A stretch of 64,000 bases of DNA from Selaginella moellendorffii (Eukaryota; Plantae; Lycopodiophyta), in contig NW_003314261.1 of NCBI RefSeq assembly GCF_000143415.4, positions 2,181,266 through 2,245,265 of the forward strand. Reading direction: 5' to 3'. The notes under the pieces are model-generated. The model did not search any database. It worked only from the letters and a program-made list of their open reading frames with translations, and was not told the origin of the DNA. This document shows positions 1-64,000 of the stretch, in pieces. Each line of letters begins with the position of its first letter. Within the stretch, counting starts at the first letter, position 1. A program made the translations under genes and the position numbers.

Positions 1-93
1 CATCATGCCCTTTCATCTTTAAGATGTCTACCTTTGGTCTTGCTTCTAGTGTGGACCTTGTACAATGAATGGATATGGATGGAGATGGGGACT

Positions 94-254
94 TGTGGCG
101 CATCTTATCTCTCTCCTTTTAAGCCAACCAGAAAAGGGGCAATTGTTTGATGAGAGAACCCTTAGTGGCTATTTTATCCCCATTATCCCCTAAAGTTCCA
201 AGGATCCATGGTAACAGTATATCCAAATCTCATCCCATGATCATATGCGCTACA
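94..254 (-). mobile_element. Solo LTR of the TRIM family seen intact at 23446-24103
   Basis: TG...CA ends; reverse complement of the 23446-23607 LTR; near-matching 5-bp flanks GGACT/AGACT. Confidence 0.8.
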
Positions 255-303
255 AGACTTGGCTAATTCCTAGATCCATTTTGACCATATGCAACAAGTT
301 TTA

Positions 304-2200
304 GGTTGGTCAACTATGGGAGCCCATGTGTATGATCATAAGTAAGTGGCTTTTCATTTTTTAAGGATTTTATACTAGTTTACATTATACCCATTCCTTC
401 TATAAATTTGTTGTGCAACTTAACTATAGCCATAGACTATAATCCAAGCTCAAACTATTTTTTAAACATGTTTGTCTGAGGTTGTTGAACAATGAATTGG
501 GAAGAAACCCAACTTCCATGGTTTTATGGCAGATGTTGCTGGTGCTAATTGGATGGCTGTACGGCAAGTGTTTAGAGGTGATAAAAGTCAGCCATTATAA
601 GGTAGAGAGAAGAGTTGTGAATTTCATTAGGCAAAGAGTGTCAACGAATATTGCTGATGTATCAAATCTGACCTCCATCACAAGTTCAAGCAGCTTTGTC
701 GGGAATGGATAAATGCACTAACTAAAGAGGAGTATGAGACAAAGGCAAATGAGATGTGCATATGGTGGCGTGAAGGAGACAAAATGCCAATTGAACACCT
801 TCCACAAATGGAATGTTGGCTTGTATGGTGAGAAATTCAAATGTTTCAATAGGGTCATTGTATTCTTCATGTAAACTTTCTCTCATTTTCTTTCTTGTCA
901 CATTCAAATGTTGCATTTTTCCTATGATCAACCACTTGATGACATAGCACTTACACCAACAATTAATCTCTCTGAGAGCAAACATTAGAGTTAGAGAGCT
1001 TCTGAAGTAGAGAACAAAAAGTGTCCCTCTATAAAGTTACGCTCTCCAACCTCACTAGATCTCTTGAGCAGTCATCAAAAGCTTTGGCTACATAGGAAGC
1101 AAGGTTTGCTAATATAGGTCCGAACTTAAACAAGTTTCCAGAGTGGGTTGGTAGAAGGACAACACCAGCAGCAAAATCAATGTCTAAGATGGTTTAGGAA
1201 GTTGTTGCTGGAACTCCTATGGAATTAAGTTATGAACCAGTCTAAAGATATGAGAACAACCCATATGAATCGTCAATAGACATTTGATGGGCAAAACATC
1301 ACTCCTTCTAGCTCTCACCGTCCAAAGTTTAACTACCATTTTATCCCACGACACTAGAAAAGAACTAAGGAAATGGAGTGGAGGAGGTGCCAGTTATTAC
1401 ACAAGTAAGTCTAGTGCTAGAGGTTGAAAAGGTTATTTCTCATGAGCCAGTTTCTTATATCAATTAGGCAATTCAAAGAGTCAATGCACGTTGCTCTAGA
1501 ATGATTGGGAGTCAAGGTTAGCGTCTTGCATTTGTGCGCTTAGGTTCAAGTTCTTCAGCAGCACCATGTTTCTGGGGTTGTCTAGATCTAGGGGTGAAGG
1601 GCTGCCAGTCAAGCTAGATTTATTGTTATAGGATTGATGTTACTTATACAAGCCAGATTCACAGCTCAATTATTTTGAAGCCAAATTTTGTGCCAAAGGA
1701 GTGGCCAGTTGAGCAAAGTTGCAATCTTTTAAAAAAAGAGATTGAAAGTCTAGAGAGAGCAAGTTTCAAGCTAAAGACTTCCTCAAATGTTGCTATTAAT
1801 ACTACTATGCCACCAATATCAACACTAGACCAGCATACACGACCAGCTAGGAATGGACAAACTGTATAATACAGGTCTTTCATTTCAAAAGGTGCACAAG
1901 AGAAGATCAAGCTGGCAAAAGACTTGAAGTGCACAATCACAAAGACAAACTAAATCAATGCTGTGGCTAAGGAGTTTATTGTTGTGACTGAGTCATCAAA
2001 GGGTATGAGCTACATTGTCAAAATCTGTGAAAATCCATCCTGTACCTATCCAGATTTTATACAGAGGGAGAACAGGGGAAAGGTATAATTAGCCTGCAAG
2101 CACATGTATTATATTTTATACAGGAACTAAACCAAGATCCTAAGATCGACCATCACATCCACTAGGCAAGCCTTACAGTTGTAGAGCTTGAGAAGTGTTT
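304..2200 (+). pseudogene. Decayed Mutator/MULE transposase with C-terminal SWIM finger
   Basis: Manual translation gives FHGFMADVAGANWMAVRQVF...REKSCEFH* (~515-630), PTINLSESKH (~955-985) and YIVKICENPSCTYPDF...ACKHMYY (~2010-2115). There are many in-frame stops. Confidence 0.75.
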
Positions 2201-3726
2201 TTAGATTTCTTTTAGTGTTTGGATCTATATTTATATTTGTATTTTATTGGTCAATTTTACTTGGAAATATAGAAAAAACAAAATTTGGAAGATATTAGTT
2301 TGGGAGGAACCAATGTTTTTCTTGTATTTGAGAAGTCATGAGCTCATGAGCTCAAAACCTACCTAGGCTCCAATGGTCATACCTAGTATTCCTACTATAC
2401 ATTTGGAAACCCCATAAAACACATATACACACATCTTTTATATGAGAGCTCACTTTGTTAATTTAGGTGTGGGAGTAACACCATCTTTTTCAAGATAATC
2501 TTTACATCCCATATAACTAGCAAATCTAACTAGTATGGTCCAACTAACTTAGTAATTCACAATAGGGTAAAGAATCAAAACCATGTTTGTTACTTTTAGT
2601 ATTAAAAAATTAGTCTTAGTGAGTACTATCTAATGAGATTGGCCAATTAGTCTTCTTGCATATGCAAAGAGAAAAATGATGATCCTAGTGGGTACATCTT
2701 TGGTTGTTGTGGCTTCATATGTGTCCTTGGGTATGGATTTTGGCACATACTATTTATACCATATTGTATGAGCTTTCATTTTGGGCTCATAAGATGGATT
2801 TGAAGCTTATGCTTAGGCTCATAAGTGAGGCACATACTTTGAGTTAGCAAAATTAATGTTAGCCTATCAATGGTCACTATAAATGGCTACCATATTACAA
2901 TGGGTAAATAAATTTCCTCTGGGTTTGCAATGAGTGGAAATAAACTAGTATATAACTATTTAATATGACAATAATGGATTTTTCCTAGATATGATTAATG
3001 AGTGGATCAATTAAAATTGTAGAGATTAATCTATTGGTTCAAGTAGTTAATGTCATACTCTTTTATAAAATTTTCTTAGATTGGACTAAAGACAATAAAA
3101 ATGCAAGTCTAAGGTTAGCCAAGTTAAGATTGAAAAAATAATTATCAAGGATGAAAGATCAAATACATAAATCCTGATCTTATTGCTCATATTCACATCA
3201 TGCAATTAAAAGTCCTTGTTTTTATGCATATTTATTATAGTGGTCTTATAAGTGGCATGCCGTGGATTAGAAAGTGGTCATAATGCTTAATTCTTTTCTA
3301 GGGATTGCTCCTTGAGTAGTTGATAATGCTATGTATTATAAATCTCTATTAGTGGGATATGTGATTTATATTGTATTTTGTTGTTTGAGTTGGCACTAGA
3401 TATTAACATAAAATTTTGTGGTAATGACATGGTATTGTTTGATTGATGATCAAGTTATTATAATTCTTGTATCATATCCTTGTAATTGTGGGTAATGTGT
3501 TTGCGAAATTACTTATTCAAGCAATGATCAATCCCAAAGTTATTGATGATGATATTAGTCTACTTGCAAATAGTAACATTACAGTACCTATTATATGCTA
3601 AGCTGGTGTTAGTACCTTAGTCTTAGAAAGTTTGCACAATGTGTTTTAAAAAAAATTATAACATTCATTTTATTATAACTTGTTGGTATATGTATTGATA
3701 TTGAAGTAAATTGTTGGATAGAAAAG

Positions 3727-4518
3727 TGTAAGCTCCTAAGTTTGGACTTCCTGGGAAGTCACCCAACCCAATACTATTCAAACCCAAGGATGCTTAACCC
3801 CAAATATCCCAAGACCCTTAACCAATTGGAAAAGGGGGTGCACTCTTATGTAAGCTCCTGAGTTTGGACTTCCCGAGAGGTCACCCAGCTTAGTACTATT
3901 CAAACCTAAGGACGCTTAACTCCAAATATCCCAAGACCCTTAACCGTTTAGAAAAGGGGGTGCACTCTTGTTCATGGGCCCTTTCCCTCTATATTTGAAC
4001 CCCATGGACCGTCTCTCAAGTCGTTCCCTTTGGTTGCTTACATCTTATTCATGGGCCCTTTCCCTCTATATTTGAACCCCATGGACCGTTTCTCAAGTCG
4101 ATCCCTTTGGTTGTTTACAATCCATCACACTTCCCTGCAAGTTCACGCCCTCGTGAACAGAAGCTGAGAGCCGCAGCTCTCCTGAGAGCCCCGCTCTCTT
4201 GACACCCTACCCCTCGGGTCGAGCCCAGTGGGAGCAAACTGGACCAGCCAGATGTCAATCAATATGTGGTGTAGTTCCCTTAGCCAACCAATAGAGTTGG
4301 ACCTGAGACCCTTCTGATACCAAATGTAAGCTCTTGAGTTTAGACTTCCCGAGACGTCACCCAACCCAATACTATTCAAACCCAAGGACGCTTAACCCCA
4401 AATATCCCAAGACCCTTAACCGATTGGAAAAGGGGATACACTTTTATTCATGGGCCCTTTCCCTCTATATTTAAACCCCATGGACCGTTTCTCAAGTCGT
4501 TCCCTTTGGTTGCTTACA
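3727..4518 (-). mobile_element. Cassandra-type TRIM retrotransposon (5S rRNA-derived LTRs)
   Basis: LTRs TGTAAG...TTACA at 4325-4518 and 3727-4119 (interrupted). The minus strand reads AGTTAAGCGTCCTTAGGTTTGAATAGTACTAAGCTGGGTGACCTCTCGGGAAGTCC, matching the 5S rRNA A/C-box core. PBS TGGTATCAGA lies at 4313-4322 (minus). Perfect TSD AAAAG. Confidence 0.9.
3849..4042 (-). mobile_element. Cassandra solo LTR nested within the LTR of another Cassandra
   Basis: Complete LTR flanked by TSD TCTTA (3844-3848 and 4043-4047). Removing it restores one host LTR. Confidence 0.85.
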
Positions 4519-4609
4519 AAAAGGTGTATTATTGAGGCATTAATATTGCTAACATTTGTGTTAATAGAAGTGGCAATATTATCATATGATAAGTAATTCT
4601 TGTAGCATA

Positions 4610-5300
4610 TGTGGTTTTTACCCTTTACCCTATGATGATTTACTATAGAATAAAAATGAAGTGGTTCTTAACCTTGAACACATATACCAAACAATAGAGT
4701 GGGATTTGAGTTTTAGGGTCTTAATGAATAGAAAGAGCTTATAGCCAAGGAGTGAATTTACTACACTTGAATAAAAAGGACTATCAAAAGGAATTTGAAA
4801 GGAATTATCAATAGGTAAATTTTGATACCCACTATCACATTTATGACATGCTCTCCCCCTTTGAAAACATTGATATCTTTGTTGATGCACACTTTAATGT
4901 AAACCACCACCAAAGAAACAACTTTAGAAAAAGTTTATGGTATTCATATTTTATGAGAAATGTACCAAACTTAAATGAGTTAATGGTTTGTCTAATGCAA
5001 ATGTGCTACCACTCATACAACTTTTAACCATCACTAACAAAAAAATGACTAATGGAGTCAGCCATTTTTGCTACTTTGGGTGTCACCCAACTTATAAAAA
5101 ATGATATACTTTTGTTTCCAAGTGAGATAGAGAAAAAAGCTAAAGGTATTAACCCTCATGAAACTTGTTGGTAAAGTTTAAATGAATTAATATAAATAAG
5201 TAGTTAGAGTTATTTACATCGTTATGCCCTTTAACTTTCCAACAAGGCAATTATTATGATCAAGGATATTGATTGCTCACTATAGTTCGAGAAGAAGGGA
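4610..5300 (+). pseudogene. Highly decayed Ty3/gypsy reverse transcriptase remnant
   Basis: YPLPYDDLL (~4619) followed by WDLSF and IFVD-like fragments in RT order; many stops. Confidence 0.4.
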
Positions 5301-5635
5301 AAGCCAGCCCTAGAGGAAGAAACCAATGAAAAGTCCAAAGAGAAAGATGAAGTGTTGCCAGGGAAGAAAGGGTGTGTGCAGGGATTCCCAATTTGAAACT
5401 TACTGTTATGAATGTGACTATGGGTGTTAAAAGTTATTTGTCGGCTAATCCATTTGGATATTCTTTCTTTACTACTACGATAGTAGGAAGTATTGGTTCC
5501 CTTTTCTTGTTTAAGTGTTAGTAAATTAGGCTTAACATCTGTACTTAGCCAGATGAAGATAAGGTAGGAACTTCTATATATTTCTTCTTGAGCATACTTG
5601 GCCTAACTTTTAATTCTTTTAATTCCTTATCTATA

Positions 5636-5659
5636 AAGCTCTATTTTGTTAAAGTGGGA
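5636..5659 (+). repeat. Left terminal inverted repeat
   Basis: aagctctattttgttaaagtggga, the reverse complement of 19502-19525 with one mismatch. Confidence 0.9.
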
Positions 5660-6065
5660 ATTGTCATTATCCCACTTGTAAAATAAGGTTTCTAAACCTT
5701 TATATAGTATATAAATATAACAAAATTTAACTACATTGAGGCACATGCCATTTTATTTTAAACAAGGAAATGTCTACTCAATCACTTCTCCTCTCCCTGC
5801 CACTGCTTCACCTCTCTCTTCTCCTTGTCATCGTCATCCAATTTCTTTCCATCCTTTTAATATTGGCTCAGTTGCTCCGAGTCTAGGTGGAATTCAATCT
5901 TTACTTTCCCCTTATTAATAAAACAACTTCGTAGACTTCCAATAACATGCTGTAACACTTCTAGTATAATGCAAATCCTCTCAAAGAATTGTCTTTTAAT
6001 ATTAATATAATGGCATGGAACCCCATGCCATAATAAGTTACATTTTTAAATAAATACATGCCATC

Positions 6066-6928
6066 TCAGACTATTATTTTTTGCCTCCAACGCTTATACA
6101 ATAATCTTGGAATTTCATCACTCTCCACACTATCAGGATTTAAACCCAATAGTAATGCCATCTCTTCTCTAATACGTCCACGCTCATGTTCAGTGGTCGA
6201 AGAACCCATCCGGTTGAGCAGATTATGGAGATGCGGATAGTGCTTGGCTAGACAATATACATGCCATAAATGATGACTGGTGTCTGTCCGATCAAATGGC
6301 TTCTGATATACCATTCCATCTGCCATTTGGTTGATTTCTGCAGCCACCTCCTGGACTGGCCGGTTCTCTATCACCATCGCTCCAAGCCGTTTTGCAAGGT
6401 CCCCCAGAACATACGGTTTCTTCTCCCTAGTTTCCATACTGCAAGAGATGGGGTGCACTGCATATGTGTGCGTGTTCGCTGCAGTTTTAATCGGCGAGTC
6501 ATCGATGATGAGGATTTCACTTGACCTAGCAGTCCGGTTCATCACTACAGCCTCTGGCTTGATGAAGATGGGCTTGCTACCCCTCACATGGACCATAGTC
6601 AAGCAATCCTCCTGCGTTAGGAGAAAGTCAAATGGTAATATTACTCGCGTCTGATTGTGCATCATCTGTAGCAATGTTAATGCATTGTGGTGCATCATGG
6701 ATGTCCAAACTCCCAATTGCAAATTGAACCCGGCCCTCTGTTTTAAGTGTCGCATGGTCATTATTAGATCCCACAGTTTCTCCCGTGTGATTAATGTGAA
6801 TCTGTCTCTTTTGACCAACTTGCAACCGTAGGCTTTGGAGGGTGCAGTGACATTCGAGGACGAGCCATGCTCATGGGAGAAAAGGACACCGTTCAGATCA
6901 AAAACGATACAGTACCTTTGCCGTGACT
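6066..6928 (-). CDS. FCP1/NIF-like HAD phosphatase domain (last exon of the cargo gene)
   Basis: HAD motifs in order: CIVFDLNGVL, LGVWTSM, FLLTQEDC, PIFIKP, ILIIDDSPIK. Confidence 0.85.
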
Positions 6929-9900
6929 CTGAAATGAAATGCGTCAGCATAAAAAATGGTACAAGTCAATTTTACCATCTACAATATTAGCGAATGGTGC
7001 TCCCGATGGTCGTTGAGAGGGTTTTAGTCGAGGAAACGTGAAGGGCGGAAATACTCTCCTCTGCAATGTGGGGTCAATCGCATCCGATGGCATGTGGGCA
7101 CATGCCATTTCAGCTGTAGACTCTGGTACAATTGGCTCAACAGTGGCATGGGGTGGTTCCGATGGCGTGTGATCACACGCCATTTCAGCTGGTGCCTCCG
7201 TTGGCAAAGTGGACATGACCGAACATGCAGCAGGGGTGGTGTAGGGAGGTTCCAACGGCGCGTAGTCAGACGATTGGGCACACGTTGAGTCCGTTGGAAA
7301 TGAGGATACGACCGGCTTGGCAGCTGGGGCGGCCTCATGCAAGTCCAATGGCGCCTGGTCACCGTCAGTTGGATACGTGGACAAGATTGACTCAGTGGTA
7401 TGGGCAGCATCAAGTGGAGCGTGGTCAGCTTGCTTGGTGTTGATATGGATAGTAGCCTCCACCAACTCTGATGACTCTTGCAGGCAAGTAGAGTCCACTG
7501 GCGGATCCATATGCATGTCCAAATATCTCCCTTCGATTGAGATGGTATCCTCCCTACTGGCTACTAAAAACAAACTCATTAGCACATTGAATCGACTATA
7601 CTGTATTTACCATCAACTGCTATTGAGGAACTAGGACCGATATCACTTGGGCGCACTGTTGATTCTGAAGGATTGGACATACGTTTTGACCCTTGCTTGG
7701 CACTATCCTTCCTCGACACTAAAGGCTAGAGTTTGTATCTTAATTCAACTACTTACCATTTGCTCTACAACCTACATGGACAATGTTAGAAATGGTAAAA
7801 GGTTAGGAATGGATGTACTATTATTTACCTGATGGTTTGTCTTGTATGACCTTCCTCCGCTGCTCTTTGGCCACCTCAGGCTGGCCATCGTCGTCATCAT
7901 CATCGTCGTTGTTATTGTGATCGTCACCATTGTGAGGACCATCCAAGTCCTCTTCGTCCTCCTCTTCTTCGTCCTCCTCTTCGTCCTTCTGCTCTTCCTG
8001 CTCATTATCTTTCTCTGGCTCCTCATCCCCCTCCTGCATTTCTTCCATAGGCTGCTCAGGTTGGATGGCTTGTTCTTCCAGGACCATCTTGGGAAAATCA
8101 TCTGGCCGAGTCTCCATCTCAAAATACAAGACATCCATAGCCTGTTTTAGTGCGTGACCTAGGACCGTATCCTCACTCGACTGTCTTAACATGGTTTTTG
8201 CATGTTCTTGCACCCTTCGAAGACGACGAGATGAGAAAAACATGGCCCTGACTTGAAAAGCATCCCTCATCCATTGTACCTCTCCATTGAGATTGGGGAA
8301 GGGGAGTCCGCCATAGGAATCTGAGTCAGGAGGTGGTGACTGGCTGCTTTCACTCAACCCTTGATCTGCAATGAATGGCATGAGCACACACGCCATAACC
8401 GCGAGGCATTACCTATCATCTTTTCGTTGCCCTTCTTCCTTTTCGAATCAAACGCCTCTGATCCCGACGACTGTCCAACGTGCTTTCGCTTTTTATGACC
8501 ACTGTCAGTTTGAGCTTGGCTGGTGCTTGCCTGTTTTGCCTTTGAAGAAGTGTCTCCTGCAAGGAATGGCATGAGACCACACGCCATTGCAAATATAATT
8601 TGTACCTCCTTTTTTCCTATTGCTTGTCTGTTTGTCCTTCTTCGACGCGCCACTAGTGTGCTTTTCAGTCCTCGTTTCTGAATATTCACAACGATCTATA
8701 ATCAAAATGGCGTGAGGCCTCATGTGACCTTACCTTGTGCAGGTTGTGAGCTCGGCCCAACATGGGTATCTTCAACAGTAGCTGTTAACGCCGTTTCAGC
8801 ATCTGGGGGTGGCCATACTCCTGCATACAGAGCTTGTGAGATAACATTTAAACTTAAAGTGCGTACTCACTAGGTTCGTAGAGAAGATACTGTTTTTCTT
8901 TGCCAACTGTAATTATATGCTCCATTGAAGTCACCTCTTCAATGGAGTTTGTCACCGCAACACACGGGACACCCTTGAGTAGTGCGGCTCGAAAGAATAG
9001 TCCGCCGCAGTTGTACTCGACAACACATTTGCCCTTGGAGTCGGAAGCAGGTGACCCACCCGCTATTGCATTGAAGACCCAGCTGAGCATTTCCCATGCT
9101 GCACCTAGAGCTTTCTTTGGATTCGAAAGCTCCATAGCCGTCTTTAGTTCCTCAGGCACGGGTAAATTGACCTCCCTCAGATCAATTTGATCGGCCTTGT
9201 CGAACGAAGCTGGGAAGTCACTCCAGTCCCACTCTGCTGCAGGACCAATAACAAGGGCGAGTGTGAAGATGCGGACATTCGTTGGTATCTTCTTCTTAGC
9301 CATTATCCCATGGATTTCCCACATCTCCTTGCCTTTCAACCGAGCCTTCACCTTGTTCAAGGCCTTCCAGAACTTGTGATAGGATTCGGAGTCGTAGATC
9401 ATATAGTGGACTGAAGATTCCACCTCCGCAAGTCCCACCATTAAGTCAATGATGGAGCTGACTTCGTCTGCATGAGTGATCTCCTCGTTTGTGAAGTCCA
9501 TCACACAAAAGATGTTCTTGACCTGCTCATCTCCGCGGGAAACGATGCTCCTCCACCTTTGATCCTCATCCGAATTCACGTATACCCGGTAAGGTTCTCG
9601 ATAGGCCTCTGCTGCGGGGTCGAGCTGTTTCTGAAGCCGGCGGTCAACATCCCTCTTAATGAAATTTAGATACTGATCCAACTTCTCAGCTTTACTTTTC
9701 GTGGCATCCCGCAGCAGATCGATGAACTTGGGGTCCCCCTTCACGTACTCGTCGATGTCTTCATTTGACAACTCCAGCGCTTCCATCATCTCTTGCGTGG
9801 TGTTGATGCTCACCCTCTCCACGGCCACTTGCTCAAAGATCCAATCCTTCAATAGCGCACGAACTCTCAGAGTCGTGCACAAGTCCTCGTATGTCACAAT

Positions 9901-11668
9901 ATGGCCGGGAGTCATTTTGGTCTTGTTGAAGACTACCTCACCACGTAGAAGAGCATTAGCCACTGTCAGAAGGTCGTCGTCGTCTAGAGACAGCGAGAAA
10001 CGCAAGGCGTTGAGCTTCAAATCATTGGGCTTCCGGCCGTCCTCCACACCCATTGAGTTTAGCAACTCCCCGTCATGGTACCTCCTCAGCACATCTACCC
10101 ATTTGTCAAAAACAACTTTTGTCGCGAGTTGAATGTTATGGATGCTGAGTGTGTCATGACCCCCAGTGTTTTCGAGAGAAGACTCGAGAATTCCTGCAAT
10201 GGAAATGGCATGAGGCCACATGCTATGCAACATGCAACGAGGCTTACCTGCCAGGCGCTAGTTGCTAGTGCACGTCCTTGTCCTGGTTTTTGTGGCTTCT
10301 TCAGTTGAACCCAGAGCTTCCGTGTTCGTGCCAATATCTCTTGCAGACCCGATTTGTAGCACGTTTCTTACTTGACATTCTGCGTGTGGGAGATGTATAT
10401 GATAGATCGAAGGGGCGAGTTGCCTTTTATCAGGCGGACAACTCTTGTCTTGAAGACTTTCTTCACCTCCTCGCCCACCATAATATCCACAACTATCTCT
10501 TGCATCGCCAAGCTAGAATGCTGCCCGGAGACGGCATAGAATTGGATGTTCTGATCATCCAACACCTTCCTATTGATCAAGTCTGGAAACCTCATCTCGC
10601 CCTTCATTGTTCGGTAGTAAGGGATCACGTCTGCAATGTCGGGTGTTACTGGACTTGCCAGCATCTTCTGCTTCAGTTTCTCCACCCACTCATCAAATAC
10701 TAGCCTGTGGTTGTATTTGCTTTGGATGTCGATACGGCTCACGTCGATTGTATATACTTTGTTGGAATAGTAACAAGTACTATTATCTGCGATGATTTTT
10801 GCTGCCTCTTCTTGCTCTTTCTGCTCTTTGTGGCTCTTCTTTTTGGTGGGTGTAGTGTTCGAACCCGAGGCAATGGCATCACCGAGTAGCTTCTTTTTTG
10901 GAGCAGGAGAGTCGGACGTCGGCTTGAGCTTGACCACCCTTTTCTGCTTTGGGGTAGTTTCCAGATCGACCCCCTTCCCCTTCACTTCGCAAACTGGAGG
11001 CACTCTCAACGGCTCAATGTTGGAATATAGTTTTTGAACATCGCTGTAGGTGAGGTCCGTGGATTCCATGTGATCTTCATAGACCCGCAGCGTCTTTGAA
11101 ATTGTGGGCCTCCTGGACAACCTCTCCCTAGCTCCCTCTAGGAATTCCTCATAGCCGCTGCCCCCCTCCGGGAAGCCGCTAGGATGTGCAAGGTGGATCT
11201 TGAAGGCGGACGCTGTCTCTACCACAAGTGCCAGTCCATATTCTTGCATGGAACTGCATGGAGTGTCTGACACTTGGATGAGGATCCCCATGCATTCTTT
11301 TCTCCCACCATCTGTGTTGTACAGCCTCAGATCCTCGCCTTCCATCCCAAAAGTCCAACTGGTGAGCTCCTCCCCCTTCTCTACATCCACATTGACAGTG
11401 GCTGGAAGAAGAACGCAATTCCTCGCCTGTTCAGAAATGCACAATAATTAGAGCTAACAGATGAAAAGCTAGCAGCTAGAAATAACGTAAGGCCACACGC
11501 CATTCACCACTGCATCAGATGTCTTGAGGCTGCATCCTAAGATGGCATGAGGCTACACGCCATCTGTAACCGGACTGCACTCGAGAGCCCAATCGGTGCA
11601 TGCCAATGTTGTTACTGAATAGCATGTGGCCTCATGCCATTTTCTACTTGGCCTAAAAGACTTACCAT
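6066..11668 (-). pseudogene. Multi-exon cargo gene: ParB-like + degenerate DNA MTase-like + acidic linker + FCP1/NIF HAD phosphatase
   Basis: ORFs 10368-11444, 10095-10334, 8854-10233, 8354-8689, 7821-8396, 6944-7585 and 6066-6950 join through GT-AG introns (11427-11665, 10194-10247, 8821-8870, 8678-8733, 8557-8605, 8366-8412, 6929-6975). Splicing at 7560-7828 is unresolved. Motifs: YAVSGQHS; VVEYNCGGLFFRAALLKG; IVFDLNGVL/VWTS/IIDDSPIK. One in-frame TAA (10368-10370) and a probable frameshift near 10160. Confidence 0.7.
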
Positions 11669-12330
11669 TTGAAGCCGAATGGAGGCGTGACAATCGAGGC
11701 CGAACTCGCTGGCGAATGTGCACTATGTGTGCAGCGGGAGTCGTAGCAGGAAGGCTACTCTGCCACTTGCAGTTGGAGAGTGTCACTGAAATCTCCCGAG
11801 ACGCCAACTGGGCTGCGTGTGGGTGTCCGGAGTGGTGCGGCGGAGTTGGCGGCGAAGTTACAAACTGGGTGTGTCTTGAAGTGGACGCCGATGCACACGA
11901 GCGCGATGCGAGGCGCGAGTGTGATGCAAGCGCTAGTGGACGCCGATGCACACGAGAAACCTATAGAGAAGGTAGATGAGCGCGAATGTGAGCGTGATCG
12001 CGATGCGAGCGCGAGTGTGCAAGCATGAGTACGATGCAAAACCTAACCTCACACGCACAAAATGTCACGACGGTTGGTAATCCCGCAACGTCATCATTCC
12101 TCGGACTTGGGCACCACCATTAATTTCTGGATCGCCACGCACATGCATGCACGTGAAATCCAAAAGAAATCCGCAACATCATCATTCCTTGGACTACATG
12201 CACACGAAATCCAAAAGAAAGATCATGATTGGGATATCATTTAATACCCTCGCTATATTTATACCATGCATGATTGGATATTCCAAAGCATCTTGTATTT
12301 CCAAAAATGCCAGATGTTTAGCTAAATAAA

Positions 12331-14260
12331 GAATGGTATACAATGTCCTTCTTGATGACTCTGCAAAGAAGCATCTTGATCGGACACCACATGAGACCAC
12401 ATGAGCCTTACAATGTTTCAGGGGCATTTGCCATAGATCCGACCGTTATTTTGCTCCAAGATTCTACAATTTGGTGTGCATTGACCTTTCCATCGACACT
12501 GCAAAGGGACATCACAATCAGATGCGAGATCACAAGAAACCAACTTCACTAACTCTGGTTTCACCAAGATCTACGTAAGGAGTTATGAAATGAAAGGACC
12601 CTTTCTATTGAAATGTGTTTATGGTCCTGACATATCAAAGGATTTTGCATCAAGTTCTGTATTTGCATGTTTATCAAGCTACTGAATTGCTAAACCCTAA
12701 ACCCTAAACCCTAAACATCTGGCAAATACTGCGTGAAGTAAGATGCCCTTTCTGGGCAAATGCTGTAAGAGGCAGATGCCGAGCAGTTACACGGCGAATA
12801 ATCTTGGCGCGGATCGCTGATATGGCATGGCAAAGTTTGAATCACTGACATGGCACAGCTGGATCGAGGCAAGGACATGATGTGACAAAGTTCAACGTCC
12901 GACAGCAAAGTCTAAAAGCTACTCAGTTTGAAATTTGTCAGAGGAATTATAAGATCTGGTTTGTCAGAGGATTTGATGTGATGTTCAAGCGTGTGGGCTC
13001 ATGCAATTTTGATCCCAAAAAATGCACCAAAAAATGCTCGGCGTCATTTGGCGTTATCTCTTGAATGGTGTGGGGCCGCATGCCATTTTCAGGGGCACAT
13101 AGGAGTATAGTCCTAGAATATTCTGACATGCGCGAGATTTTTTTGAGTTTTCTGGAGATCCAACCGTTAGATTGCAACTAGATTTTACAGAATGGTATAC
13201 AATGTCTTTTTTGATGACCCTGCAAAGAAGCATTTCTATCGGACACCACATGAGACCACACGAGCCTTACAATGTTTCAAGGGCATTTGCCATAGATCCG
13301 ACCGTTATTTTGCTCCAAGATTTTACAGTTTGGTGTGCATTGACTTTTCCATCGACACTGAAAAGGGACATCACAATCAGATGCGGGATCACAAGAAACT
13401 AACTTCACTAACTCTGGTTTCACCAAGATCTACGTAAAGAGTTATGAAATGAAAGGACCCTCTTTATTGAAATGTGTTTATGGTCCTAAGGGCATTGTGA
13501 CATATCAAAGGATTTTGCATCAAGTTCTATATTTGCATGTTTATCAAGCTACTGAATTGCTAAACCCTAAACCCTAAACCCTAAACATATGGCAAATGTT
13601 GCGTGAAGAAAGATGCCCTTTATGGGCAAATGCTGTAAGAGGCAGATGCCGAGCAGATATATCTCAGGCTAGCGAAGGGGACAAACGAAAGCTAGCTATA
13701 AACATGACAGGATGCAAATAGATTACTAGGCTGGTCCTGCGAAAATCAAAAACCATAATTGAAAACATTGAAAATGCAAAAAGAAAGGTTTATAATATTT
13801 TTGAATTTTAAGCAACCAAAGGAATGTAAGTAGGGCATGTGTTTGTAAGTTTAAAAATGCCTCAACCACTTAAATTCCCAAGAAAATAAAGCTGTTTCTA
13901 TTTTTAGCACAGGTAAACTTTATAGCGTGTGGGCTCATGCAATTTTGAACCCAAAAATGCACCAAAAAATGCTCAACTAGCATTATTCTTTGAATGGCAT
14001 GTGGCCTTATATTGCCATAAATGGACGTACACACACAGCATAATTATTCCTTTACACGGCGAATAATCTTGGCATGGATTGCTGACACGGCATGGCAAAG
14101 TTCGAATCACTAACATGGCATAGCTGGATCGAGGCAAGGACATGATGTGACAAAGTTCAACCTCCGACAGCAAAGTCTAGAAGCTACTCAGTTTGAAATT
14201 TGTCAGAGGAATCATAAGATCTGGTTTGTCAGAGGATTTGATGTGACGTTCAAGCGTGTG
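12331..14260 (+). repeat. Shuffled direct repeats between the two divergent transposon genes
   Basis: Block A 12331-12786 ~ 13190-13656; block B 12787-12995 ~ 14052-14260; block C 12988-13076 ~ 13924-14005. Confidence 0.9.
12690..12716 (+). repeat. Short (CCCTAAA)n plant telomeric/telo-box tract; second copy at 13560-13586
   Basis: ctaaaccctaaaccctaaaccctaaac in both copies of block A. Confidence 0.9.
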
Positions 14261-14880
14261 TTATTTTTGAATTCTCGAACTCATTCCTAAGTCTATCATT
14301 TTTGTGCGCCGTGTTCTTGGTTCCGCTGAGCGTAGTGAGCACTGCTTGTGTAAGCGGCGTTGTGAGCTGTGGTTTATGCGTCTACAAGCGGTTGCGGCAT
14401 TGCGAGCGCCATTGCAAGCGGCAGTTTATGCGAGTGGCAGTTTGTGCGAGCGGCGCTACGAGCAGTTGCGGTGTTGCGAACGGCGCTACGAGTAGTTGCG
14501 GTGTTGCGAGCAACACTGTCTTTGGTGTGGCTACCGCTTCCTCTTGATATTCAGCACTTGTGCTTCCTGGTATGTTCACCATGGAATGGCTTAGGACCAC
14601 ATTTAGAAATGGCATGAGGCCACATGCCATCTTGGGCCCTTGCAATTTCATTGCTAGCATATTGTCATATATGTTTTTACTTGCCTGCAGTTGTGTGTAT
14701 ATCAAGATGGCATGAGGCCTCATGCCAATTTTGTGAATGCGAAATTTCACGTGGGTGTCAATAGCATGTTTGAATAATGGCATGTGGCCTCATGCTATTG
14801 AGGTTGTTTGGTATGTTATGATTTAGGCCATTCTCCAATCATTTTTTGTATGGTCTTAACTTCTTTTCTGCACTTTCAGA

Positions 14881-17800
14881 ATGGCCTTCAGGGTTGGGGA
14901 AAAGGTTTACATTTTGAATGGTGGGAAGAGAGTTGCAAAAGGGACCTTTGTGTCTATGGATCGGAACTTTGTTATACACTGTCAAAGGCTTGGGGAAGGC
15001 AATGCTGCTGTATCAGTAGAGACTGTCTTCGATGGGAATGTGGTCGCTATTGAACGAGGAGAGATGGTCGTCAGGGTAAATGTTGTTGTTGCCTTGAAAA
15101 ATCTTCAGAAGAAAGCAGATGTTGGGGACAGCGCAAGTGCGACGCATGTTCCCTCCGTGGATCTTAAGAACCGTGCTACATGGATTCAGGCAAAGGTTTT
15201 TCTAAACAACCCCGAGGGGGAGGTGGTAGCTGAGGGCTTAGCCACAGTTGTCAATCCAAGAGATGCGGTTGCTAATCAAGAATTGGGCTGGGATGATATT
15301 GGAGTTGCGATTTTAGAGGTTGTTGACACAGAAGAAAACAGTTTGACTATTGGAAGTATTGTGCAGTGGAAATTGAGGCACTTAGTGTTTGAGAATGTGA
15401 AGGATTCACAATCAAACACCACTACAACTGATGACAGAACATCTCTTCATGGGAAAAGAAAGTACACCTTCCTAAAGCGTAACCAAAGGGATCTGAGCAA
15501 CGAACCAAAAAGGCAGAAAATGGCGATGGAGGTTCGAATGGTCTCGACAGTTGCTTGTTGCAAGAGGAGGTGCTATCAACATGCTGATTGGGATGCTATT
15601 GAAGAGGAGAGAGCAAGATACAAGACATTGTCCTGGAAGGCAGCTCGCAATTTTGTGTATGAGGCATTACGGTCATCTGTTGATGATTCAGAATATCAGG
15701 TGGGGGGCATGGTCTTCCAGAGGGGTTTGGTCTGCATGAAGGCATGGAGAATCATTTATGGAGTCCCTCAAACCACATTCTATAGAATCAAAACTGAGTT
15801 CGAGGAACAAAGGGTTCAACAGGCAGTCCATGGGAACGACGGTATGCACAAAACCAGGGGTCATGTTGTATATGGAGAGGCAATCTTCAAGAGGTTTGTC
15901 GAGACATGTAGCGAGCAGCAACCACATAAAACCCGCCTCTTGGAAGATGGAACACGAGACACCCAACGAGTTCTCCCTTCCATGTATACCAAGGGGGCCA
16001 TATTGGAAGATGTGAATCGGGAACTCCAGAGTAATGGCTACAGGAAGCTGAGCCAATCTAGATTTAGTAGATTGTGGAGCAACAAGTTCAGGGATGTGAG
16101 TATAGGAAAGTACTCCAGCTTTTCAAAGTGTGACGAGTGCACTGCTATCAAAATGGCTTTGTCGAAGAATTCTTGCAACGCTCAAGAGTGAGAGACGTTG
16201 GTTAGAAGGCGGCTCGACCACAACATCGAGCAGAGAAGCTGCAAGACTGCATATTATCATAACAGGATTCTCTCCATGGAGAGACCTAACTCTTACCTCT
16301 GCATCATCCACGACAAAATGGACCAGAAAAAGACGTGCTTACCTCGACTCAATCCTGCCCCCAAGGCAATCTCTTCATCCATGCAGCTGCCTGTGTCTCT
16401 ATTTGGCATAATCGCTCATGGGCATGGTGCCCAGAACTATGGGAACTTCTTTGTACCTCTATGGGGTGGCGGGGGTGCAAACATGATGATTGCGTCCCTA
16501 GCAAAACACTTAAGGTCTCTGCAAAGTGTGCAGACTGAGCTGAACAGCTAACCCTTGCATAAGGCCCTTGTCGATCGAACCCCATACAGGGTTCAGCTGG
16601 AGGAGGAGCAAAGGCTTGCAGTATCGCGTGGGGCCCCATGCCATCCCAGTGAATATGTTGGCCGTCAGATTGTAGGGTTATCACGTGAGGCCTCATGCCA
16701 TTCCGACGAGGCTGGTCGCCCGGTGAATGCACAGCCTCATCCAAACGAAGCAGAATCTCAAAGAAGTTCTTGCGGCCGATGTGGCCTTCCACCCCATCTT
16801 CTGCTCCAAACAGACAATGCTGGCAGTGAGAACAAAAACATGTACGTCTTCACGTACTTGGCGATGCTTGTTGCCAAAGGCATATTTGAAACGGTTACAC
16901 TTGGCTTTCTCATGGTTGGGCACACTCATGAAGACGTCGATGCCATGTTCAGTCACCTGGCAGAGTCCCTCCGGCGATCCAATGTCCTCACCCTCCCACA
17001 ACTCTACGATGAATTCCAAAATTGCATCAAAGGCACTGTTGAAGCTGCACTTGTGACAGAGGTTCCAGACTTTAAGGGGTTTGTAAGAGGCTACATCAGG
17101 GACGGATCCGAAACGCTGATTGGCCACTCCAAGCCTCTTCAGTTTCATTTCAGCATGCGTGACGGTGCTCCAGTGATGAGGTACAAGATGAGAGAATGGG
17201 ACACAGTGTGGCTGCCAGTGGATGGCATTGAACTCTTCAAGAGAGATCCCATAACTGGGGAACCTATGATTCCTCAGGGTTCCCCACGGCCGATGCACCC
17301 GGATGGACTCAAAGACCAGGAAAGTATAGTGGCCGGGATTAGACAGCATATTGCCTTCTGGAAGAGGGGGTTGGTGTTTGGTGGAGAATCTTATTTTAAG
17401 AGGTGCAAGCCTTTGCTCGAATACTGGGAGAAGATTATATCTGCTATCCAAAATGGGCCGGTTGTATATGAAGAATTGGAAGAGTCCTTTTGGCCAGAAC
17501 CCAGAGCACCAGATAGTAGTGGAACAATGTCCTCTGGAAATGCAGTGACAGATAACGATGTTGAGGATCACTATTGTGGGCCGAGGAACAAGAAGCCGGA
17601 TTCAGCATTCAATCCAGTACAGGTCTGCAAAGGAATGGTCGTGCTTGTCAGACCCAGTAATAAAAAACAAATGATATGGGTGGGGCACTGCATCACTGAT
17701 GCAGAGGAGGACGCGGAAACTAACTCCTTCAATGTAACTGTGGAGTGGTTCAAGCCAAGTTCCGGATATACGAAGGATTGCCTAGAAAAGAGATGGGTGC

Positions 17801-18022
17801 TGAATCCAAGGGATCCCAGTATGAGCATATCGGTGGATAATGTTGTGCATGGTTGGATGCGGAAGCAGAGTGCCACCATCACCTTGCCAGACCATGCAAG
17901 AGATGCAACAAGAGCATTCATAACCCGGGTTCAAGGTGAGATTCATTAATATTCCTTTATTAAGTTTCTAATGTATTTTATTTCAAGGTGAACAATCCGA
18001 ATCTGAATCAGAGGAGGCGTGA
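14881..18022 (+). pseudogene. Sola1-like (DUF7869-type) DDD transposase, ~1030 aa, with two in-frame stops
   Basis: ORFs 14881-16191, 16198-16551 and 16555-17949 share one frame, broken only by TGA 16189 and TAA 16549. Motifs FSKCDEC, IIHDKMDQKK, LQTDNAGSENKN and FLMVGHTHEDVDAMFS. Probable short last exon GEQSESESEEA* after an intron at ~17936-17987. Confidence 0.85.
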
Positions 18023-19501
18023 TGGCATGTGGCCTTACGCCATTCCTAGGTGAGATGATACAAATAACAAGTATAAATTCTTAGTTGTTCTAGCAAATCT
18101 TACTTAAAGTTCAAGGTGAACAAGCCGAATATGAATTCATCGGATTGTTATAACAAATTGCAAGGTGATGGCATGAGGCAATACGCCATTTGAGAGTGGT
18201 AGCCATTCCTATATGAGGTGAGTGAAATATTTATTAGAAATACCTCATTCAATTGTGCACTTCTAAGTTTTGGTCCACTCAGTACTGTTTGCATGTTTCT
18301 ATTTTAATTCTTTCTCTAAAATGTTATTTAGCATGTGGCTTCATGCCATTGCTCTCCACAATCATGCATTGAATTTTTCTATCCTTGCATAATACTTCTC
18401 CATATATATAGCATGTGTGCACATGTGATATGGTTCATTAGGCCTGATATAGTGTGTGAGGTAAAACAAAGATGATGTGACATATGCATTTACCAATCAC
18501 ACGTGCATAAATCTAATAATATGGCGTGTGGCCCATATTAATGGCACATAAACCCATATTATGGGCTTACGTGCTTTATGTACCATCATTCCCTTGCAGT
18601 GTGTGTGTTGGTTTCCTTTTATAACACAACGAACTCCATATTTTAGGGTGAAGAGCGTTCTCATGGCAAGCACAAAATCTGTAAGTGAGGTAGAAAAGGA
18701 GACGGAGAAGGAGATAGGTGAAGATGTAGAATATATAAGTCTTCCAAACTCCCCGTACTATACTCCAGGTGATCATTTTTCTGAACAAACGGCAACATTA
18801 ACAACTATCGAGAACGCCCCAGTAACGTCAGAGACAACAATCCAAAGCAAAACAACTGACCCGGAGAAGGATGATAGTACCGCTGAGAGTACAAAAAGGA
18901 GGTGTCCACTAGCACTTAGGCTTATAATGGTGTGTGCCGTCATGCCATTTAGAGAAATAGAATGGCATGTGCCCTCAGGCCTTTTACTAAATCACCTTTG
19001 AAAGAAATGCAAGCCTCTATGTCATAAAAAAAAGGTACTAGAGAAATTCCTTAATAATATGAATGTTATTTAGTTTCATGAAAATACACTAAGGGTCAAA
19101 TGAGTTAAATGACTTCTCCAGACTAGCAATGCCTCTTGCTACACCTTCACAATTAGATTCGTTAGAAAAAGATAACATTGAATAATATCTAAATGTTCTC
19201 ACCATTAAGTTATATGTTTGGCTAATAGGAATGACGTTCATCTTGGAAAGCTCACCAGATGCTCAATGAACAAACAAATAGTGTGTGCGCACATGCCATC
19301 GCTCTTCTTTAGCTTCAGATTCGACTTGTTCACCTTGACAATGAGATTTATTATACAACCAGATGGACTCAGTCTGGACACAAAGTCACCGCGCTAGTCA
19401 CCATGCCCCAGATATGTCTAGCCCCTGGACAAAAAACATATAATTTCACGTCATTTTCAAATACTTGAAAATTTGTACCTAGTCCCATTTTACTGAATAA
19501 A

Positions 19502-19525
19502 TCCCACTTTAACGAAATAGAGCTT
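19502..19525 (-). repeat. Right terminal inverted repeat
   Basis: tcccactttaacgaaatagagctt followed by TATA. Confidence 0.9.
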
Positions 19526-19644
19526 TATAGTTTTTTGTTCAACTGGAGGCTTCAACTCTAGAGGAGGTTCCATCTTCGCCTTGGTTCTTTTATGCCCTGC
19601 TTATATCCTTTGCTAGAACTGAGGAAAAGGCTTTGATACCAAAT

Positions 19645-20454
19645 TGTAAACCACAAATTTTTCCTTTCTAATTTGCTAGTTTACTTTGTCCATCCAACCA
19701 CCACTGCCTTGGCCTTAATTAAATTCTCTTGCCAAAGTTTCTACCTATGGTACTAACTCCCATTTGGTCCTATTTGACTTTAGCTACTCACTGCACAAGC
19801 AACAAAGTGTTAGCCATCCATTCATGAATTCCCAAATTCTTTCCCAACCCCCCTCCTCGGGTTAGACTGGATTTAAGGTTTGACTACCCTTCATACAGGC
19901 ATAAGTAGCTAAGCACACGAAACCTCCAGATTCCTAATATCCCTTGGCATAATAAGACTTGATCATAGGACCCTTTAAATCTCAAGCCTTGGGTGCAACA
20001 CTTGCTTCAAAACACCAGGGGGAAACACCATGGCCTAGCAGCTTAGTATAAATACCCTTACTCCCACACTTCTATCCTAAAATGAAGGCACAAGCCCCTA
20101 GGAAAGGTGAGGACTAATGAGTTGCAAGGTACTCAAGTGGGGCACCACTCCACATGAGTCGGGAGCATTGCAATTGGTTTCCTTCAAAATTAGTTTTTGG
20201 ACCTCACTATCTCTACTATTCTTCTGCCCGCCCCACCCGGCCCACCCCCCCCCCCCCCCCCTATCAGATGAATGCTTTGAGCTTTCATTCCACAACCTAT
20301 ATTAGTATTTGGACTCGGTCTTAGACTCGATCTCGAACCTGACCTTGGACTCATTTCTAGACTCGATCTTAGACTTAGTCTTATCCAATACCATTCTAGT
20401 TGTGGTTCTCGGGATCATTTAACCTATGACACTTCAAGGAATTGGTTCCTTACC
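19645..20454 (-). mobile_element. LTR of a decayed LTR retrotransposon, with adjacent PBS
   Basis: Begins TGTAAACCAC, preceded by GATACCA (reverse complement of PBS TGGTATC). Homologous to 20926-21122, 26741-27923 and, inverted, 28244-29352. Confidence 0.75.
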
Positions 20455-22149
20455 ACCTATAAAAGAAGTTCAATACCTATATTGAATATCTCTTTTTAAT
20501 TCTATGATTTGTTGACTATGTCTCCAAGGGCATCCCCCCACTTAGTGGTGTGCTTAAGTAAGCCTATTTAGTTAAGAGTTTATAACAATGGGATACAAGT
20601 GGCTCTATACCCTCGAGAAGTATTTCACCTTTCCCAACATATCAAATAAGTCCTTAATTCTTGATAAAGGGTACTTGTTTTTCTTAAATGTTCAATTGAG
20701 CCTTGGACGACCGAACCTCTCCACTAAACTTCTGTTTGGAAGTTTCCTTATTAGAGTTGTCTTCGTGCAAGGATTCCTCATCCATAACTTCTTGTTTGAC
20801 TAAAGGCTCAAGCTCCAAAAGAGGTTCTATCTCTGCCTTGGTTCTTTTATACCCTACCTTAGCCATCTCTCAGTATTCCACCTCTATCCTTCACTAGAAC
20901 TAAGGAAAAGGCTCTAATACCATATTGTAAGCCATAAATTTTTCCTTTCCAATTTACTAGCTTACCTCGTTTATCCAAACACCACGGCCTTGGCCTTAGT
21001 TAAGTTCCCTCGCTAAGGTTCTTGCCCATTGTACCATCTCCTACTTGGTCCTATTTGGTTTCAGCAACTCACTACATGAACAACAAAGCATTAGCCATCC
21101 ATCCACAGCTTCTCAAATTCTTTAGGACTCGAACCTAACCTCCATAGAATACATCTATGGATTCAACATCCTCCTAGGGAGTCCAATGAAGCTAACTATG
21201 CTTGGCTAACCCATAGTAATTAGTTTACCTTCGGCACGCCTTCGAGTCCCAATATGTGACAATGCTCATTTTCACAAATGGATACTTTAATTGAACTTTA
21301 CATAAATACATAAAGTTTTACCTTGCCAAAATTCCTCCAATAAATCTCGCACATTCGCCAGGTTCTCTTTCGGTTCCCATATTGCTTTGTAATGTGGAAA
21401 TCCTTTCTATTTCATATGGAACTCCCTCACTTCATGTCCTTGTCACTTGCTCTTATGTGCATTGAGAATGGCCTCAACTTTGTATTCCTCTTCCTCTTGG
21501 ATAACCTTAAGTAAATGTCTTATTTGGTCCTTGCGAAGCGGATCCTCAAAGTAAGTTCATATGGAATATAGAGTGTATCTTCCCCATCTCTTGAGAAAGT
21601 CAGAGGTGGTAAGCCATTTTACCAATTCGAAGCTTAATCTTATAAGGCCTCACAAACCTACTTAAGGAACTTAAGATTAGTTTATTTCTAAAAATATATA
21701 CATTTTACCTTTGGGTCAACTTCTAGCTGATCCCACTTGGTAACCTTAGGTTCTTAGTGTTCAGCCACACCTTCTCCCCAAGTTCGAACTTTACATCCTG
21801 GCTCTTCTGATTGTAAGACATAAATCCCTAAGCCCTAAAGTGGAGCCAAAAGGGTAATAGCTGAAGCAGAAGCTAAATGAGGGTAACACATTTGGACTAA
21901 AAGCTTTGACTTGGATAGTCAAGAGTGGGAGTGGAACTCCCAACGAAGTGCTCGAGAAATGAGCTCGAAACAAGCAGTAAGTGAGTCTCTAGAAAAAGGA
22001 CATAAAAGGACCAACACATAACACATGGAAGTGTTAAATAGAGTTTGAGAAGGAGTTTGAGATGGAGAGCACGAAGCAAGCAGTAAGTGAGTCTCTAGAA
22101 AAGGGACATAAGAGGACCAATATATAACATGTGGAAGTGTTAAATAGAG

Positions 22150-22795
22150 TTCGAGAAGGAGTTGGAGTCCAAGAAAGAGTCTAAGATGGAGTTTGAGATA
22201 GACCTGAGTGTAAGCTCTTAAGTTTGGACTTCACGGGAAGTCACCCAACCCAATACTATTCAAACCCAAGGACGCTTAACCTTAAGTATCCTAAGACCCT
22301 TAACCAATTGGAAAAAGGGGTGCACTCTTATTCATAGCCCTTTCCCTCTATATTTGAACCCTTATGGATCGCTTCTCGAGTTATTCTCTTTGGTTTCTTA
22401 CATTGAGAAGGAGTCTGAGATGGACCCAAGATGGACCTGAGATAGAGTCTGAGATGGACCCAAGACAAAGTCCAAGATGGAGTCCGAAATGAACCCGAGA
22501 TGCAATCCAAGATAGATCTGAGATGGAGTCTGAGATGACTCCAAGATGGAGTCCAAGATGGAGCCTGAGATGGACCCAAGATGGAGTTCAAGATGGACCC
22601 GAGATGGAGTCCAAGATATACCTAAGATAGCTTCCAAGATGGACTTGAGATGGAGTCTGAGATGGACCCAAGATGGAGTTCGAGTTCAAGATCGAGATTG
22701 AGACTGAGACTGAGGCTAAAACCAAGACCGAGACTGAGATTAAGACCGACTCTGAGACCAAGTCTGAGTCCAAGTCTGAGTCTGAGTCTGAGGGT
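22150..22795 (+). repeat. Degenerate 12-bp/6-bp tandem minisatellite ((C)CRAGATGGAS / GAGWCY)
   Basis: Runs such as gagatggagtctgagatggacccaagatggagtt; similar hexamer arrays at 20310-20382, 27332-27415, 27695-27843 and 28324-28572. Confidence 0.85.
22209..22402 (-). mobile_element. Cassandra solo LTR
   Basis: Close copy of 4325-4518 with TG...CA ends; flanks CTGAG/TTGAG. Confidence 0.88.
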
Positions 22796-23445
22796 AAAAG
22801 CCTAAAGCGTTCGTTTCCTAGACCTTAGGGGGTTTGATGAGCTCCAAAAGTATAGTAGGGGGAGGACTCTAGTGGAGCCAGTTTGGCTAGAAAAAGCTAG
22901 TGTGACCAAGGAAGGCTATACCCATATGGTGGGTGATGATAAAAACACGAAGGAGTCCAAAGCTAGAGTGAATATAGTAAGACAATTAAGGTAGCTTAGT
23001 GAAGTGTTCAAGAGCCAACTCTAGCTCCCCCGGGAAATCAAATGGTCGATGCTCCCAATCCGAGTCATAGTTTAAGACCTTGGGATGACATTTCAAAACA
23101 CTGTGGCCCTACGTAAGCCTCATGAGTACTCTCCCCACCTTTTGCCTTTAAGTGCCCTAGCCATATGGCTGGAGCGAGGTTTTGATGAGTCACGTCAGGT
23201 ATCCACATAGGTAGTGCCACCCACAAAAGGAAGAAGAATAATGCTTTGGTGTAGTGACCAAGAATATGGTTATATGGTGAGGAAGTTCTAGAGGACAATA
23301 AGAGTTAATGGTTGGGCCTTTGGGCCTTGACCCAATAGCAATGTTAATGAGCACTACTGTGGATGAAGAGGGATTTGGTGGGGACGGAAGAAGAGATATT
23401 GGGGAAGGGTGTTCCCTATATCTTTGGGCATCCTAAGGGTTCTAT

Positions 23446-24103
23446 TGTAGTGCATGTGATCATGGGATGAGATTTGGATATATTGTTATTGTGGATCCTT
23501 GGAACCTTGGGGGATAAATAGGGATAAAATAGCCACTAAAGGCTCTCTCATTAAGTAATTGCCCATTTTTTAATTGGCTTAAGGGGAGAGAGATAGAGTG
23601 CGCTACAATTGGTATTAGAGCAAATAGTACAGGTTTGATTCCCATTGATTAGTGGCTACTTAAAAATATAATATACCCTTCAACAAGGTATATTCCTACC
23701 CCTAAATTTAAAATCATACGTATTGAGCATCCATATGTACATCCTTCCTCTTGTGTGGAGTATCCACAGATGAAGGTATCCACCGTGGGGGTACGGGTGG
23801 ATGACTAATTACTTCACATGGAATAATTGATCTACACAATGGAAGGATTTGCGGAAATGGAGGTGTTGGTTCCCTTTGGCTAAATAGGGGTTGTTAGTCA
23901 ATAGTCAATGAGGACATTGACATCTCCGAAGGGGGGGGTGAATGTAGCGCATGTGATTATGGGATGAGATTTAAATATACTATCACCGTGAATCCTTAAA
24001 ACCTTGGGGGATAAATAGGGATAAAATAGCCACTAAAGGCTCTCTCATAAAAAACTACCCCTCTTTCAGTTGGTTTAAGGGGAGAGAGATAGGGTGCGTT
24101 ACA
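23446..24103 (+). mobile_element. Non-coding TRIM (two ~160-bp LTRs)
   Basis: LTRs 23446-23607 and 23943-24103; PBS TGGTATTAGAG at 23610; G-rich PPT before the 3' LTR; flanks TCTAT/CCTAT. Confidence 0.88.
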
Positions 24104-26740
24104 CCTATGGTGTGGTCAAGGGATGACCACTCATGGGTGGATGGTCCAGTCTTTGAGAGATAGGACTGTGATGCACTACTAATATGATAAGGGTGAATGA
24201 ATATGGCCTTAATATAATGGGTTGATATATTGGTAGTACCTTTGGGTGTCAATCATAGGATTGGACTTGGTGGGGATTAAAGAAAGGATATGAGAAAAGG
24301 GTGTTCTCCATATCTCCAAGCATTTTAATGATGCTAAGGGGTGGTTATAGGATGATCATTTATGGACGGATGGTCTAGTTTTTGGGAGATAGGACTGTGG
24401 TGCAAGTGGTATTGGACTACTTATGTGACAAAAGGGAATGGACATGGCCTTAGCATAATAGGTAGATATGTCAATAGTACTTTTGGGTGTTAGTCACGGG
24501 ATTAGATATGTGGAGCACTTGGATCAAGTGCAAAGGCTAAGTGGCATAGATGCCATTCATGAGGCTAGTATGTCCCAAGTTAGAAATAAGATTTATAAAA
24601 ATTGTGAGTGAAATTCTCCTAAGTGGTCAAAAGTGTGGTTAAGTGACTAAAGTAGAATAGAAAATTTAACTACTTACATTGATTTGCATAATAATTTGAC
24701 CTTTGTTGAGCCTATACCAAGGAATCCTTCAGTAGATTCTAAATATTGAGTCTTTCTGCCATAAACGCCTCTACTGTAGATAATTCTCCATGATTCTTGG
24801 CCATATCGAGTTCCACAAAACCTTCAATAGCTCACCTATTGATGACTTCCTTTGGACTCACCTCGATTCTCGAATGTGGTGAATTGTTATAATATATTTC
24901 CGCAAATCCCAAATGACTTACCCAATTGGTCTAGTCTCCAAAGACATAGTATTGCAAATAATCCTTCAACTGCCTATTCACCCTTTCCATTTGTCTATTT
25001 GTTAAGAAGTGTTATTGCCATTAATCTTGATTTAATACCCAATACCTGTCTATAGGTGATAAGCTGTGCTGAATTTCAACTTGATGTGATATTGTTCCAG
25101 GAAAGTTCTCTAAAACCTACTGGTGAAAATTTTATCTCGATCTAAGATAATCTTTTCTGGCCTTCCCCGCACTTGAACCACTTGTTTGAGAATAGCTTCA
25201 CCACACCTTCCGCATCCACTTCTATTGTGGTGGGTATGAAATGTGCCATCTTTAAAAACCAGTCCACCACCATAAATATTGCTTTAAACCCCTCACTTAA
25301 GGGGAGTTCTGTGATGAAGTCTATTATAAGACATTTCCACGAATGATCTAGAATTAAAATGCTTTGTAACAAGCCCCCATCAGCCTTAATCATGGCTTTG
25401 ATCTGCTAACATGTTGGATATGTCTTTATATAGTGTTAGATGTTCTTAGCTATATCTAGCCAGTGATACTTCCTCTTCAATAAGCCCATTATTTTGAGCA
25501 CTCTACTGTGTCCTGCAAAAAGTCCATCATGACATTCTTTTAAGGCTACCTTCCTTAGTTCCCTTTTTGGAACATACACCCTTGTTTGTTTATAATAAAT
25601 GACGCTATTGCATTCTGCATAACCTATTTTCTCTTCTATTGGTAGCTCCCCTCTCTAGTGAGCATCCTGTGCCTCCTGGTTTTTTGGTGACACTTCTTAT
25701 GTTAGATAATTGTTCTCATATGCTATCCGCACATCATCCCAAAAGGTTGTTGTTATGCTGGATATCGCTAACTTCAAGCTTGCTTTTTGACTTAGAGCAT
25801 CTACTATGATTTTCCTCTTCCCAGGTTTACATAAAATCTTGCAATCAAACTCAGCCAAAGCATTGGCCCACCAACCCTGTTTCCCTCTCAGGTCGAGCTG
25901 TGACAAGAAGTTTTTTGTTGCCACATTATCCGTGTAAACTTTGAAGTGTTTCCCAAGGTAGTGTTGCCACTCCTTAAGTGCCTTGACCACCGCAAACAAT
26001 TCCTTCTCGTGAGCAAGCCACTTTTGTTGAGCCTTGTCCAACTTCTTTGAGAAGAACACTACTGGATGGTTGTCTTGCTTCAAAACTGCGCCCAATGCAA
26101 AGTTTGAAGCATCCATTTTTACCTCAAAGTCTTTACCAAAGTCCAATATAGGAGTCTTCCTCAACTTCTTTTTGAGGTGGACTAATGCCACCTCATATTC
26201 TGTTGTACATTCCATCTTCCCTTTTCCCATTTGGTCCGTTAAAACTAGGGTTATTCTCAAATAGTGTTTAATAAACTTTCGATAGTAATTGCATAGCCCC
26301 AAGAATGCCCTTAACTTGTGTATATTCAATAGTTGTTCTCATTCCTGGATCACTTGGACCTTCTTAGGGTCCACCTTGAGCCTGTCCTTGCCCACCACAT
26401 GCCCAAGAAACTTTACCTCTTGTTGAGCAAAGTCATATTTGCTTTCTTTAGGATACAATTGGTATTCCCTTAGTTTCTCAAACACCTTCGTCAAGTGTTC
26501 AACATGCTTATCTAGTGTCTCACTATAGATCAAGATGTCGTCAATGTAAATGACCACGAAGTGATCTAGATAAGGTACAAAAATGTAGTTCATCAGCATC
26601 GAAAACATTGCTGGTGCATTGCATAGCCCAAAGGGCATCACTAGAAACTCAAAACTTCCATACCTTGTCTAACAAGTTATCTTCTTAACATCTTCCTCTG
26701 CTACCCAGATTTGGTAGTATCCTGAACTTAGGTCAATCCG

Positions 26741-27923
26741 CCTCCAAATTCCTAACATCGCTTGGTACAATAATACTTGATCATAGAACTCTCTAAATCC
26801 CAAGCTTGGGGTGCAACACTTGCTTCGGGACACTAGGGGGAAACACTATGACCTAACAGCCTAATATGGGTACCTTTATTCCCCCACTTCCATTCAAAAG
26901 GGAAGGTTGGTGAAACCGTGTCAATCCATGGTTGTCATTGACCGCCTCTGGCTCCTCCCCATACAAGACGACCACCGCACTGACTGATGACCCTATCATG
27001 GGTAACCAACCCTGCCCATAGGAAGGGCAAGGACTAATGACCCGTAAGGTACTTAAGTGGGGCACCACTCCACATGAGCTGAGAGCACTGCAATTGGTTT
27101 CCCTTCCGAATGTGGGAGTTGCTTTTGAGCAGTTCTTTGGGTGGCCCCTCCAGCACCACTCACTCCTACCCAAGGCCCCTAAGCCCCAATCTCAACCTCA
27201 AGTCAGTTTAAAAGCACCACTGGAGAGTTCTTTTAAGACTACTATCCCTACTATCCCTACTATCCCCTTATAGCCCCCCTCAGGAGACACACGCTTTGCG
27301 CTTATCACCCACAACCTGTATTAGTATTCGAACTTGGTCTTGAATTCAATCTCAAGCTCGACCTCGGACTCTGTCTCGAACTTGATCTTGAACTCAGTCT
27401 CGAACTCAGTCTCATCCGATGAACTCTTTATCATTTTGGTCATGCTTTTAGGGATCCTTCAACCTACAATATCTCAGGGAGTTGGTTCTTTACACATCAC
27501 TCCACATGAGTTGGGAGCACCACAATCAATTTCCCTTTTAGGAGTGGGAGCTACTCTTGAGCAGTTCCTCAAGTGGCCTCTCTAGCACCACCCAACTCCA
27601 TGCTCACTCCCACCCAAGGCCTTTAACCCCTAATCTCAACCTCAAATCAGTTTAGAAGCACCACTGGAAAGTTCCTTCAAGACTGTTTCCTAAACCTGAT
27701 CTTGAACTCGATCTCAGACTTGACCTCGGATTGGACCTTTGACTCGATCTCGGACTCAATCTCGGACCCAATCTCGGACCTCAGACTCAGTCTCGAACTC
27801 AATCTTGAACTCGGTCTTGGACTTGATTTTAAACTCGGTCTCATCCGATGAACTTTTTATCATTTTAGTCATGGTTCTAAGGATCCTTTAACTTACAACA
27901 CCTCAAGGAGTTAGTTCCTTACA
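26741..27923 (-). mobile_element. Partial LTR with an internal ~430-bp duplication
   Basis: Homologous to 19923-20454; 27063-27493 is repeated at 27496-27923. Confidence 0.7.
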
Positions 27924-28243
27924 TTTGTTTGGCTCTATTTGGCTCCATTTTTCTTGCTAATTTTGGCATTAGGATGTTAGATACTCTAAAAATGTTCCTA
28001 CATCTCTTTGTGCTTTTGTCCCTTCGCTCATTGGGTTAAATGTTTAAGAGTCACTCTGTGCTTTGATTCATTTACTCCTTGGTTGCAAGTTTGGGAGTTT
28101 GGCTTTGTACCTTCATTCAGTGGCCTAAGGCCTTGAAACTTAGATTCTACTCCACTATCTTCAGACACAAGGCATGTAACACGTAGCACATGGTAGTTTA
28201 AGTTTCCTTTGTGTTTATCCTATAAATCACAATAAGATCAAGG

Positions 28244-29352
28244 TGTAAGGAACCAACTCCTCGAGGTGTCGAAGGCTAAAGGATCCCCGAAAACACAACA
28301 AAAATGATAAAGAGTTTATAAGATGAGACCAAGTCTGAGATCGAGTCCAAGACTGACTCTAAGACTGAGTTCAAGATCGAGTCCGAGATTGAGTCTAAGA
28401 TCAACTCTGAGACCAAGTTTGAGCCCGAGTCTGAAACCAAGATCAAGACCGAGTCCAAGATCCGAGATCAGGTCCAAAACTGAGTCCGAGACTGAGTTTG
28501 AGATAGAGTCCGAAGTTGGATCCAAGATCGAGTCTGAGATCGATTTTGAGACCGAATCCAAGGTCGAGTCCAAATACTAATACAGGTCGTGGGGTGAAAG
28601 CCCAAAGCATGTGTCTCCTGGGGCTACAGGGGGTTCCAAAAGTATAGTAGAGATAGTGAAGTCCATGAACCAGTCTTGAAGGAACTCTTTAGTGGTACTT
28701 CTAAATTGACTTGAGGTTGAGACTGGGGTTAAAGGGCTTTGGGTGGGAGTGAGCATGGACTCAAGTGGTGCCAGAGGGGCCACCCAAGGAAGTGCTCAAG
28801 AGAAACTCCCACTCCTAAAAGGGAAATCAATTGTGGTGCTCCTGACTTATATGGAGTAGTGCCCCACTTGAGTACTTTTCTCATTAGTCCTTGCCCTTCC
28901 TAAGGGATTAGGCATTCCCTTCGGGATGGAAGTGGGGGAGTAAGGGTACCCATACCGGGCTGTTATGCTATGGTGTTTCCCCTGATGTCCTGAAATAAGT
29001 GTTGCATCCAAGACGGGACTTAGAGGGTTCTATGATCAAGTTTTGTTGTACTAAAGGATATTAGGAATCTGGAAGTTTGGTATGCTTAACTACTTGTGCT
29101 TATGGGGAGTGTAGCTAAACCTTAAGTCCAATTTAACCTAAGGAGGGGGATTAAGAGGGAATTTAGAAATCTGTGGATGGATGGCTAATACTCCATTGTT
29201 CGTGCAATGAGTTGTTAAAATCAAGTAAAACCATGTAGGAGTTGATATAATAAGTGGGAACCTTGGTAAGGGAACTTAACTAAGGCCAGGCCATGGTGGT
29301 CAGATAAACGAGGTAAGGTAGCAAATCGGAAAAGAAAAATTTGTGGTTTACA
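28244..29352 (+). mobile_element. Full LTR of the same family in the opposite orientation
   Basis: TGTAAGGAACC...GTGGTTTACA, the reverse complement of the 19645 LTR ends. Confidence 0.8.
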
Positions 29353-31058
29353 AAATGATGAAAACCATATACATTACACTTACTATCTGCGCATCGGCTT
29401 TGTCTCAACTAATTGTTGTTCCCTACATTAAGATAATTAGCCATCCCATGACTAAAGATTTTATTATGCATATGAAATGCCAAAGGCAGTTTGCTTATAC
29501 TAGTCAAAACTCAAGAGCAATATGATAGACAATATCACAATGATATCTTAGACAAAATTATCAGTGAATAAATCTTAGATTAGAATACAAAAGTATTTCA
29601 AGAAAATTATCATCTAATAAAATAGAAAGATCATTATAGTTTGAAAACATAGGATTAACTATCCAAAAAAATTTAATAGCAAGTATATCATAAAAAAAAC
29701 TTAATGATAAAGTTTAACTACCAAATATTATAGATAACATGCCAAAAAAATTATAAAAAATAGCTCAAAAAACACAAACTATCATCGATTGATAAGCATA
29801 ATGAAAATACCAATCCAAAATAAACCATAAAGAATATATGGTAATATGGAAAGCCAAAAGTTATACAAAAAAAAACAATTAACCACTAGAAATCATCAAT
29901 CACCCAATCAAAAGAGATGTATAACCATTATCAAAAAATATAAAAAATGGCAAATCATCCATCAGACTAAATTTGGAAAGTGTAACCTTTGATATATTGC
30001 TTTGCATAGTGTATGTTGTGAAGCTTATGTATTGTTCAGGCTAGAGGTGGTTTAGCATATGTCCAGGCCATTCTACTGTTGGCACAACATAGGCACACTC
30101 AAATTAGCACTAACTATACCTTTGACCAATTGGTGGCATTGAAGCTTTGGGGCTTAATTTTTTGGAGTGAGCACACTAGCACCCAAGTGTCACTATTATC
30201 CTGCATAACCATATACCACAACATTGGAAATACCTTGTGAGTTGTCATCTCCAACATTTTCTTCAACTAGAGATAGAGGATTACCCCAGCAAGACTAGAA
30301 TACCAGAAGAAGTTTTCCAAGGCCCAACTAGAGCACTTGTTGAAAGTACTCCAGTATCACTTGTATGAGTATGGATGTTCAGCTTTCTTGGTCCTTGAGC
30401 ACCTGGCCACCCAAAATCTTGCAGGAAAAGTACCTATTGCTGCCAAATTAATATGCACTCAGCTACAAATGAAAGTACAAATCACAAGCAAGCTTCAACC
30501 ATCATCTGATTCGATCATGTGTGAGAAATAAAAAGTGCCGGACAAGAATTTATGAAGGCTTCAGCCTATAAAAACCATGTGAAAGGTGCTCAACGAAAGT
30601 ACAGGTGTGGATCCCATATGCAAAGTCATAGTAGTATAACATACATGGACCTTTAGTTGAGGGAATTATGTTAAAAATTGAAATTTCCATTGGAGCAAAT
30701 TGGAATTCACAGAACTTATTTGAGTTATAATTTGAGTTTGAATACAAAACTTTTTCTTTGAGCAGGAACACCCGAGGTGGAGCACCTGGGAAATTCAGAC
30801 TCGAGGTCCAAGCAAAGAGAGGAATGAAAGCGATGCTAGCGATGGACCCCATCGCTAGCATCCGGTTTTCGTTGACTGGCTGTAAACCGAAAATTTCAAA
30901 GCATGGGAAATCATCTTATTTCTTCTTGTGTTCTCTTGGCCCCCAGTCAATTTATTCAATGACTAAACTCAGTAGCAAGAGGCAGTGAAGTCAAATAATT
31001 CGCAGATGCACGAGGCAAGCGGAGGTACCGTGTCTTTCGCAAACTTCTTCCTCTCCAT

Positions 31059-32004
31059 TTAGAACGCAGACGCCCAACCTGGTCCATCGCCCACAGGTTG
31101 CTCTGGCCGATCCACCTCAAACTTTACTCCGTCTTTGCCTTTCCCCCTGGGCGAGGCTTTCACTTCGTTCAGCGGGTGATCGAAGCTCTGGAGCCCCTGC
31201 TCGCTCGAGAAGAAGCATCCTGTGCACAACCAATCACTAGATATTCTATTCTATCACAAGCTAAAGTCCTCCTTACCAGGTGGAAATGGAGACGAAGATT
31301 TGAAGCACCCATTCTTGAGAACGTCAAAGTCGTCCGAGAAAACCAGCGAGCCTTCCGACGTGACCCCCCAAAAGAGCGAAACTTTTCCTTGACAATCCTG
31401 GAAAGAGGAAAGAAAAAGCGTAGAACGAGAGCGACAGAAAGTCCTCCATCACGAAGAAAATTCTCGGCCACTCACAGCACTGACGAGTACGCGTTGTGTT
31501 GTGTTGTCAAAGAGGACGAAGGCAAAGTGGCCCTTCCACTCGCGGATCATATGGTCAGTCGGGTATGGTGCCCGGTCTCTCAAATTCCTGTACGCTTCGA
31601 TGACAATGAGCACCTCGTTGGCCACCTTCGAGAGGCCATACTGCTGCTTGAGCGACGTGAGATTCTCTAGGATGCCTTCAAACACGCAGAAGATATCGTC
31701 CGCCACAGCAAAAGTCCTGGTGTTCATCGTTGGTCAATATTCCATCTCATCCAATCCAATCCCTTGCAAGAACTTTCCTGGGAGAAAAACTTGCCTACCT
31801 CGGCTTGAGCAATGCCTGGCGCTCATGGCTGTAGGCGATCGCCGCTTCGCCGGCTTGAAACACGACCGCTTCGGGATAGGATTCTCGGAAGGAGCTCACC
31901 AGATCGGGCGATCCTCCCCCATTTCCTCCTTCGCCATGGTCACCGCAAGCTGCGCTGAGCTGCTCGGGCGCTTGCGCCACCGATTTCCCGAAGATCGCGA
32001 GCAT
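31059..32004 (-). CDS. TSJT1/Wali7-like (DUF3700, Ntn-hydrolase-like) protein, 4 exons
   Basis: MLAIFGKSVAQAPEQL; FCVFEGILENL...QQYGLSK..NEV..VIEAYR.LRDRAPYP; GCFFSS..GLQSFDHP. Confidence 0.9.
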
Positions 32005-32302
32005 TCTCACGAAACCCTAGCTCCTCCTGAATCACTGGAGGCCCCGGATTTGCGAAGAACTCGTCCATGCCACAGCGACACGTGTTCCCAGCATTGCACA
32101 ACAGGTAAGGAGGGAATATGCTTAGGATAAATTCGATCGTACACGTTGGCGGGAATTTCAAGCTACGGGAATATAATGTGTGGAAAAACTGGTGGCCTTC
32201 CTGGGTTGTTTCCTCGGCTGGTGTTCTTCATCTTCGTCACTCTGTCCCCCCTCCCAATGATCGATCGTTTTTCGACCGAGGACGGCAATTTCCAGCATCG
32301 CC

Positions 32303-33495
32303 ATGGCACCAAGAGCTCCTGCCGGATCATCGCCATCGCTGTCTTGCACTTCTTCTTCTTCTCCCTCGGCTTCTTGCACTTGTTGCAATGAATCCCAGCT
32401 GCGGCGAGGTCCCTGGACGTTGGAGGAGGATGCGCTGCTCCTGCGCCACATGAAATTGTATGGGGATCGAGGGAATTGGCGAAAGGTCCCCAAGGCGGCA
32501 GGTTGTTCTTCTGTGATTCCGTGCTTGAATTTGCGCGATTATTCTCTGAAATATGGTGTTCCTGCTGCATTTTCTCATCGAGAATCCATGGTTTTGATCG
32601 CGATTTTGTTCCTGGCCAGGCCTGCTGCGGTGTGGAAAGAGCTGCCGCCTACGATGGCTCAACTATCTCCGCCCGGATCTCAAGAGGGGAAGTTTCTCAG
32701 AGGACGAAGACGCACTGATAATCAAGCTGCATTCGCTACTTGGCAACAGGTATCATACACACCAAGAAAAACATTCCATCCACTTGGGTTTGATTTAAAT
32801 CTCTCTTTGGAAATCTTTTCTGTCCAAACAGATGGTCTATCATCGCGGGTAGAATCCCTGGCCGCAGCGACAATGAGATTAAAAACTACTGGAACTTCCA
32901 TCTCGGGAAGAAGCTGCTCAAGCTGGGCATCAATCCAAAGACCCACAAGCCACTGGCCAACAGCCCAATGGCCGAGCCGACATCCAAGTCGAGATCCTCC
33001 AAGTTTTGCCACAGCCTCTCCTTCTCCTCGATTTCCTCCGCGCTCACGGACGATGGCAGCGCCAACGAGTTTAAATCCCCCATCTCCAAGTCGAGCTCGT
33101 CCGATTGCTCGCGTCCGATAGATTCCAGGAACAAGCATGACTTAAAGCATGATCCCACGAGTAGTAGTACAAGGGTTTCAGGGAAAGACCATCCTAGAGA
33201 AACTCACATCACGGATCACCAAGATTACCTCGGATCCGCAACATCGATAGACACCTCAGAAGAATCAAGCATCGAAATCAGTGACGACCAAATGGTTCCC
33301 GGACAACACCATGACCACTTCTTCGCGAATGCCGCTCACGAGTTGGAGCTCCAAAGCCAGATGATAATGTTTGGGATGGATCAAGTCTCGTCGCTGTGGC
33401 TGCCGCCCAGCGTTGATTATTCCGAGCCTGGATCCCACGCTCCAGAAGGAGACAATGGAATCATCTTTGGCAGCGAGTCTTTTTATGTACGCTAA
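32303..33495 (+). CDS. R2R3-MYB transcription factor, 3 exons
   Basis: [11 protein letters not shown]; [14 protein letters not shown]; [21 protein letters not shown]; canonical MYB intron positions. Confidence 0.93.
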
Positions 33496-33688
33496 GACAA
33501 AAGAGAGAAAAGAAAGAAGTGATCCCAAGGAGATTTAGTCCAGTATTCAAAGTCGGGCGGATTTTCTTGACCCATAATTCAAGTGATTTCTCTCTGGACC
33601 ATGCTAGCACGTGCGGCCCCTTTCCATGTCCGTACCTGCTATTCCCACTACCGTACAATAAAGAATGGGGAAGTACGACAATTCATGT

Positions 33689-36037
<2,349 letters not shown>

Positions 36038-36229
36038 AGCCGAGAAGAACCCTAGATTGAGGAGGCTAAATAAGAATATTCCGTCACGTCAAATTATGCA
36101 TCAATAGAATATTCTGTAGTAATACATTCTAAATACATGCGAAATAGAATATTCTATCATAAAAGAGATATTCCGTCAGATATTGGCGTTTCTTAGGGCA
36201 AGGATAGGGTTTTCTCTTTGGATCGATCG

Positions 36230-37288
36230 ATGGAAAGCAATAGAGGGGAGGCGGAGCGCTGCGTCCAGATAGCCAGGGCAGCAATCGAATCTGGCGACAA
36301 GTCGCGCGCTCGTAAGTACGTCTCCATAGCTCGGCGCCTCCGGCCGGAAGATCTAGATGTAAGAGAATTGGCCTCCAAGCTGGGGCTTGGGGAGGAGGAC
36401 GACAATCGAAAGAGCTCGGGAGGATCTAAGGGCAGCTCGCAGAGGAACGGCGAGCACGAATCCGAGGTCAAGGACACGGCCAGCAGCACCACGGCCAGCA
36501 GCGATCCCTCCCCGGAGCAGATCGAGATTGTGGTGCGCATCAATCGGACAGTAGACTACTACGAGATTTTGGGGCTGGGGAAGGAGTGCTCGGAGGAGGA
36601 CGTGAGAAGGGCGTACCGGAAGCTCTCGCTCAAAGTCCACCCGGACAAGAACAAGGCGGCGGGCGCCGAGGAGGCGTTTAAGTCGGTGTCTAGAGCGTTC
36701 CAGTGCTTGAGCAACGCGGAGCTCAAGGAGAGATACGATCGATACGGGCCGGAGGAGGCGAGGAATCTCGCCCAGCACCAGCACCAGCAGCAGGGGATGC
36801 GCCGGCGCAGGAACGATTTCTTCGACGATCACTTCGATCCGGACGAGATCTTCCAGGCCTTCTTCTTTGGCGGCCAGGGTCGGAACTTCCAAAGGCAGCA
36901 TTTTGTGAGAACTCCCGCGGGGATGGCCAGGGCCCCCGAGGGTGGACAGTCGATCAACCTCACCGGGATCGTCCACCTGGTACTCATCTTTCTGGTGATC
37001 GCTCTCACGTCCTTCCCGATGTCGCAGCCCAGTTACTACTCCCTCGAGCGGCAATCGCCATATCTTCACGAGCTAAGTACTCACAACCGAGGTGTGCCTT
37101 ACTTTGTCAAGTCGCCGAGTTTTCACCAGGAACACCCGCTTGGATCGAGGGTCCGCGAGCAAGTCGAGGCCCAGGTTGAGCGAGACTACCGCGATGTTTT
37201 GACGCACAATTGCCGGGTGGAGCTCAATCTCCGGGCCTGGGGAAAGATCAGCGAGACTCCAAACTGCAAGAAGCTGCAAGCGTTCTAA
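36230..37288 (+). CDS. J-domain protein with DUF1977 (DNAJB12/14-like, dnaJ49), intronless
   Basis: MESNRGEAERC N-terminus; J domain with HPD (KVHPDKNKA); transmembrane segment; C-terminal VE..VERDY...C. Confidence 0.92.
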   Translation: MESNRGEAERCVQIARAAIESGDKSRARKYVSIARRLRPEDLDVRELASKLGLGEEDDNRKSSGGSKGSSQRNGEHESEVKDTASSTTASSDPSPEQIEIVVRINRTVDYYEILGLGKECSEEDVRRAYRKLSLKVHPDKNKAAGAEEAFKSVSRAFQCLSNAELKERYDRYGPEEARNLAQHQHQQQGMRRRRNDFFDDHFDPDEIFQAFFFGGQGRNFQRQHFVRTPAGMARAPEGGQSINLTGIVHLVLIFLVIALTSFPMSQPSYYSLERQSPYLHELSTHNRGVPYFVKSPSFHQEHPLGSRVREQVEAQVERDYRDVLTHNCRVELNLRAWGKISETPNCKKLQAF

Positions 37289-37762
37289 GCGAATCTAAAG
37301 CCAGGAAAATCAAAAGAGAAAAAAGAGGTACTTTTACTTTGTGTATAGCAGCTTGTTAGAGCTGTAGCTACCATTGCTACACAATAAGATTTCTATTACA
37401 GCATTTCTAGATGGCCCAGGAACTTCGCAGAAACATTAAGTTGATCTACACAAGCACTCCAAGCACACGGGAAGAACACCAAGCGAAAAAGTTTTAACTG
37501 GCGAGTGATTAGGGCATACGTGGCGTTACACATGGCTAAATGGCATGAACTGGGGGGTTTAGTTTATTTTGTGGGCTCATGCCGTACTATTTGGGGCATT
37601 CTTTCGTACAGCCTGTCGTTCTTAAGCTCCCATGGCGGTCCGTTTCGACTGCTGGCGAAATACCGTGGTCAAGGCGCTGGTGGAGCGATCGCGCTGGAAA
37701 TGTGAGCGCCTTGCGATCCATGACAGGCGCGCGGTGAATTCTTAGAGATTTCTAGGCAGGAA

Positions 37763-39629
37763 ATGGGCGGGCCAGGGTGCGCTAGTAGCAGCAGCAGTAG
37801 CAACGCCATCAGCAGGGCGAATTTCTGGTCAGCTTTCCTGGGAGTTCTGGCCGCGCTGGTGTGCGTGATCCTCTTCGCCGTGGTCTACATGTCCGATGAT
37901 GGCAAGACGATGATGCTCCTCTCGCGCAAGACCCAGTCGTATCTCCTCTGGTATCAAGACGGCCAATCCTCCGCTCCGGTGCGCTCCTCTATCCTCTTTT
38001 TCCACTTTCCCAGGATGCTTGGCCTGCGATCGGGTGATATTTCGAGAGATTCCAGCTCCGCGGCTCCGATTTCGCTCGAAATCTTTCCTCGCTTTCTTTT
38101 CTTGGTCCCAAATTCTTCCAGGTTTCCCTCCCCCAGCTCCGAATCTCTCCTTCTTCGAGCAAATCCCCATCGATTCTTTCCTCGGCGCCTGGAAATCGAA
38201 ATCGAAATCGAAATCTGGTCGAAACTTCCTTGCTCGATCGATCAATGCCGTGGTTCTTTTAAACTTTTTTGTCTTTGTGTGATACATATCTATTGGCACT
38301 ATTGTGGCTTTGCGCTAACCGTGGAGATTTTTTTTCCTTCCTTTGGCGCAGGACGTGAGCACTCTAAAGGCGAGTCTCGCGGAGGTGGCCTTCCGTAACA
38401 AAACAGTAATACTCACAACTCTCAACAAATCGTGGGCTGACAACGATAGCATGGTCGACGCGTTCTTCCAAAGTTTCCGGCTGGGAGATGGCACCCGCGG
38501 GCTGCTCGACCATTTGCTCATCGTCAATCTCGACCAGGCCTCTCACACTCGGTGCTTGCAGCTTCACAGGCACTGCTTCAAGCTCGCCACCGATGGCGTC
38601 GACTTTACCGGCGAGAAGGTCTTCATGAGCTCCGACTATCTCAAGATGATGTGGAGGAGAGTTGAGTTTCTACACATCGTGCTCAAGCTCGGCTACAACT
38701 TCGTTTTCACGGTATGTGTTTTTCTTCTTCCTTTTTTTTTCAGCACAACTTCTCGTCGTTTGGAACTGCCTGTTTGGTTTTGACTCGGCTCTTGTTCCCT
38801 GTCACGTTCCAAAGGGTTTGCGTACTTTGGATGCCTTGATTGATTTGTGCCGGCTTCGTCTGTCCGTTCCACATGGTTCTTAGTTAAATTTGTTGTTTGC
38901 TTTATTGTTTCCGGAGATGACGAGAAAACTATTCTTGTTTGGTCAAGGAATCCGGAGAATTGTTTTCTATCTCTTCTCCTCAAGGATTTTGGCTGTTGCA
39001 TGATGGTTATACTATCCTTGTAGAATTTATGTTTTGCTTGAACTTGTATGAGAGTCGTTCTATATTTAAGTTCGTGCCACTGTCATAAGAGCTGGATCTT
39101 ATAAACTAAAGCTCTTTCGTGCTTGCAGGACGCGGATATAATGTGGTTTCGCGATCCCTTCCAGCACTTTTCTCCCGAGGCCGACTTCGAGATAGCTTGC
39201 GACCGTTTCAATGGAAACCCCGAGGACCTCAGGAACGATCCCAACGGTGGCTTCATCCACGCCATCTCGAGCCCCCGGACGATCGCCCTCTACAAGCTCT
39301 GGTACGAGTCGCGACTCAAGCACCCAAACCATCACGACCAGGACGTGTTTAACGACATCAAGCACAGCCCCCAGTTCAAGGCTCTCAAGCTCAAGGTTCG
39401 CTTCCTGGATACCAGATACTACGGCGGGTTTTGTCAGATCAGCAGGGACTTCGACGAGGTGTGCACGATTCACGCGAATTGCTGCACCAAGCTGGAGAGG
39501 AAGCTTGTGGATTTGAAGCTGGTGCTCGAGGATTGGAATCGGTACAGGCATCTATCGTCCCAGGAGAGCCGAGAAGTGAGGATGTTTTGGAGAGCTCCCA
39601 GGGAGTGCTTACATTCGTTTGGGCATTGA
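37763..39629 (+). CDS. Nucleotide-diphospho-sugar transferase (GT77-type), 3 exons
   Basis: N-terminal TM; KTVILTTLN..W; YLKMMWRR; GYNFVFT|DADIMWFRDPF; HDQDVFN; HANCC. Confidence 0.92.
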
Positions 39630-39769
39630 CAAGGATCGCCAAAAAGATAGGGAGGAGATTCTTTGTAATAGATTCGTTTTGTAAATGTGCCTAAGGGGAA
39701 AGGTAATAAATCATCACCCTTGTACATATGGGGAAGCTCTGTTTATCCTATTTTAGGGTTTAAGGGGTT

Positions 39770-42700
39770 ATGGGGAGGACGAAGGGCGATGGCGCTCGCG
39801 GCAAGGGGCGGCCGTCCAGCAGCAGGTAATGCGTCGCTCGATCGGCTGTGGATTTAATGGAATTCCTGTGCGCAGCTTGGCGGCGGCGCTGTCGCAGGGC
39901 AATGCGAGCGCTGGATTTGGAGGATATGTCGGCAGCGCGCGGATTGACGCTGGGCCGAGTGAGGAGACGTATGCGGTATGGAATGTGGTGTTATTTCGGT
40001 GTAATTGTGAGGGATTGTGTGGTGTGGTAGAGTATCGATGGAGAGACGGCTGCGAATTTGCGGAGATTGTCGAAGAAGGATCCAATAACAAAGGTACGTT
40101 GCATTTCTAGTCCTTTACGTAGTGTCTAGTTCTGATATTCCTCTTGCTTTTTTTTTCAAACAGATAAAAGCTCTCGCTGTTTTGACTGCATTTTTCCAGG
40201 AGCGTCCAGCCGCGGAAGTTTTACCCGTTCTACCATCGTGGGTATGCACACCATCCTTTCCTTTCTCTTTGGCAGTACAGCGATTTATCTTTTTGAGTTC
40301 AGGTTTTTGAATACAAGAAGCTAGTTTTCGATAACAGTCGTCAAACTCGAGAGGCCACACACAAGGCTATGACCAGTCTTGCAACTACGGTTGGGTATGT
40401 TAACTGTTCGTTCTTGGGTCTAGAAGTTACTTGAAGTGCTGTTTTCCCAGGCGGTCACTGGCTCCCCATTTGCGGTCCTTAATGGGAGCTTGGTGGATGT
40501 CACATTTCGATCCGTTCTTCGAGGTTTCTGACGCTGCTAAGCAAGCACTTCAGGTTGTGTATTTCATATGTTGTTGCTCCTCTCAAATCAACTGTCCAGG
40601 CTGCTTTTCCAGGTCAAAAGAAACGATTGGAAGCTCTGACGTTCTGTGCGACAGATATCCTTGTTTACATCGACGATAATCTAAAATTGACCCCGCAGAC
40701 GATTTCTGATAAATCAACTCCAGCAGAAGAGTCAGCTGAGAAGTATGAACGGGTAATCTTTTAGTGTTCGCCGTCACATTTTTCACTTTCTATTATTTCA
40801 GGTTATATCTTCCACCCTCCTTTCTTTATCGGCTCTTCTCACCATTCTCTTCACTTCGGTCGAATCGGAAACCGGGGAGGAAAGAGCAACCACAAATGAA
40901 ATGCTTGTGACGGCGTCAGCTAAGCTGTTTCGAGATCACAAAATGTTTCAAGGTTTGGCAAAATCTGGGAAATCTCGTACGCGTTCGGCCGTATATCAAG
41001 CTATACAGGTCTACATACAACACGTCCCCCACGTTCTCCCAAACGACAACATGGAAGTGGCTGCCAAATTTATTCTTGGGACATTTCAAGAGAAAGACCC
41101 TGGCTGCCATCAGGCTATGTGGGACTTGATACTAGTTTTCACACAACGGTTTCCTCAGACCTGGGAATCTAGTTCTATCAGGAAAATTGTGCAACAAAGG
41201 TTTTGGGCTTTTCTCCGTCATGGATGCTATGGTTCACAACAGGTTTCTTATCCATGTCTGCTGCCGCTTCTTTCACTTATTCCTCCTGCTGCACTATCTC
41301 CACCGAAAGGATATTTTGTCGACTTTTTCACTAATCTTTGGAAAGGATGTGAGGAGGCCTCTTGGACATTCGATCAGGGAATGCTTCTACTTAATTCGAC
41401 CAAGGAGTGTTTTATGTGGCTATTGTCGCACGAGAAAAGGTACAAACTTTTATTAATCTTGTAGTTTTTCACTTACCATTTTACAGGTTCCTGGGTGCAG
41501 AGGATTCATCGTTGCAACCTTTTTTCACTGAAAGCGTCTTATTTGGAATCTTGTGGAAGTCTTACGTTCGGACAGACGTCCAGAGGACATCCTCTTTGCT
41601 TTTATCCGATAAGTTTGTTGAAGAGATAGGGAAATGTATTGTCGACATTGTGGGTGCACTGGACAATAATTCGCTGTCTGCGTTCTGGGATTGTCTTCGG
41701 GAGGAGTGTTCGGCATTATTTCTTGCGAACAACAGCCAAGTCAATGACCGTGTGCTACGCTTTTTTCTTATTTTCAACTCGTTTTCGGACCTCGATAAGA
41801 GAAGCCAGATTTTCAACAAGGTTGTTAAGCCATTTGTTGCCGATGGCTTTGGTTTTATAAAAAACTCGGTAATACTTCTGTTTCGGTTTGAGAATTTCAC
41901 TGACTAGCCCTTACATTTTGTAGGAAAAGACCGAGGCTGTGAATTTGTTTACGGGTTTAGTAGGGACCTATGGGTTGCATGTATTTGATTTACTCGCTTC
42001 TCAGAACTGGAAAGGCAGAGACAACACAGAGTTGACGAGCTCGGCTGTAGAGGATGTTTTCTCTTCAAAACATCTACAATACCTTTTTCGAAATGAGCTG
42101 CTTCCTTGGTCTGTGAGTGGGGAGTTCAACAAACTCAAGGTTTATGTTCTTCTGACGTTTCTTGAAGATGAGATGTTCTTCAGGGAATGGGATTACGTGC
42201 TTACGTACTTTTCAGACGTACAGGACACTTCTCGGATCAGTATCTTGGCTAGCCTTATTAAGACGCTGCAATCAAGGTGCGGCTTACAGAATGAGGCTTA
42301 CAAGTTGGAGAGATGGAAGTCGCCGAAGATTGACGAAGCCGTCTTAGGCGCTATGTCCAATTTCCAGGCATCGGCATTCGAACTGATAAGGTTTTCCGTT
42401 TGTATTTCTTTTGGCGCTTTCTGAGGCTACCTACTAAGTGCAGGACAACTCTCGAGGGAGTTCTTTGCGAAGGATGCTATTTTACGATCTTGTCAAAGGG
42501 AACTGTCGTAAGAGTTATGGAAGAATTTCTAAGGAGTATGGTTCTGGCGGTTTATAAGTCTAAGAACGAAGCGGCAATTTTATTGGCTGTTTCTGTTTCC
42601 CCTTCGTCTATTGAAGAAGCGGACGCTTCTGCGGAGACGCTACAAAGAGCCAAGGCTTCTATCGATACGTTACTTGCGTGCTGGCCTTCTCTAAGATATG

Positions 42701-45700
42701 TGGACGGAATAAATGAGCTGGTTATCGGAGCTCTTGGGATTATTTTCTGCCTATACTGGACATACGTGCAACCGGTATTGAAGGCAGATGATGAAGATGA
42801 CGACAATGAAGAAAGTCTTACGACGACTACGTCTTATACCGATGATGCGCCCGAACAACACAATCTTACGCAGTCTTTGCTTCAAGCTCGGAAGGACATA
42901 CTCTCATCATGCGCTGAATTCTCGGGGAGGCGGAGCCTGTATGAGAAGCTGATGTCAGGCGTAAGAAAGACGCTTTTGGAAGACCAACCAGAGGAATTTT
43001 ACAACACTGCGGCATATTGGGTGCTGGACACGCTACATTTGACATGTCGCAACTCCGAGGATAGGCAAGGAGCCTTGGATTGTTTACTAGCTTCTGCTGA
43101 TTATTGGCCCTTTTGGAGTACTGGAGCTCGCAACCATCTCTTAGAGGTAAAAGTAAGGCTGCTTTTGTTTCGTTTAACTTGTGAAACTCTCTATTGTAGG
43201 CGAAGAAACATCACAGCATTTCAGCAACAGTTCTCGAGGTTACACGCAGTTTGGGTCCAGAAACAGTTTTCTTAGGCGAGGATATCAGTTTTAGGCCATG
43301 GCTTATTGTGGAGCTCCTCTGCACATCGGATTTGCATGGCCAACCTTTTGTTTTTAATTTCTTGCATGCTTGTGCAAGAAGTGAGGGTGGAAGTCGACAC
43401 AGGCTTTTACTGGACAACGTTCTGGATACACTGTTCGCCGGCGCTGCTGAGGGAGATCCTTACTTACGTGCTCTTCTCGGTGTTTTGAGAGCACTGATTG
43501 GCCATCACGGGCCTTTCGGAAGACAAGAAAGCGAGATGCTGTTTGCAAAGTACTTATCCGGATCCTCTTCAAGTTTTCTGCCACATGTTCTGGAAGCGAT
43601 GATGCCATCCTTGATCAAACGGAAGTCCGACGGTACTCTCTTTCCTAGCGAAATGGAATCGAAAATCTGCGACTGGCTGAAATTCGCCTTGGAAGTTCCA
43701 AATTTTACAGGTTCGCTCATCACTTCAATCGTTTCATTTAACTCAACATACTTTCATGTCTTAGATAACATGCAATGGATGCAAGTGGCCGTGGCTTGTT
43801 TTCCTCTAGATTCAACAGGTGGTGTGACTGCATTACTCTCGGCCGGGAAAGCAGATATATCCGAGCAGCAAAGGAACTTGCTGTTGTCTTTATTCCGCAA
43901 GCAGTCCGGTATTATTGTGGACTTGTCGGCAGAGGAGGCCTCGAATCTGTCGGTTCAAGTTATGCTGGCAAGGCTAATTGCTCCGGCAGTGGCGTACTGC
44001 TGGCAGAACTTCGGCCTAGAGGATTGGACCTTCGTACTCGGACAGTTACGGAAGTGGATCGAGGATGCAGTCGTTCACAGTGAAGAGTATACGGAAGCGG
44101 TTGCAGCGATGATGTCCGATGATGGAGAATGTAAAGTCGTGAAGGAGGACAACGATATGCCGGAGAAGCTTCTAGGCACGGCAGTAACTATTCTGTCACT
44201 CACTCAATCCTTGAAGAGTTTCGAGAAGGCAGCTGGATCGAGATCCTTAGAAAGCTTGGAGGAAGCACAGTGGTCCAAGTTTGAGACAAGAGCAGTAGAC
44301 AACGTTTTCAGAGTTTTTCTCGCGACGGGACTTGCCGAGGCACTGGCTAGTGCTAATGACGGTTTAAGACCGGTTATATCTTTGCAAAGGTCGCGCTGCT
44401 CGTACCTCTGGGACCGGGTTGCCGAGTTACTACTCACTGCTCCAGTGAGAGTTCGTGAAACGGCCGTTCGTGCTGCGGACTTGTGGGGACTAGGAACAGG
44501 TGGCATCAGTGCTCTCTACGCGCTCCTATTTTCTCCGCATCCTCTTCCCTCGTTACAGTGGGTTGCCTACAAGTTTCTGTCAACCGAGCCTCTTCAGCAC
44601 CAAGCGGTTACGTGGAAGCCCGTGGTTTCATCTTCGACGTCGGCTGAAGATGACCCGAGCGATTCGGATTTGCAAGTCGATACATCTTTTGATTTCATAC
44701 GGCCAGAGCTCCTGACGATACTTGATACTCCTGCGAGCAAGCTATGCGGGGGTGATACTTCTTCCCTGGTATGACTTATCTGACGTTCCAGATTTCTATG
44801 TCTTTAACCTCGCGTTTGCAGGGTCACTACTTCCTTGCCTGGTCACTCTTTCTCACGCATCTCCAAGTTCTGGGAACTTCATCGCAGGCAAGAGACCGCT
44901 TGCTTCAATATGTCAAGGATTCCGACACGCCGAGCTCAGTACTCGACTGTCTCTTTCGACATATCCCTACGAAGCGCAACGTTAAAAAGGAAGATTTGCA
45001 GCTGTCACCGGTGGTTGAAGCAGTCAAGCGATCAGCAGGCACAGCGTCTGTTTCATTTGCAGTGGAGGGCCTCTTATGGGGTGGTGGCAACACGAACGAC
45101 TTCGCAGTTATTGCCGGGGCGATCTATGGATTGATCCTGAGGGTGTTACCGGCGTGCGTCCAGACATGGTTCGCGGGGCTGCGGGAGAAAGGAGCGGTTG
45201 CGGCGATCGAAGCCTTCACGGCTGACTACTGCAGTCCTCGACTTTTAGCGGAGGAATTCAATCAGGTAAAGAATGCGCTGTGTTATTTTTTAGAGCTTCT
45301 CGAGCTGGCTTTCTTTTTTCTTTAGGTGCAAGCTGCTGCCATTGCCGAAGAGAACTTTATCTTCAAGGCAAACAGGTCGCTGCGAGAGGTTACTGTGATT
45401 TACAAGAAAGAGGAGGCTGCGATGGACATGACCATCAAGTTGCCGTCTTGCTATCCGCTCAAAGCCGTGGAAGTCGATTGCGGCAAGCGCTTGGGTATAA
45501 GCGAGACACGCATGCGCAAGTGGATTCTCTCCATGGCTTCTTTCCTGAGAAACCAGGTAAGCTTGGTTTCCTTTCTTTCTTTCTTGGCTTTGTATCTTGT
45601 TACTTACTGCTTTGCGAATCATAAACAGAATGGATCTCTCTCGGAGGCTGTGTTGATATGGAAGAAGAATGTGGATCGCGAGTTTGATGGCGTGGAGGAG

Positions 45701-45856
45701 TGTCCGATTTGCTACAGCATCATCCACACCTCCAACCATAGCCTTCCTCGGCTCGCTTGCAAGACGTGCCGCCACAAGTTCCATGGAGCTTGTCTTTACA
45801 AGTGGTTCTCATCCTCTCACAAGTCCACTTGTCCTCTATGCCAGACTCCCTTCTAA
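39770..45856 (+). CDS. LTN1: E3 ubiquitin ligase listerin, multi-exon
   Basis: [18 protein letters not shown] start; [13 protein letters not shown]; C-terminal [15 protein letters not shown]...[20 protein letters not shown]. Confidence 0.95.
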
Positions 45857-46090
45857 ACTTCTCTTTTCTATAAAATCTTGGTAGCCAACTTAGCTTGTTA
45901 GACAATATTGAAGATCCAAAAAATTCTAAAACACAGTATAACTTAAGGGTAAATCACAAAAAAGGAGAAATAAGTTACTTAAGCCCACTAATTATAGACT
46001 TACTTATGATAACCCTCTAATTTCTTTGGTCCTCAAGCCTCCTTTTCTCCAGGTTCTTTTGGCCAGAGAAAAAAGTGTATTTGGGCGAAA

Positions 46091-47369
46091 ATGTGGGAAG
46101 CTCTGAGCTGCTGCCCCGAGGAGCTGCTCGAGTCGTCCGCAAGCAATGTAGCTCCCACAACCAGTGAAATTAGAGGAGGAGGAGGAGGAGGGGGATCTCT
46201 TGTAGAAGAGAGCAGCGATGGTCATGAGCAGGAGATCTTTGATTTTAGCGGTGAGAATATAAAGGATCAGACTAGCTTGTCACACTATCTCCATATTCTT
46301 GTCAAGGATGATGATAATACATCGCAATCTCCCCCAATCCAACCAGATTTAGCACTTGAGGGATCTAGCTTCCAAACCGCCACTACCACCATCACCACCA
46401 CCAATGCCACGGATAATCTTGATTGCATTAGCACTAGCATCCAGGAATTCAAAGATCATGGCAGCAGTTCTTCTTCATCTGGGCTTCTGGAAGATCTCGC
46501 TGGTGTCACTACAATATCAATCCCATCAGCACCACTACCACCTCCTCCATCTCATGATGCACCATCTTGTGATCACGATCATGATCAAATAGTAATCATG
46601 CCCTCTAGCTATGAACCAGGAGGCGAACCAGGAGGTGAAGAGAACGATCCGATCACAGAATTCATGAGGGAATTTCCTCCGATTATGATGGAACACTCCT
46701 CAGTAATTCACCATAATTTTCCATCTCCATTAAGCTTTCATCACAATGCTCTTCCTCCTCCTCATCCCGCTATACCATTCTTGCACCGCCACCCTCATCC
46801 CTGGAATCATCAACTCTACAGGAGCTTGAGCACTGGGAATTTGCCCGCGTCACCACATTTCCCACTGGGATTTCTCTCGTCGCCTATCTCCAGAACAGTG
46901 AGTTCCATTCCAGCCGCAACCTCGGCCACTGCAGCCACCGCTGCGGCTGCTGCTTCCAGTCCTGGAACTCCGGACGATCCAGCAATGAAAGTTGGCCGCT
47001 ACAGCCCCGAGGAGCGAAAGGTGAGGATTGATAGGTACCGGCAGAAGCGATCGGAGAGGAACTACATCAAGAAGATCAAGGTTTGGAACTTGAACTGAAG
47101 CTAGAGTTTGTGGGTTTGCACTTATATGTTGATGGTTTGTGTCTTTGTTTACATATAGTATGCATGTCGGAAGACTCTAGCAGACAGTCGCCCAAGGATT
47201 CGTGGGAGATTCGCAAAGAACCAGGACGCTGGGCTTCCGCAGATGAAGAGGAAGCTCGACGACGATGACGACGACGAAGTATTAATCGAAAAATTAATCT
47301 CTCTTGGTTTCGTCTGAAGTTTCTTTCGTTTGGTTGTTTTGCAGTGTGATATACTAATGGGAGATGAGG
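46091..47369 (+). CDS. CCT-motif family protein (3' end uncertain)
   Basis: KVGRYSPEERKVRIDRYRQKRSERNYIKKIK spliced to YACRKTLADSRPRIRGRFAKN. Confidence 0.85.
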
Positions 47370-47778
47370 AGGATTACTTTCTGGAGAAAGATGTTGGCTC
47401 AAGTAAGATTTGTGTTCTTCTTAAACTTATAGCAGCTCAGTTTTGGCAGATAAATTTTCTGTAGAGGAGCTTGAGGCATAAAAACTGAAAACCGGGGTGG
47501 AGGGGAATAATATAAGATAGGATTCATTCTTTTGTATAAAAAATCTGAAATAATTGTTTTATAGTGAACAGAGCTTGTAGTAAAAAGTTGATAATGGAAC
47601 TCAAATCACAATAAAATTCAGAGTATAAATATGCAATATAATGTAGCCCTAAGATTGGGACGCAATCGCGGCCGTCCATCTTAAAACCCTAAACTGAAGG
47701 AGACTTTAGGGTTCTAGAGCCGCCTCGCTCTTCTTCACTTCACCGCCGCGCCGCCAGGTACGCTCGCCTCCCTCCGCC

Positions 47779-48811
47779 ATGACGGACTCTCTCGTCTCCA
47801 AGGGCCGCATGGAAGGCCACACGGACTGGGTGACCGCCATCGCCACGCCCGTGGACAACAGCGACATCATCCTCTCGGCGTCGCGCGACAAGTCGGTCCT
47901 TCTGTGGAACACGCAGCACAAGGATCTCACTGAGCAGGACTTCGGCTTGCCGCAGCGCCGCCTCACGGGCCACGCCCACTTCGTCCAGGACGTGGTCATC
48001 TCCTCGGACAGCCAGTTCGCTCTCTCGGGCTCCTGGGACGGCACCCTCCGCCTCTGGGACCTGGCCAACGGCAACACCACCCGGCGCTTCGTCGGCCACA
48101 CCAAGGACGTCCTCTCGGTGGCTTTCTCCGCGGATAACCGCCAGATCGTCTCGGGCTCGCGCGACAAGTCGATCAAGCTCTGGAACACGCTCGGTGAGTG
48201 CAAGTATACGATCCAGGACCAGGACTCTCATACCGGATGGGTGAGCTGCGTCCGCTTCTCGCCGGTGACTACGAATCCCATCATCGTCTCCGGCGGCTGG
48301 GACAAGATGGTGAAGGTGTGGAACCTGACGAACTGCAAGCTCCGGACCAACTTAGCCGGCCACTCCGGCTACGTGAACTCGGTCACGGTCTCGCCGGATG
48401 GGTCTCTCTGCGCTAGCGGTGGCAAGGACGGTGTTGCCATGCTGTGGGACTTGGCGGAGGGGAAGCGGCTCTACTCGCTGGACGCTGGGGATATCATCCA
48501 TAGCCTGTGCTTCAGCCCCAACAGGTACTGGCTCTGCGCTGCGACCCAGCAGTGCGTGAAGATCTGGGATCTGGAGAGCAAGAACATTGTCGAGGAGATC
48601 AAGCCCGAGCAGGTGTCCAAGAAAGAGGTACGTACCAGTCATCAAAATTGGATTTTTGGTTCTTTTTCGTATGTGTTCTAAGCGATTGTCGTGTTTGTGG
48701 TCTCTGCTGCAGCCGACTTACTGCACCACTCTGAACTGGAGTATGGATGGATCCAAGTTATTTGCTGGTTACACGGACGGTGTCATTCGCGTGCACAGCG
48801 TCGGGCACTAG
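47779..48811 (+). CDS. RACK1: Receptor for activated C kinase 1 (WD40), 2 exons
   Basis: [11 protein letters not shown]; [13 protein letters not shown]; [13 protein letters not shown]; YCTTLNWS; telo-boxes upstream. Confidence 0.97.
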
Positions 48812-48942
48812 AAGCAAAACGTCGCCGCCAACTGCTGATGTAGGCTACGTAATTTTCTTGGAGTACCTATAACGGAGAGGCTTTGTACTCGTTCGTCTTT
48901 TGAATCAAAAAGCTTTTTTTTCCAAATAAAATGCCACTTACT

Positions 48943-51862
48943 TTAGCTTTGAAAGAGCTGAGATTTTCGAGCCTTCCCTTCGAAGAACTCTGCCAGCAAT
49001 TTCTCCAAGTCTTCGGGTGTGTACTTGATGTACTTGTGAGGGTTTTTTCCTCCTTCCAGCGCAGGGCTGTTTGAAAATTGTTCGTTTGAAGCTAGCAGTT
49101 TTTAAAACAGCACTTGCTCACCCATAGCGCTTCAAGAAGTTGCGATAGGCTGGGAGTAAAACCTCTGCCACGGCAAGTCGAACAGCTTCACGGAGCTCAG
49201 CGTCTGGGATGCTCCATTGTGATTGTTTCTGATGCATATCTTCAAAGAGTTGATTGAAAGTTTTAAACCTGGGAAAAAAGAAAAACAAAAACATAAGTTT
49301 TGTGAAAACGTTGCCTTACCTTTCTTTCAAGATTGATCGAGAAACTCCACTGCCAGCTTCCGCACTAGAGGCTGGAGCTCCCAGAGACGATGAAGAGAGT
49401 CCCTGGGCAGTGAGGCATTGAAGGGCCTGTAGATGTTGCTTGCTTAGGGAGTTATAGAGCATGTTTTATAAATTGATACAGACCTTCACCCAAGAGGTAC
49501 GCTGATATGCCGACGCATGTTGCTGGACAATTCTGCGATGAATTTGAATCCACTCATCTCCCAGCAAATCTTTTGCTTCTGACCTGTGGAAATATCTTAC
49601 TCTATTGTCAATTTTAAAACTGGCTGCTTACTTCTTAACCGAGCGAACAATGTAGTGGATGTTGTTCATAAGGAAAATGGACAAGAGCGCGGGGTCCTTG
49701 TAATGTTTCGCTTTCACATCGAGATTAGTTTGCAAGGCCGCCATGATCTTAAGTGTGTTCTGTCCAATGTGAGACTCTTTCTTGTCCAAATCATTGCTTT
49801 CCTTGTAGAGCTGCCTGATAGTCTTCTGGTAACTAGGAACCATCCAAACTATTAAAAAAGGATTGAAAATACTTGAACTTACTCAAAGAGGAACTTCACG
49901 TAGTTGATAACATAGCTAGTAAGAGGATGCACTGTGCCATCTTGTACTGGTGTCTTCGTCGCATCCTTCTCCACAGCTTCGAGGAATTCATCGAACGTTT
50001 CTTGAGCAGCCAGAGATAGCTTGCTCGTCAACAGAGCTGCAGACTCTCGTAATGGGGCCGTTGCCTCTCCAGAAAAGATAATGTCGATCTGCAAAACGTA
50101 GAGTTCTGATCCCAATGCACGCAAAAATGAGATCAAGTTACCTCGGGTAAAAGGTCTCGCATTGCCTCATACATGTCAAGCAGAACAAAAAGCTTTTCGG
50201 GGGACCTCTTACTTTTGGCCACAGCCTCGCCGAAACTCGCAAGCAGGTTAAAGTTGGGTTCCAGAAGCGCAACTATGCACTCTTCTCGGTGCGGTTCAAG
50301 ACGATAGAAAACCTGGTCACAAGTTTTACGTTCTGCAGCAAATAGGAGTTTCACCTGACACCAAGTTGAGCCATAAGATCGAATCCATAGCAAAGAACGA
50401 ACTCACCGAGACTTTCATAGACTGAATCCAGCTTCCAATTTTTGACTCTAAAACTTCCCACTGCATTTTCTGCACGTCCTCCTTGGTCATGTTCTCCACT
50501 CCAAGCTTCCTTAGGCTGTCCTCCAAGAAAGAAGATCTAACTTCCCTGCAATAATATAGAAACAGTAAGTCCAAGCTTTCTATGCATGGTAGCGATATGA
50601 ACCTGTAAACTTCAATGCACTGCTCGTGATGGCTCGCATTGATCATTCTTTGGGCCATATCCGCCAGCTGAGGAACGGCCTTTGGAGCAATAACGACTGG
50701 CAAAGTTAATGGAAGAGTCTCCTCCACTTTCGCTCTATCGGCACCGGAGCCTGCATGCACAACCTTCTCAATCATCAAAGTCTCACCAGACGCTCCAAAC
50801 GCATTTTGCAGCCGCATGGAACTTGGAAGACTTCTGAGCAACTCTGCTGGATCAACCGGCTTACTGCACTGCCTACTCGTCAGCTTACAAAGAATACCTG
50901 TGTACCTACCTATGTTGTGTTAGATGCTCTCTAAATTTGTCTTCCAGTTTCGTCATGGCTTTCAGAAGGAGATTCCTTGCATGCTTGAAAGCCGCGTCGC
51001 TTGTCTGGAAACTCCGATGGAAATTGAAGAAATCAACGTTGGTCTTGAGCTGGTCAACAGCACCCAGGTATGTGGATATGTCATCTAGTGGACCCTCGAC
51101 GATTTTCGGCTCAACCTGCATGGAGAAAGACGTAAGTATAATACCTCCGACCTCGACGTGAATTCATACCTGACGAGAAACATCGAATTGAGTGAGTATT
51201 GTTTCTGCTGCATTGATGGTTTGATCGATGTTGTCGTGAACGTTCCTGATAGCATGCGTTCGAACCTGTAAAAATGGACAGTTTACTAAAGAAGCACACA
51301 AGGAAAACTAAACAGGCAGAAGAACTCCAAGAAGAAGTACCAAGAAATTCTCAGCACTCAGATCTTCCTCTTCCTCACCATCCTCGAGCTCATCATCCGT
51401 AAAAAGGCCAAGACTACTCTTCCGTCTTGCCTGCTTGATCAGTCAAGTTTTGAAAAATGGCTTCCCGTGACCAAAGATACCGGTTTTGTATCTTCGTCAA
51501 GGTCATCCAAATCATCGTCGGACAGAAAATCTATAGTGTCCCGACGCTTTCTACGGCTTGCTTGGAGACGCTCCTGTTGTAAAGAAAAAAAAAAAGATCT
51601 ACCTTAAGATTTTCTCTTCCCCAATCTAGAATGCAAGAAGTGCATCATCCAGCAACACAATCGACCGATCCGTGCAGCAAAATCTTCACACCACAATCCA
51701 AACCTGAGTGGGGCGCATCGTCGTTTGTAGCGCCGAGAGCCGCTGATCGAACGATCCCAGGATGCGCAGCATTTGATCGGTGATACTCTGGCTCTTGATC
51801 AAGCTCTCGCGCACCAGCTGCGCCCTCGCAACGACCTGATTGAGATCGCCGCCGCCGCTCAT
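48943..51862 (-). CDS. EXO70A1: Exocyst subunit EXO70A, multi-exon
   Basis: ILGSFDQRLSALQTTMRPTQ; SKRSPEKLFVLLDMYE; DGTVHPLTSYVINYVKFL; IFLMNNIHYIVRSV; KNPHKYIKY. Confidence 0.93.
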
Positions 51863-52069
51863 GGCAAGAAATCACGCCCAAACCCTAGCGAAGAACACTG
51901 GAAAAATACCGCCCTTTTACCGTTCGTAATGGCAGGTATATTCTTGTCCTGCTCGAGGTATATGCTTTCAACGACACATGCTCGTCTCGCAACCGTGACA
52001 CATGTCACTCTACGCTATGAGATCCAGAGGAGAGACGCTGGAGGTGGAAATTTTAGGGTTCTTCGAGCG

Positions 52070-53774
52070 ATGGCGAGCGGCAAGAGGAAGATCGTAGCTG
52101 CGGTGGACGATTCCGAGGTGTCGGCGTATGCTTTCACCTGGGGGCTCCAAAATTTGGTCCGTCCCGACGATCATGTTGTGGCGATCACTGTTGCGCCTTT
52201 TGTTGGGGCCGATGTTGCGACCGCGGACATGGTTGGAGGTAATGCTGTGTGTATTTGGGGGAATGTGCTTAGAGAGTGTTGGATTGTGCTTGAAAGGGAA
52301 TGCTAGATCCATTTTTTGCTTAGCTCTTCACTTGCATTGATCTCTTCTGGTTTTCTCGCTGCTTAAGTAATGTGTTGTGTGTGCTTTTCAGAGTACACTG
52401 TTTCAATGACTCTCTCTCCAGCTGAGTCCGAGGCTGCCCAGAAGCAAGTCACGGAGAGTTCTAAGGCGCTGATTTCTAAGTATCTTAAGCAATGCGCGAA
52501 TGCCAATGTGGGTTTTTTTCGTGATTTTCGTTTCCAACCGTTTTTTTTTTTCTAGATTTCTTGCGAAGGTGAGGTGGTGAAGGGAGAACCGGGGAGCTGG
52601 ATTGTTGATGAAGCAAATCGAGTTAGAGCCGACATGGTTCTTGTTGGCAGCCATGCCTACGGACTTATCAAAAGGTTTCTAAAGCGTGATCAACAAAAGG
52701 AGAGCGTAACCTGCATTTTTCTTTTGCAGGACATTGTTGGGAAGCATTAGCGACTTTGTTCTTCACAACGCGAGCTGTACCGTCGTGATTGTTCGACAGC
52801 CGCCAGAAGCTTTAAAAGAGCATGATCCTTTGTCATCGGCGGGACTGCCTAGAAAAATCGTGATTGCCGTCGACGATTCCAAAGAGGTAAGCCAAGAGCA
52901 AGTTTCGTGCTGTGCAGAAAATTAAAAACTTTTGCAGGCTGTGCAAGCGTTTTCGTGGGCCCTTGAAAACTTCTGCAGGCCATCAGACAAAGTTGTGCTA
53001 TATCACGTTCACAATCCCGTCACTGTTCCTGTCACGGCTCTGGGAACTGGTAAGGCATTTCTCGTTTTAGTCTCTGTGTTCCTGGATGGAACATAGATTT
53101 AAGTCGAAAGCCAGAGCTGATCACTTCGTCAGGGGAATTCGGCGTAGAGGACGTTTATATAGCTCCTGGAAACGACGTCGAGGAGGAGGTGAAAGCGTCC
53201 AACGACAGCCAACTTCTCGTTGAGAGGTTCATGAAGGAAGTGCCAAAGGTGCCTCTCACTTTCAAGCTACAATGCGCTTTGACAAACTAAAAAAAAGTCG
53301 TTCTTTTCCTTTCTTGTAGGAGATTTCTTGCGAGGGAATGGTTGTCACTGGCCTGACGGAGGCTAAAGTCTGCGAGGGCCTTGTCACATTGAAAGCTGAC
53401 GCTGTTGTAATAGGAACTCAAGACCGGAGTGTTCTTTCCAGGCAAGTTTTTCTTCCCCTCTTTCGTGCTTTAAGATTTGAGTTTCTAGCTTTGTGACTTG
53501 GAATTCTTCCTCTTTCTTATGCTTTTAAGATTCGAGTTTCTAGCTTTGTGCCATAAGTTTGCTTGAAACTCCGTGGTGATTTCTCTGATCGAATTCGTGA
53601 ATTCGTAGCGCTTACTGTGGTTTTGGTGTGAGCTTGATTCATCACGAGTGACAATGATCGATGGTTTCTTTTTTATCTCTTCACAGGACGTTTCTCGGTA
53701 GCGTCAGTGACTACCTCGCGCATCACAGTCCGTGTCCACTGGTGGTAGTAAAGAGCACAAGCAAATCGGAATAG
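52070..53774 (+). CDS. Universal stress protein with two USP domains
   Basis: RKIVAAVDDS...LGSISDFVLHNASCTV, then RKIVIAVDDS...FLGSVSDYLAHHSPCPLVVVK. Confidence 0.9.
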
Positions 53775-54018
53775 AAAAAACAAAAGCAATAGTATTTATT
53801 GTTCTCAATGCCCACAAGTGGCGCTTTTGTGACCGTTGGATTTACGGTGCCAGATGCTGTGTGTTAGAGCTTAGGGTTTGGTCCTTCCTTCGAGCATGGC
53901 GAGGAAGAAGCATGTCTTGTCAGGTGACAGGAGAAGATCCAGGGCTCAAGGGAATGCCCCGCTCCCGGCATTGCGTCGCGCAATCGCGCTGTAGGTCTTC
54001 CATCCTAGGGTATCGTCT

Positions 54019-55600
54019 ATGGCGATGGCGGAGATGGCGCCAGCACAGCAGCAGCAGAAGATTGGCAAGCCGCCGTCGCCATTCGCAGCTCCAATGCAGC
54101 CGAATCAGGTATCGCTCCAGAATCACCAGCTCCAGCCCCAAATCCAGAGCCAGCAGCAGCAAATTTTGAAGCACAAGCTCAAGGAGAAGAAGATTTTCGG
54201 AGGCGGCGGCCAAGGGGCGACTGCCAGTCCTTCTCCTCCACCTCCGCCTTCTTCCGCGGTTCCTGCCGCTGCTGCTCCATCTCCTCCTCCTCCTACTCCT
54301 CCTCCGCCCGCCACTGCTGCTGCTACTGCTATTGCCGCCGCCGCCGCCGCCGCAGCTCCGCCCATGCCTGGAGGAGCCAAAGAGAAGCCCGATGCCGTGG
54401 AAGTGGAAATGGCTAGACAGGATCTAATGCGTGTGTGTAACCCAGATATCCATCGGCCATTCGTGTCCCTGGAAGACGCTTGTGAAAGGTATGCTTCCTC
54501 CATTTCTCTTTCTTGTTTAGAATTTGGTTGCCTGGTAGAAATCCTGCGAATGCTTGAGTGAATTCCAAATCTTTTGTCGATGTAGCCTTTCCTGTAGTTT
54601 GAAGTAGTCACCCAAGTTCTGATTTTGTGACGCTCAATGCTAGCTTCCTCCATTTCTTTCTCTTGTCTAGAATTTGGTTATCTGGTAGAATTCCTGCGAA
54701 TGTTTGGGCGAATTCCACCTTTGATGTCGACGTTTCTTTGAGTCTTTTCTGTAATTTGAAGTAGTCACCCAAGTTTCTTTGTTTCCGATTTTGATGCTAG
54801 CTTGGTTTCTTTCCAAAGCCTCACTTTTTTCGTTCATCAGACTTCTTCCTTACCACGTCGTAGCCGAGTACGATATGGACGAAGTGGAGGACAGGGCCAC
54901 CGACGGTCACGGCTCCGTCTCGAGAAGCCAGCTCTGGAACGAAACGCTGAGCTCCAAGAGCCGGGAATACTTCCTGGCGCTCCAGAAGCAAATCGCCATG
55001 TACAACATGATCGTGAGGAAGCGGTGGGAGGGAGAGATGCGAGGCGAGGAGCGGCTGCTTGTCGAGCAGCTCCTTCTCGAGGACGAGAAGCAGAGACTCT
55101 CGGAGCTGCGGAGCCAGATGGAGGCGGAGAAGGCAGCGGCGGAGGCCAAGATGAAAGAGGCGATCGCTCACGTAGAGAAGGTCCGAGCCGCCGAGGCACA
55201 GGCGCGAGAACAAGCAGCAGCCCAGCAGCAATCCAGCGGCGGCGGCACCGCCTCCAAAGACTCCTTCCAGGCGGCGGACATGAATCTCAACGTCGAGGCG
55301 AGCGATCCTCGCCAGGCCGACGACGCCATGCAATGGGGGTCGGACGAGGACGCCGAGGAGGAAGAAGGTGACGAAGATGGTGAGGGTGAAGGTGAAGGTG
55401 ACGGCGAGGAGGGTGACGCTGATGACGGTGAAGGTGAGGGCGAGGAGGGGGACGTGGAAGAAGACGAGGGTGACGGTGACGGTGATGGTGATGGTGACGG
55501 TGACTCTGAGGACGAGGAGGATGGGAATGCCATGCAAGGTGGGAGCTGGAGCCGTGGAGCCCAATTCGATCTAAACACGAGGAGTGGGATTTCTAGATGA
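54019..55600 (+). CDS. GLTSCR1/BICRA-domain protein, 2 exons, acidic tail
   Basis: ARQDLMRVCNPDIHRPFVSLEDACER|LLPYHV; Q/P/A-rich N-terminus; D/E/G-rich C-terminus. Confidence 0.85.
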
Positions 55601-55781
55601 TAGAGAGAAGATATCGCTGTATTTTTTAACCGCTAGGATCTAACCAAAAACCCATTTTGCTCTGTCTAAAAGTAGCAATCTCTACGCTAGGGGAAACGCT
55701 CATTTCGCCGCGTACGCGGGATTTTAAAAAGCTCGTGGATATTCTAGGGCTTTAAGGAATTTCCCCTTGTTTCTTCCAGCT

Positions 55782-58489
55782 ATGGGGGACGAAGAGCAAG
55801 GGCGGGAGAGAGGGGGAATGTGGAGCCTTGATCAGATTGATCAGCCGCTTGGCGACGATGCGGCGCGAGTCCAGAGCATGCAAGCGCCGCCAAAGGTAAA
55901 GGGATAATTGGCCGATTTTCTCCCTGTCCCATGCCTGATTCGAGCTAGAATTTCTCCAGAGGGTTTCCACCGCCGCGACGCTGCGCCTGGCGTTCCTCAG
56001 CCTTGGTGTGGTCTATGGCGACATCGGGACATCGCCGCTCTACGTCTTCTCCAATATCTTCCCGGATGGGATCCAGCACCGCGAGGACGTGCTGGGAGCG
56101 CTGTCGCTGATCGTCTACACCATCACTCTGATTGCTCTGGTCAAGTACGTTTTTATCGCGCTACGATCGGGAGACAATGGAGAAGGTATTTCTCATCGCT
56201 AGACGGTGATTTAAACTTTGTGGATTCCTTTTCTTTCCAGGCGGGACTTTTGCCCTGTACTCTTTGATATGCAGGCATGTCAAAGTTAACACTATCTCCA
56301 ACCAGCATCCCACTGATCGGGAGCTTACCACGTATAGTTTCCGGGCAGTGCCCGAGAAGTCTCATGCTCACAAAGTAAAGGTGGCTTTGGAGAAAAGCCA
56401 AACTTTGCAAAAGATCCTGCTTGTTCTAGTCCTACTCGGCACAAGCATGGTTATCGGTGATGGAATGCTATCTCCAGCTATATCAGGTTCGTCCCTTGAT
56501 TTTTTTCTAGAGGGAAACGTTGCCGATGCTCGTCATTTTGCAGTGCTTTCGTCTGTGAGAGGACTCCGAGTTGCTCATTTGTCCGTCTCTGATGGTCAGT
56601 CTTGCCGTGATGTTTTCCTTGAGTGAAGATTAATCTGAGCTTTGTTACAGATGCTATCTTGGTTCTGGCATTGGTGATTTTAGTTGGACTCTTTTGCATG
56701 CAACGCATTGGAACTGCCAGAGTTGGATTCATGTTTGCTCCAATTATCTTCGTCTGGTTTCTTGCAATTGGTGCGCTTGGCGTTTACAACATCGTCGTTC
56801 ATGATCCATCTATATTCAAGGCCCTCAACCCGCACTACATCATTCGCTATTTCGGAAGGCAGAAGACCAGAGGCTGGGAGTCACTTGGAGGAGTTTTTCT
56901 GGCTATAACAGGTCTGCTGACACATCTTTCTCCTTAAAATCTTGACATCTTAACATTTATGACAGGTGCCGAAGCTTTGTTTGCTGACCTTGGCCACTTC
57001 TCAGCTTCCTCGATCCAAGTGAGTGTCCTGGATCGTTATATTTTTTTTGGTTTTAATTCTTGATTTATGCAGCTGGCTTTTACTGGAATGGTGTTCCCTT
57101 GTCTATTAGCAGCATACATGGGACAAGCTGCATATCTCATGAAGTTACCCGACGACGTGAACGACGCTTTCTACAAGTCTATACCGAAAACACCAGCAGT
57201 TTACTGGCCTGTGTTTGTAATCGCAACGGCGTCTGCAGTCATTGCGAGCCAAGCAACGATCTCTGCAACTTTTTCCATCATAAAGCAGGCCGTGGCTTTG
57301 GGTTGCTTCCCGCGGGTCAAGATTGTTCACACTTCGTACAAGTACCTTGGCCAGGTCTATATTCCCGAAGTCAACTGGTTGCTTATGGTTGCGTGCCTGG
57401 TGATAACCGCTGGGTTTAGAGAAACAATGCAGATAGCAAATGCTTATGGTAAGCTCACTTCAAATGCTTTGGATTATATGCTGATATATTTTTACAGGGA
57501 TTGCTGTTGTGGGAGTGATGCTTGTCACCACTCTACTAATGGCTCTCGTCATGCTCATCATCTGGCAAAGAAACCTGTTGCTGGTTCTGGCATTTCTCGT
57601 GGTGTTTGGCTCCCTCGAGTCCACTTACATCTCAGCTGTTCTCGTCAAGGTGGAGAAGGGAGGCTGGGTACCTCTGGCAATTGGAGCCTTTCTGCTCATT
57701 GTCATGTACACATGGCACTATGGAACCACTGAACGGCACAGCTTCGAACTCCAGAACAAAGTTTCTCTCGGTTGGATCCTTCGGCTTGGCCCGGGGCTCG
57801 GCATGGTCCGACTTCCAGGAATCGGTCTCTTTTACACGGAGCTCGCTCACGGGGTACCTTCCATTTTCTCTCATTTTCTCACGCACTTTCCAGCGATCCA
57901 CTCAATTCTCATGTTCGTCTGCGTCAAGTATCTCCCAGTGAGCACGGTCCCGAAAGCCGAGCGGTTCCACATTCGGAGAATAGGCCCCAGGGAGTTTCGG
58001 ATGTACCGCTGCGCAGTGCGATATGGCTACAAGGACCTCCACAAAAAGGACGACGAGTTCGACGAGCTCCTCTTCCAGGCGCTCCGCTCTTTTGTCCGCT
58101 ACGAGTCCATGGTGGGAAGTGTGGAAAACTCCGACGACAGCATCGAGAGCTCCCGGGTGATATCAGCGGAGCCGACGAGATCAAACATCGACTCGGTTAT
58201 GATCAGCACAGCAGGCTCGCTGGACGAGATCCATCGCCGATCATCGGTTTGCTCCTCCAGGGGTGACGAGGAAGACGAGGGCGATTTTCTAGGCAGGGCC
58301 AGGCAAGATGGGATCGTGCATATCATGGGAAACACCGTGATGAGGGCCCGCGAAGCGTCGAGCTTTTGGAAGAGAGTTGCGATAAACTTTGGTTACAGCT
58401 TCCTCCGGAGGATTTGTAGAGGCAGCAGCGTCGTTTATCACATCCCTCACGAGAGCTTGCTTCACGTTGGCGTGGTATATGATGTTTAG
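55782..58489 (+). CDS. HAK/KUP/KT potassium transporter
   Basis: [13 protein letters not shown]; [12 protein letters not shown]; [14 protein letters not shown]; [10 protein letters not shown]; RYGYKD. Confidence 0.96.
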
Positions 58490-58916
58490 CTCAATGTTAG
58501 CAACAATCCTGGAGGCAACTGTAAATTTTATCCAAACAGCTCGGATGGATCTCAAAAGAGCCTCCTCGTTCACGAATGTTCTTTAGTATAAACCACGAAG
58601 ATTTGCTTGCACGTTTTAATTCTAGATTTTAGATTCATTCAAGGTCGTGAGCCCCAAGATTTATTTCACAACTGCCGGGATTTCATCCTCGTCCATGCCC
58701 CGAGAACATAGCCATTAAAGGTCAGGAACATGAACCAGTGCGTCATCTTGCGGGTTTCATTGGCTGGGTCCTTGTCATCGGCCGGAAACAAGCTCTCGTG
58801 TTATTAGGGCTTTAGGGTTCTTGAAATGTGTGCCAGCTGACTTAACAATACATTTGCTATTAATGTTTTTTCCACAAAATCCAAAAAGAAGTGGAGGTTA
58901 TTTACGCCCTTTGCTT

Positions 58917-60192
58917 TTACTCCTCGGCGAATCCAAGCTCCGAGAGCTTGAGGTGGGCTTCGGTGTAATCCTTGAAGAACGCCTCCTCGTCCTGTTCCAA
59001 GCGAAATTTATCTCTTGATCACGCAGAGTTCTAAGCGGAGATTTCTCTTTACCTTGGCGTAGAGCTCCACGAGCGGGCGGAATGAGGGATCCTCCACGAG
59101 AACTTTGTCGGTTGGGAGAGTGAGGATGCCTTCCTGCTCACCGCTCAGCAGTATCCTGGAGCAAACACGATTACATCGGAAAGAAAGAAAAGTGAAATCG
59201 ATCGGCTTACGTGAAGTAGGAGTTGTCAAACTGGAGAGGGTTGTGCGTCCATGGGCCCTCAAACCCGGATCGTTCCTTGTGTGCTCTTCCCTGGACAAAC
59301 ACACCGAAGTTTCGTAAGATTTTTTTCTTCTCTGAGACTGATACAGCTTACCAGAGTGTGACCGCCAGAGAGAGCCACGATGTCCTTGTCCGTGAGACCC
59401 ATATGCTTCACAAACACGTCTCTGAGATGATCCGCGCCCTTGGTAGCATCTGGAAGCCGTCCCTCCATTGGGCATGTTGGCTTGTCCTGTATCCATCCAA
59501 GGCATTGCTTGGTTACATCATTCCACGAGAAACCAATTGAAAATCGAATATCAAAACTCACCACTCTCCCGGGATGGAATGGAATCTCGGGGCCACCAGT
59601 GACTTCCACAGCAACGACTCCCGCAAGCTGTAAAAAAATAATCTATAAGAACCAAGTCTTATCGAAATGGCACTAATTCCAGACACTATCTTTCGAGATA
59701 GGTAGCGTCACAGCACTAAAGGGAAAAACCAAACGAAGGAAAGCAAACAAAGGACCTGATAGAAGTCGCCATAGCTCAAGATGGGGAACTGGTCCTTGAT
59801 TGGCTGTAGCAGCTTCACGGCGATGTCGAGACCATTGTTCGCGGTATGGCCAAGCTCCTCAGCGAGCTTCATGGTGCCAAAAGGACCACCGGTCTTGGAC
59901 TGGCAATCGTAAGTTCCCGCCGAGTGCCATCTATTCCACAAAGCGAGCCGTGAGCTTTACAAGAAGAGGCGAAACCAAAGAAAAAGAGGACAAGAGACTT
60001 ACGCAAGGCGGAGCATCAATGGCGCACAGTTCTTCTCTGCGAGAAAAGATCGGAAACAAAGGGTCAGAAAGACTAGAAATTTTCAAGCTTCGATCCGCCG
60101 ATCTTGCCTGCGATGAAGCCGCGGAGCTTCCTCTTGGCCTTCTCCACGGCGGCCTTGTACTCCTCGCTCACGGCCGGGTAAGATTTTCCCAT
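58917..60192 (-). CDS. APX1: Cytosolic ascorbate peroxidase
   Basis: [12 protein letters not shown]; WHSAGTYD...GGPFGT; [10 protein letters not shown]; [11 protein letters not shown]; [12 protein letters not shown]. Confidence 0.95.
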
Positions 60193-60527
60193 CCTACTCC
60201 AAGGCGCGGCGTCAGAGGGATGGAATCGCGAAGCGCAAGCGCTGATTTACCTGATTCACAATCCCGATCGAAGAATGCGCCTTCTCTCCTCGCCCTTCCC
60301 TCGAAGACGCAGCAGCAACACAAAAGGAGTGTGAGGGCCACGAGCCTCTTTTAAAGCATCCCAGCCGTCCCGACAGATTAGATCCAACGGTGGAGAGCTA
60401 TATTTACGACACTGCCCCTCAGCCGTCCGATTTGACCAATCGGACGGCTGCCTCTAGAAACATCTACCTTGACTTTACCCTAATGCCGAACAAATTAGAA
60501 TATTCCCCAGCGAAATAGAAATTATCT

Positions 60528-61639
60528 TTAATAGTAGTCTACCATTTTGTCACTACGCTTTGGTTTTCTTTTGGGGCCCCTGTATCTTCCATTTTCATAA
60601 GCGGCGCGCGCGATCAGGCCTTGGATCGTCGTAAAATCGTTGGAGTTGTAAGGATCGATCGAAGCTCTAGCAAAACCACAGACGATTCAAGAACCCACGA
60701 AGTAAAACGCGTGAAGAATTTAATGTTTTACCTGTGAAGCAAGTCTCGCAGGACTTTCCCTTGTTCTTCGGTTACGTAGTGGATGCAATTTCTCGGGCAC
60801 TGGCCGACGGCTAGCTGCACAGAGTAGTCGCCACTTCTTCCTGGATTTTCACACAGATGGGATTCGACCAGGCTAAGTAGCTCGTTTTAAGTTATGCCGA
60901 AGCAAAGAAAGGATTACCTTGAACAACAGCTTGAGCTCGTCCAGTTTCTGGATTGTATCTAAACACTGATGGAGCTCGCTCCACGCAAGAGTAAGGACAG
61001 CCTGATTTTTCGAAGGAAAACAACGAAGTTAAGATCAATCACACGAAAGATAAAAGCTTGCGAACCTTTTCCAATGCAGAGAAGCTCATTCACAAAGATA
61101 TCATTGGCTTCTCCTTCCGGCTCTTGGAAAGGATCGAGAGATCTCCTGCATTGATCAATCGAAATGTAGCAAAGAACGAGGAGAGAAAAGAACCACGAAC
61201 CTCTTTTGTCCAATGCTTGGTTTAGTCTCCAGCGAGAGCTCCTGCAAAGAATTTCTAACCGAGGTTCTATCAAAAAAACTCTTTCTAACGAGTGAACAAA
61301 AGATGTGCTCACCTCGTAAGCCCGAATCAGGCACTGTGTGATGGCCTCCGGATCCTCGGCGCCTCGATACACATCTGGGTGGTACTCCTTCACCTGGAAA
61401 TCCGCGAAATCCATCACACAAAACCCTAGAGCCTCTCTCTCACAAACCTTGGATCGAAATGCCGCCTTGACATCGTCCAAGCCAAATCCTCGCGCTGCCG
61501 AGAGCCCCAAGATCTCGTGTGGCGCCGCGCTCCTCATCCACGATAGAAGACCGGATTTTCCATCCCTAGAAGCCGCGCAGCGCACCAGAGAGCCTCGTCT
61601 AGCCCACGCATTGCCGCCATAGCAAAGAGAAATCTCCAT
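60528..61639 (-). CDS. DnaJ-ferredoxin protein (DJC82-like, plastid)
   Basis: VKEYHPDVY; DIFVNELLCIGKGC; AVGQCPRNCIHYVT; C-terminus YENGRY...VDYY*. Confidence 0.88.
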
Positions 61640-61791
61640 AGTGACAAGAATATTCCTCTTCATATTAATAAGCTGACGTGTACAGTCCACGTGGCAGGAT
61701 TAACGTTACGAGATCGGGCGGCTATAGTTGCTTGTTCTAGATTCTTCACGCGTGGGTTTAGGGTTTAGGCGGTTTTCTTCCTCTCGGCGCA

Positions 61792-63017
61792 ATGAGGCAA
61801 GCGGTGGGAGCACTATTGCGGCAGGGCTGGAGGCGCACGAGATCGTCCTCGTCGCTGCTGCAATCGTTCCGGGCAGCCGATTCTCCTCGCCAGGTATCGC
61901 ATTTGCTCGATTGAATAGGGTTTTTCCAAAATCTTAAAGAACAACTGTGGTAACTGCAGCAATGGCTTGCTTGCATTCCTCCTCCGTCGTCACGGATCTC
62001 ACCGGCACAATCATTTCACACAGCCCATTTTTCTTCTGCAGCCGTGAATTCTTCCTCCTCGAAAGAGGGGCGGCCGGGATCGGCCGAGGAGCCCCCAGTG
62101 GAGGATAAAACCGAGCCAGTCTCAAAGTCTGGGAAGGATGAGAAGAAGGCGACAGGAAAAGCCGCCACCGCCAGCGGTGGCGAAGGTGGTGCTAAAGGCG
62201 GCGATGGTGAGAGGAAACAGCCGGGAGCTGCCGATGACAAGAAAGTGCCCGAGACAGCCGAGCAGAAGCTGCTGAAAGAGATCAGGAAGTTCGAGCAGCA
62301 GCTTCGAGAAAAGGACTCGATTATCGAGGAGAAGGATGAACTTGTGAAGGAGCTCAAGGACAGTGTTCTTCGTGGCCTTGCGGAGCTGGAGAACTACAGA
62401 GAAAGGGCAAAGCGAGAGCAAGAGAGCTCTCGCAAGTTCGCCGTCCAGGTATGGTTTCTCTTCCTTTTCTTCTGTTCTCTCGTTCCATTTGTTTTGGTTG
62501 AGTCGAGGCTTACAAATTTTTCGATCTGTTCAGAGCTTTTCGAAGGATTTGCTTGACGTTTCGGACAATCTCTCGAGAGCTTTGTCGTCCGTTGGACAGC
62601 CCAAGGACGCGGAGGAAGCCAAGAAGCTCCTCGACACTCTTTTAGCAGGAGTGAAGATGACCGAGAAGCAACTAATGCAGGTATGGAAAAGAAGTTTTGA
62701 TCGATTGTTTCCGCGGTTATCATTCGCTCTCTCTCTCTCTCTCCCTCAGGTTCTCAAAAAGTATGGAGTCGAGCGATTCGACCCGACTGGCGAGCCTTTC
62801 GATCCAAATGTGCACCTCGCGGTCTGCGAGATTGCTGATCCCAGCAAGCCCGCCGGCACCGTCGCCAACGTTTTCAAGGTGTCCACGAGAGTTTTCTTCC
62901 CCATGGTTGTTTTTCTAAGGAGATGGTTTGTTCTTCCAGGTTGGATACTTACTCCACGAAAGAGTTCTCAGGCCCGCTGAAGTTGCTGTAGTGAAAGCCG
63001 TGGAAGCTGCCGCTTAG
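61792..63017 (+). CDS. GrpE nucleotide exchange factor (mitochondrial type)
   Basis: Arg-rich presequence; LRGLAELENYRER; FAVQSFSKDLLDVSDNL; FDPTGEPFDPNVH.AV; GYLLHERVLRPAEV. Confidence 0.93.
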
Positions 63018-63149
63018 AGAGAAATTTTTTGCTTGGCAATAAGCTTTAGAGAAAGTGTTTAATTGAGAACAAACTTTTGTTTCTGCCCTAAAGGAATCTA
63101 ACTGGAGGATATTCTGTCTAAACCCTAGGGAGGTTTAGGGCGTATCAAA

Positions 63150-64000
63150 ATGGCGAAGACGAAGAAGGAGGCTGCGCGGACGCCGTCGCGCGGTGGGAAG
63201 CCCAAACATTCGCTCGATGCAAATAGGCGCGATGGCGGATCCGGCGCCGCGGGAATGCGCAGCTCCGCGACCGTCCGGCGGCTCAATATGTATCAGTCTC
63301 GTCCCAGGCGCGACAGCAAGGGGAAGGTTTTGCATCACGAGCTCCAGTCCAAGGATCTGCCGTCGACGAGGATTCAGCCCGATAGGCGATGGTTTGGTGA
63401 GTGATGAATTTTCCAAGATGTATTTGCTTGATTGGGAAAAATGTGGTATGAAGGGAATACGAGGGTCGTCGGGCAGAAGGAGCTGGAAACGTTCCGGGAA
63501 GAAATGCGTACCAGAGTGTCGAACGCCTACACTGTTATTTTAAAGCAGAAGAAATTGCCGATGGCACTCTTGACTGATCGACCAAAGGTTTGCCTAAAGT
63601 TTTTTTTTTTTCCATTCCTTTGAGCATGACAATTGTTTTTCTTTGTAGCAAGCGAGGGTTCATCTTTTAGATACCGAAAAGTTTGAAGACACATTCGGTC
63701 CCAAGAAGAAAAGGAAGCGTCCCAAACTCGGTGTTGATGATTATACTAGCCTGGTGCAAAAATGTGCCAACACACAAGGTGAGTGAAAAGCGAAATACTG
63801 GCATGCTTCCTTCTGATCTTACATCTTTCAGAGGAGCACGAAAAGAGTCTTGAGGATGTTACCAAAAAGAAGAGTACAGCGATGACCGAAACGGATGGCT
63901 TGCGTGACCAAGTGAGGCATACAATGTTTGAGAAAGGCCAGAGCAAGCGTATCTGGGGGGAACTATACAAAGTTATTGACTCTTCTGACGTGGTTGTCCA
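63150..64000 (+). CDS. NUG2: Nucleolar GTPase 2 (5' part; runs off the window)
   Basis: [13 protein letters not shown]; [14 protein letters not shown]; [24 protein letters not shown]. Confidence 0.95.

Follow-up and report, generated by a model that had tools for sequence, protein, structure and literature searches.

We analyzed a window of 64,000 nucleotides of land-plant DNA and found that the cargo gene on the minus strand of a DNA transposon is a pseudogene in this copy, because other copies of the element lack its stop and often also its frameshift. We tentatively propose that intact copies would encode a single protein of about 1,640 residues that would bind 22-nt palindromes dispersed through its own element and would likely help to activate or mobilize its own copies.

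The transposon and its transposase

The element extends over 13.9 kb (5636-19525) and encloses the cargo gene, which supports the preliminary description of a single cargo gene within a transposon. It displays 24-nt terminal inverted repeats, a TATA duplication, a DUF7869 open reading frame and flanks that differ between copies, as in cut-and-paste DNA transposons. The left repeat (5636..5659, plus strand) is identical to the right one (19502..19525, minus strand) at 23 of 24 positions, and TATA stands on either side (5632..5635 and 19526..19529, plus strand). These limits are also seen in other copies: contig 26 of X4 begins at 5636, an X4 loose end has different DNA to the left, and an X11 contig departs from the window sequence past 19525. 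Among the lengths tried (0, 2, 3, 4 and 5 bp), only a 4-bp duplication rejoined the reading frame interrupted in the flanking DNA. Sola elements have target-site duplications of 4 bp, the length found here on both sides. The Sola1 table of PMC3845634 also gives 4 bp for Sola elements. The AWWT target preference given there for the Sola1 group was found at none of three sites, which read TATA here and TGAA and GATG at two other flanks.

The transposase gene (14881..17949, plus strand, about 1,022 codons) lies head-to-head with the cargo gene. It encodes a DDD-type enzyme with a Pfam DUF7869 match (E = 9e-40) that we take, from its motifs, to be Sola-like. In the window copy it is interrupted by two stops (16189 and 16549), at which other copies have sense codons; placing stop 16549 inside an intron was rejected, as other copies read a sense codon there. 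Three relatives of this transposase (L001-L003) share 41-46% identity with it. Our literature search on DUF7869 found no use of that name among the 15 of 52 matches listed, and viral contigs scanned with segments of the transposase, of the HAD part and of the ParB part yielded no relative.

The cargo gene and its lesions

On the minus strand, positions 6066-11447 hold seven sense-strand open reading frames of at least 80 residues, all of which had been joined into one spliced gene in the preliminary description. This proposal appears to hold for the element family and for the chain from 10191 to 6066, but not for the link between the ParB-like and methylase-like parts in the window copy. In the splicing that we infer, with all features on the minus strand, exon 1 is the ATG (11666..11668), and a phase-0 GT-AG intron of 239 nt holding three palindromes (11665-11427) joins it to ARNC, as originally suggested. 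Exon 2 (10248..11426) would encode an N-terminal part, a Lys-rich linker and a predicted ParB/Srx-like (DUF3723-like) domain with the motif SGQH (about 10760-10371). A helical segment begins at the end of this exon and may, by eye, be a helix-turn-helix (HTH). Exon 3 (8871..10193) would extend this helical region and then encode a predicted beta-class amino-methyltransferase-like domain (about 9600-8872), a reading that draws on motif order by eye and an ESM Atlas lead. Exons 4-10 (8820-8734, 8677-8606, 8556-8413, 8365-7829, 7771-7757, 7718-7611 and 7563-6976, thus 6976..8820 as a whole), modeled from sequence with all introns in phase 1, would form an acidic, low-complexity linker rich in Pro, Ser and Thr. 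Exon 11 (6066..6928) holds a NIF/FCP1-type HAD domain (Pfam match at about 6914-6468) and a C-terminal tail up to the stop.

Splicing of eight consecutive GT-AG introns (38-57 nt, each of them in phase 1) would leave a continuous reading frame of 1,245 codons, which runs from position 10191 in the methylase-like exon to KIIV* in the HAD exon (stop at 6066). Both the IVD-ESRQ junction and the stretch 7560-7828 of the earlier proposal lie within this chain, and all the peptides quoted there are present. The splicing is least secure at 7560-7828, where the model requires a 15-nt micro-exon and a 38-nt intron; intron 4 has two candidate acceptors (8696 and 8678), each in frame. Contigs of the one run that we guessed to be RNA were unspliced, and run X24 gave no contigs; neither speaks for or against expression or splicing.

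Two lesions distinguish the window copy. An in-frame TAA (10368..10370, minus strand) splits the reading frames 10368-11447 and 10095-10367, which share one frame with no intron between them. A one-base frameshift then occurs in the helical segment past the ParB-like domain (10156..10157, minus strand), after a phase-0 intron (10247-10194). When the GT-AG introns able to skip both lesions were enumerated, they either used weak sites only or removed part of the ParB/helical region. An intron from 10371 skipping the stop was likewise rejected, given the sense codon of other copies: their contigs read Gln at the stop position in all four runs (a depth of 703,436 of 703,714 in X1). An extra base past 10156 is present in 77 of 77 in X4, 93,425 of 197,781 in X1 and 566 of 26,898 in X2; contig depth was not taken as copy number. 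Fourteen X2 loose ends also carry the extra base, and X20 has no cover there.

Between 5500 and 12000, 97 of the 121 counted differences between X1 and the window are A>G or T>C. By context, the 66 listed transitions comprise 38 CG, 17 CHG and 11 CHH, and listed differences hit 37 cargo codons, with 29 changing or stopping the protein and 8 silent. Some other copies carry further small indels, for example at 7559 in X4, and no intact copy was seen whole.

Domains of the predicted protein

The ParB/sulfiredoxin and beta-class methyltransferase likenesses, both claimed in the preliminary description, found support in ESM Atlas neighbours. For the ParB-like part, these were unnamed (0.97), DUF3723 (0.95-0.96) and ParB_N (0.92). 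The methylase-like part gave unnamed or automatically named clusters at 0.94 and N6_N4_Mtase at 0.89, the latter as a lead only; its best ten named matches all belong to one family or clan, and motif IV before motifs X-I-II fits the beta-class order by eye. The other methods, on the contrary, did not recover either likeness. Searches of Pfam, PHROGs and NCBIfam gave no such family for either part at E up to 1-10, and hhalign was blank for the methylase-like part. We also used custom profiles of 48 phage beta-class methylases and 13 ParB N-termini, taken from 67 motif-bearing ORFs at 120 loci and representing a narrow clade. With the methylase profile, shuffles did equally well in 23 of 40 cases; with the ParB profile they did so in none of 40, but the match covered only 14 columns with a probability of 0.6%, and a control pairing was higher. 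Neither profile thus gave a significant match. Single-sequence AlphaFold models of the ParB-like (pLDDT 32) and methylase-like (pLDDT 41) parts were too poor to use, and a VIA structure search with the methylase-like part gave no Z of at least 5. It is thus from Atlas neighbours, and for the methylase also from motif order, that we infer the two folds.

The catalytic motif of the methylase-like part is eroded, as had been noticed early on: DFTN (9498) replaces the DPPY expected from the (D/N/S)PP(Y/F/W) motif of active beta-class enzymes, and motif I reads EYNCGG (9018). Because DPPY and the motif II acid are lost, this domain probably does not write 4mC or 6mA. ParB clamps load at parS in a CTP-dependent manner, and their CTP-binding arginine patch is GxxRxxA; the ParB-like part reads SGQHSS, without Arg.

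The C-terminal part scores 23.4 bits with Pfam NIF (PF03031), above the cut-off of 21.8 (E = 5.4e-5), in agreement with the FCP1-type HAD domain first described. It shares with NIF/FCP1-type HAD phosphatases the Asp nucleophile, the motif II Thr/Ser, the Lys and the DD (DLNGV, WTS, K, IIDDSP), and differs from the canonical DxDx(T/V) of FCP/SCP in its motif I, where DLNG indeed replaces DxDxT. Since plants and fungi have a NIF subfamily of the DLNG type, the motif need not reflect erosion, and no difference at the DLNG codon is among the 17 of 20 listed for the covering X20 contig. With its nucleophile Asp and its motifs II-IV retained, the HAD domain is the only likely catalytic effector of the cargo protein. 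As a guess, its substrate could be Pol II CTD-like or another nuclear phosphoprotein.

In further searches, tblastn against phages gave only E values of 0.8 or worse, PDB sequence searches gave only noise and word-index homologue searches of the cargo protein gave nothing. HMMER matched the methylase exon to a single entry among 1.84 billion representatives, a 2,573-aa bacterial-type repeat protein, which we judged spurious. With no cargo homologue found in these searches, the predicted triple fusion is known so far from this one element family.

A palindrome confined to the element

A 22-nt palindrome, ATGGCRTG-N6-CAYGCCAT, is dispersed through the element in 24 copies, where 0.4 are expected, between 6010 and 19299 (starts at 6010, 7087, 7162, 8375, 8566, 8707, 10205, 11482, 11542, 11619, 13065, 13922, 14609, 14707, 14777, 16623, 16680, 18022, 18168, 18328, 18408, 18927, 18962 and 19278). 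None occurs in the other 50,140 nt of the window, and the same repeat was recovered blind as family D6. The array is absent from the preliminary description. Most sites fall in introns and spacers: 20 of 24 are non-coding (p = 5e-5) and seven of the nine within the cargo gene are intronic (p = 1e-5), with a consensus derived from these same sites and a coding/non-coding split resting on the exon model. Seven stand at the right end, five upstream of the transposase and one near the left end.

L003, whose transposase is 45% identical, carries 10 copies of a different palindrome at similar positions, none of them in the transposase ORF, and each element lacks the palindrome of the other. No repeated palindrome was found in L001 and L002 (4.3 and 2.5 kb, mostly coding); each of the three loci is too short to show a cargo gene. 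The predicted cargo protein is a likely ligand of the 22-nt palindrome.

Possible function of the cargo protein

Because the stops and the frameshift are absent from other copies, the window gene can be regarded as a dead accessory gene with intact relatives. In these, the predicted ParB-like/HTH module of the single protein would bind the palindromes and thereby mark the element's own copies, likely helping to switch them on or mobilize them, and the methylase-like domain would serve as a DNA-contacting or scaffolding part. Such a working mode would be analogous to that of VANC of the Arabidopsis VANDAL elements, achieved with unrelated parts. A more elaborate scheme, to which we give rather little credence, is a ParB/parS-like system that loads on the intronic palindromes, spreads and delivers the FCP1-type phosphatase, with the dead methylase as reader or scaffold, and so resets Pol II or chromatin phosphorylation to escape silencing.

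One would also wonder whether it is the transposase, or a host factor, that binds the palindromes as it would subterminal repeats, the cargo protein acting elsewhere or being a passenger. The cluster of seven at the right end and the five upstream of the transposase would suit this idea, as would L003, whose palindromes flank its transposase on a 3-kb contig with no cargo gene visible; transposases can moreover activate cognate copies, according to the accessible text of a 2026 preprint (10.64898/2026.08.24.746577). We nevertheless consider it unlikely, for the palindromes spread through the interior, with nine in the cargo gene and one near the left end, and their motif is unrelated to the terminal inverted repeats. 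Much fainter still, and the least probable of all, is a role in RNA or an origin as scars of intron birth, that is, hairpins or duplicated intron units near 3' splice sites. Three palindromes do end 9-11 nt ahead of the AG, introns 2, 5 and 6 have common 3' ends, and introns 5 and 6 fold better than shuffles (z of -2.5 and -1.7); however, introns 2 and 4 fold no better (z of -0.1 and -0.6), any palindrome folds, and 13 of the 24 lie outside both genes, in both transcription orientations.

Other alternatives concern the protein itself. The phosphatase could be a late-captured host exon, expressed from a separate or alternative transcript or idle, the working protein being of the known ParB plus methylase-like type. 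With all downstream introns in phase 1, skipping or adding an exon would leave the frame intact; about 640 codons of low-complexity linker precede the HAD exon, motif I is DLNG and not DxDxT, intron 10 offers an in-frame ATG for the HAD reading frame, and the join was not seen in RNA. Against this stand the canonical sites, 68% AT and right phase of intron 10, the lack of space for a promoter between exons 10 and 11, the conservation of HAD motifs II-IV, and the position of exon 11 inside the terminal inverted repeats, where other copies cover it in all four runs. On balance this alternative seems unlikely to us, about as much so as binding of the palindromes by the transposase or a host factor. 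It is also conceivable that the methylase-like domain, despite its deviant motif, still works as an amino-methyltransferase and methylates the palindrome, which contains CATG/CGTG and GGCC. For the Ectocarpus relative described below, 4mC or 6mA is the predicted product. The window copy is decayed, and single residues, for instance the Asn of VAVTN or EYNC, may be Asp elsewhere in the family; only 40 of 198 differences are listed by the read tables, none of them in 8872-9600. Yet DPPY could be reached from DFTN only by changing four of nine bases, two of these changes being transversions, far above the roughly 2%, mainly transition-type divergence of the window copy, and we therefore hold an active enzyme very unlikely.

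Relation to known systems

A parallel can be drawn with Sola1-1_Ec32 of Ectocarpus, a giant Sola-type element whose accessory protein, encoded opposite to the transposase strand, combines ParB-like and N4C/N6A methyltransferase-type domains and has been suggested to bind and modify the element that encodes it, with 4mC or 6mA as predicted products (PMC12477816). The element described here likewise is a giant DNA transposon with an opposite-strand accessory gene, and the likeness of the two proteins is one of description. The brown-algal protein differs in its length (1,104 against about 1,640 residues) and host, and the accessible text of that paper mentions no phosphatase domain and does not call the methylase eroded; the word palindrome is absent from its main text. 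In the red alga Bostrychia, the PAG2/PAG3 genes of Plavaka elements provide a ParB-like accessory protein beside inverted-repeat arrays, the ParB likeness coming only from weak HHpred hits, and the element also encodes an N6-adenine methylase domain (10.1101/2025.02.11.637652). There, however, the fusion partner is a 2OG oxygenase for ParB and SET for the methylase, the two fusions being encoded by separate genes, the transposase is of EnSpm/Plavaka type, and the arrays are tandem where ours are dispersed intronic sites. In the accessible text, the algal ParB-type accessory genes are proposed to have, by analogy, a role of the same kind as VANC-type proteins.

VANC21 of Arabidopsis VANDAL21 is likewise an element-encoded accessory protein with element-specific short motifs in introns, spacers and ends that turn over between families, and both binding and demethylation were shown for it (PMC5735166). 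It belongs to a Mutator-type element, its motif is 9 nt long and non-palindromic, and the protein is unrelated; binding or demethylation by the cargo protein would be a prediction by analogy. Phage ParB-Tls loci also encode fusions of ParB and a beta-class methyltransferase (PMC4738411), with the ParB-like domain N-terminal to the beta-order amino-methyltransferase as here. The 13 that we recovered differ in their intact PPY and compact size (about 415 aa), with no detectable similarity to the cargo protein.

The preliminary description knew of no characterised transposon protein with this triple fusion. The ParB plus methylase pair is already published for algae (PMC12477816); new here are the phosphatase-type domain, the eroded methylase and the land-plant host. 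Our literature search found no transposon ParB protein with an FCP1-type domain, with the Ectocarpus and bioRxiv supplements as places that may hold related architectures, and no report joining DUF3723 with ParB. The accessible texts of PMC9033089, PMC13519894 and 10.1101/2021.02.12.428880 hold nothing on the cargo gene. If the phosphatase-type domain belongs to the protein and is active, the effector would be protein dephosphorylation instead of DNA modification, which the literature search did not find described. One protein fragment and one 22-nt palindrome make up a defined candidate pair, in a land plant that carries many close relatives of this copy.

Palindromes confined to the element

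A blind repeat search returned a family of 20 copies restricted to 6008-19300. With the consensus ATGGCRTG-N6-CAYGCCAT and up to three mismatches, 24 copies are found in the element and 0 in the other 50,140 nt of the window, while 30 Markov simulations gave 0.4 on average and 2 at most, the consensus being derived from the same sites as those counted. The preliminary description of the element had made no mention of these palindromes. According to our splice model, 20 of the 24 are non-coding. Seven of the nine within the cargo gene (minus strand, 11668-6066) are intronic, introns making up 12% of its length, and five of its ten introns hold at least one. A 75-nt internal duplication in exon 10 (7083-7198) places two palindromes in coding sequence. 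Two others (16623 and 16680) sit within a transposase insert (16552-16790) that exceeds its counterpart in the related locus L003 in length and may hide an in-frame intron.

Transposases 41-46% identical to that of the element are encoded at three metagenome loci (L001-L003), each too short to reveal a cargo gene. In L003 a different palindrome occurs 10 times: eight copies precede the transposase ORF and two follow it (features at 1-352, 671-692 and 2833-2977). This palindrome is absent from the window element, and that of the window is absent from L003; no such repeated palindrome was found in L001 or L002. Upstream of its transposase, L003 shows a tandem array of its own palindrome with a period of about 47 nt, and further palindromes are seen in a probable intron just past the point where the ORF breaks off.

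The cargo gene and its lesions

Seven ORFs had been proposed to form one spliced cargo gene encoding a ParB-like domain, a degenerate beta-class methyltransferase and an FCP1-type phosphatase. All seven, with the peptides quoted from them, are present in the window, and ATG is joined in phase to ARNC via a predicted first intron at 11665-11427. In the splice model derived from the sequence, 1,245 codons stay open between 10191 and 6066 once eight GT-AG introns of 38-57 nt, all of phase 1, are removed; the AT content is 57-70% in seven of these eight introns versus 51% in exons. In this model the single-gene proposal holds for the start and for this chain. It fails, in the window copy, at the in-frame link from the ParB-like to the methylase-like part, which is broken by a TAA at 10368-10370 and, beyond 40 more codons and the phase-0 intron at 10247-10194, by a one-base shift near 10156. 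The intron at 7719-7756 is unusually short (38 nt); other copies may carry a length variant of it, judging from loose ends at 7749 in the public sequencing runs X1 and X2.

In contigs from public runs, which represent other copies of the element, the stop is replaced by a Gln codon (4/4 runs) and an extra base is present at 10156 (77/77 depth in X4, 47% in X1, 2% of the indel row in X2, with a further 14 X2 loose ends carrying it). We therefore regard the stop and the frameshift as lesions of the window copy. Relative to the window, X1 shows A>G or T>C in 97 of 121 differences; 55 of the 66 differences listed lie in CG or CHG context, and 29 of the 37 cargo codons touched are changed at the protein level. 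The window copy has decayed by cytosine deamination, and the cargo gene is a real feature that is broken in it. The intact cargo protein of the family would have about 1,639 residues; no whole intact copy was seen among the public-run contigs, and some other copies carry further small indels.

Predicted domains of the cargo protein

ESM Atlas neighbours of segment 10790-10371 score 0.97 (unnamed eukaryotic), 0.95-0.96 (DUF3723) and 0.92 (ParB_N); the tool itself gives 1 in 100 as the rate at which shuffled proteins attain 0.95. Those of segment 9600-8872 reach 0.94 with no common Pfam family; a neighbour scoring 0.89, 63% of whose members carry N6_N4_Mtase, is a lead only. The beta-class motif order can be discerned there by eye, as a strand ending in DFTN and later NPKK, VVEYNCGG and VAV. 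Pfam, PHROGs, NCBIfam and custom phage profiles confirmed neither domain, homologue searches gave no support, and two single-sequence structure models were blank or unusable. We consider the ParB-like assignment very probable and the methylase-like one probable, in part because the same layout has already been published. The stop and the frameshift both fall within a helical stretch behind the ParB-like domain; on visual inspection this stretch might represent its HTH.

Between DPPY and DFTN lie four base changes, two of them transversions, so this erosion is older than the decay of the window copy; individual residues of motifs I and II may yet differ in the family, since the differences listed are 40 of 198. 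The last cargo exon gives a Pfam NIF match slightly over the cut-off, and its HAD domain retains the first Asp and motifs II-IV, motif I reading DLNGV.

Proposed role and alternatives

A 21.5-kb Sola1 element of Ectocarpus encodes, on the strand opposite its transposase, a 1,104-aa protein that combines ParB-like and N4C/N6A methyltransferase parts, and similar proteins are cited for green and red algae (PMC12477816, accessible part). In Bostrychia, ParB accessory genes adjoin inverted-repeat arrays, and self-binding was proposed (10.1101/2025.02.11.637652, excerpt). The ParB and methyltransferase core is therefore known in print, as a proposal. Of the triple fusion, for which the preliminary description knew of no characterised transposon protein, only the phosphatase appears new: our literature search, which took in a minority of subscription papers, found neither an FCP1-type domain in such a transposon ParB protein nor a lycophyte case of such an accessory protein.

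A dimeric ParB-HTH protein would suit a spaced palindrome, as established for ParB/parS. The cargo protein, encoded by the element, is predicted to pair with element-specific sites; its methylase-like domain would probably be no writer of DNA methylation, and the HAD domain would be its remaining candidate catalyst. We put forward this combined reading, an element-encoded protein with its own sites whose binding, substrate and outcome we infer, as a tentative one with a little less than an even chance. VANC motifs occur in introns, spacers and ends (PMC5735166, accessible part), and the palindromes of the element are distributed likewise.

The palindromes may instead be sites of the transposase or of a host factor, which seems unlikely. 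To an origin of the palindromes at the RNA level or through intron birth we give the least credence. Hardly more probable is a methylase-like domain active despite its deviant motif. A phosphatase exon that is separate or idle is as unlikely as transposase or host-factor sites.

Ends, transposase and surroundings of the element

Terminal inverted repeats of 24 nt (5636-5659 and 19502-19525; 23/24 identical), each adjoining TATA, delimit an element of 13,890 bp. Contigs of other copies diverge from the window sequence exactly at the ends of the element, X4 at 5635/5636 and X11 behind 19525. When five lengths of target-site duplication were compared, the interrupted flanking reading frame was restored with 4 bp alone. 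The transposon has inserted into an older repeat, which has a short open frame. The DUF7869 transposase gene lies on the plus strand at 14881-17949 (Pfam E 9e-40), and its two stops in the window copy are sense codons in all three runs covering them. We take the element to be Sola-like, because of its motifs and of the 4-bp duplication. The AWWT target preference of Sola1 (PMC3845634, accessible part) is seen at 0/3 target sites of the element family.

The region 31,000-64,000 holds compact eukaryotic host genes, including DnaJ and a K+ transporter (Pfam) and RACK1, from which the element is separate. Going by this gene content, the host would be a land plant with short introns and probably a lycophyte. 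Sequence resembling LTR retrotransposons, in a decayed state, occupies 19604-29400, with an RT-RNase H fragment at 25697-26338 and repeats of 12-nt period. On the 3' side of the transposase, a plus-strand stop-to-stop frame of 149 codons (18552-19001), surrounded by palindromes, is possibly a third small gene; a Pfam search of it gave no match, and other copies have an additional base at 18891 and additional sequence at 18951. The spacer between the two genes (12327-14260) is made of internal duplications 94-96% identical (12327-12626/13186-13485, 12628-12789/13498-13659 and 12787-12995/14052-14260), and plant telomere-like (AAACCCT)n runs occur at 12692 and 13562, in each duplication unit.

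Follow-up and report, generated by a model that had tools for sequence, protein, structure and literature searches.

A decayed DNA transposon in the Selaginella genome carries 26 dispersed copies of a 22-nt palindrome, and within the window (the whole 64-kb stretch of DNA that was analysed) this motif is confined to the element and strongly avoids folded coding DNA. In our preferred reading, which we consider fairly probable as a whole, the palindrome is likely a docking site for an element protein, and small predicted introns of host size likely accommodate it since its CTCAT arm also serves as a branch point. The introns are very probably not introners, and the palindromes are probably not regulatory hairpins.

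Results

A decayed transposon with two divergent genes

The element spans positions 5636 to 19525 (13,890 bp, ~13.9 kb, no strand assigned), contains two divergent genes and is bounded by inverted ends, the 24-bp terminal inverted repeat on the left (5636..5659, + strand) matching the right end (19502..19525, − strand) in 23 of 24 bases. Comparison of the insertion with an empty site, a paralogous flank within the same window, gave a gapless alignment only if the target-site duplication was 4 bp long, which corresponds to TATA at 5632..5635 and 19526..19529 (both + strand). This target is that of one insertion of one element copy, and the analysis was based on this single copy in the 64-kb window.

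Gene B (14881..18023, + strand) encodes a DUF7869 transposase of the DDD type (PF25273, E 9e-40), with two in-frame stops in the window copy. A search found 38 homologues, and the motifs HDKMDQ, QTDNAG and GHTHEDVD are conserved in alignment A2 and probably have catalytic roles.

The accessory gene A (6066..11668, − strand) was modelled with 11 predicted exons and assigned domain matches. Its predicted product comprises a DUF3723-like region (Atlas score 0.96), a helical region, a degenerate N4/N6-methyltransferase-like region, a long disordered linker and a C-terminal NIF/FCP1-like phosphatase domain (NIF, E 6e-5); the N6_N4_Mtase assignment (Atlas 0.88-0.90) is treated as a lead only. In the window copy the reading frame is broken by a premature stop (10368-10370) and by a frameshift near 10156, and the run X2 sequence differs from the window at both lesions. 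Predicted models of the N-terminal region (AlphaFold, single-sequence) were poor (pLDDT 34 and 32), and searches of gene A against Pfam, PHROGs and PDB sequences returned nothing significant for a ParB or methyltransferase identity. Word-based searches found no homologue among longer proteins, and a scan of viral contigs with the N-terminal region found no relative. A HMMER search gave two matches, of which P0001 is real and P0002 is a spurious repeat protein.

The palindrome is restricted to the element and depleted in coding DNA

The palindrome has the consensus ATGGCRTGWGGCCWCAYGCCAT. A weight matrix located 26 sites, all in the element interior (6010-19299), and none in the remaining ~50 kb of the 64-kb window. 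At three or fewer mismatches the pattern matched 24 times, against a mean of 0.57 and a maximum of 5 in 30 composition-matched simulations, and an exact scan of metagenome contigs gave no match.

Apart from the intron sites described below, one palindrome lies closely downstream of the gene A stop (6010..6031), seven lie in the intergenic region and the predicted 5′ UTR of gene B (12986, 13065, 13922, 13994, 14609, 14707 and 14777; together 12986..14798), and seven lie downstream of the gene B stop (18022, 18168, 18328, 18408, 18927, 18962 and 19278; together 18022..19299), those at 18022 and 18168 being in predicted 3′ UTR exons, not introns. Two exonic sites in gene A (7087 and 7162; 7087..7183, − strand) belong to a short duplicated unit of repeat family D16. 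As an earlier note on this DNA had observed, they encode MACxxxP peptides in a disordered linker, reading MACAHMP and MACDHTP within a low-complexity stretch. Two further exonic sites (16623..16701, + strand) fall in a length-variable transposase linker between the first and second catalytic motifs and are also translated in the sister-copy protein P0024.

Site density is 9.5 per kb in coding-region introns, 2.9 in other non-coding sequence and 0.5 in coding DNA. Altogether 22 of the 26 sites are non-coding (coding depletion, p 1e-5), all four coding sites are within low-complexity or length-variable linkers, and 19 of the 26 lie outside coding-region introns, some of them in intergenic DNA. 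A preference for introns in gene B was considered and rejected, with one of the 12 sites from 14609 onward falling within the four modelled gene B introns. Clusters of sites are ~0.7-2 kb apart and more evenly spaced than random (CV 0.29-0.38, p 0.003-0.010 in a post hoc test chosen after inspection of the data; p 0.002-0.045 once an internally duplicated cluster was removed).

This distribution bears on the reading that the motif arose neutrally from local duplication and conversion within the element, was purged from folded coding DNA and otherwise has no function. Local duplications do occur inside the element (the 7087/7162 unit, an intron-exon unit repeated at 17936-18220, and 12.3-14.3 kb), and several neighbouring sites lie in these short duplicated units. 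However, at most sites the flanks are unrelated while the 22-mer is retained, its dyad symmetry is maintained, the clusters are spaced more evenly than random, and the related element L003 keeps a different palindrome of equal length. We therefore regard a neutral origin as very unlikely.

A related element carries an unrelated palindrome

Of five loci, three were kept as relatives (L001-L003), and two (L004 and L005) were dropped as short weak matches of 40 and 13 residues. L003, a DUF7869 element with 45% identity, has 10 full copies of an unrelated 22-nt palindrome with a 2-nt centre, which sit in upstream tandem units, at the ORF start and after a likely donor site, in an array that directly adjoins the transposase gene. 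No repeated palindrome was found in the L001 and L002 loci, which are 2.5-4.3 kb long and mostly coding. A literature search, in which subscription papers and Repbase reports were thinly covered, did not turn up any account of DUF7869 elements or of palindromes of this kind.

In the window element, sites are found close to the two ends (6010; 18927-19278) and around the start of each gene. Such positions would fit if the sites were bound by the DUF7869 transposase, or by the gene A protein solely as a TnpA-like (En/Spm) cofactor, gathering distant ends with no anti-silencing role. The L003 array directly beside its transposase gene and a weak Transposase_23 match at the N-terminus of the window transposase (E 0.007, below cut-off) point in the same direction. 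TnpA sites are subterminal, whereas most sites here are intragenic and kilobases from either end, and the motif is absent from the terminal inverted repeats. A role restricted to gathering the ends is thus unlikely.

Both gene starts being surrounded by sites would also suit targets of a host transcription factor, exploited by the element for tissue-specific expression, and the motif contains the words CATG and GTGGCC, which we take to resemble plant factor sites. Yet no copy occurs in the gene-dense host DNA of the window (34 kb), 22 bp is long for a dyad read by a host factor, and the sequence in L003 is unrelated, which makes host-factor targets highly unlikely.

The palindrome-bearing introns are host-sized and very unlikely to be introners

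Ten introns were predicted in gene A, all on the minus strand. Intron 1 (239 nt, 11427..11665) contains three palindromes (11482, 11542 and 11619). Single palindromes are found in intron 2 (54 nt, phase 0, 10194..10247; palindrome 10205-10226), intron 4 (56 nt, phase 1, 8678..8733; palindrome 8707-8728, three mismatches), intron 5 (49 nt, phase 1, 8557..8605; palindrome 8566-8587) and intron 6 (47 nt, phase 1, 8366..8412; palindrome 8375-8396). Intron 3 (50 nt, phase 1, 8821..8870) and introns 7-10 (phase 1; 7772-7828, 7719-7756, 7564-7610 and 6929-6975, within 6929..7828) have none, and the gene model at introns 7-10 contains a 15-nt exon. The expectation that every intron has a site was accordingly rejected, five of the ten lacking one.

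The earlier note had placed one palindrome in each of four predicted introns of ~47-56 nt, and this was confirmed: all four are minus-strand GT..AG segments, 47, 49, 56 and 54 nt in length, with one palindrome apiece (sites at 8375, 8566, 8707 and 10205). Three of these palindromes end 9, 9 and 11 nt ahead of the acceptor, the exception being that in 8678-8733, which adjoins the donor. The same note called the introns tiny and made largely of the palindrome. The second description was overstated, 22 of 47-56 nt being 39-47%. As for the first, the lengths of 47-56 nt hold, but they are normal for the host, whose median intron measures 59 bp (PMC3729371 Table 3), and the idea that tiny introns are special was rejected on this ground. 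The predicted small introns of gene A are host-normal in size.

The eight consecutive phase-1 introns yield 1232 open codons in the gene A model, and retention of any one of 8821-8870, 8678-8733, 8557-8605 and 8366-8412 leads to a premature stop. Intron 2 cannot be tested by frame because its length is divisible by three and it contains no stop. A host homologue, P0041, scored 160 against the form with intron 2 spliced and 132 against the unspliced form, across the junction WQ|EF; this is a protein-level match at 23% identity, and the two annotation models of P0041 differ by 2 residues at the junction. The position of intron 2 thus appears to be shared with this host homologue and, judging from the match to the spliced form, to predate the motif. 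This comparison covered intron 2; introns 4-6 have no homologue. Taken together, the reading frame and the host homologue suggest that the gene A introns are spliced. RNA did not support the junctions: no spliced joint was seen in four sequence runs, contigs from runs X1 and X2 read straight through introns, and none of the raw RNA reads of run X8 fell on the four palindrome introns. The reads covered neither gene B nor the right end of the element.

Introners are families of introns alike over their whole length that have spread into unrelated host genes, at positions that are recent, lineage-specific or polymorphic. The introns here resemble them in being short and having a common sequence motif, and the earlier note had raised, as an alternative, that they could have spread as introner-like units. 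In favour of such a spread by insertion, three introns have the palindrome and T(T)C[CA]TTGCAG in common at their 3′ ends, and introns 2 and 6 show a weak likeness in their 5′ parts (12/20, p 0.025 uncorrected). A unit that brings both a branch point and an acceptor with it could also give rise to an intron. However, the likeness extends over the palindrome and the last 9-11 nt only, the pairwise identities of the 5′ parts being 10/20, 12/20 and 6/19 (p 0.09, 0.025 and 0.93, the last for introns 5 and 6, which are unrelated there). Moreover, the host genes in the window lack the motif, the intron 2 position appears old, the X2 contig spanning 7192-10830 includes no intron-less form, and neighbouring palindrome-free introns have equal size and phase. 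Spread as introners is therefore extremely unlikely; the introns are ordinary in size and probably not mobile.

The earlier note had also viewed the introns as slots that let sites be spaced through coding DNA. The contrast of 9.5 sites per kb in introns with 0.5 in coding DNA and the even cluster spacing bear this out in part, but the introns did not come about for the sake of the palindrome, as they have host-typical size, five of ten lack it, and the position of intron 2 is apparently shared with the homologue.

One palindrome arm coincides with a likely branch point

In three of the four small palindrome introns, the palindrome places CTCAT 16-18 nt before the acceptor, its adenosine being at −18 in intron 2 and at −16 in both introns 5 and 6. 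The near-exact common last 9 nt of introns 5 and 6 mean that these two may not be independent. Palindrome-free introns show a comparable arrangement: a CTNAY adenosine occurs at −14 to −18, a range picked after inspection of the data, in six of eight small introns (per-intron chance 3-11%), including CTCAC at −17 in intron 3. For intron 4, an alternative in-frame AG ending at 8696, 11 nt past the palindrome, would define a 38-nt intron with CTCAC at −18. Among 29 heuristically predicted host introns only four have YTNAY at −15 to −18, and the calibration of the branch-point position therefore comes solely from the element. From these sequence positions, we infer that the palindrome CTCAT likely doubles as the splicing branch point in the small introns, which would likely explain the 9-11-nt offset from the acceptor. 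This overlap is a new point that the earlier note had missed.

The location of CTCAT within the 3′ arm of the palindrome would also suit an RNA hairpin that regulates gene A splicing, for instance one that masks the branch point or the acceptor as long as no protein is bound. The folds of introns 5 and 6 reach −14.5 and −16.2 kcal/mol, compared with −0.7 to −9.3 in four palindrome-free introns, and they pair the branch adenosine together with some of the acceptor region. In contrast, minimum-energy folds of introns 2 and 4 retain only five palindrome pairs. The dyad centre GGCC, of which at least three of four bases are kept in 20 of 26 sites, is self-complementary and cannot form pairs inside a hairpin; complementarity between positions 9 and 14 is seen in only nine of 26 sites; the L003 motif has a 2-nt centre, which does not suffice for a loop; and 19 of 26 sites, intergenic ones included, are outside coding-region introns. 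The regulatory hairpin raised in the earlier note is thus a weak proposal, and we rate it as quite improbable.

Discussion

In the preferred docking-site reading, the 26 dispersed palindromes would act as double-stranded docking sites for a dimeric, element-encoded protein, most likely the gene A product, while ordinary host-sized introns would tolerate the palindrome with its CTCAT arm doubling as branch point. Selection would keep a site cluster every 1-2 kb, and the space free to hold the sites would be introns, UTRs and disordered linkers. By analogy with VANC and VANDAL, the most likely putative purpose would be to mark the whole element as self, keeping it accessible or expressed against host methylation; alternatively, the sites may help assemble a transposition complex across 14 kb.

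VANC21 and VANC6 have target motifs of 8-9 nt in Arabidopsis VANDAL (Mutator-like) transposons, located in introns and other non-coding parts and read by an element protein, with motif binding and demethylation demonstrated (PMC5735166); an origin of VANC from MAIN is reported (PMC13547354). Both systems are two-gene DNA transposons with an accessory gene, both amass a short element-specific motif in introns, intergenic and terminal non-coding regions (22 of 26 sites being non-coding here), and in both, the motif changes between related elements and is often arranged in tandem units, L003 being an example. In contrast to the 8-9 nt VANC motifs, the Selaginella motif is a 22-nt dyad and overlaps the branch-point position of 47-54-nt introns. 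The Selaginella transposase is of the DUF7869 type with a 4-bp duplication and is not Mutator-like, gene A has no VANC or MAIN-like Pfam match, and, whereas binding and demethylation were shown for VANC, the reader of the Selaginella element is putative.

ParB carries a CTP-binding GxxR arginine motif, and VirB is an anti-silencer of the ParB type. A bolder reading, which we hold to be doubtful, is that DUF7869 plant transposons carry a ParB-parS-like system, in which a captured ParB/pseudo-methyltransferase/phosphatase fusion loads at family-specific 22-mer palindromes, spaced 1-2 kb apart, and spreads over the 14 kb as a coat that marks the element as self and counters silencing, one palindrome arm serving as branch point in minimal introns. 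One sequence would then be read as DNA by the element protein and as RNA by the spliceosome. As in ParB-parS and related systems (Noc, KorB, VirB, BisD), there are several copies of a long palindromic site, and the N-terminal region of gene A resembles DUF3723, which we take to be a ParB-like family. By contrast, the gene A stretch matched by eye to the ParB motif reads SGQHSSLA, with SGQHS where ParB has its arginine, and the element has no ParA-like gene. A ParB/sulfiredoxin fold in the N-terminal region of gene A is putative (Atlas DUF3723 0.96, model pLDDT 32, no Pfam or PDB match). In the accessible portion of a preprint, DUF3723 is likened to TIGR02168 and ParB is not mentioned (bioRxiv 2021.12.13.472469).

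Sola1 transposons, compared by description only, are known from Physcomitrella (PMC9033089) and prefer the target AWWT (PMC3845634). The Selaginella element is similar to them in its three-aspartate (DDD) catalytic motifs, short inverted ends, 4-bp duplication and non-seed-plant host, but differs in the duplication, TATA rather than AWWT in a single insertion, and in its large accessory gene.

Element-wide recognition by an element's own protein has been worked out for VANDAL/VANC, and our literature search found no other described case of a transposon protein recognising an element's entire length. If true, the docking-site reading would describe another solution, unrelated to the first and from a lycophyte, in which the site is a long dyad, the reader differs and each family has its own sites (the window element and L003), and it is directly testable with one protein and one 22-mer. 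Should the reader be a clamp of the ParB type, a principle of bacterial partition would have found a use in a eukaryote. Likewise, the overlap of site and branch point would, if true, represent compact dual coding that places a 22-bp site within coding regions at no cost, set in a genome with introns of barely 50 nt.

Position and confinement of the palindrome

The transposon (5636..19525, 13,890 bp) is bounded by 24-bp terminal inverted repeats with ends at 5636 and 19525 (23/24 bases match) and by a 4-bp TATA target-site duplication. The 4-bp length rests on an empty-site comparison: the LTR-element sequence that flanks the transposon has a paralogous copy at another place in the window, and the two align gap-free across the empty site only with this length. 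Each of four small predicted introns of its gene A (8366-8412, 8557-8605, 8678-8733 and 10194-10247) runs exactly from GT to AG on the minus strand (47, 49, 56 and 54 nt) and, as the earlier note had claimed, holds one copy of a 22-nt quasi-palindrome with the consensus ATGGCRTGWGGCCWCAYGCCAT; in three of the four, 9, 9 and 11 nt separate its end from the acceptor. However, the introns are not made largely of the palindrome, whose share is just 39-47% of each. The exonic palindromes at 7087 and 7162 indeed translate as MACAHMP and MACDHTP.

Copies with at most 3 mismatches number 24 in the window versus 0.57 expected, and a weight-matrix scan of the whole window found 26 sites, all within 6010-19299. 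The palindrome is a real feature and the motif is confined to one transposon; that its copies are sites for a host factor is quite improbable. Host intergenic DNA at 37520-37575 contains motif-like half-sites below the matrix threshold (half-site at 37540), which are either chance or a decayed fragment.

Within the element, palindrome sites are depleted in coding DNA (4 sites in 8009 bp; p 1e-5), and all 4 coding copies fall in low-complexity or length-variable linkers. The suspected intron bias was borne out, coding-region introns (7 sites in 736 bp) being enriched over other non-coding DNA (15 sites in 5145 bp; p 0.015). In post hoc tests, the spacing of palindrome clusters was more regular than expected at random (CV 0.29-0.38, p 0.003-0.010), also once an internally duplicated cluster was left out (p 0.002-0.045). 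The element contains an internal duplication between its genes (12327-12995 and 13186-14260, 92-96% identical) and a duplicated intron-plus-exon unit at the 3' end of gene B (17936-18220, plus strand), and we regard the palindromes as improbable products of neutral duplication. In the former duplication, both copies include a short stretch of TTTAGGG telomere-like units; in the latter, each of the two exons bears a palindrome, and the first of these palindromes overlaps the stop codon.

Predicted splicing and size of the gene A introns

Past the frameshift, removing eight consecutive predicted phase-1 introns leaves gene A (11668-6066, minus strand, divergent from gene B) with 1232 open codons, and keeping any of four tested introns unspliced, three of the palindrome-bearing introns among them, introduces a premature stop. 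These data give good reading-frame support for the introns. The frame is uninformative on 10194-10247, because this intron is stop-free and its length is a multiple of three. In the Selaginella homologue P0041 (23% identical), WQEF spans the predicted junction of this intron exactly, and the alignment score is 160 for the spliced form against 132 for the unspliced one. At this point two annotation models of the P0041 locus diverge by two residues, suggesting, at the protein level, an intron at the same position. Spliced joints were absent from all four runs examined. Reads on these introns were lacking in the roughly 12% of the raw RNA run X8 that was read, and contigs of X1 and X2, which may both be DNA, pass through introns unspliced. 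The eight phase-1 introns lie in the disordered linker (6929-8870, minus strand), where the exons are symmetric, including one of 15 nt (7757-7771), and could each be skipped in frame.

The gene A introns are not of unusual size. Selaginella introns have a median length of 59 bp in the accessible part of PMC3729371 (Table 3), and the length distribution is described as sharply different from other land plants in that of PMC6157073. Host introns predicted in the window by a heuristic allowing 40-120 nt with a T-rich filter (n=29) have a median of 60 nt, with 14/29 at 45-60 nt. Half of the gene A introns (5/10) lack the palindrome. An origin of the palindrome introns as introners is very improbable.

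Probable branch-point position and reading of the palindrome

In 6/8 palindrome-free small introns of the element, CTNAY occurs, its adenosine lying 14-17 nt upstream of the intron end (chance 3-11% per intron for a -14 to -18 window chosen after looking). Introns 2, 5 and 6 have no CTNAY other than the CTCAT that the palindrome supplies, at -18, -16 and -16, a position that random palindrome placement would give in 16-23% per intron. The chance for three of four introns is about 0.02 by hand, but possible shared ancestry of introns 5 and 6 weakens this figure. Use of another in-frame AG, 11 nt past the palindrome, would make intron 4 38 nt long and put its CTCAC at -18. From these positions, the palindrome likely doubles as the branch point. 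YTNAY at -15 to -18 in only 4/29 predicted host introns counts against generality.

A regulatory hairpin would be compatible with the folds of introns 5 and 6 (-14.5 and -16.2 kcal/mol); those of introns 2 and 4 retain only five palindrome pairs. Since the conserved centre is self-complementary yet unable to pair in a hairpin, positions 9 and 14 are complementary in just 9/26 palindromes and 19/26 lie outside coding-region introns, the palindrome fits a dyad read on double-stranded DNA, and the hairpin is rather improbable.

Three true relatives (L001, L002 and L003) were found in metagenome contigs. L003, a related DUF7869 element, carries a 22-nt palindrome of its own, CCCACGGGTG-NN-CACCCGTGGG, with a 2-nt centre, in 10 full copies (L003:49-353, 672-693 and 2834-2977). 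Upstream there are seven, arranged in 47-bp tandem units; another lies at the ORF start, and two follow a likely donor of an intron in the transposase gene, at a point where homologues continue. The window motif is absent from L003 and the L003 motif from the window element. No repeated palindrome was found in L001 and L002, which are short and mostly coding.

Proposed role and comparison with known systems

From the observed element limits, motif confinement, coding avoidance and positions, we moderately favour the palindromes as candidate docking sites for a dimeric protein of the element, probably that of gene A; that they are sites for the transposase is unlikely. They would be kept at 1-2-kb intervals wherever space is free, and minimal introns would accept them because one arm supplies the predicted branch point. 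By analogy, their purpose might be self-marking against silencing or, ranked second, transposition-complex assembly.

The closest working likeness may be VANC/VANDAL, in which, per the accessible part of PMC5735166, short motifs in introns and other non-coding parts are bound by an accessory protein and differ between related elements. However, the window element is not a member, having another transposase, another accessory protein and a longer dyad motif. With ParB-parS there is no more than a resemblance, and the ParB arginine motif is absent from gene A in a comparison by eye. On a ParB-type fold in the N-terminal region of gene A, the DUF3723 lead stands beside Pfam and PDB sequence searches in which no match was significant. 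DUF3723 is presumably linked to ParB. This link was not found in the accessible part of the Starship preprint. ParB-linked methyltransferases occur in phages, algae and chytrids, and the gene A architecture was not found among them in the portion of PMC4738411 available. In predicted catalytic motifs and the 4-bp duplication, the element resembles Sola, whereas the Sola1 target is AWWT (PMC3845634, in part) rather than TATA. No description of the DUF7869 element type or its palindrome motif was found in the open-access literature searched. New here are a plant DUF7869 case with exact element limits, a relative (L003) with its own 22-mer and a palindrome overlapping the predicted branch-point position.

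Genes, copies and surroundings of the transposon

Gene A encodes a DUF3723-like region (domain lead, Atlas 0.96), a degenerate N4/N6-methyltransferase-like region (lead only, Atlas 0.88-0.90), a NIF/FCP1-like phosphatase domain (E 6e-5) and a long disordered linker. The DNA-like run X2 covers 30/30 gene A bins at word depth 61-130, and its differences from the window are mainly C-for-T on either strand, 28/33 of the listed transition sites checked being in CG or CHG context. The window's gene A stop and frameshift are absent from X2. We infer that the element is a repeated family whose window copy decayed under methylation. Two Selaginella loci, LOC9650508 and LOC9646204, encode a 449-aa protein (23% identical) whose match to gene A is confined to its helical and methyltransferase-like middle part (8872-10367, minus strand; P0001/P0041/P0042/P0043), possibly a domesticated derivative or a distant element.

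Gene B (from 14881, plus strand) encodes a DUF7869 transposase (E 9e-40), whose named relatives include liverwort proteins (Riccia, Calypogeia) and two animal proteins. Its N-terminus (14881-15430, plus strand) has a weak, below-cut-off match to Transposase_23 (TNP1/En/Spm; E 0.007), a domain of which L001 seemingly has several similar repeats by eye.

The transposon is inserted within one LTR-retrotransposon fragment, amid nested LTR-retrotransposon debris (1-5631 and 19530-30000) with an RT RNase H match at 25700-26338 and 12-bp-period repeats. A DnaJ protein encoded in the neighbouring host DNA clusters with one from Selaginella moellendorffii. The gene-dense host region at 30000-64000 has Myb, DnaJ, WD40, GLTSCR1-like and potassium transporter matches and many predicted introns of 45-85 nt.
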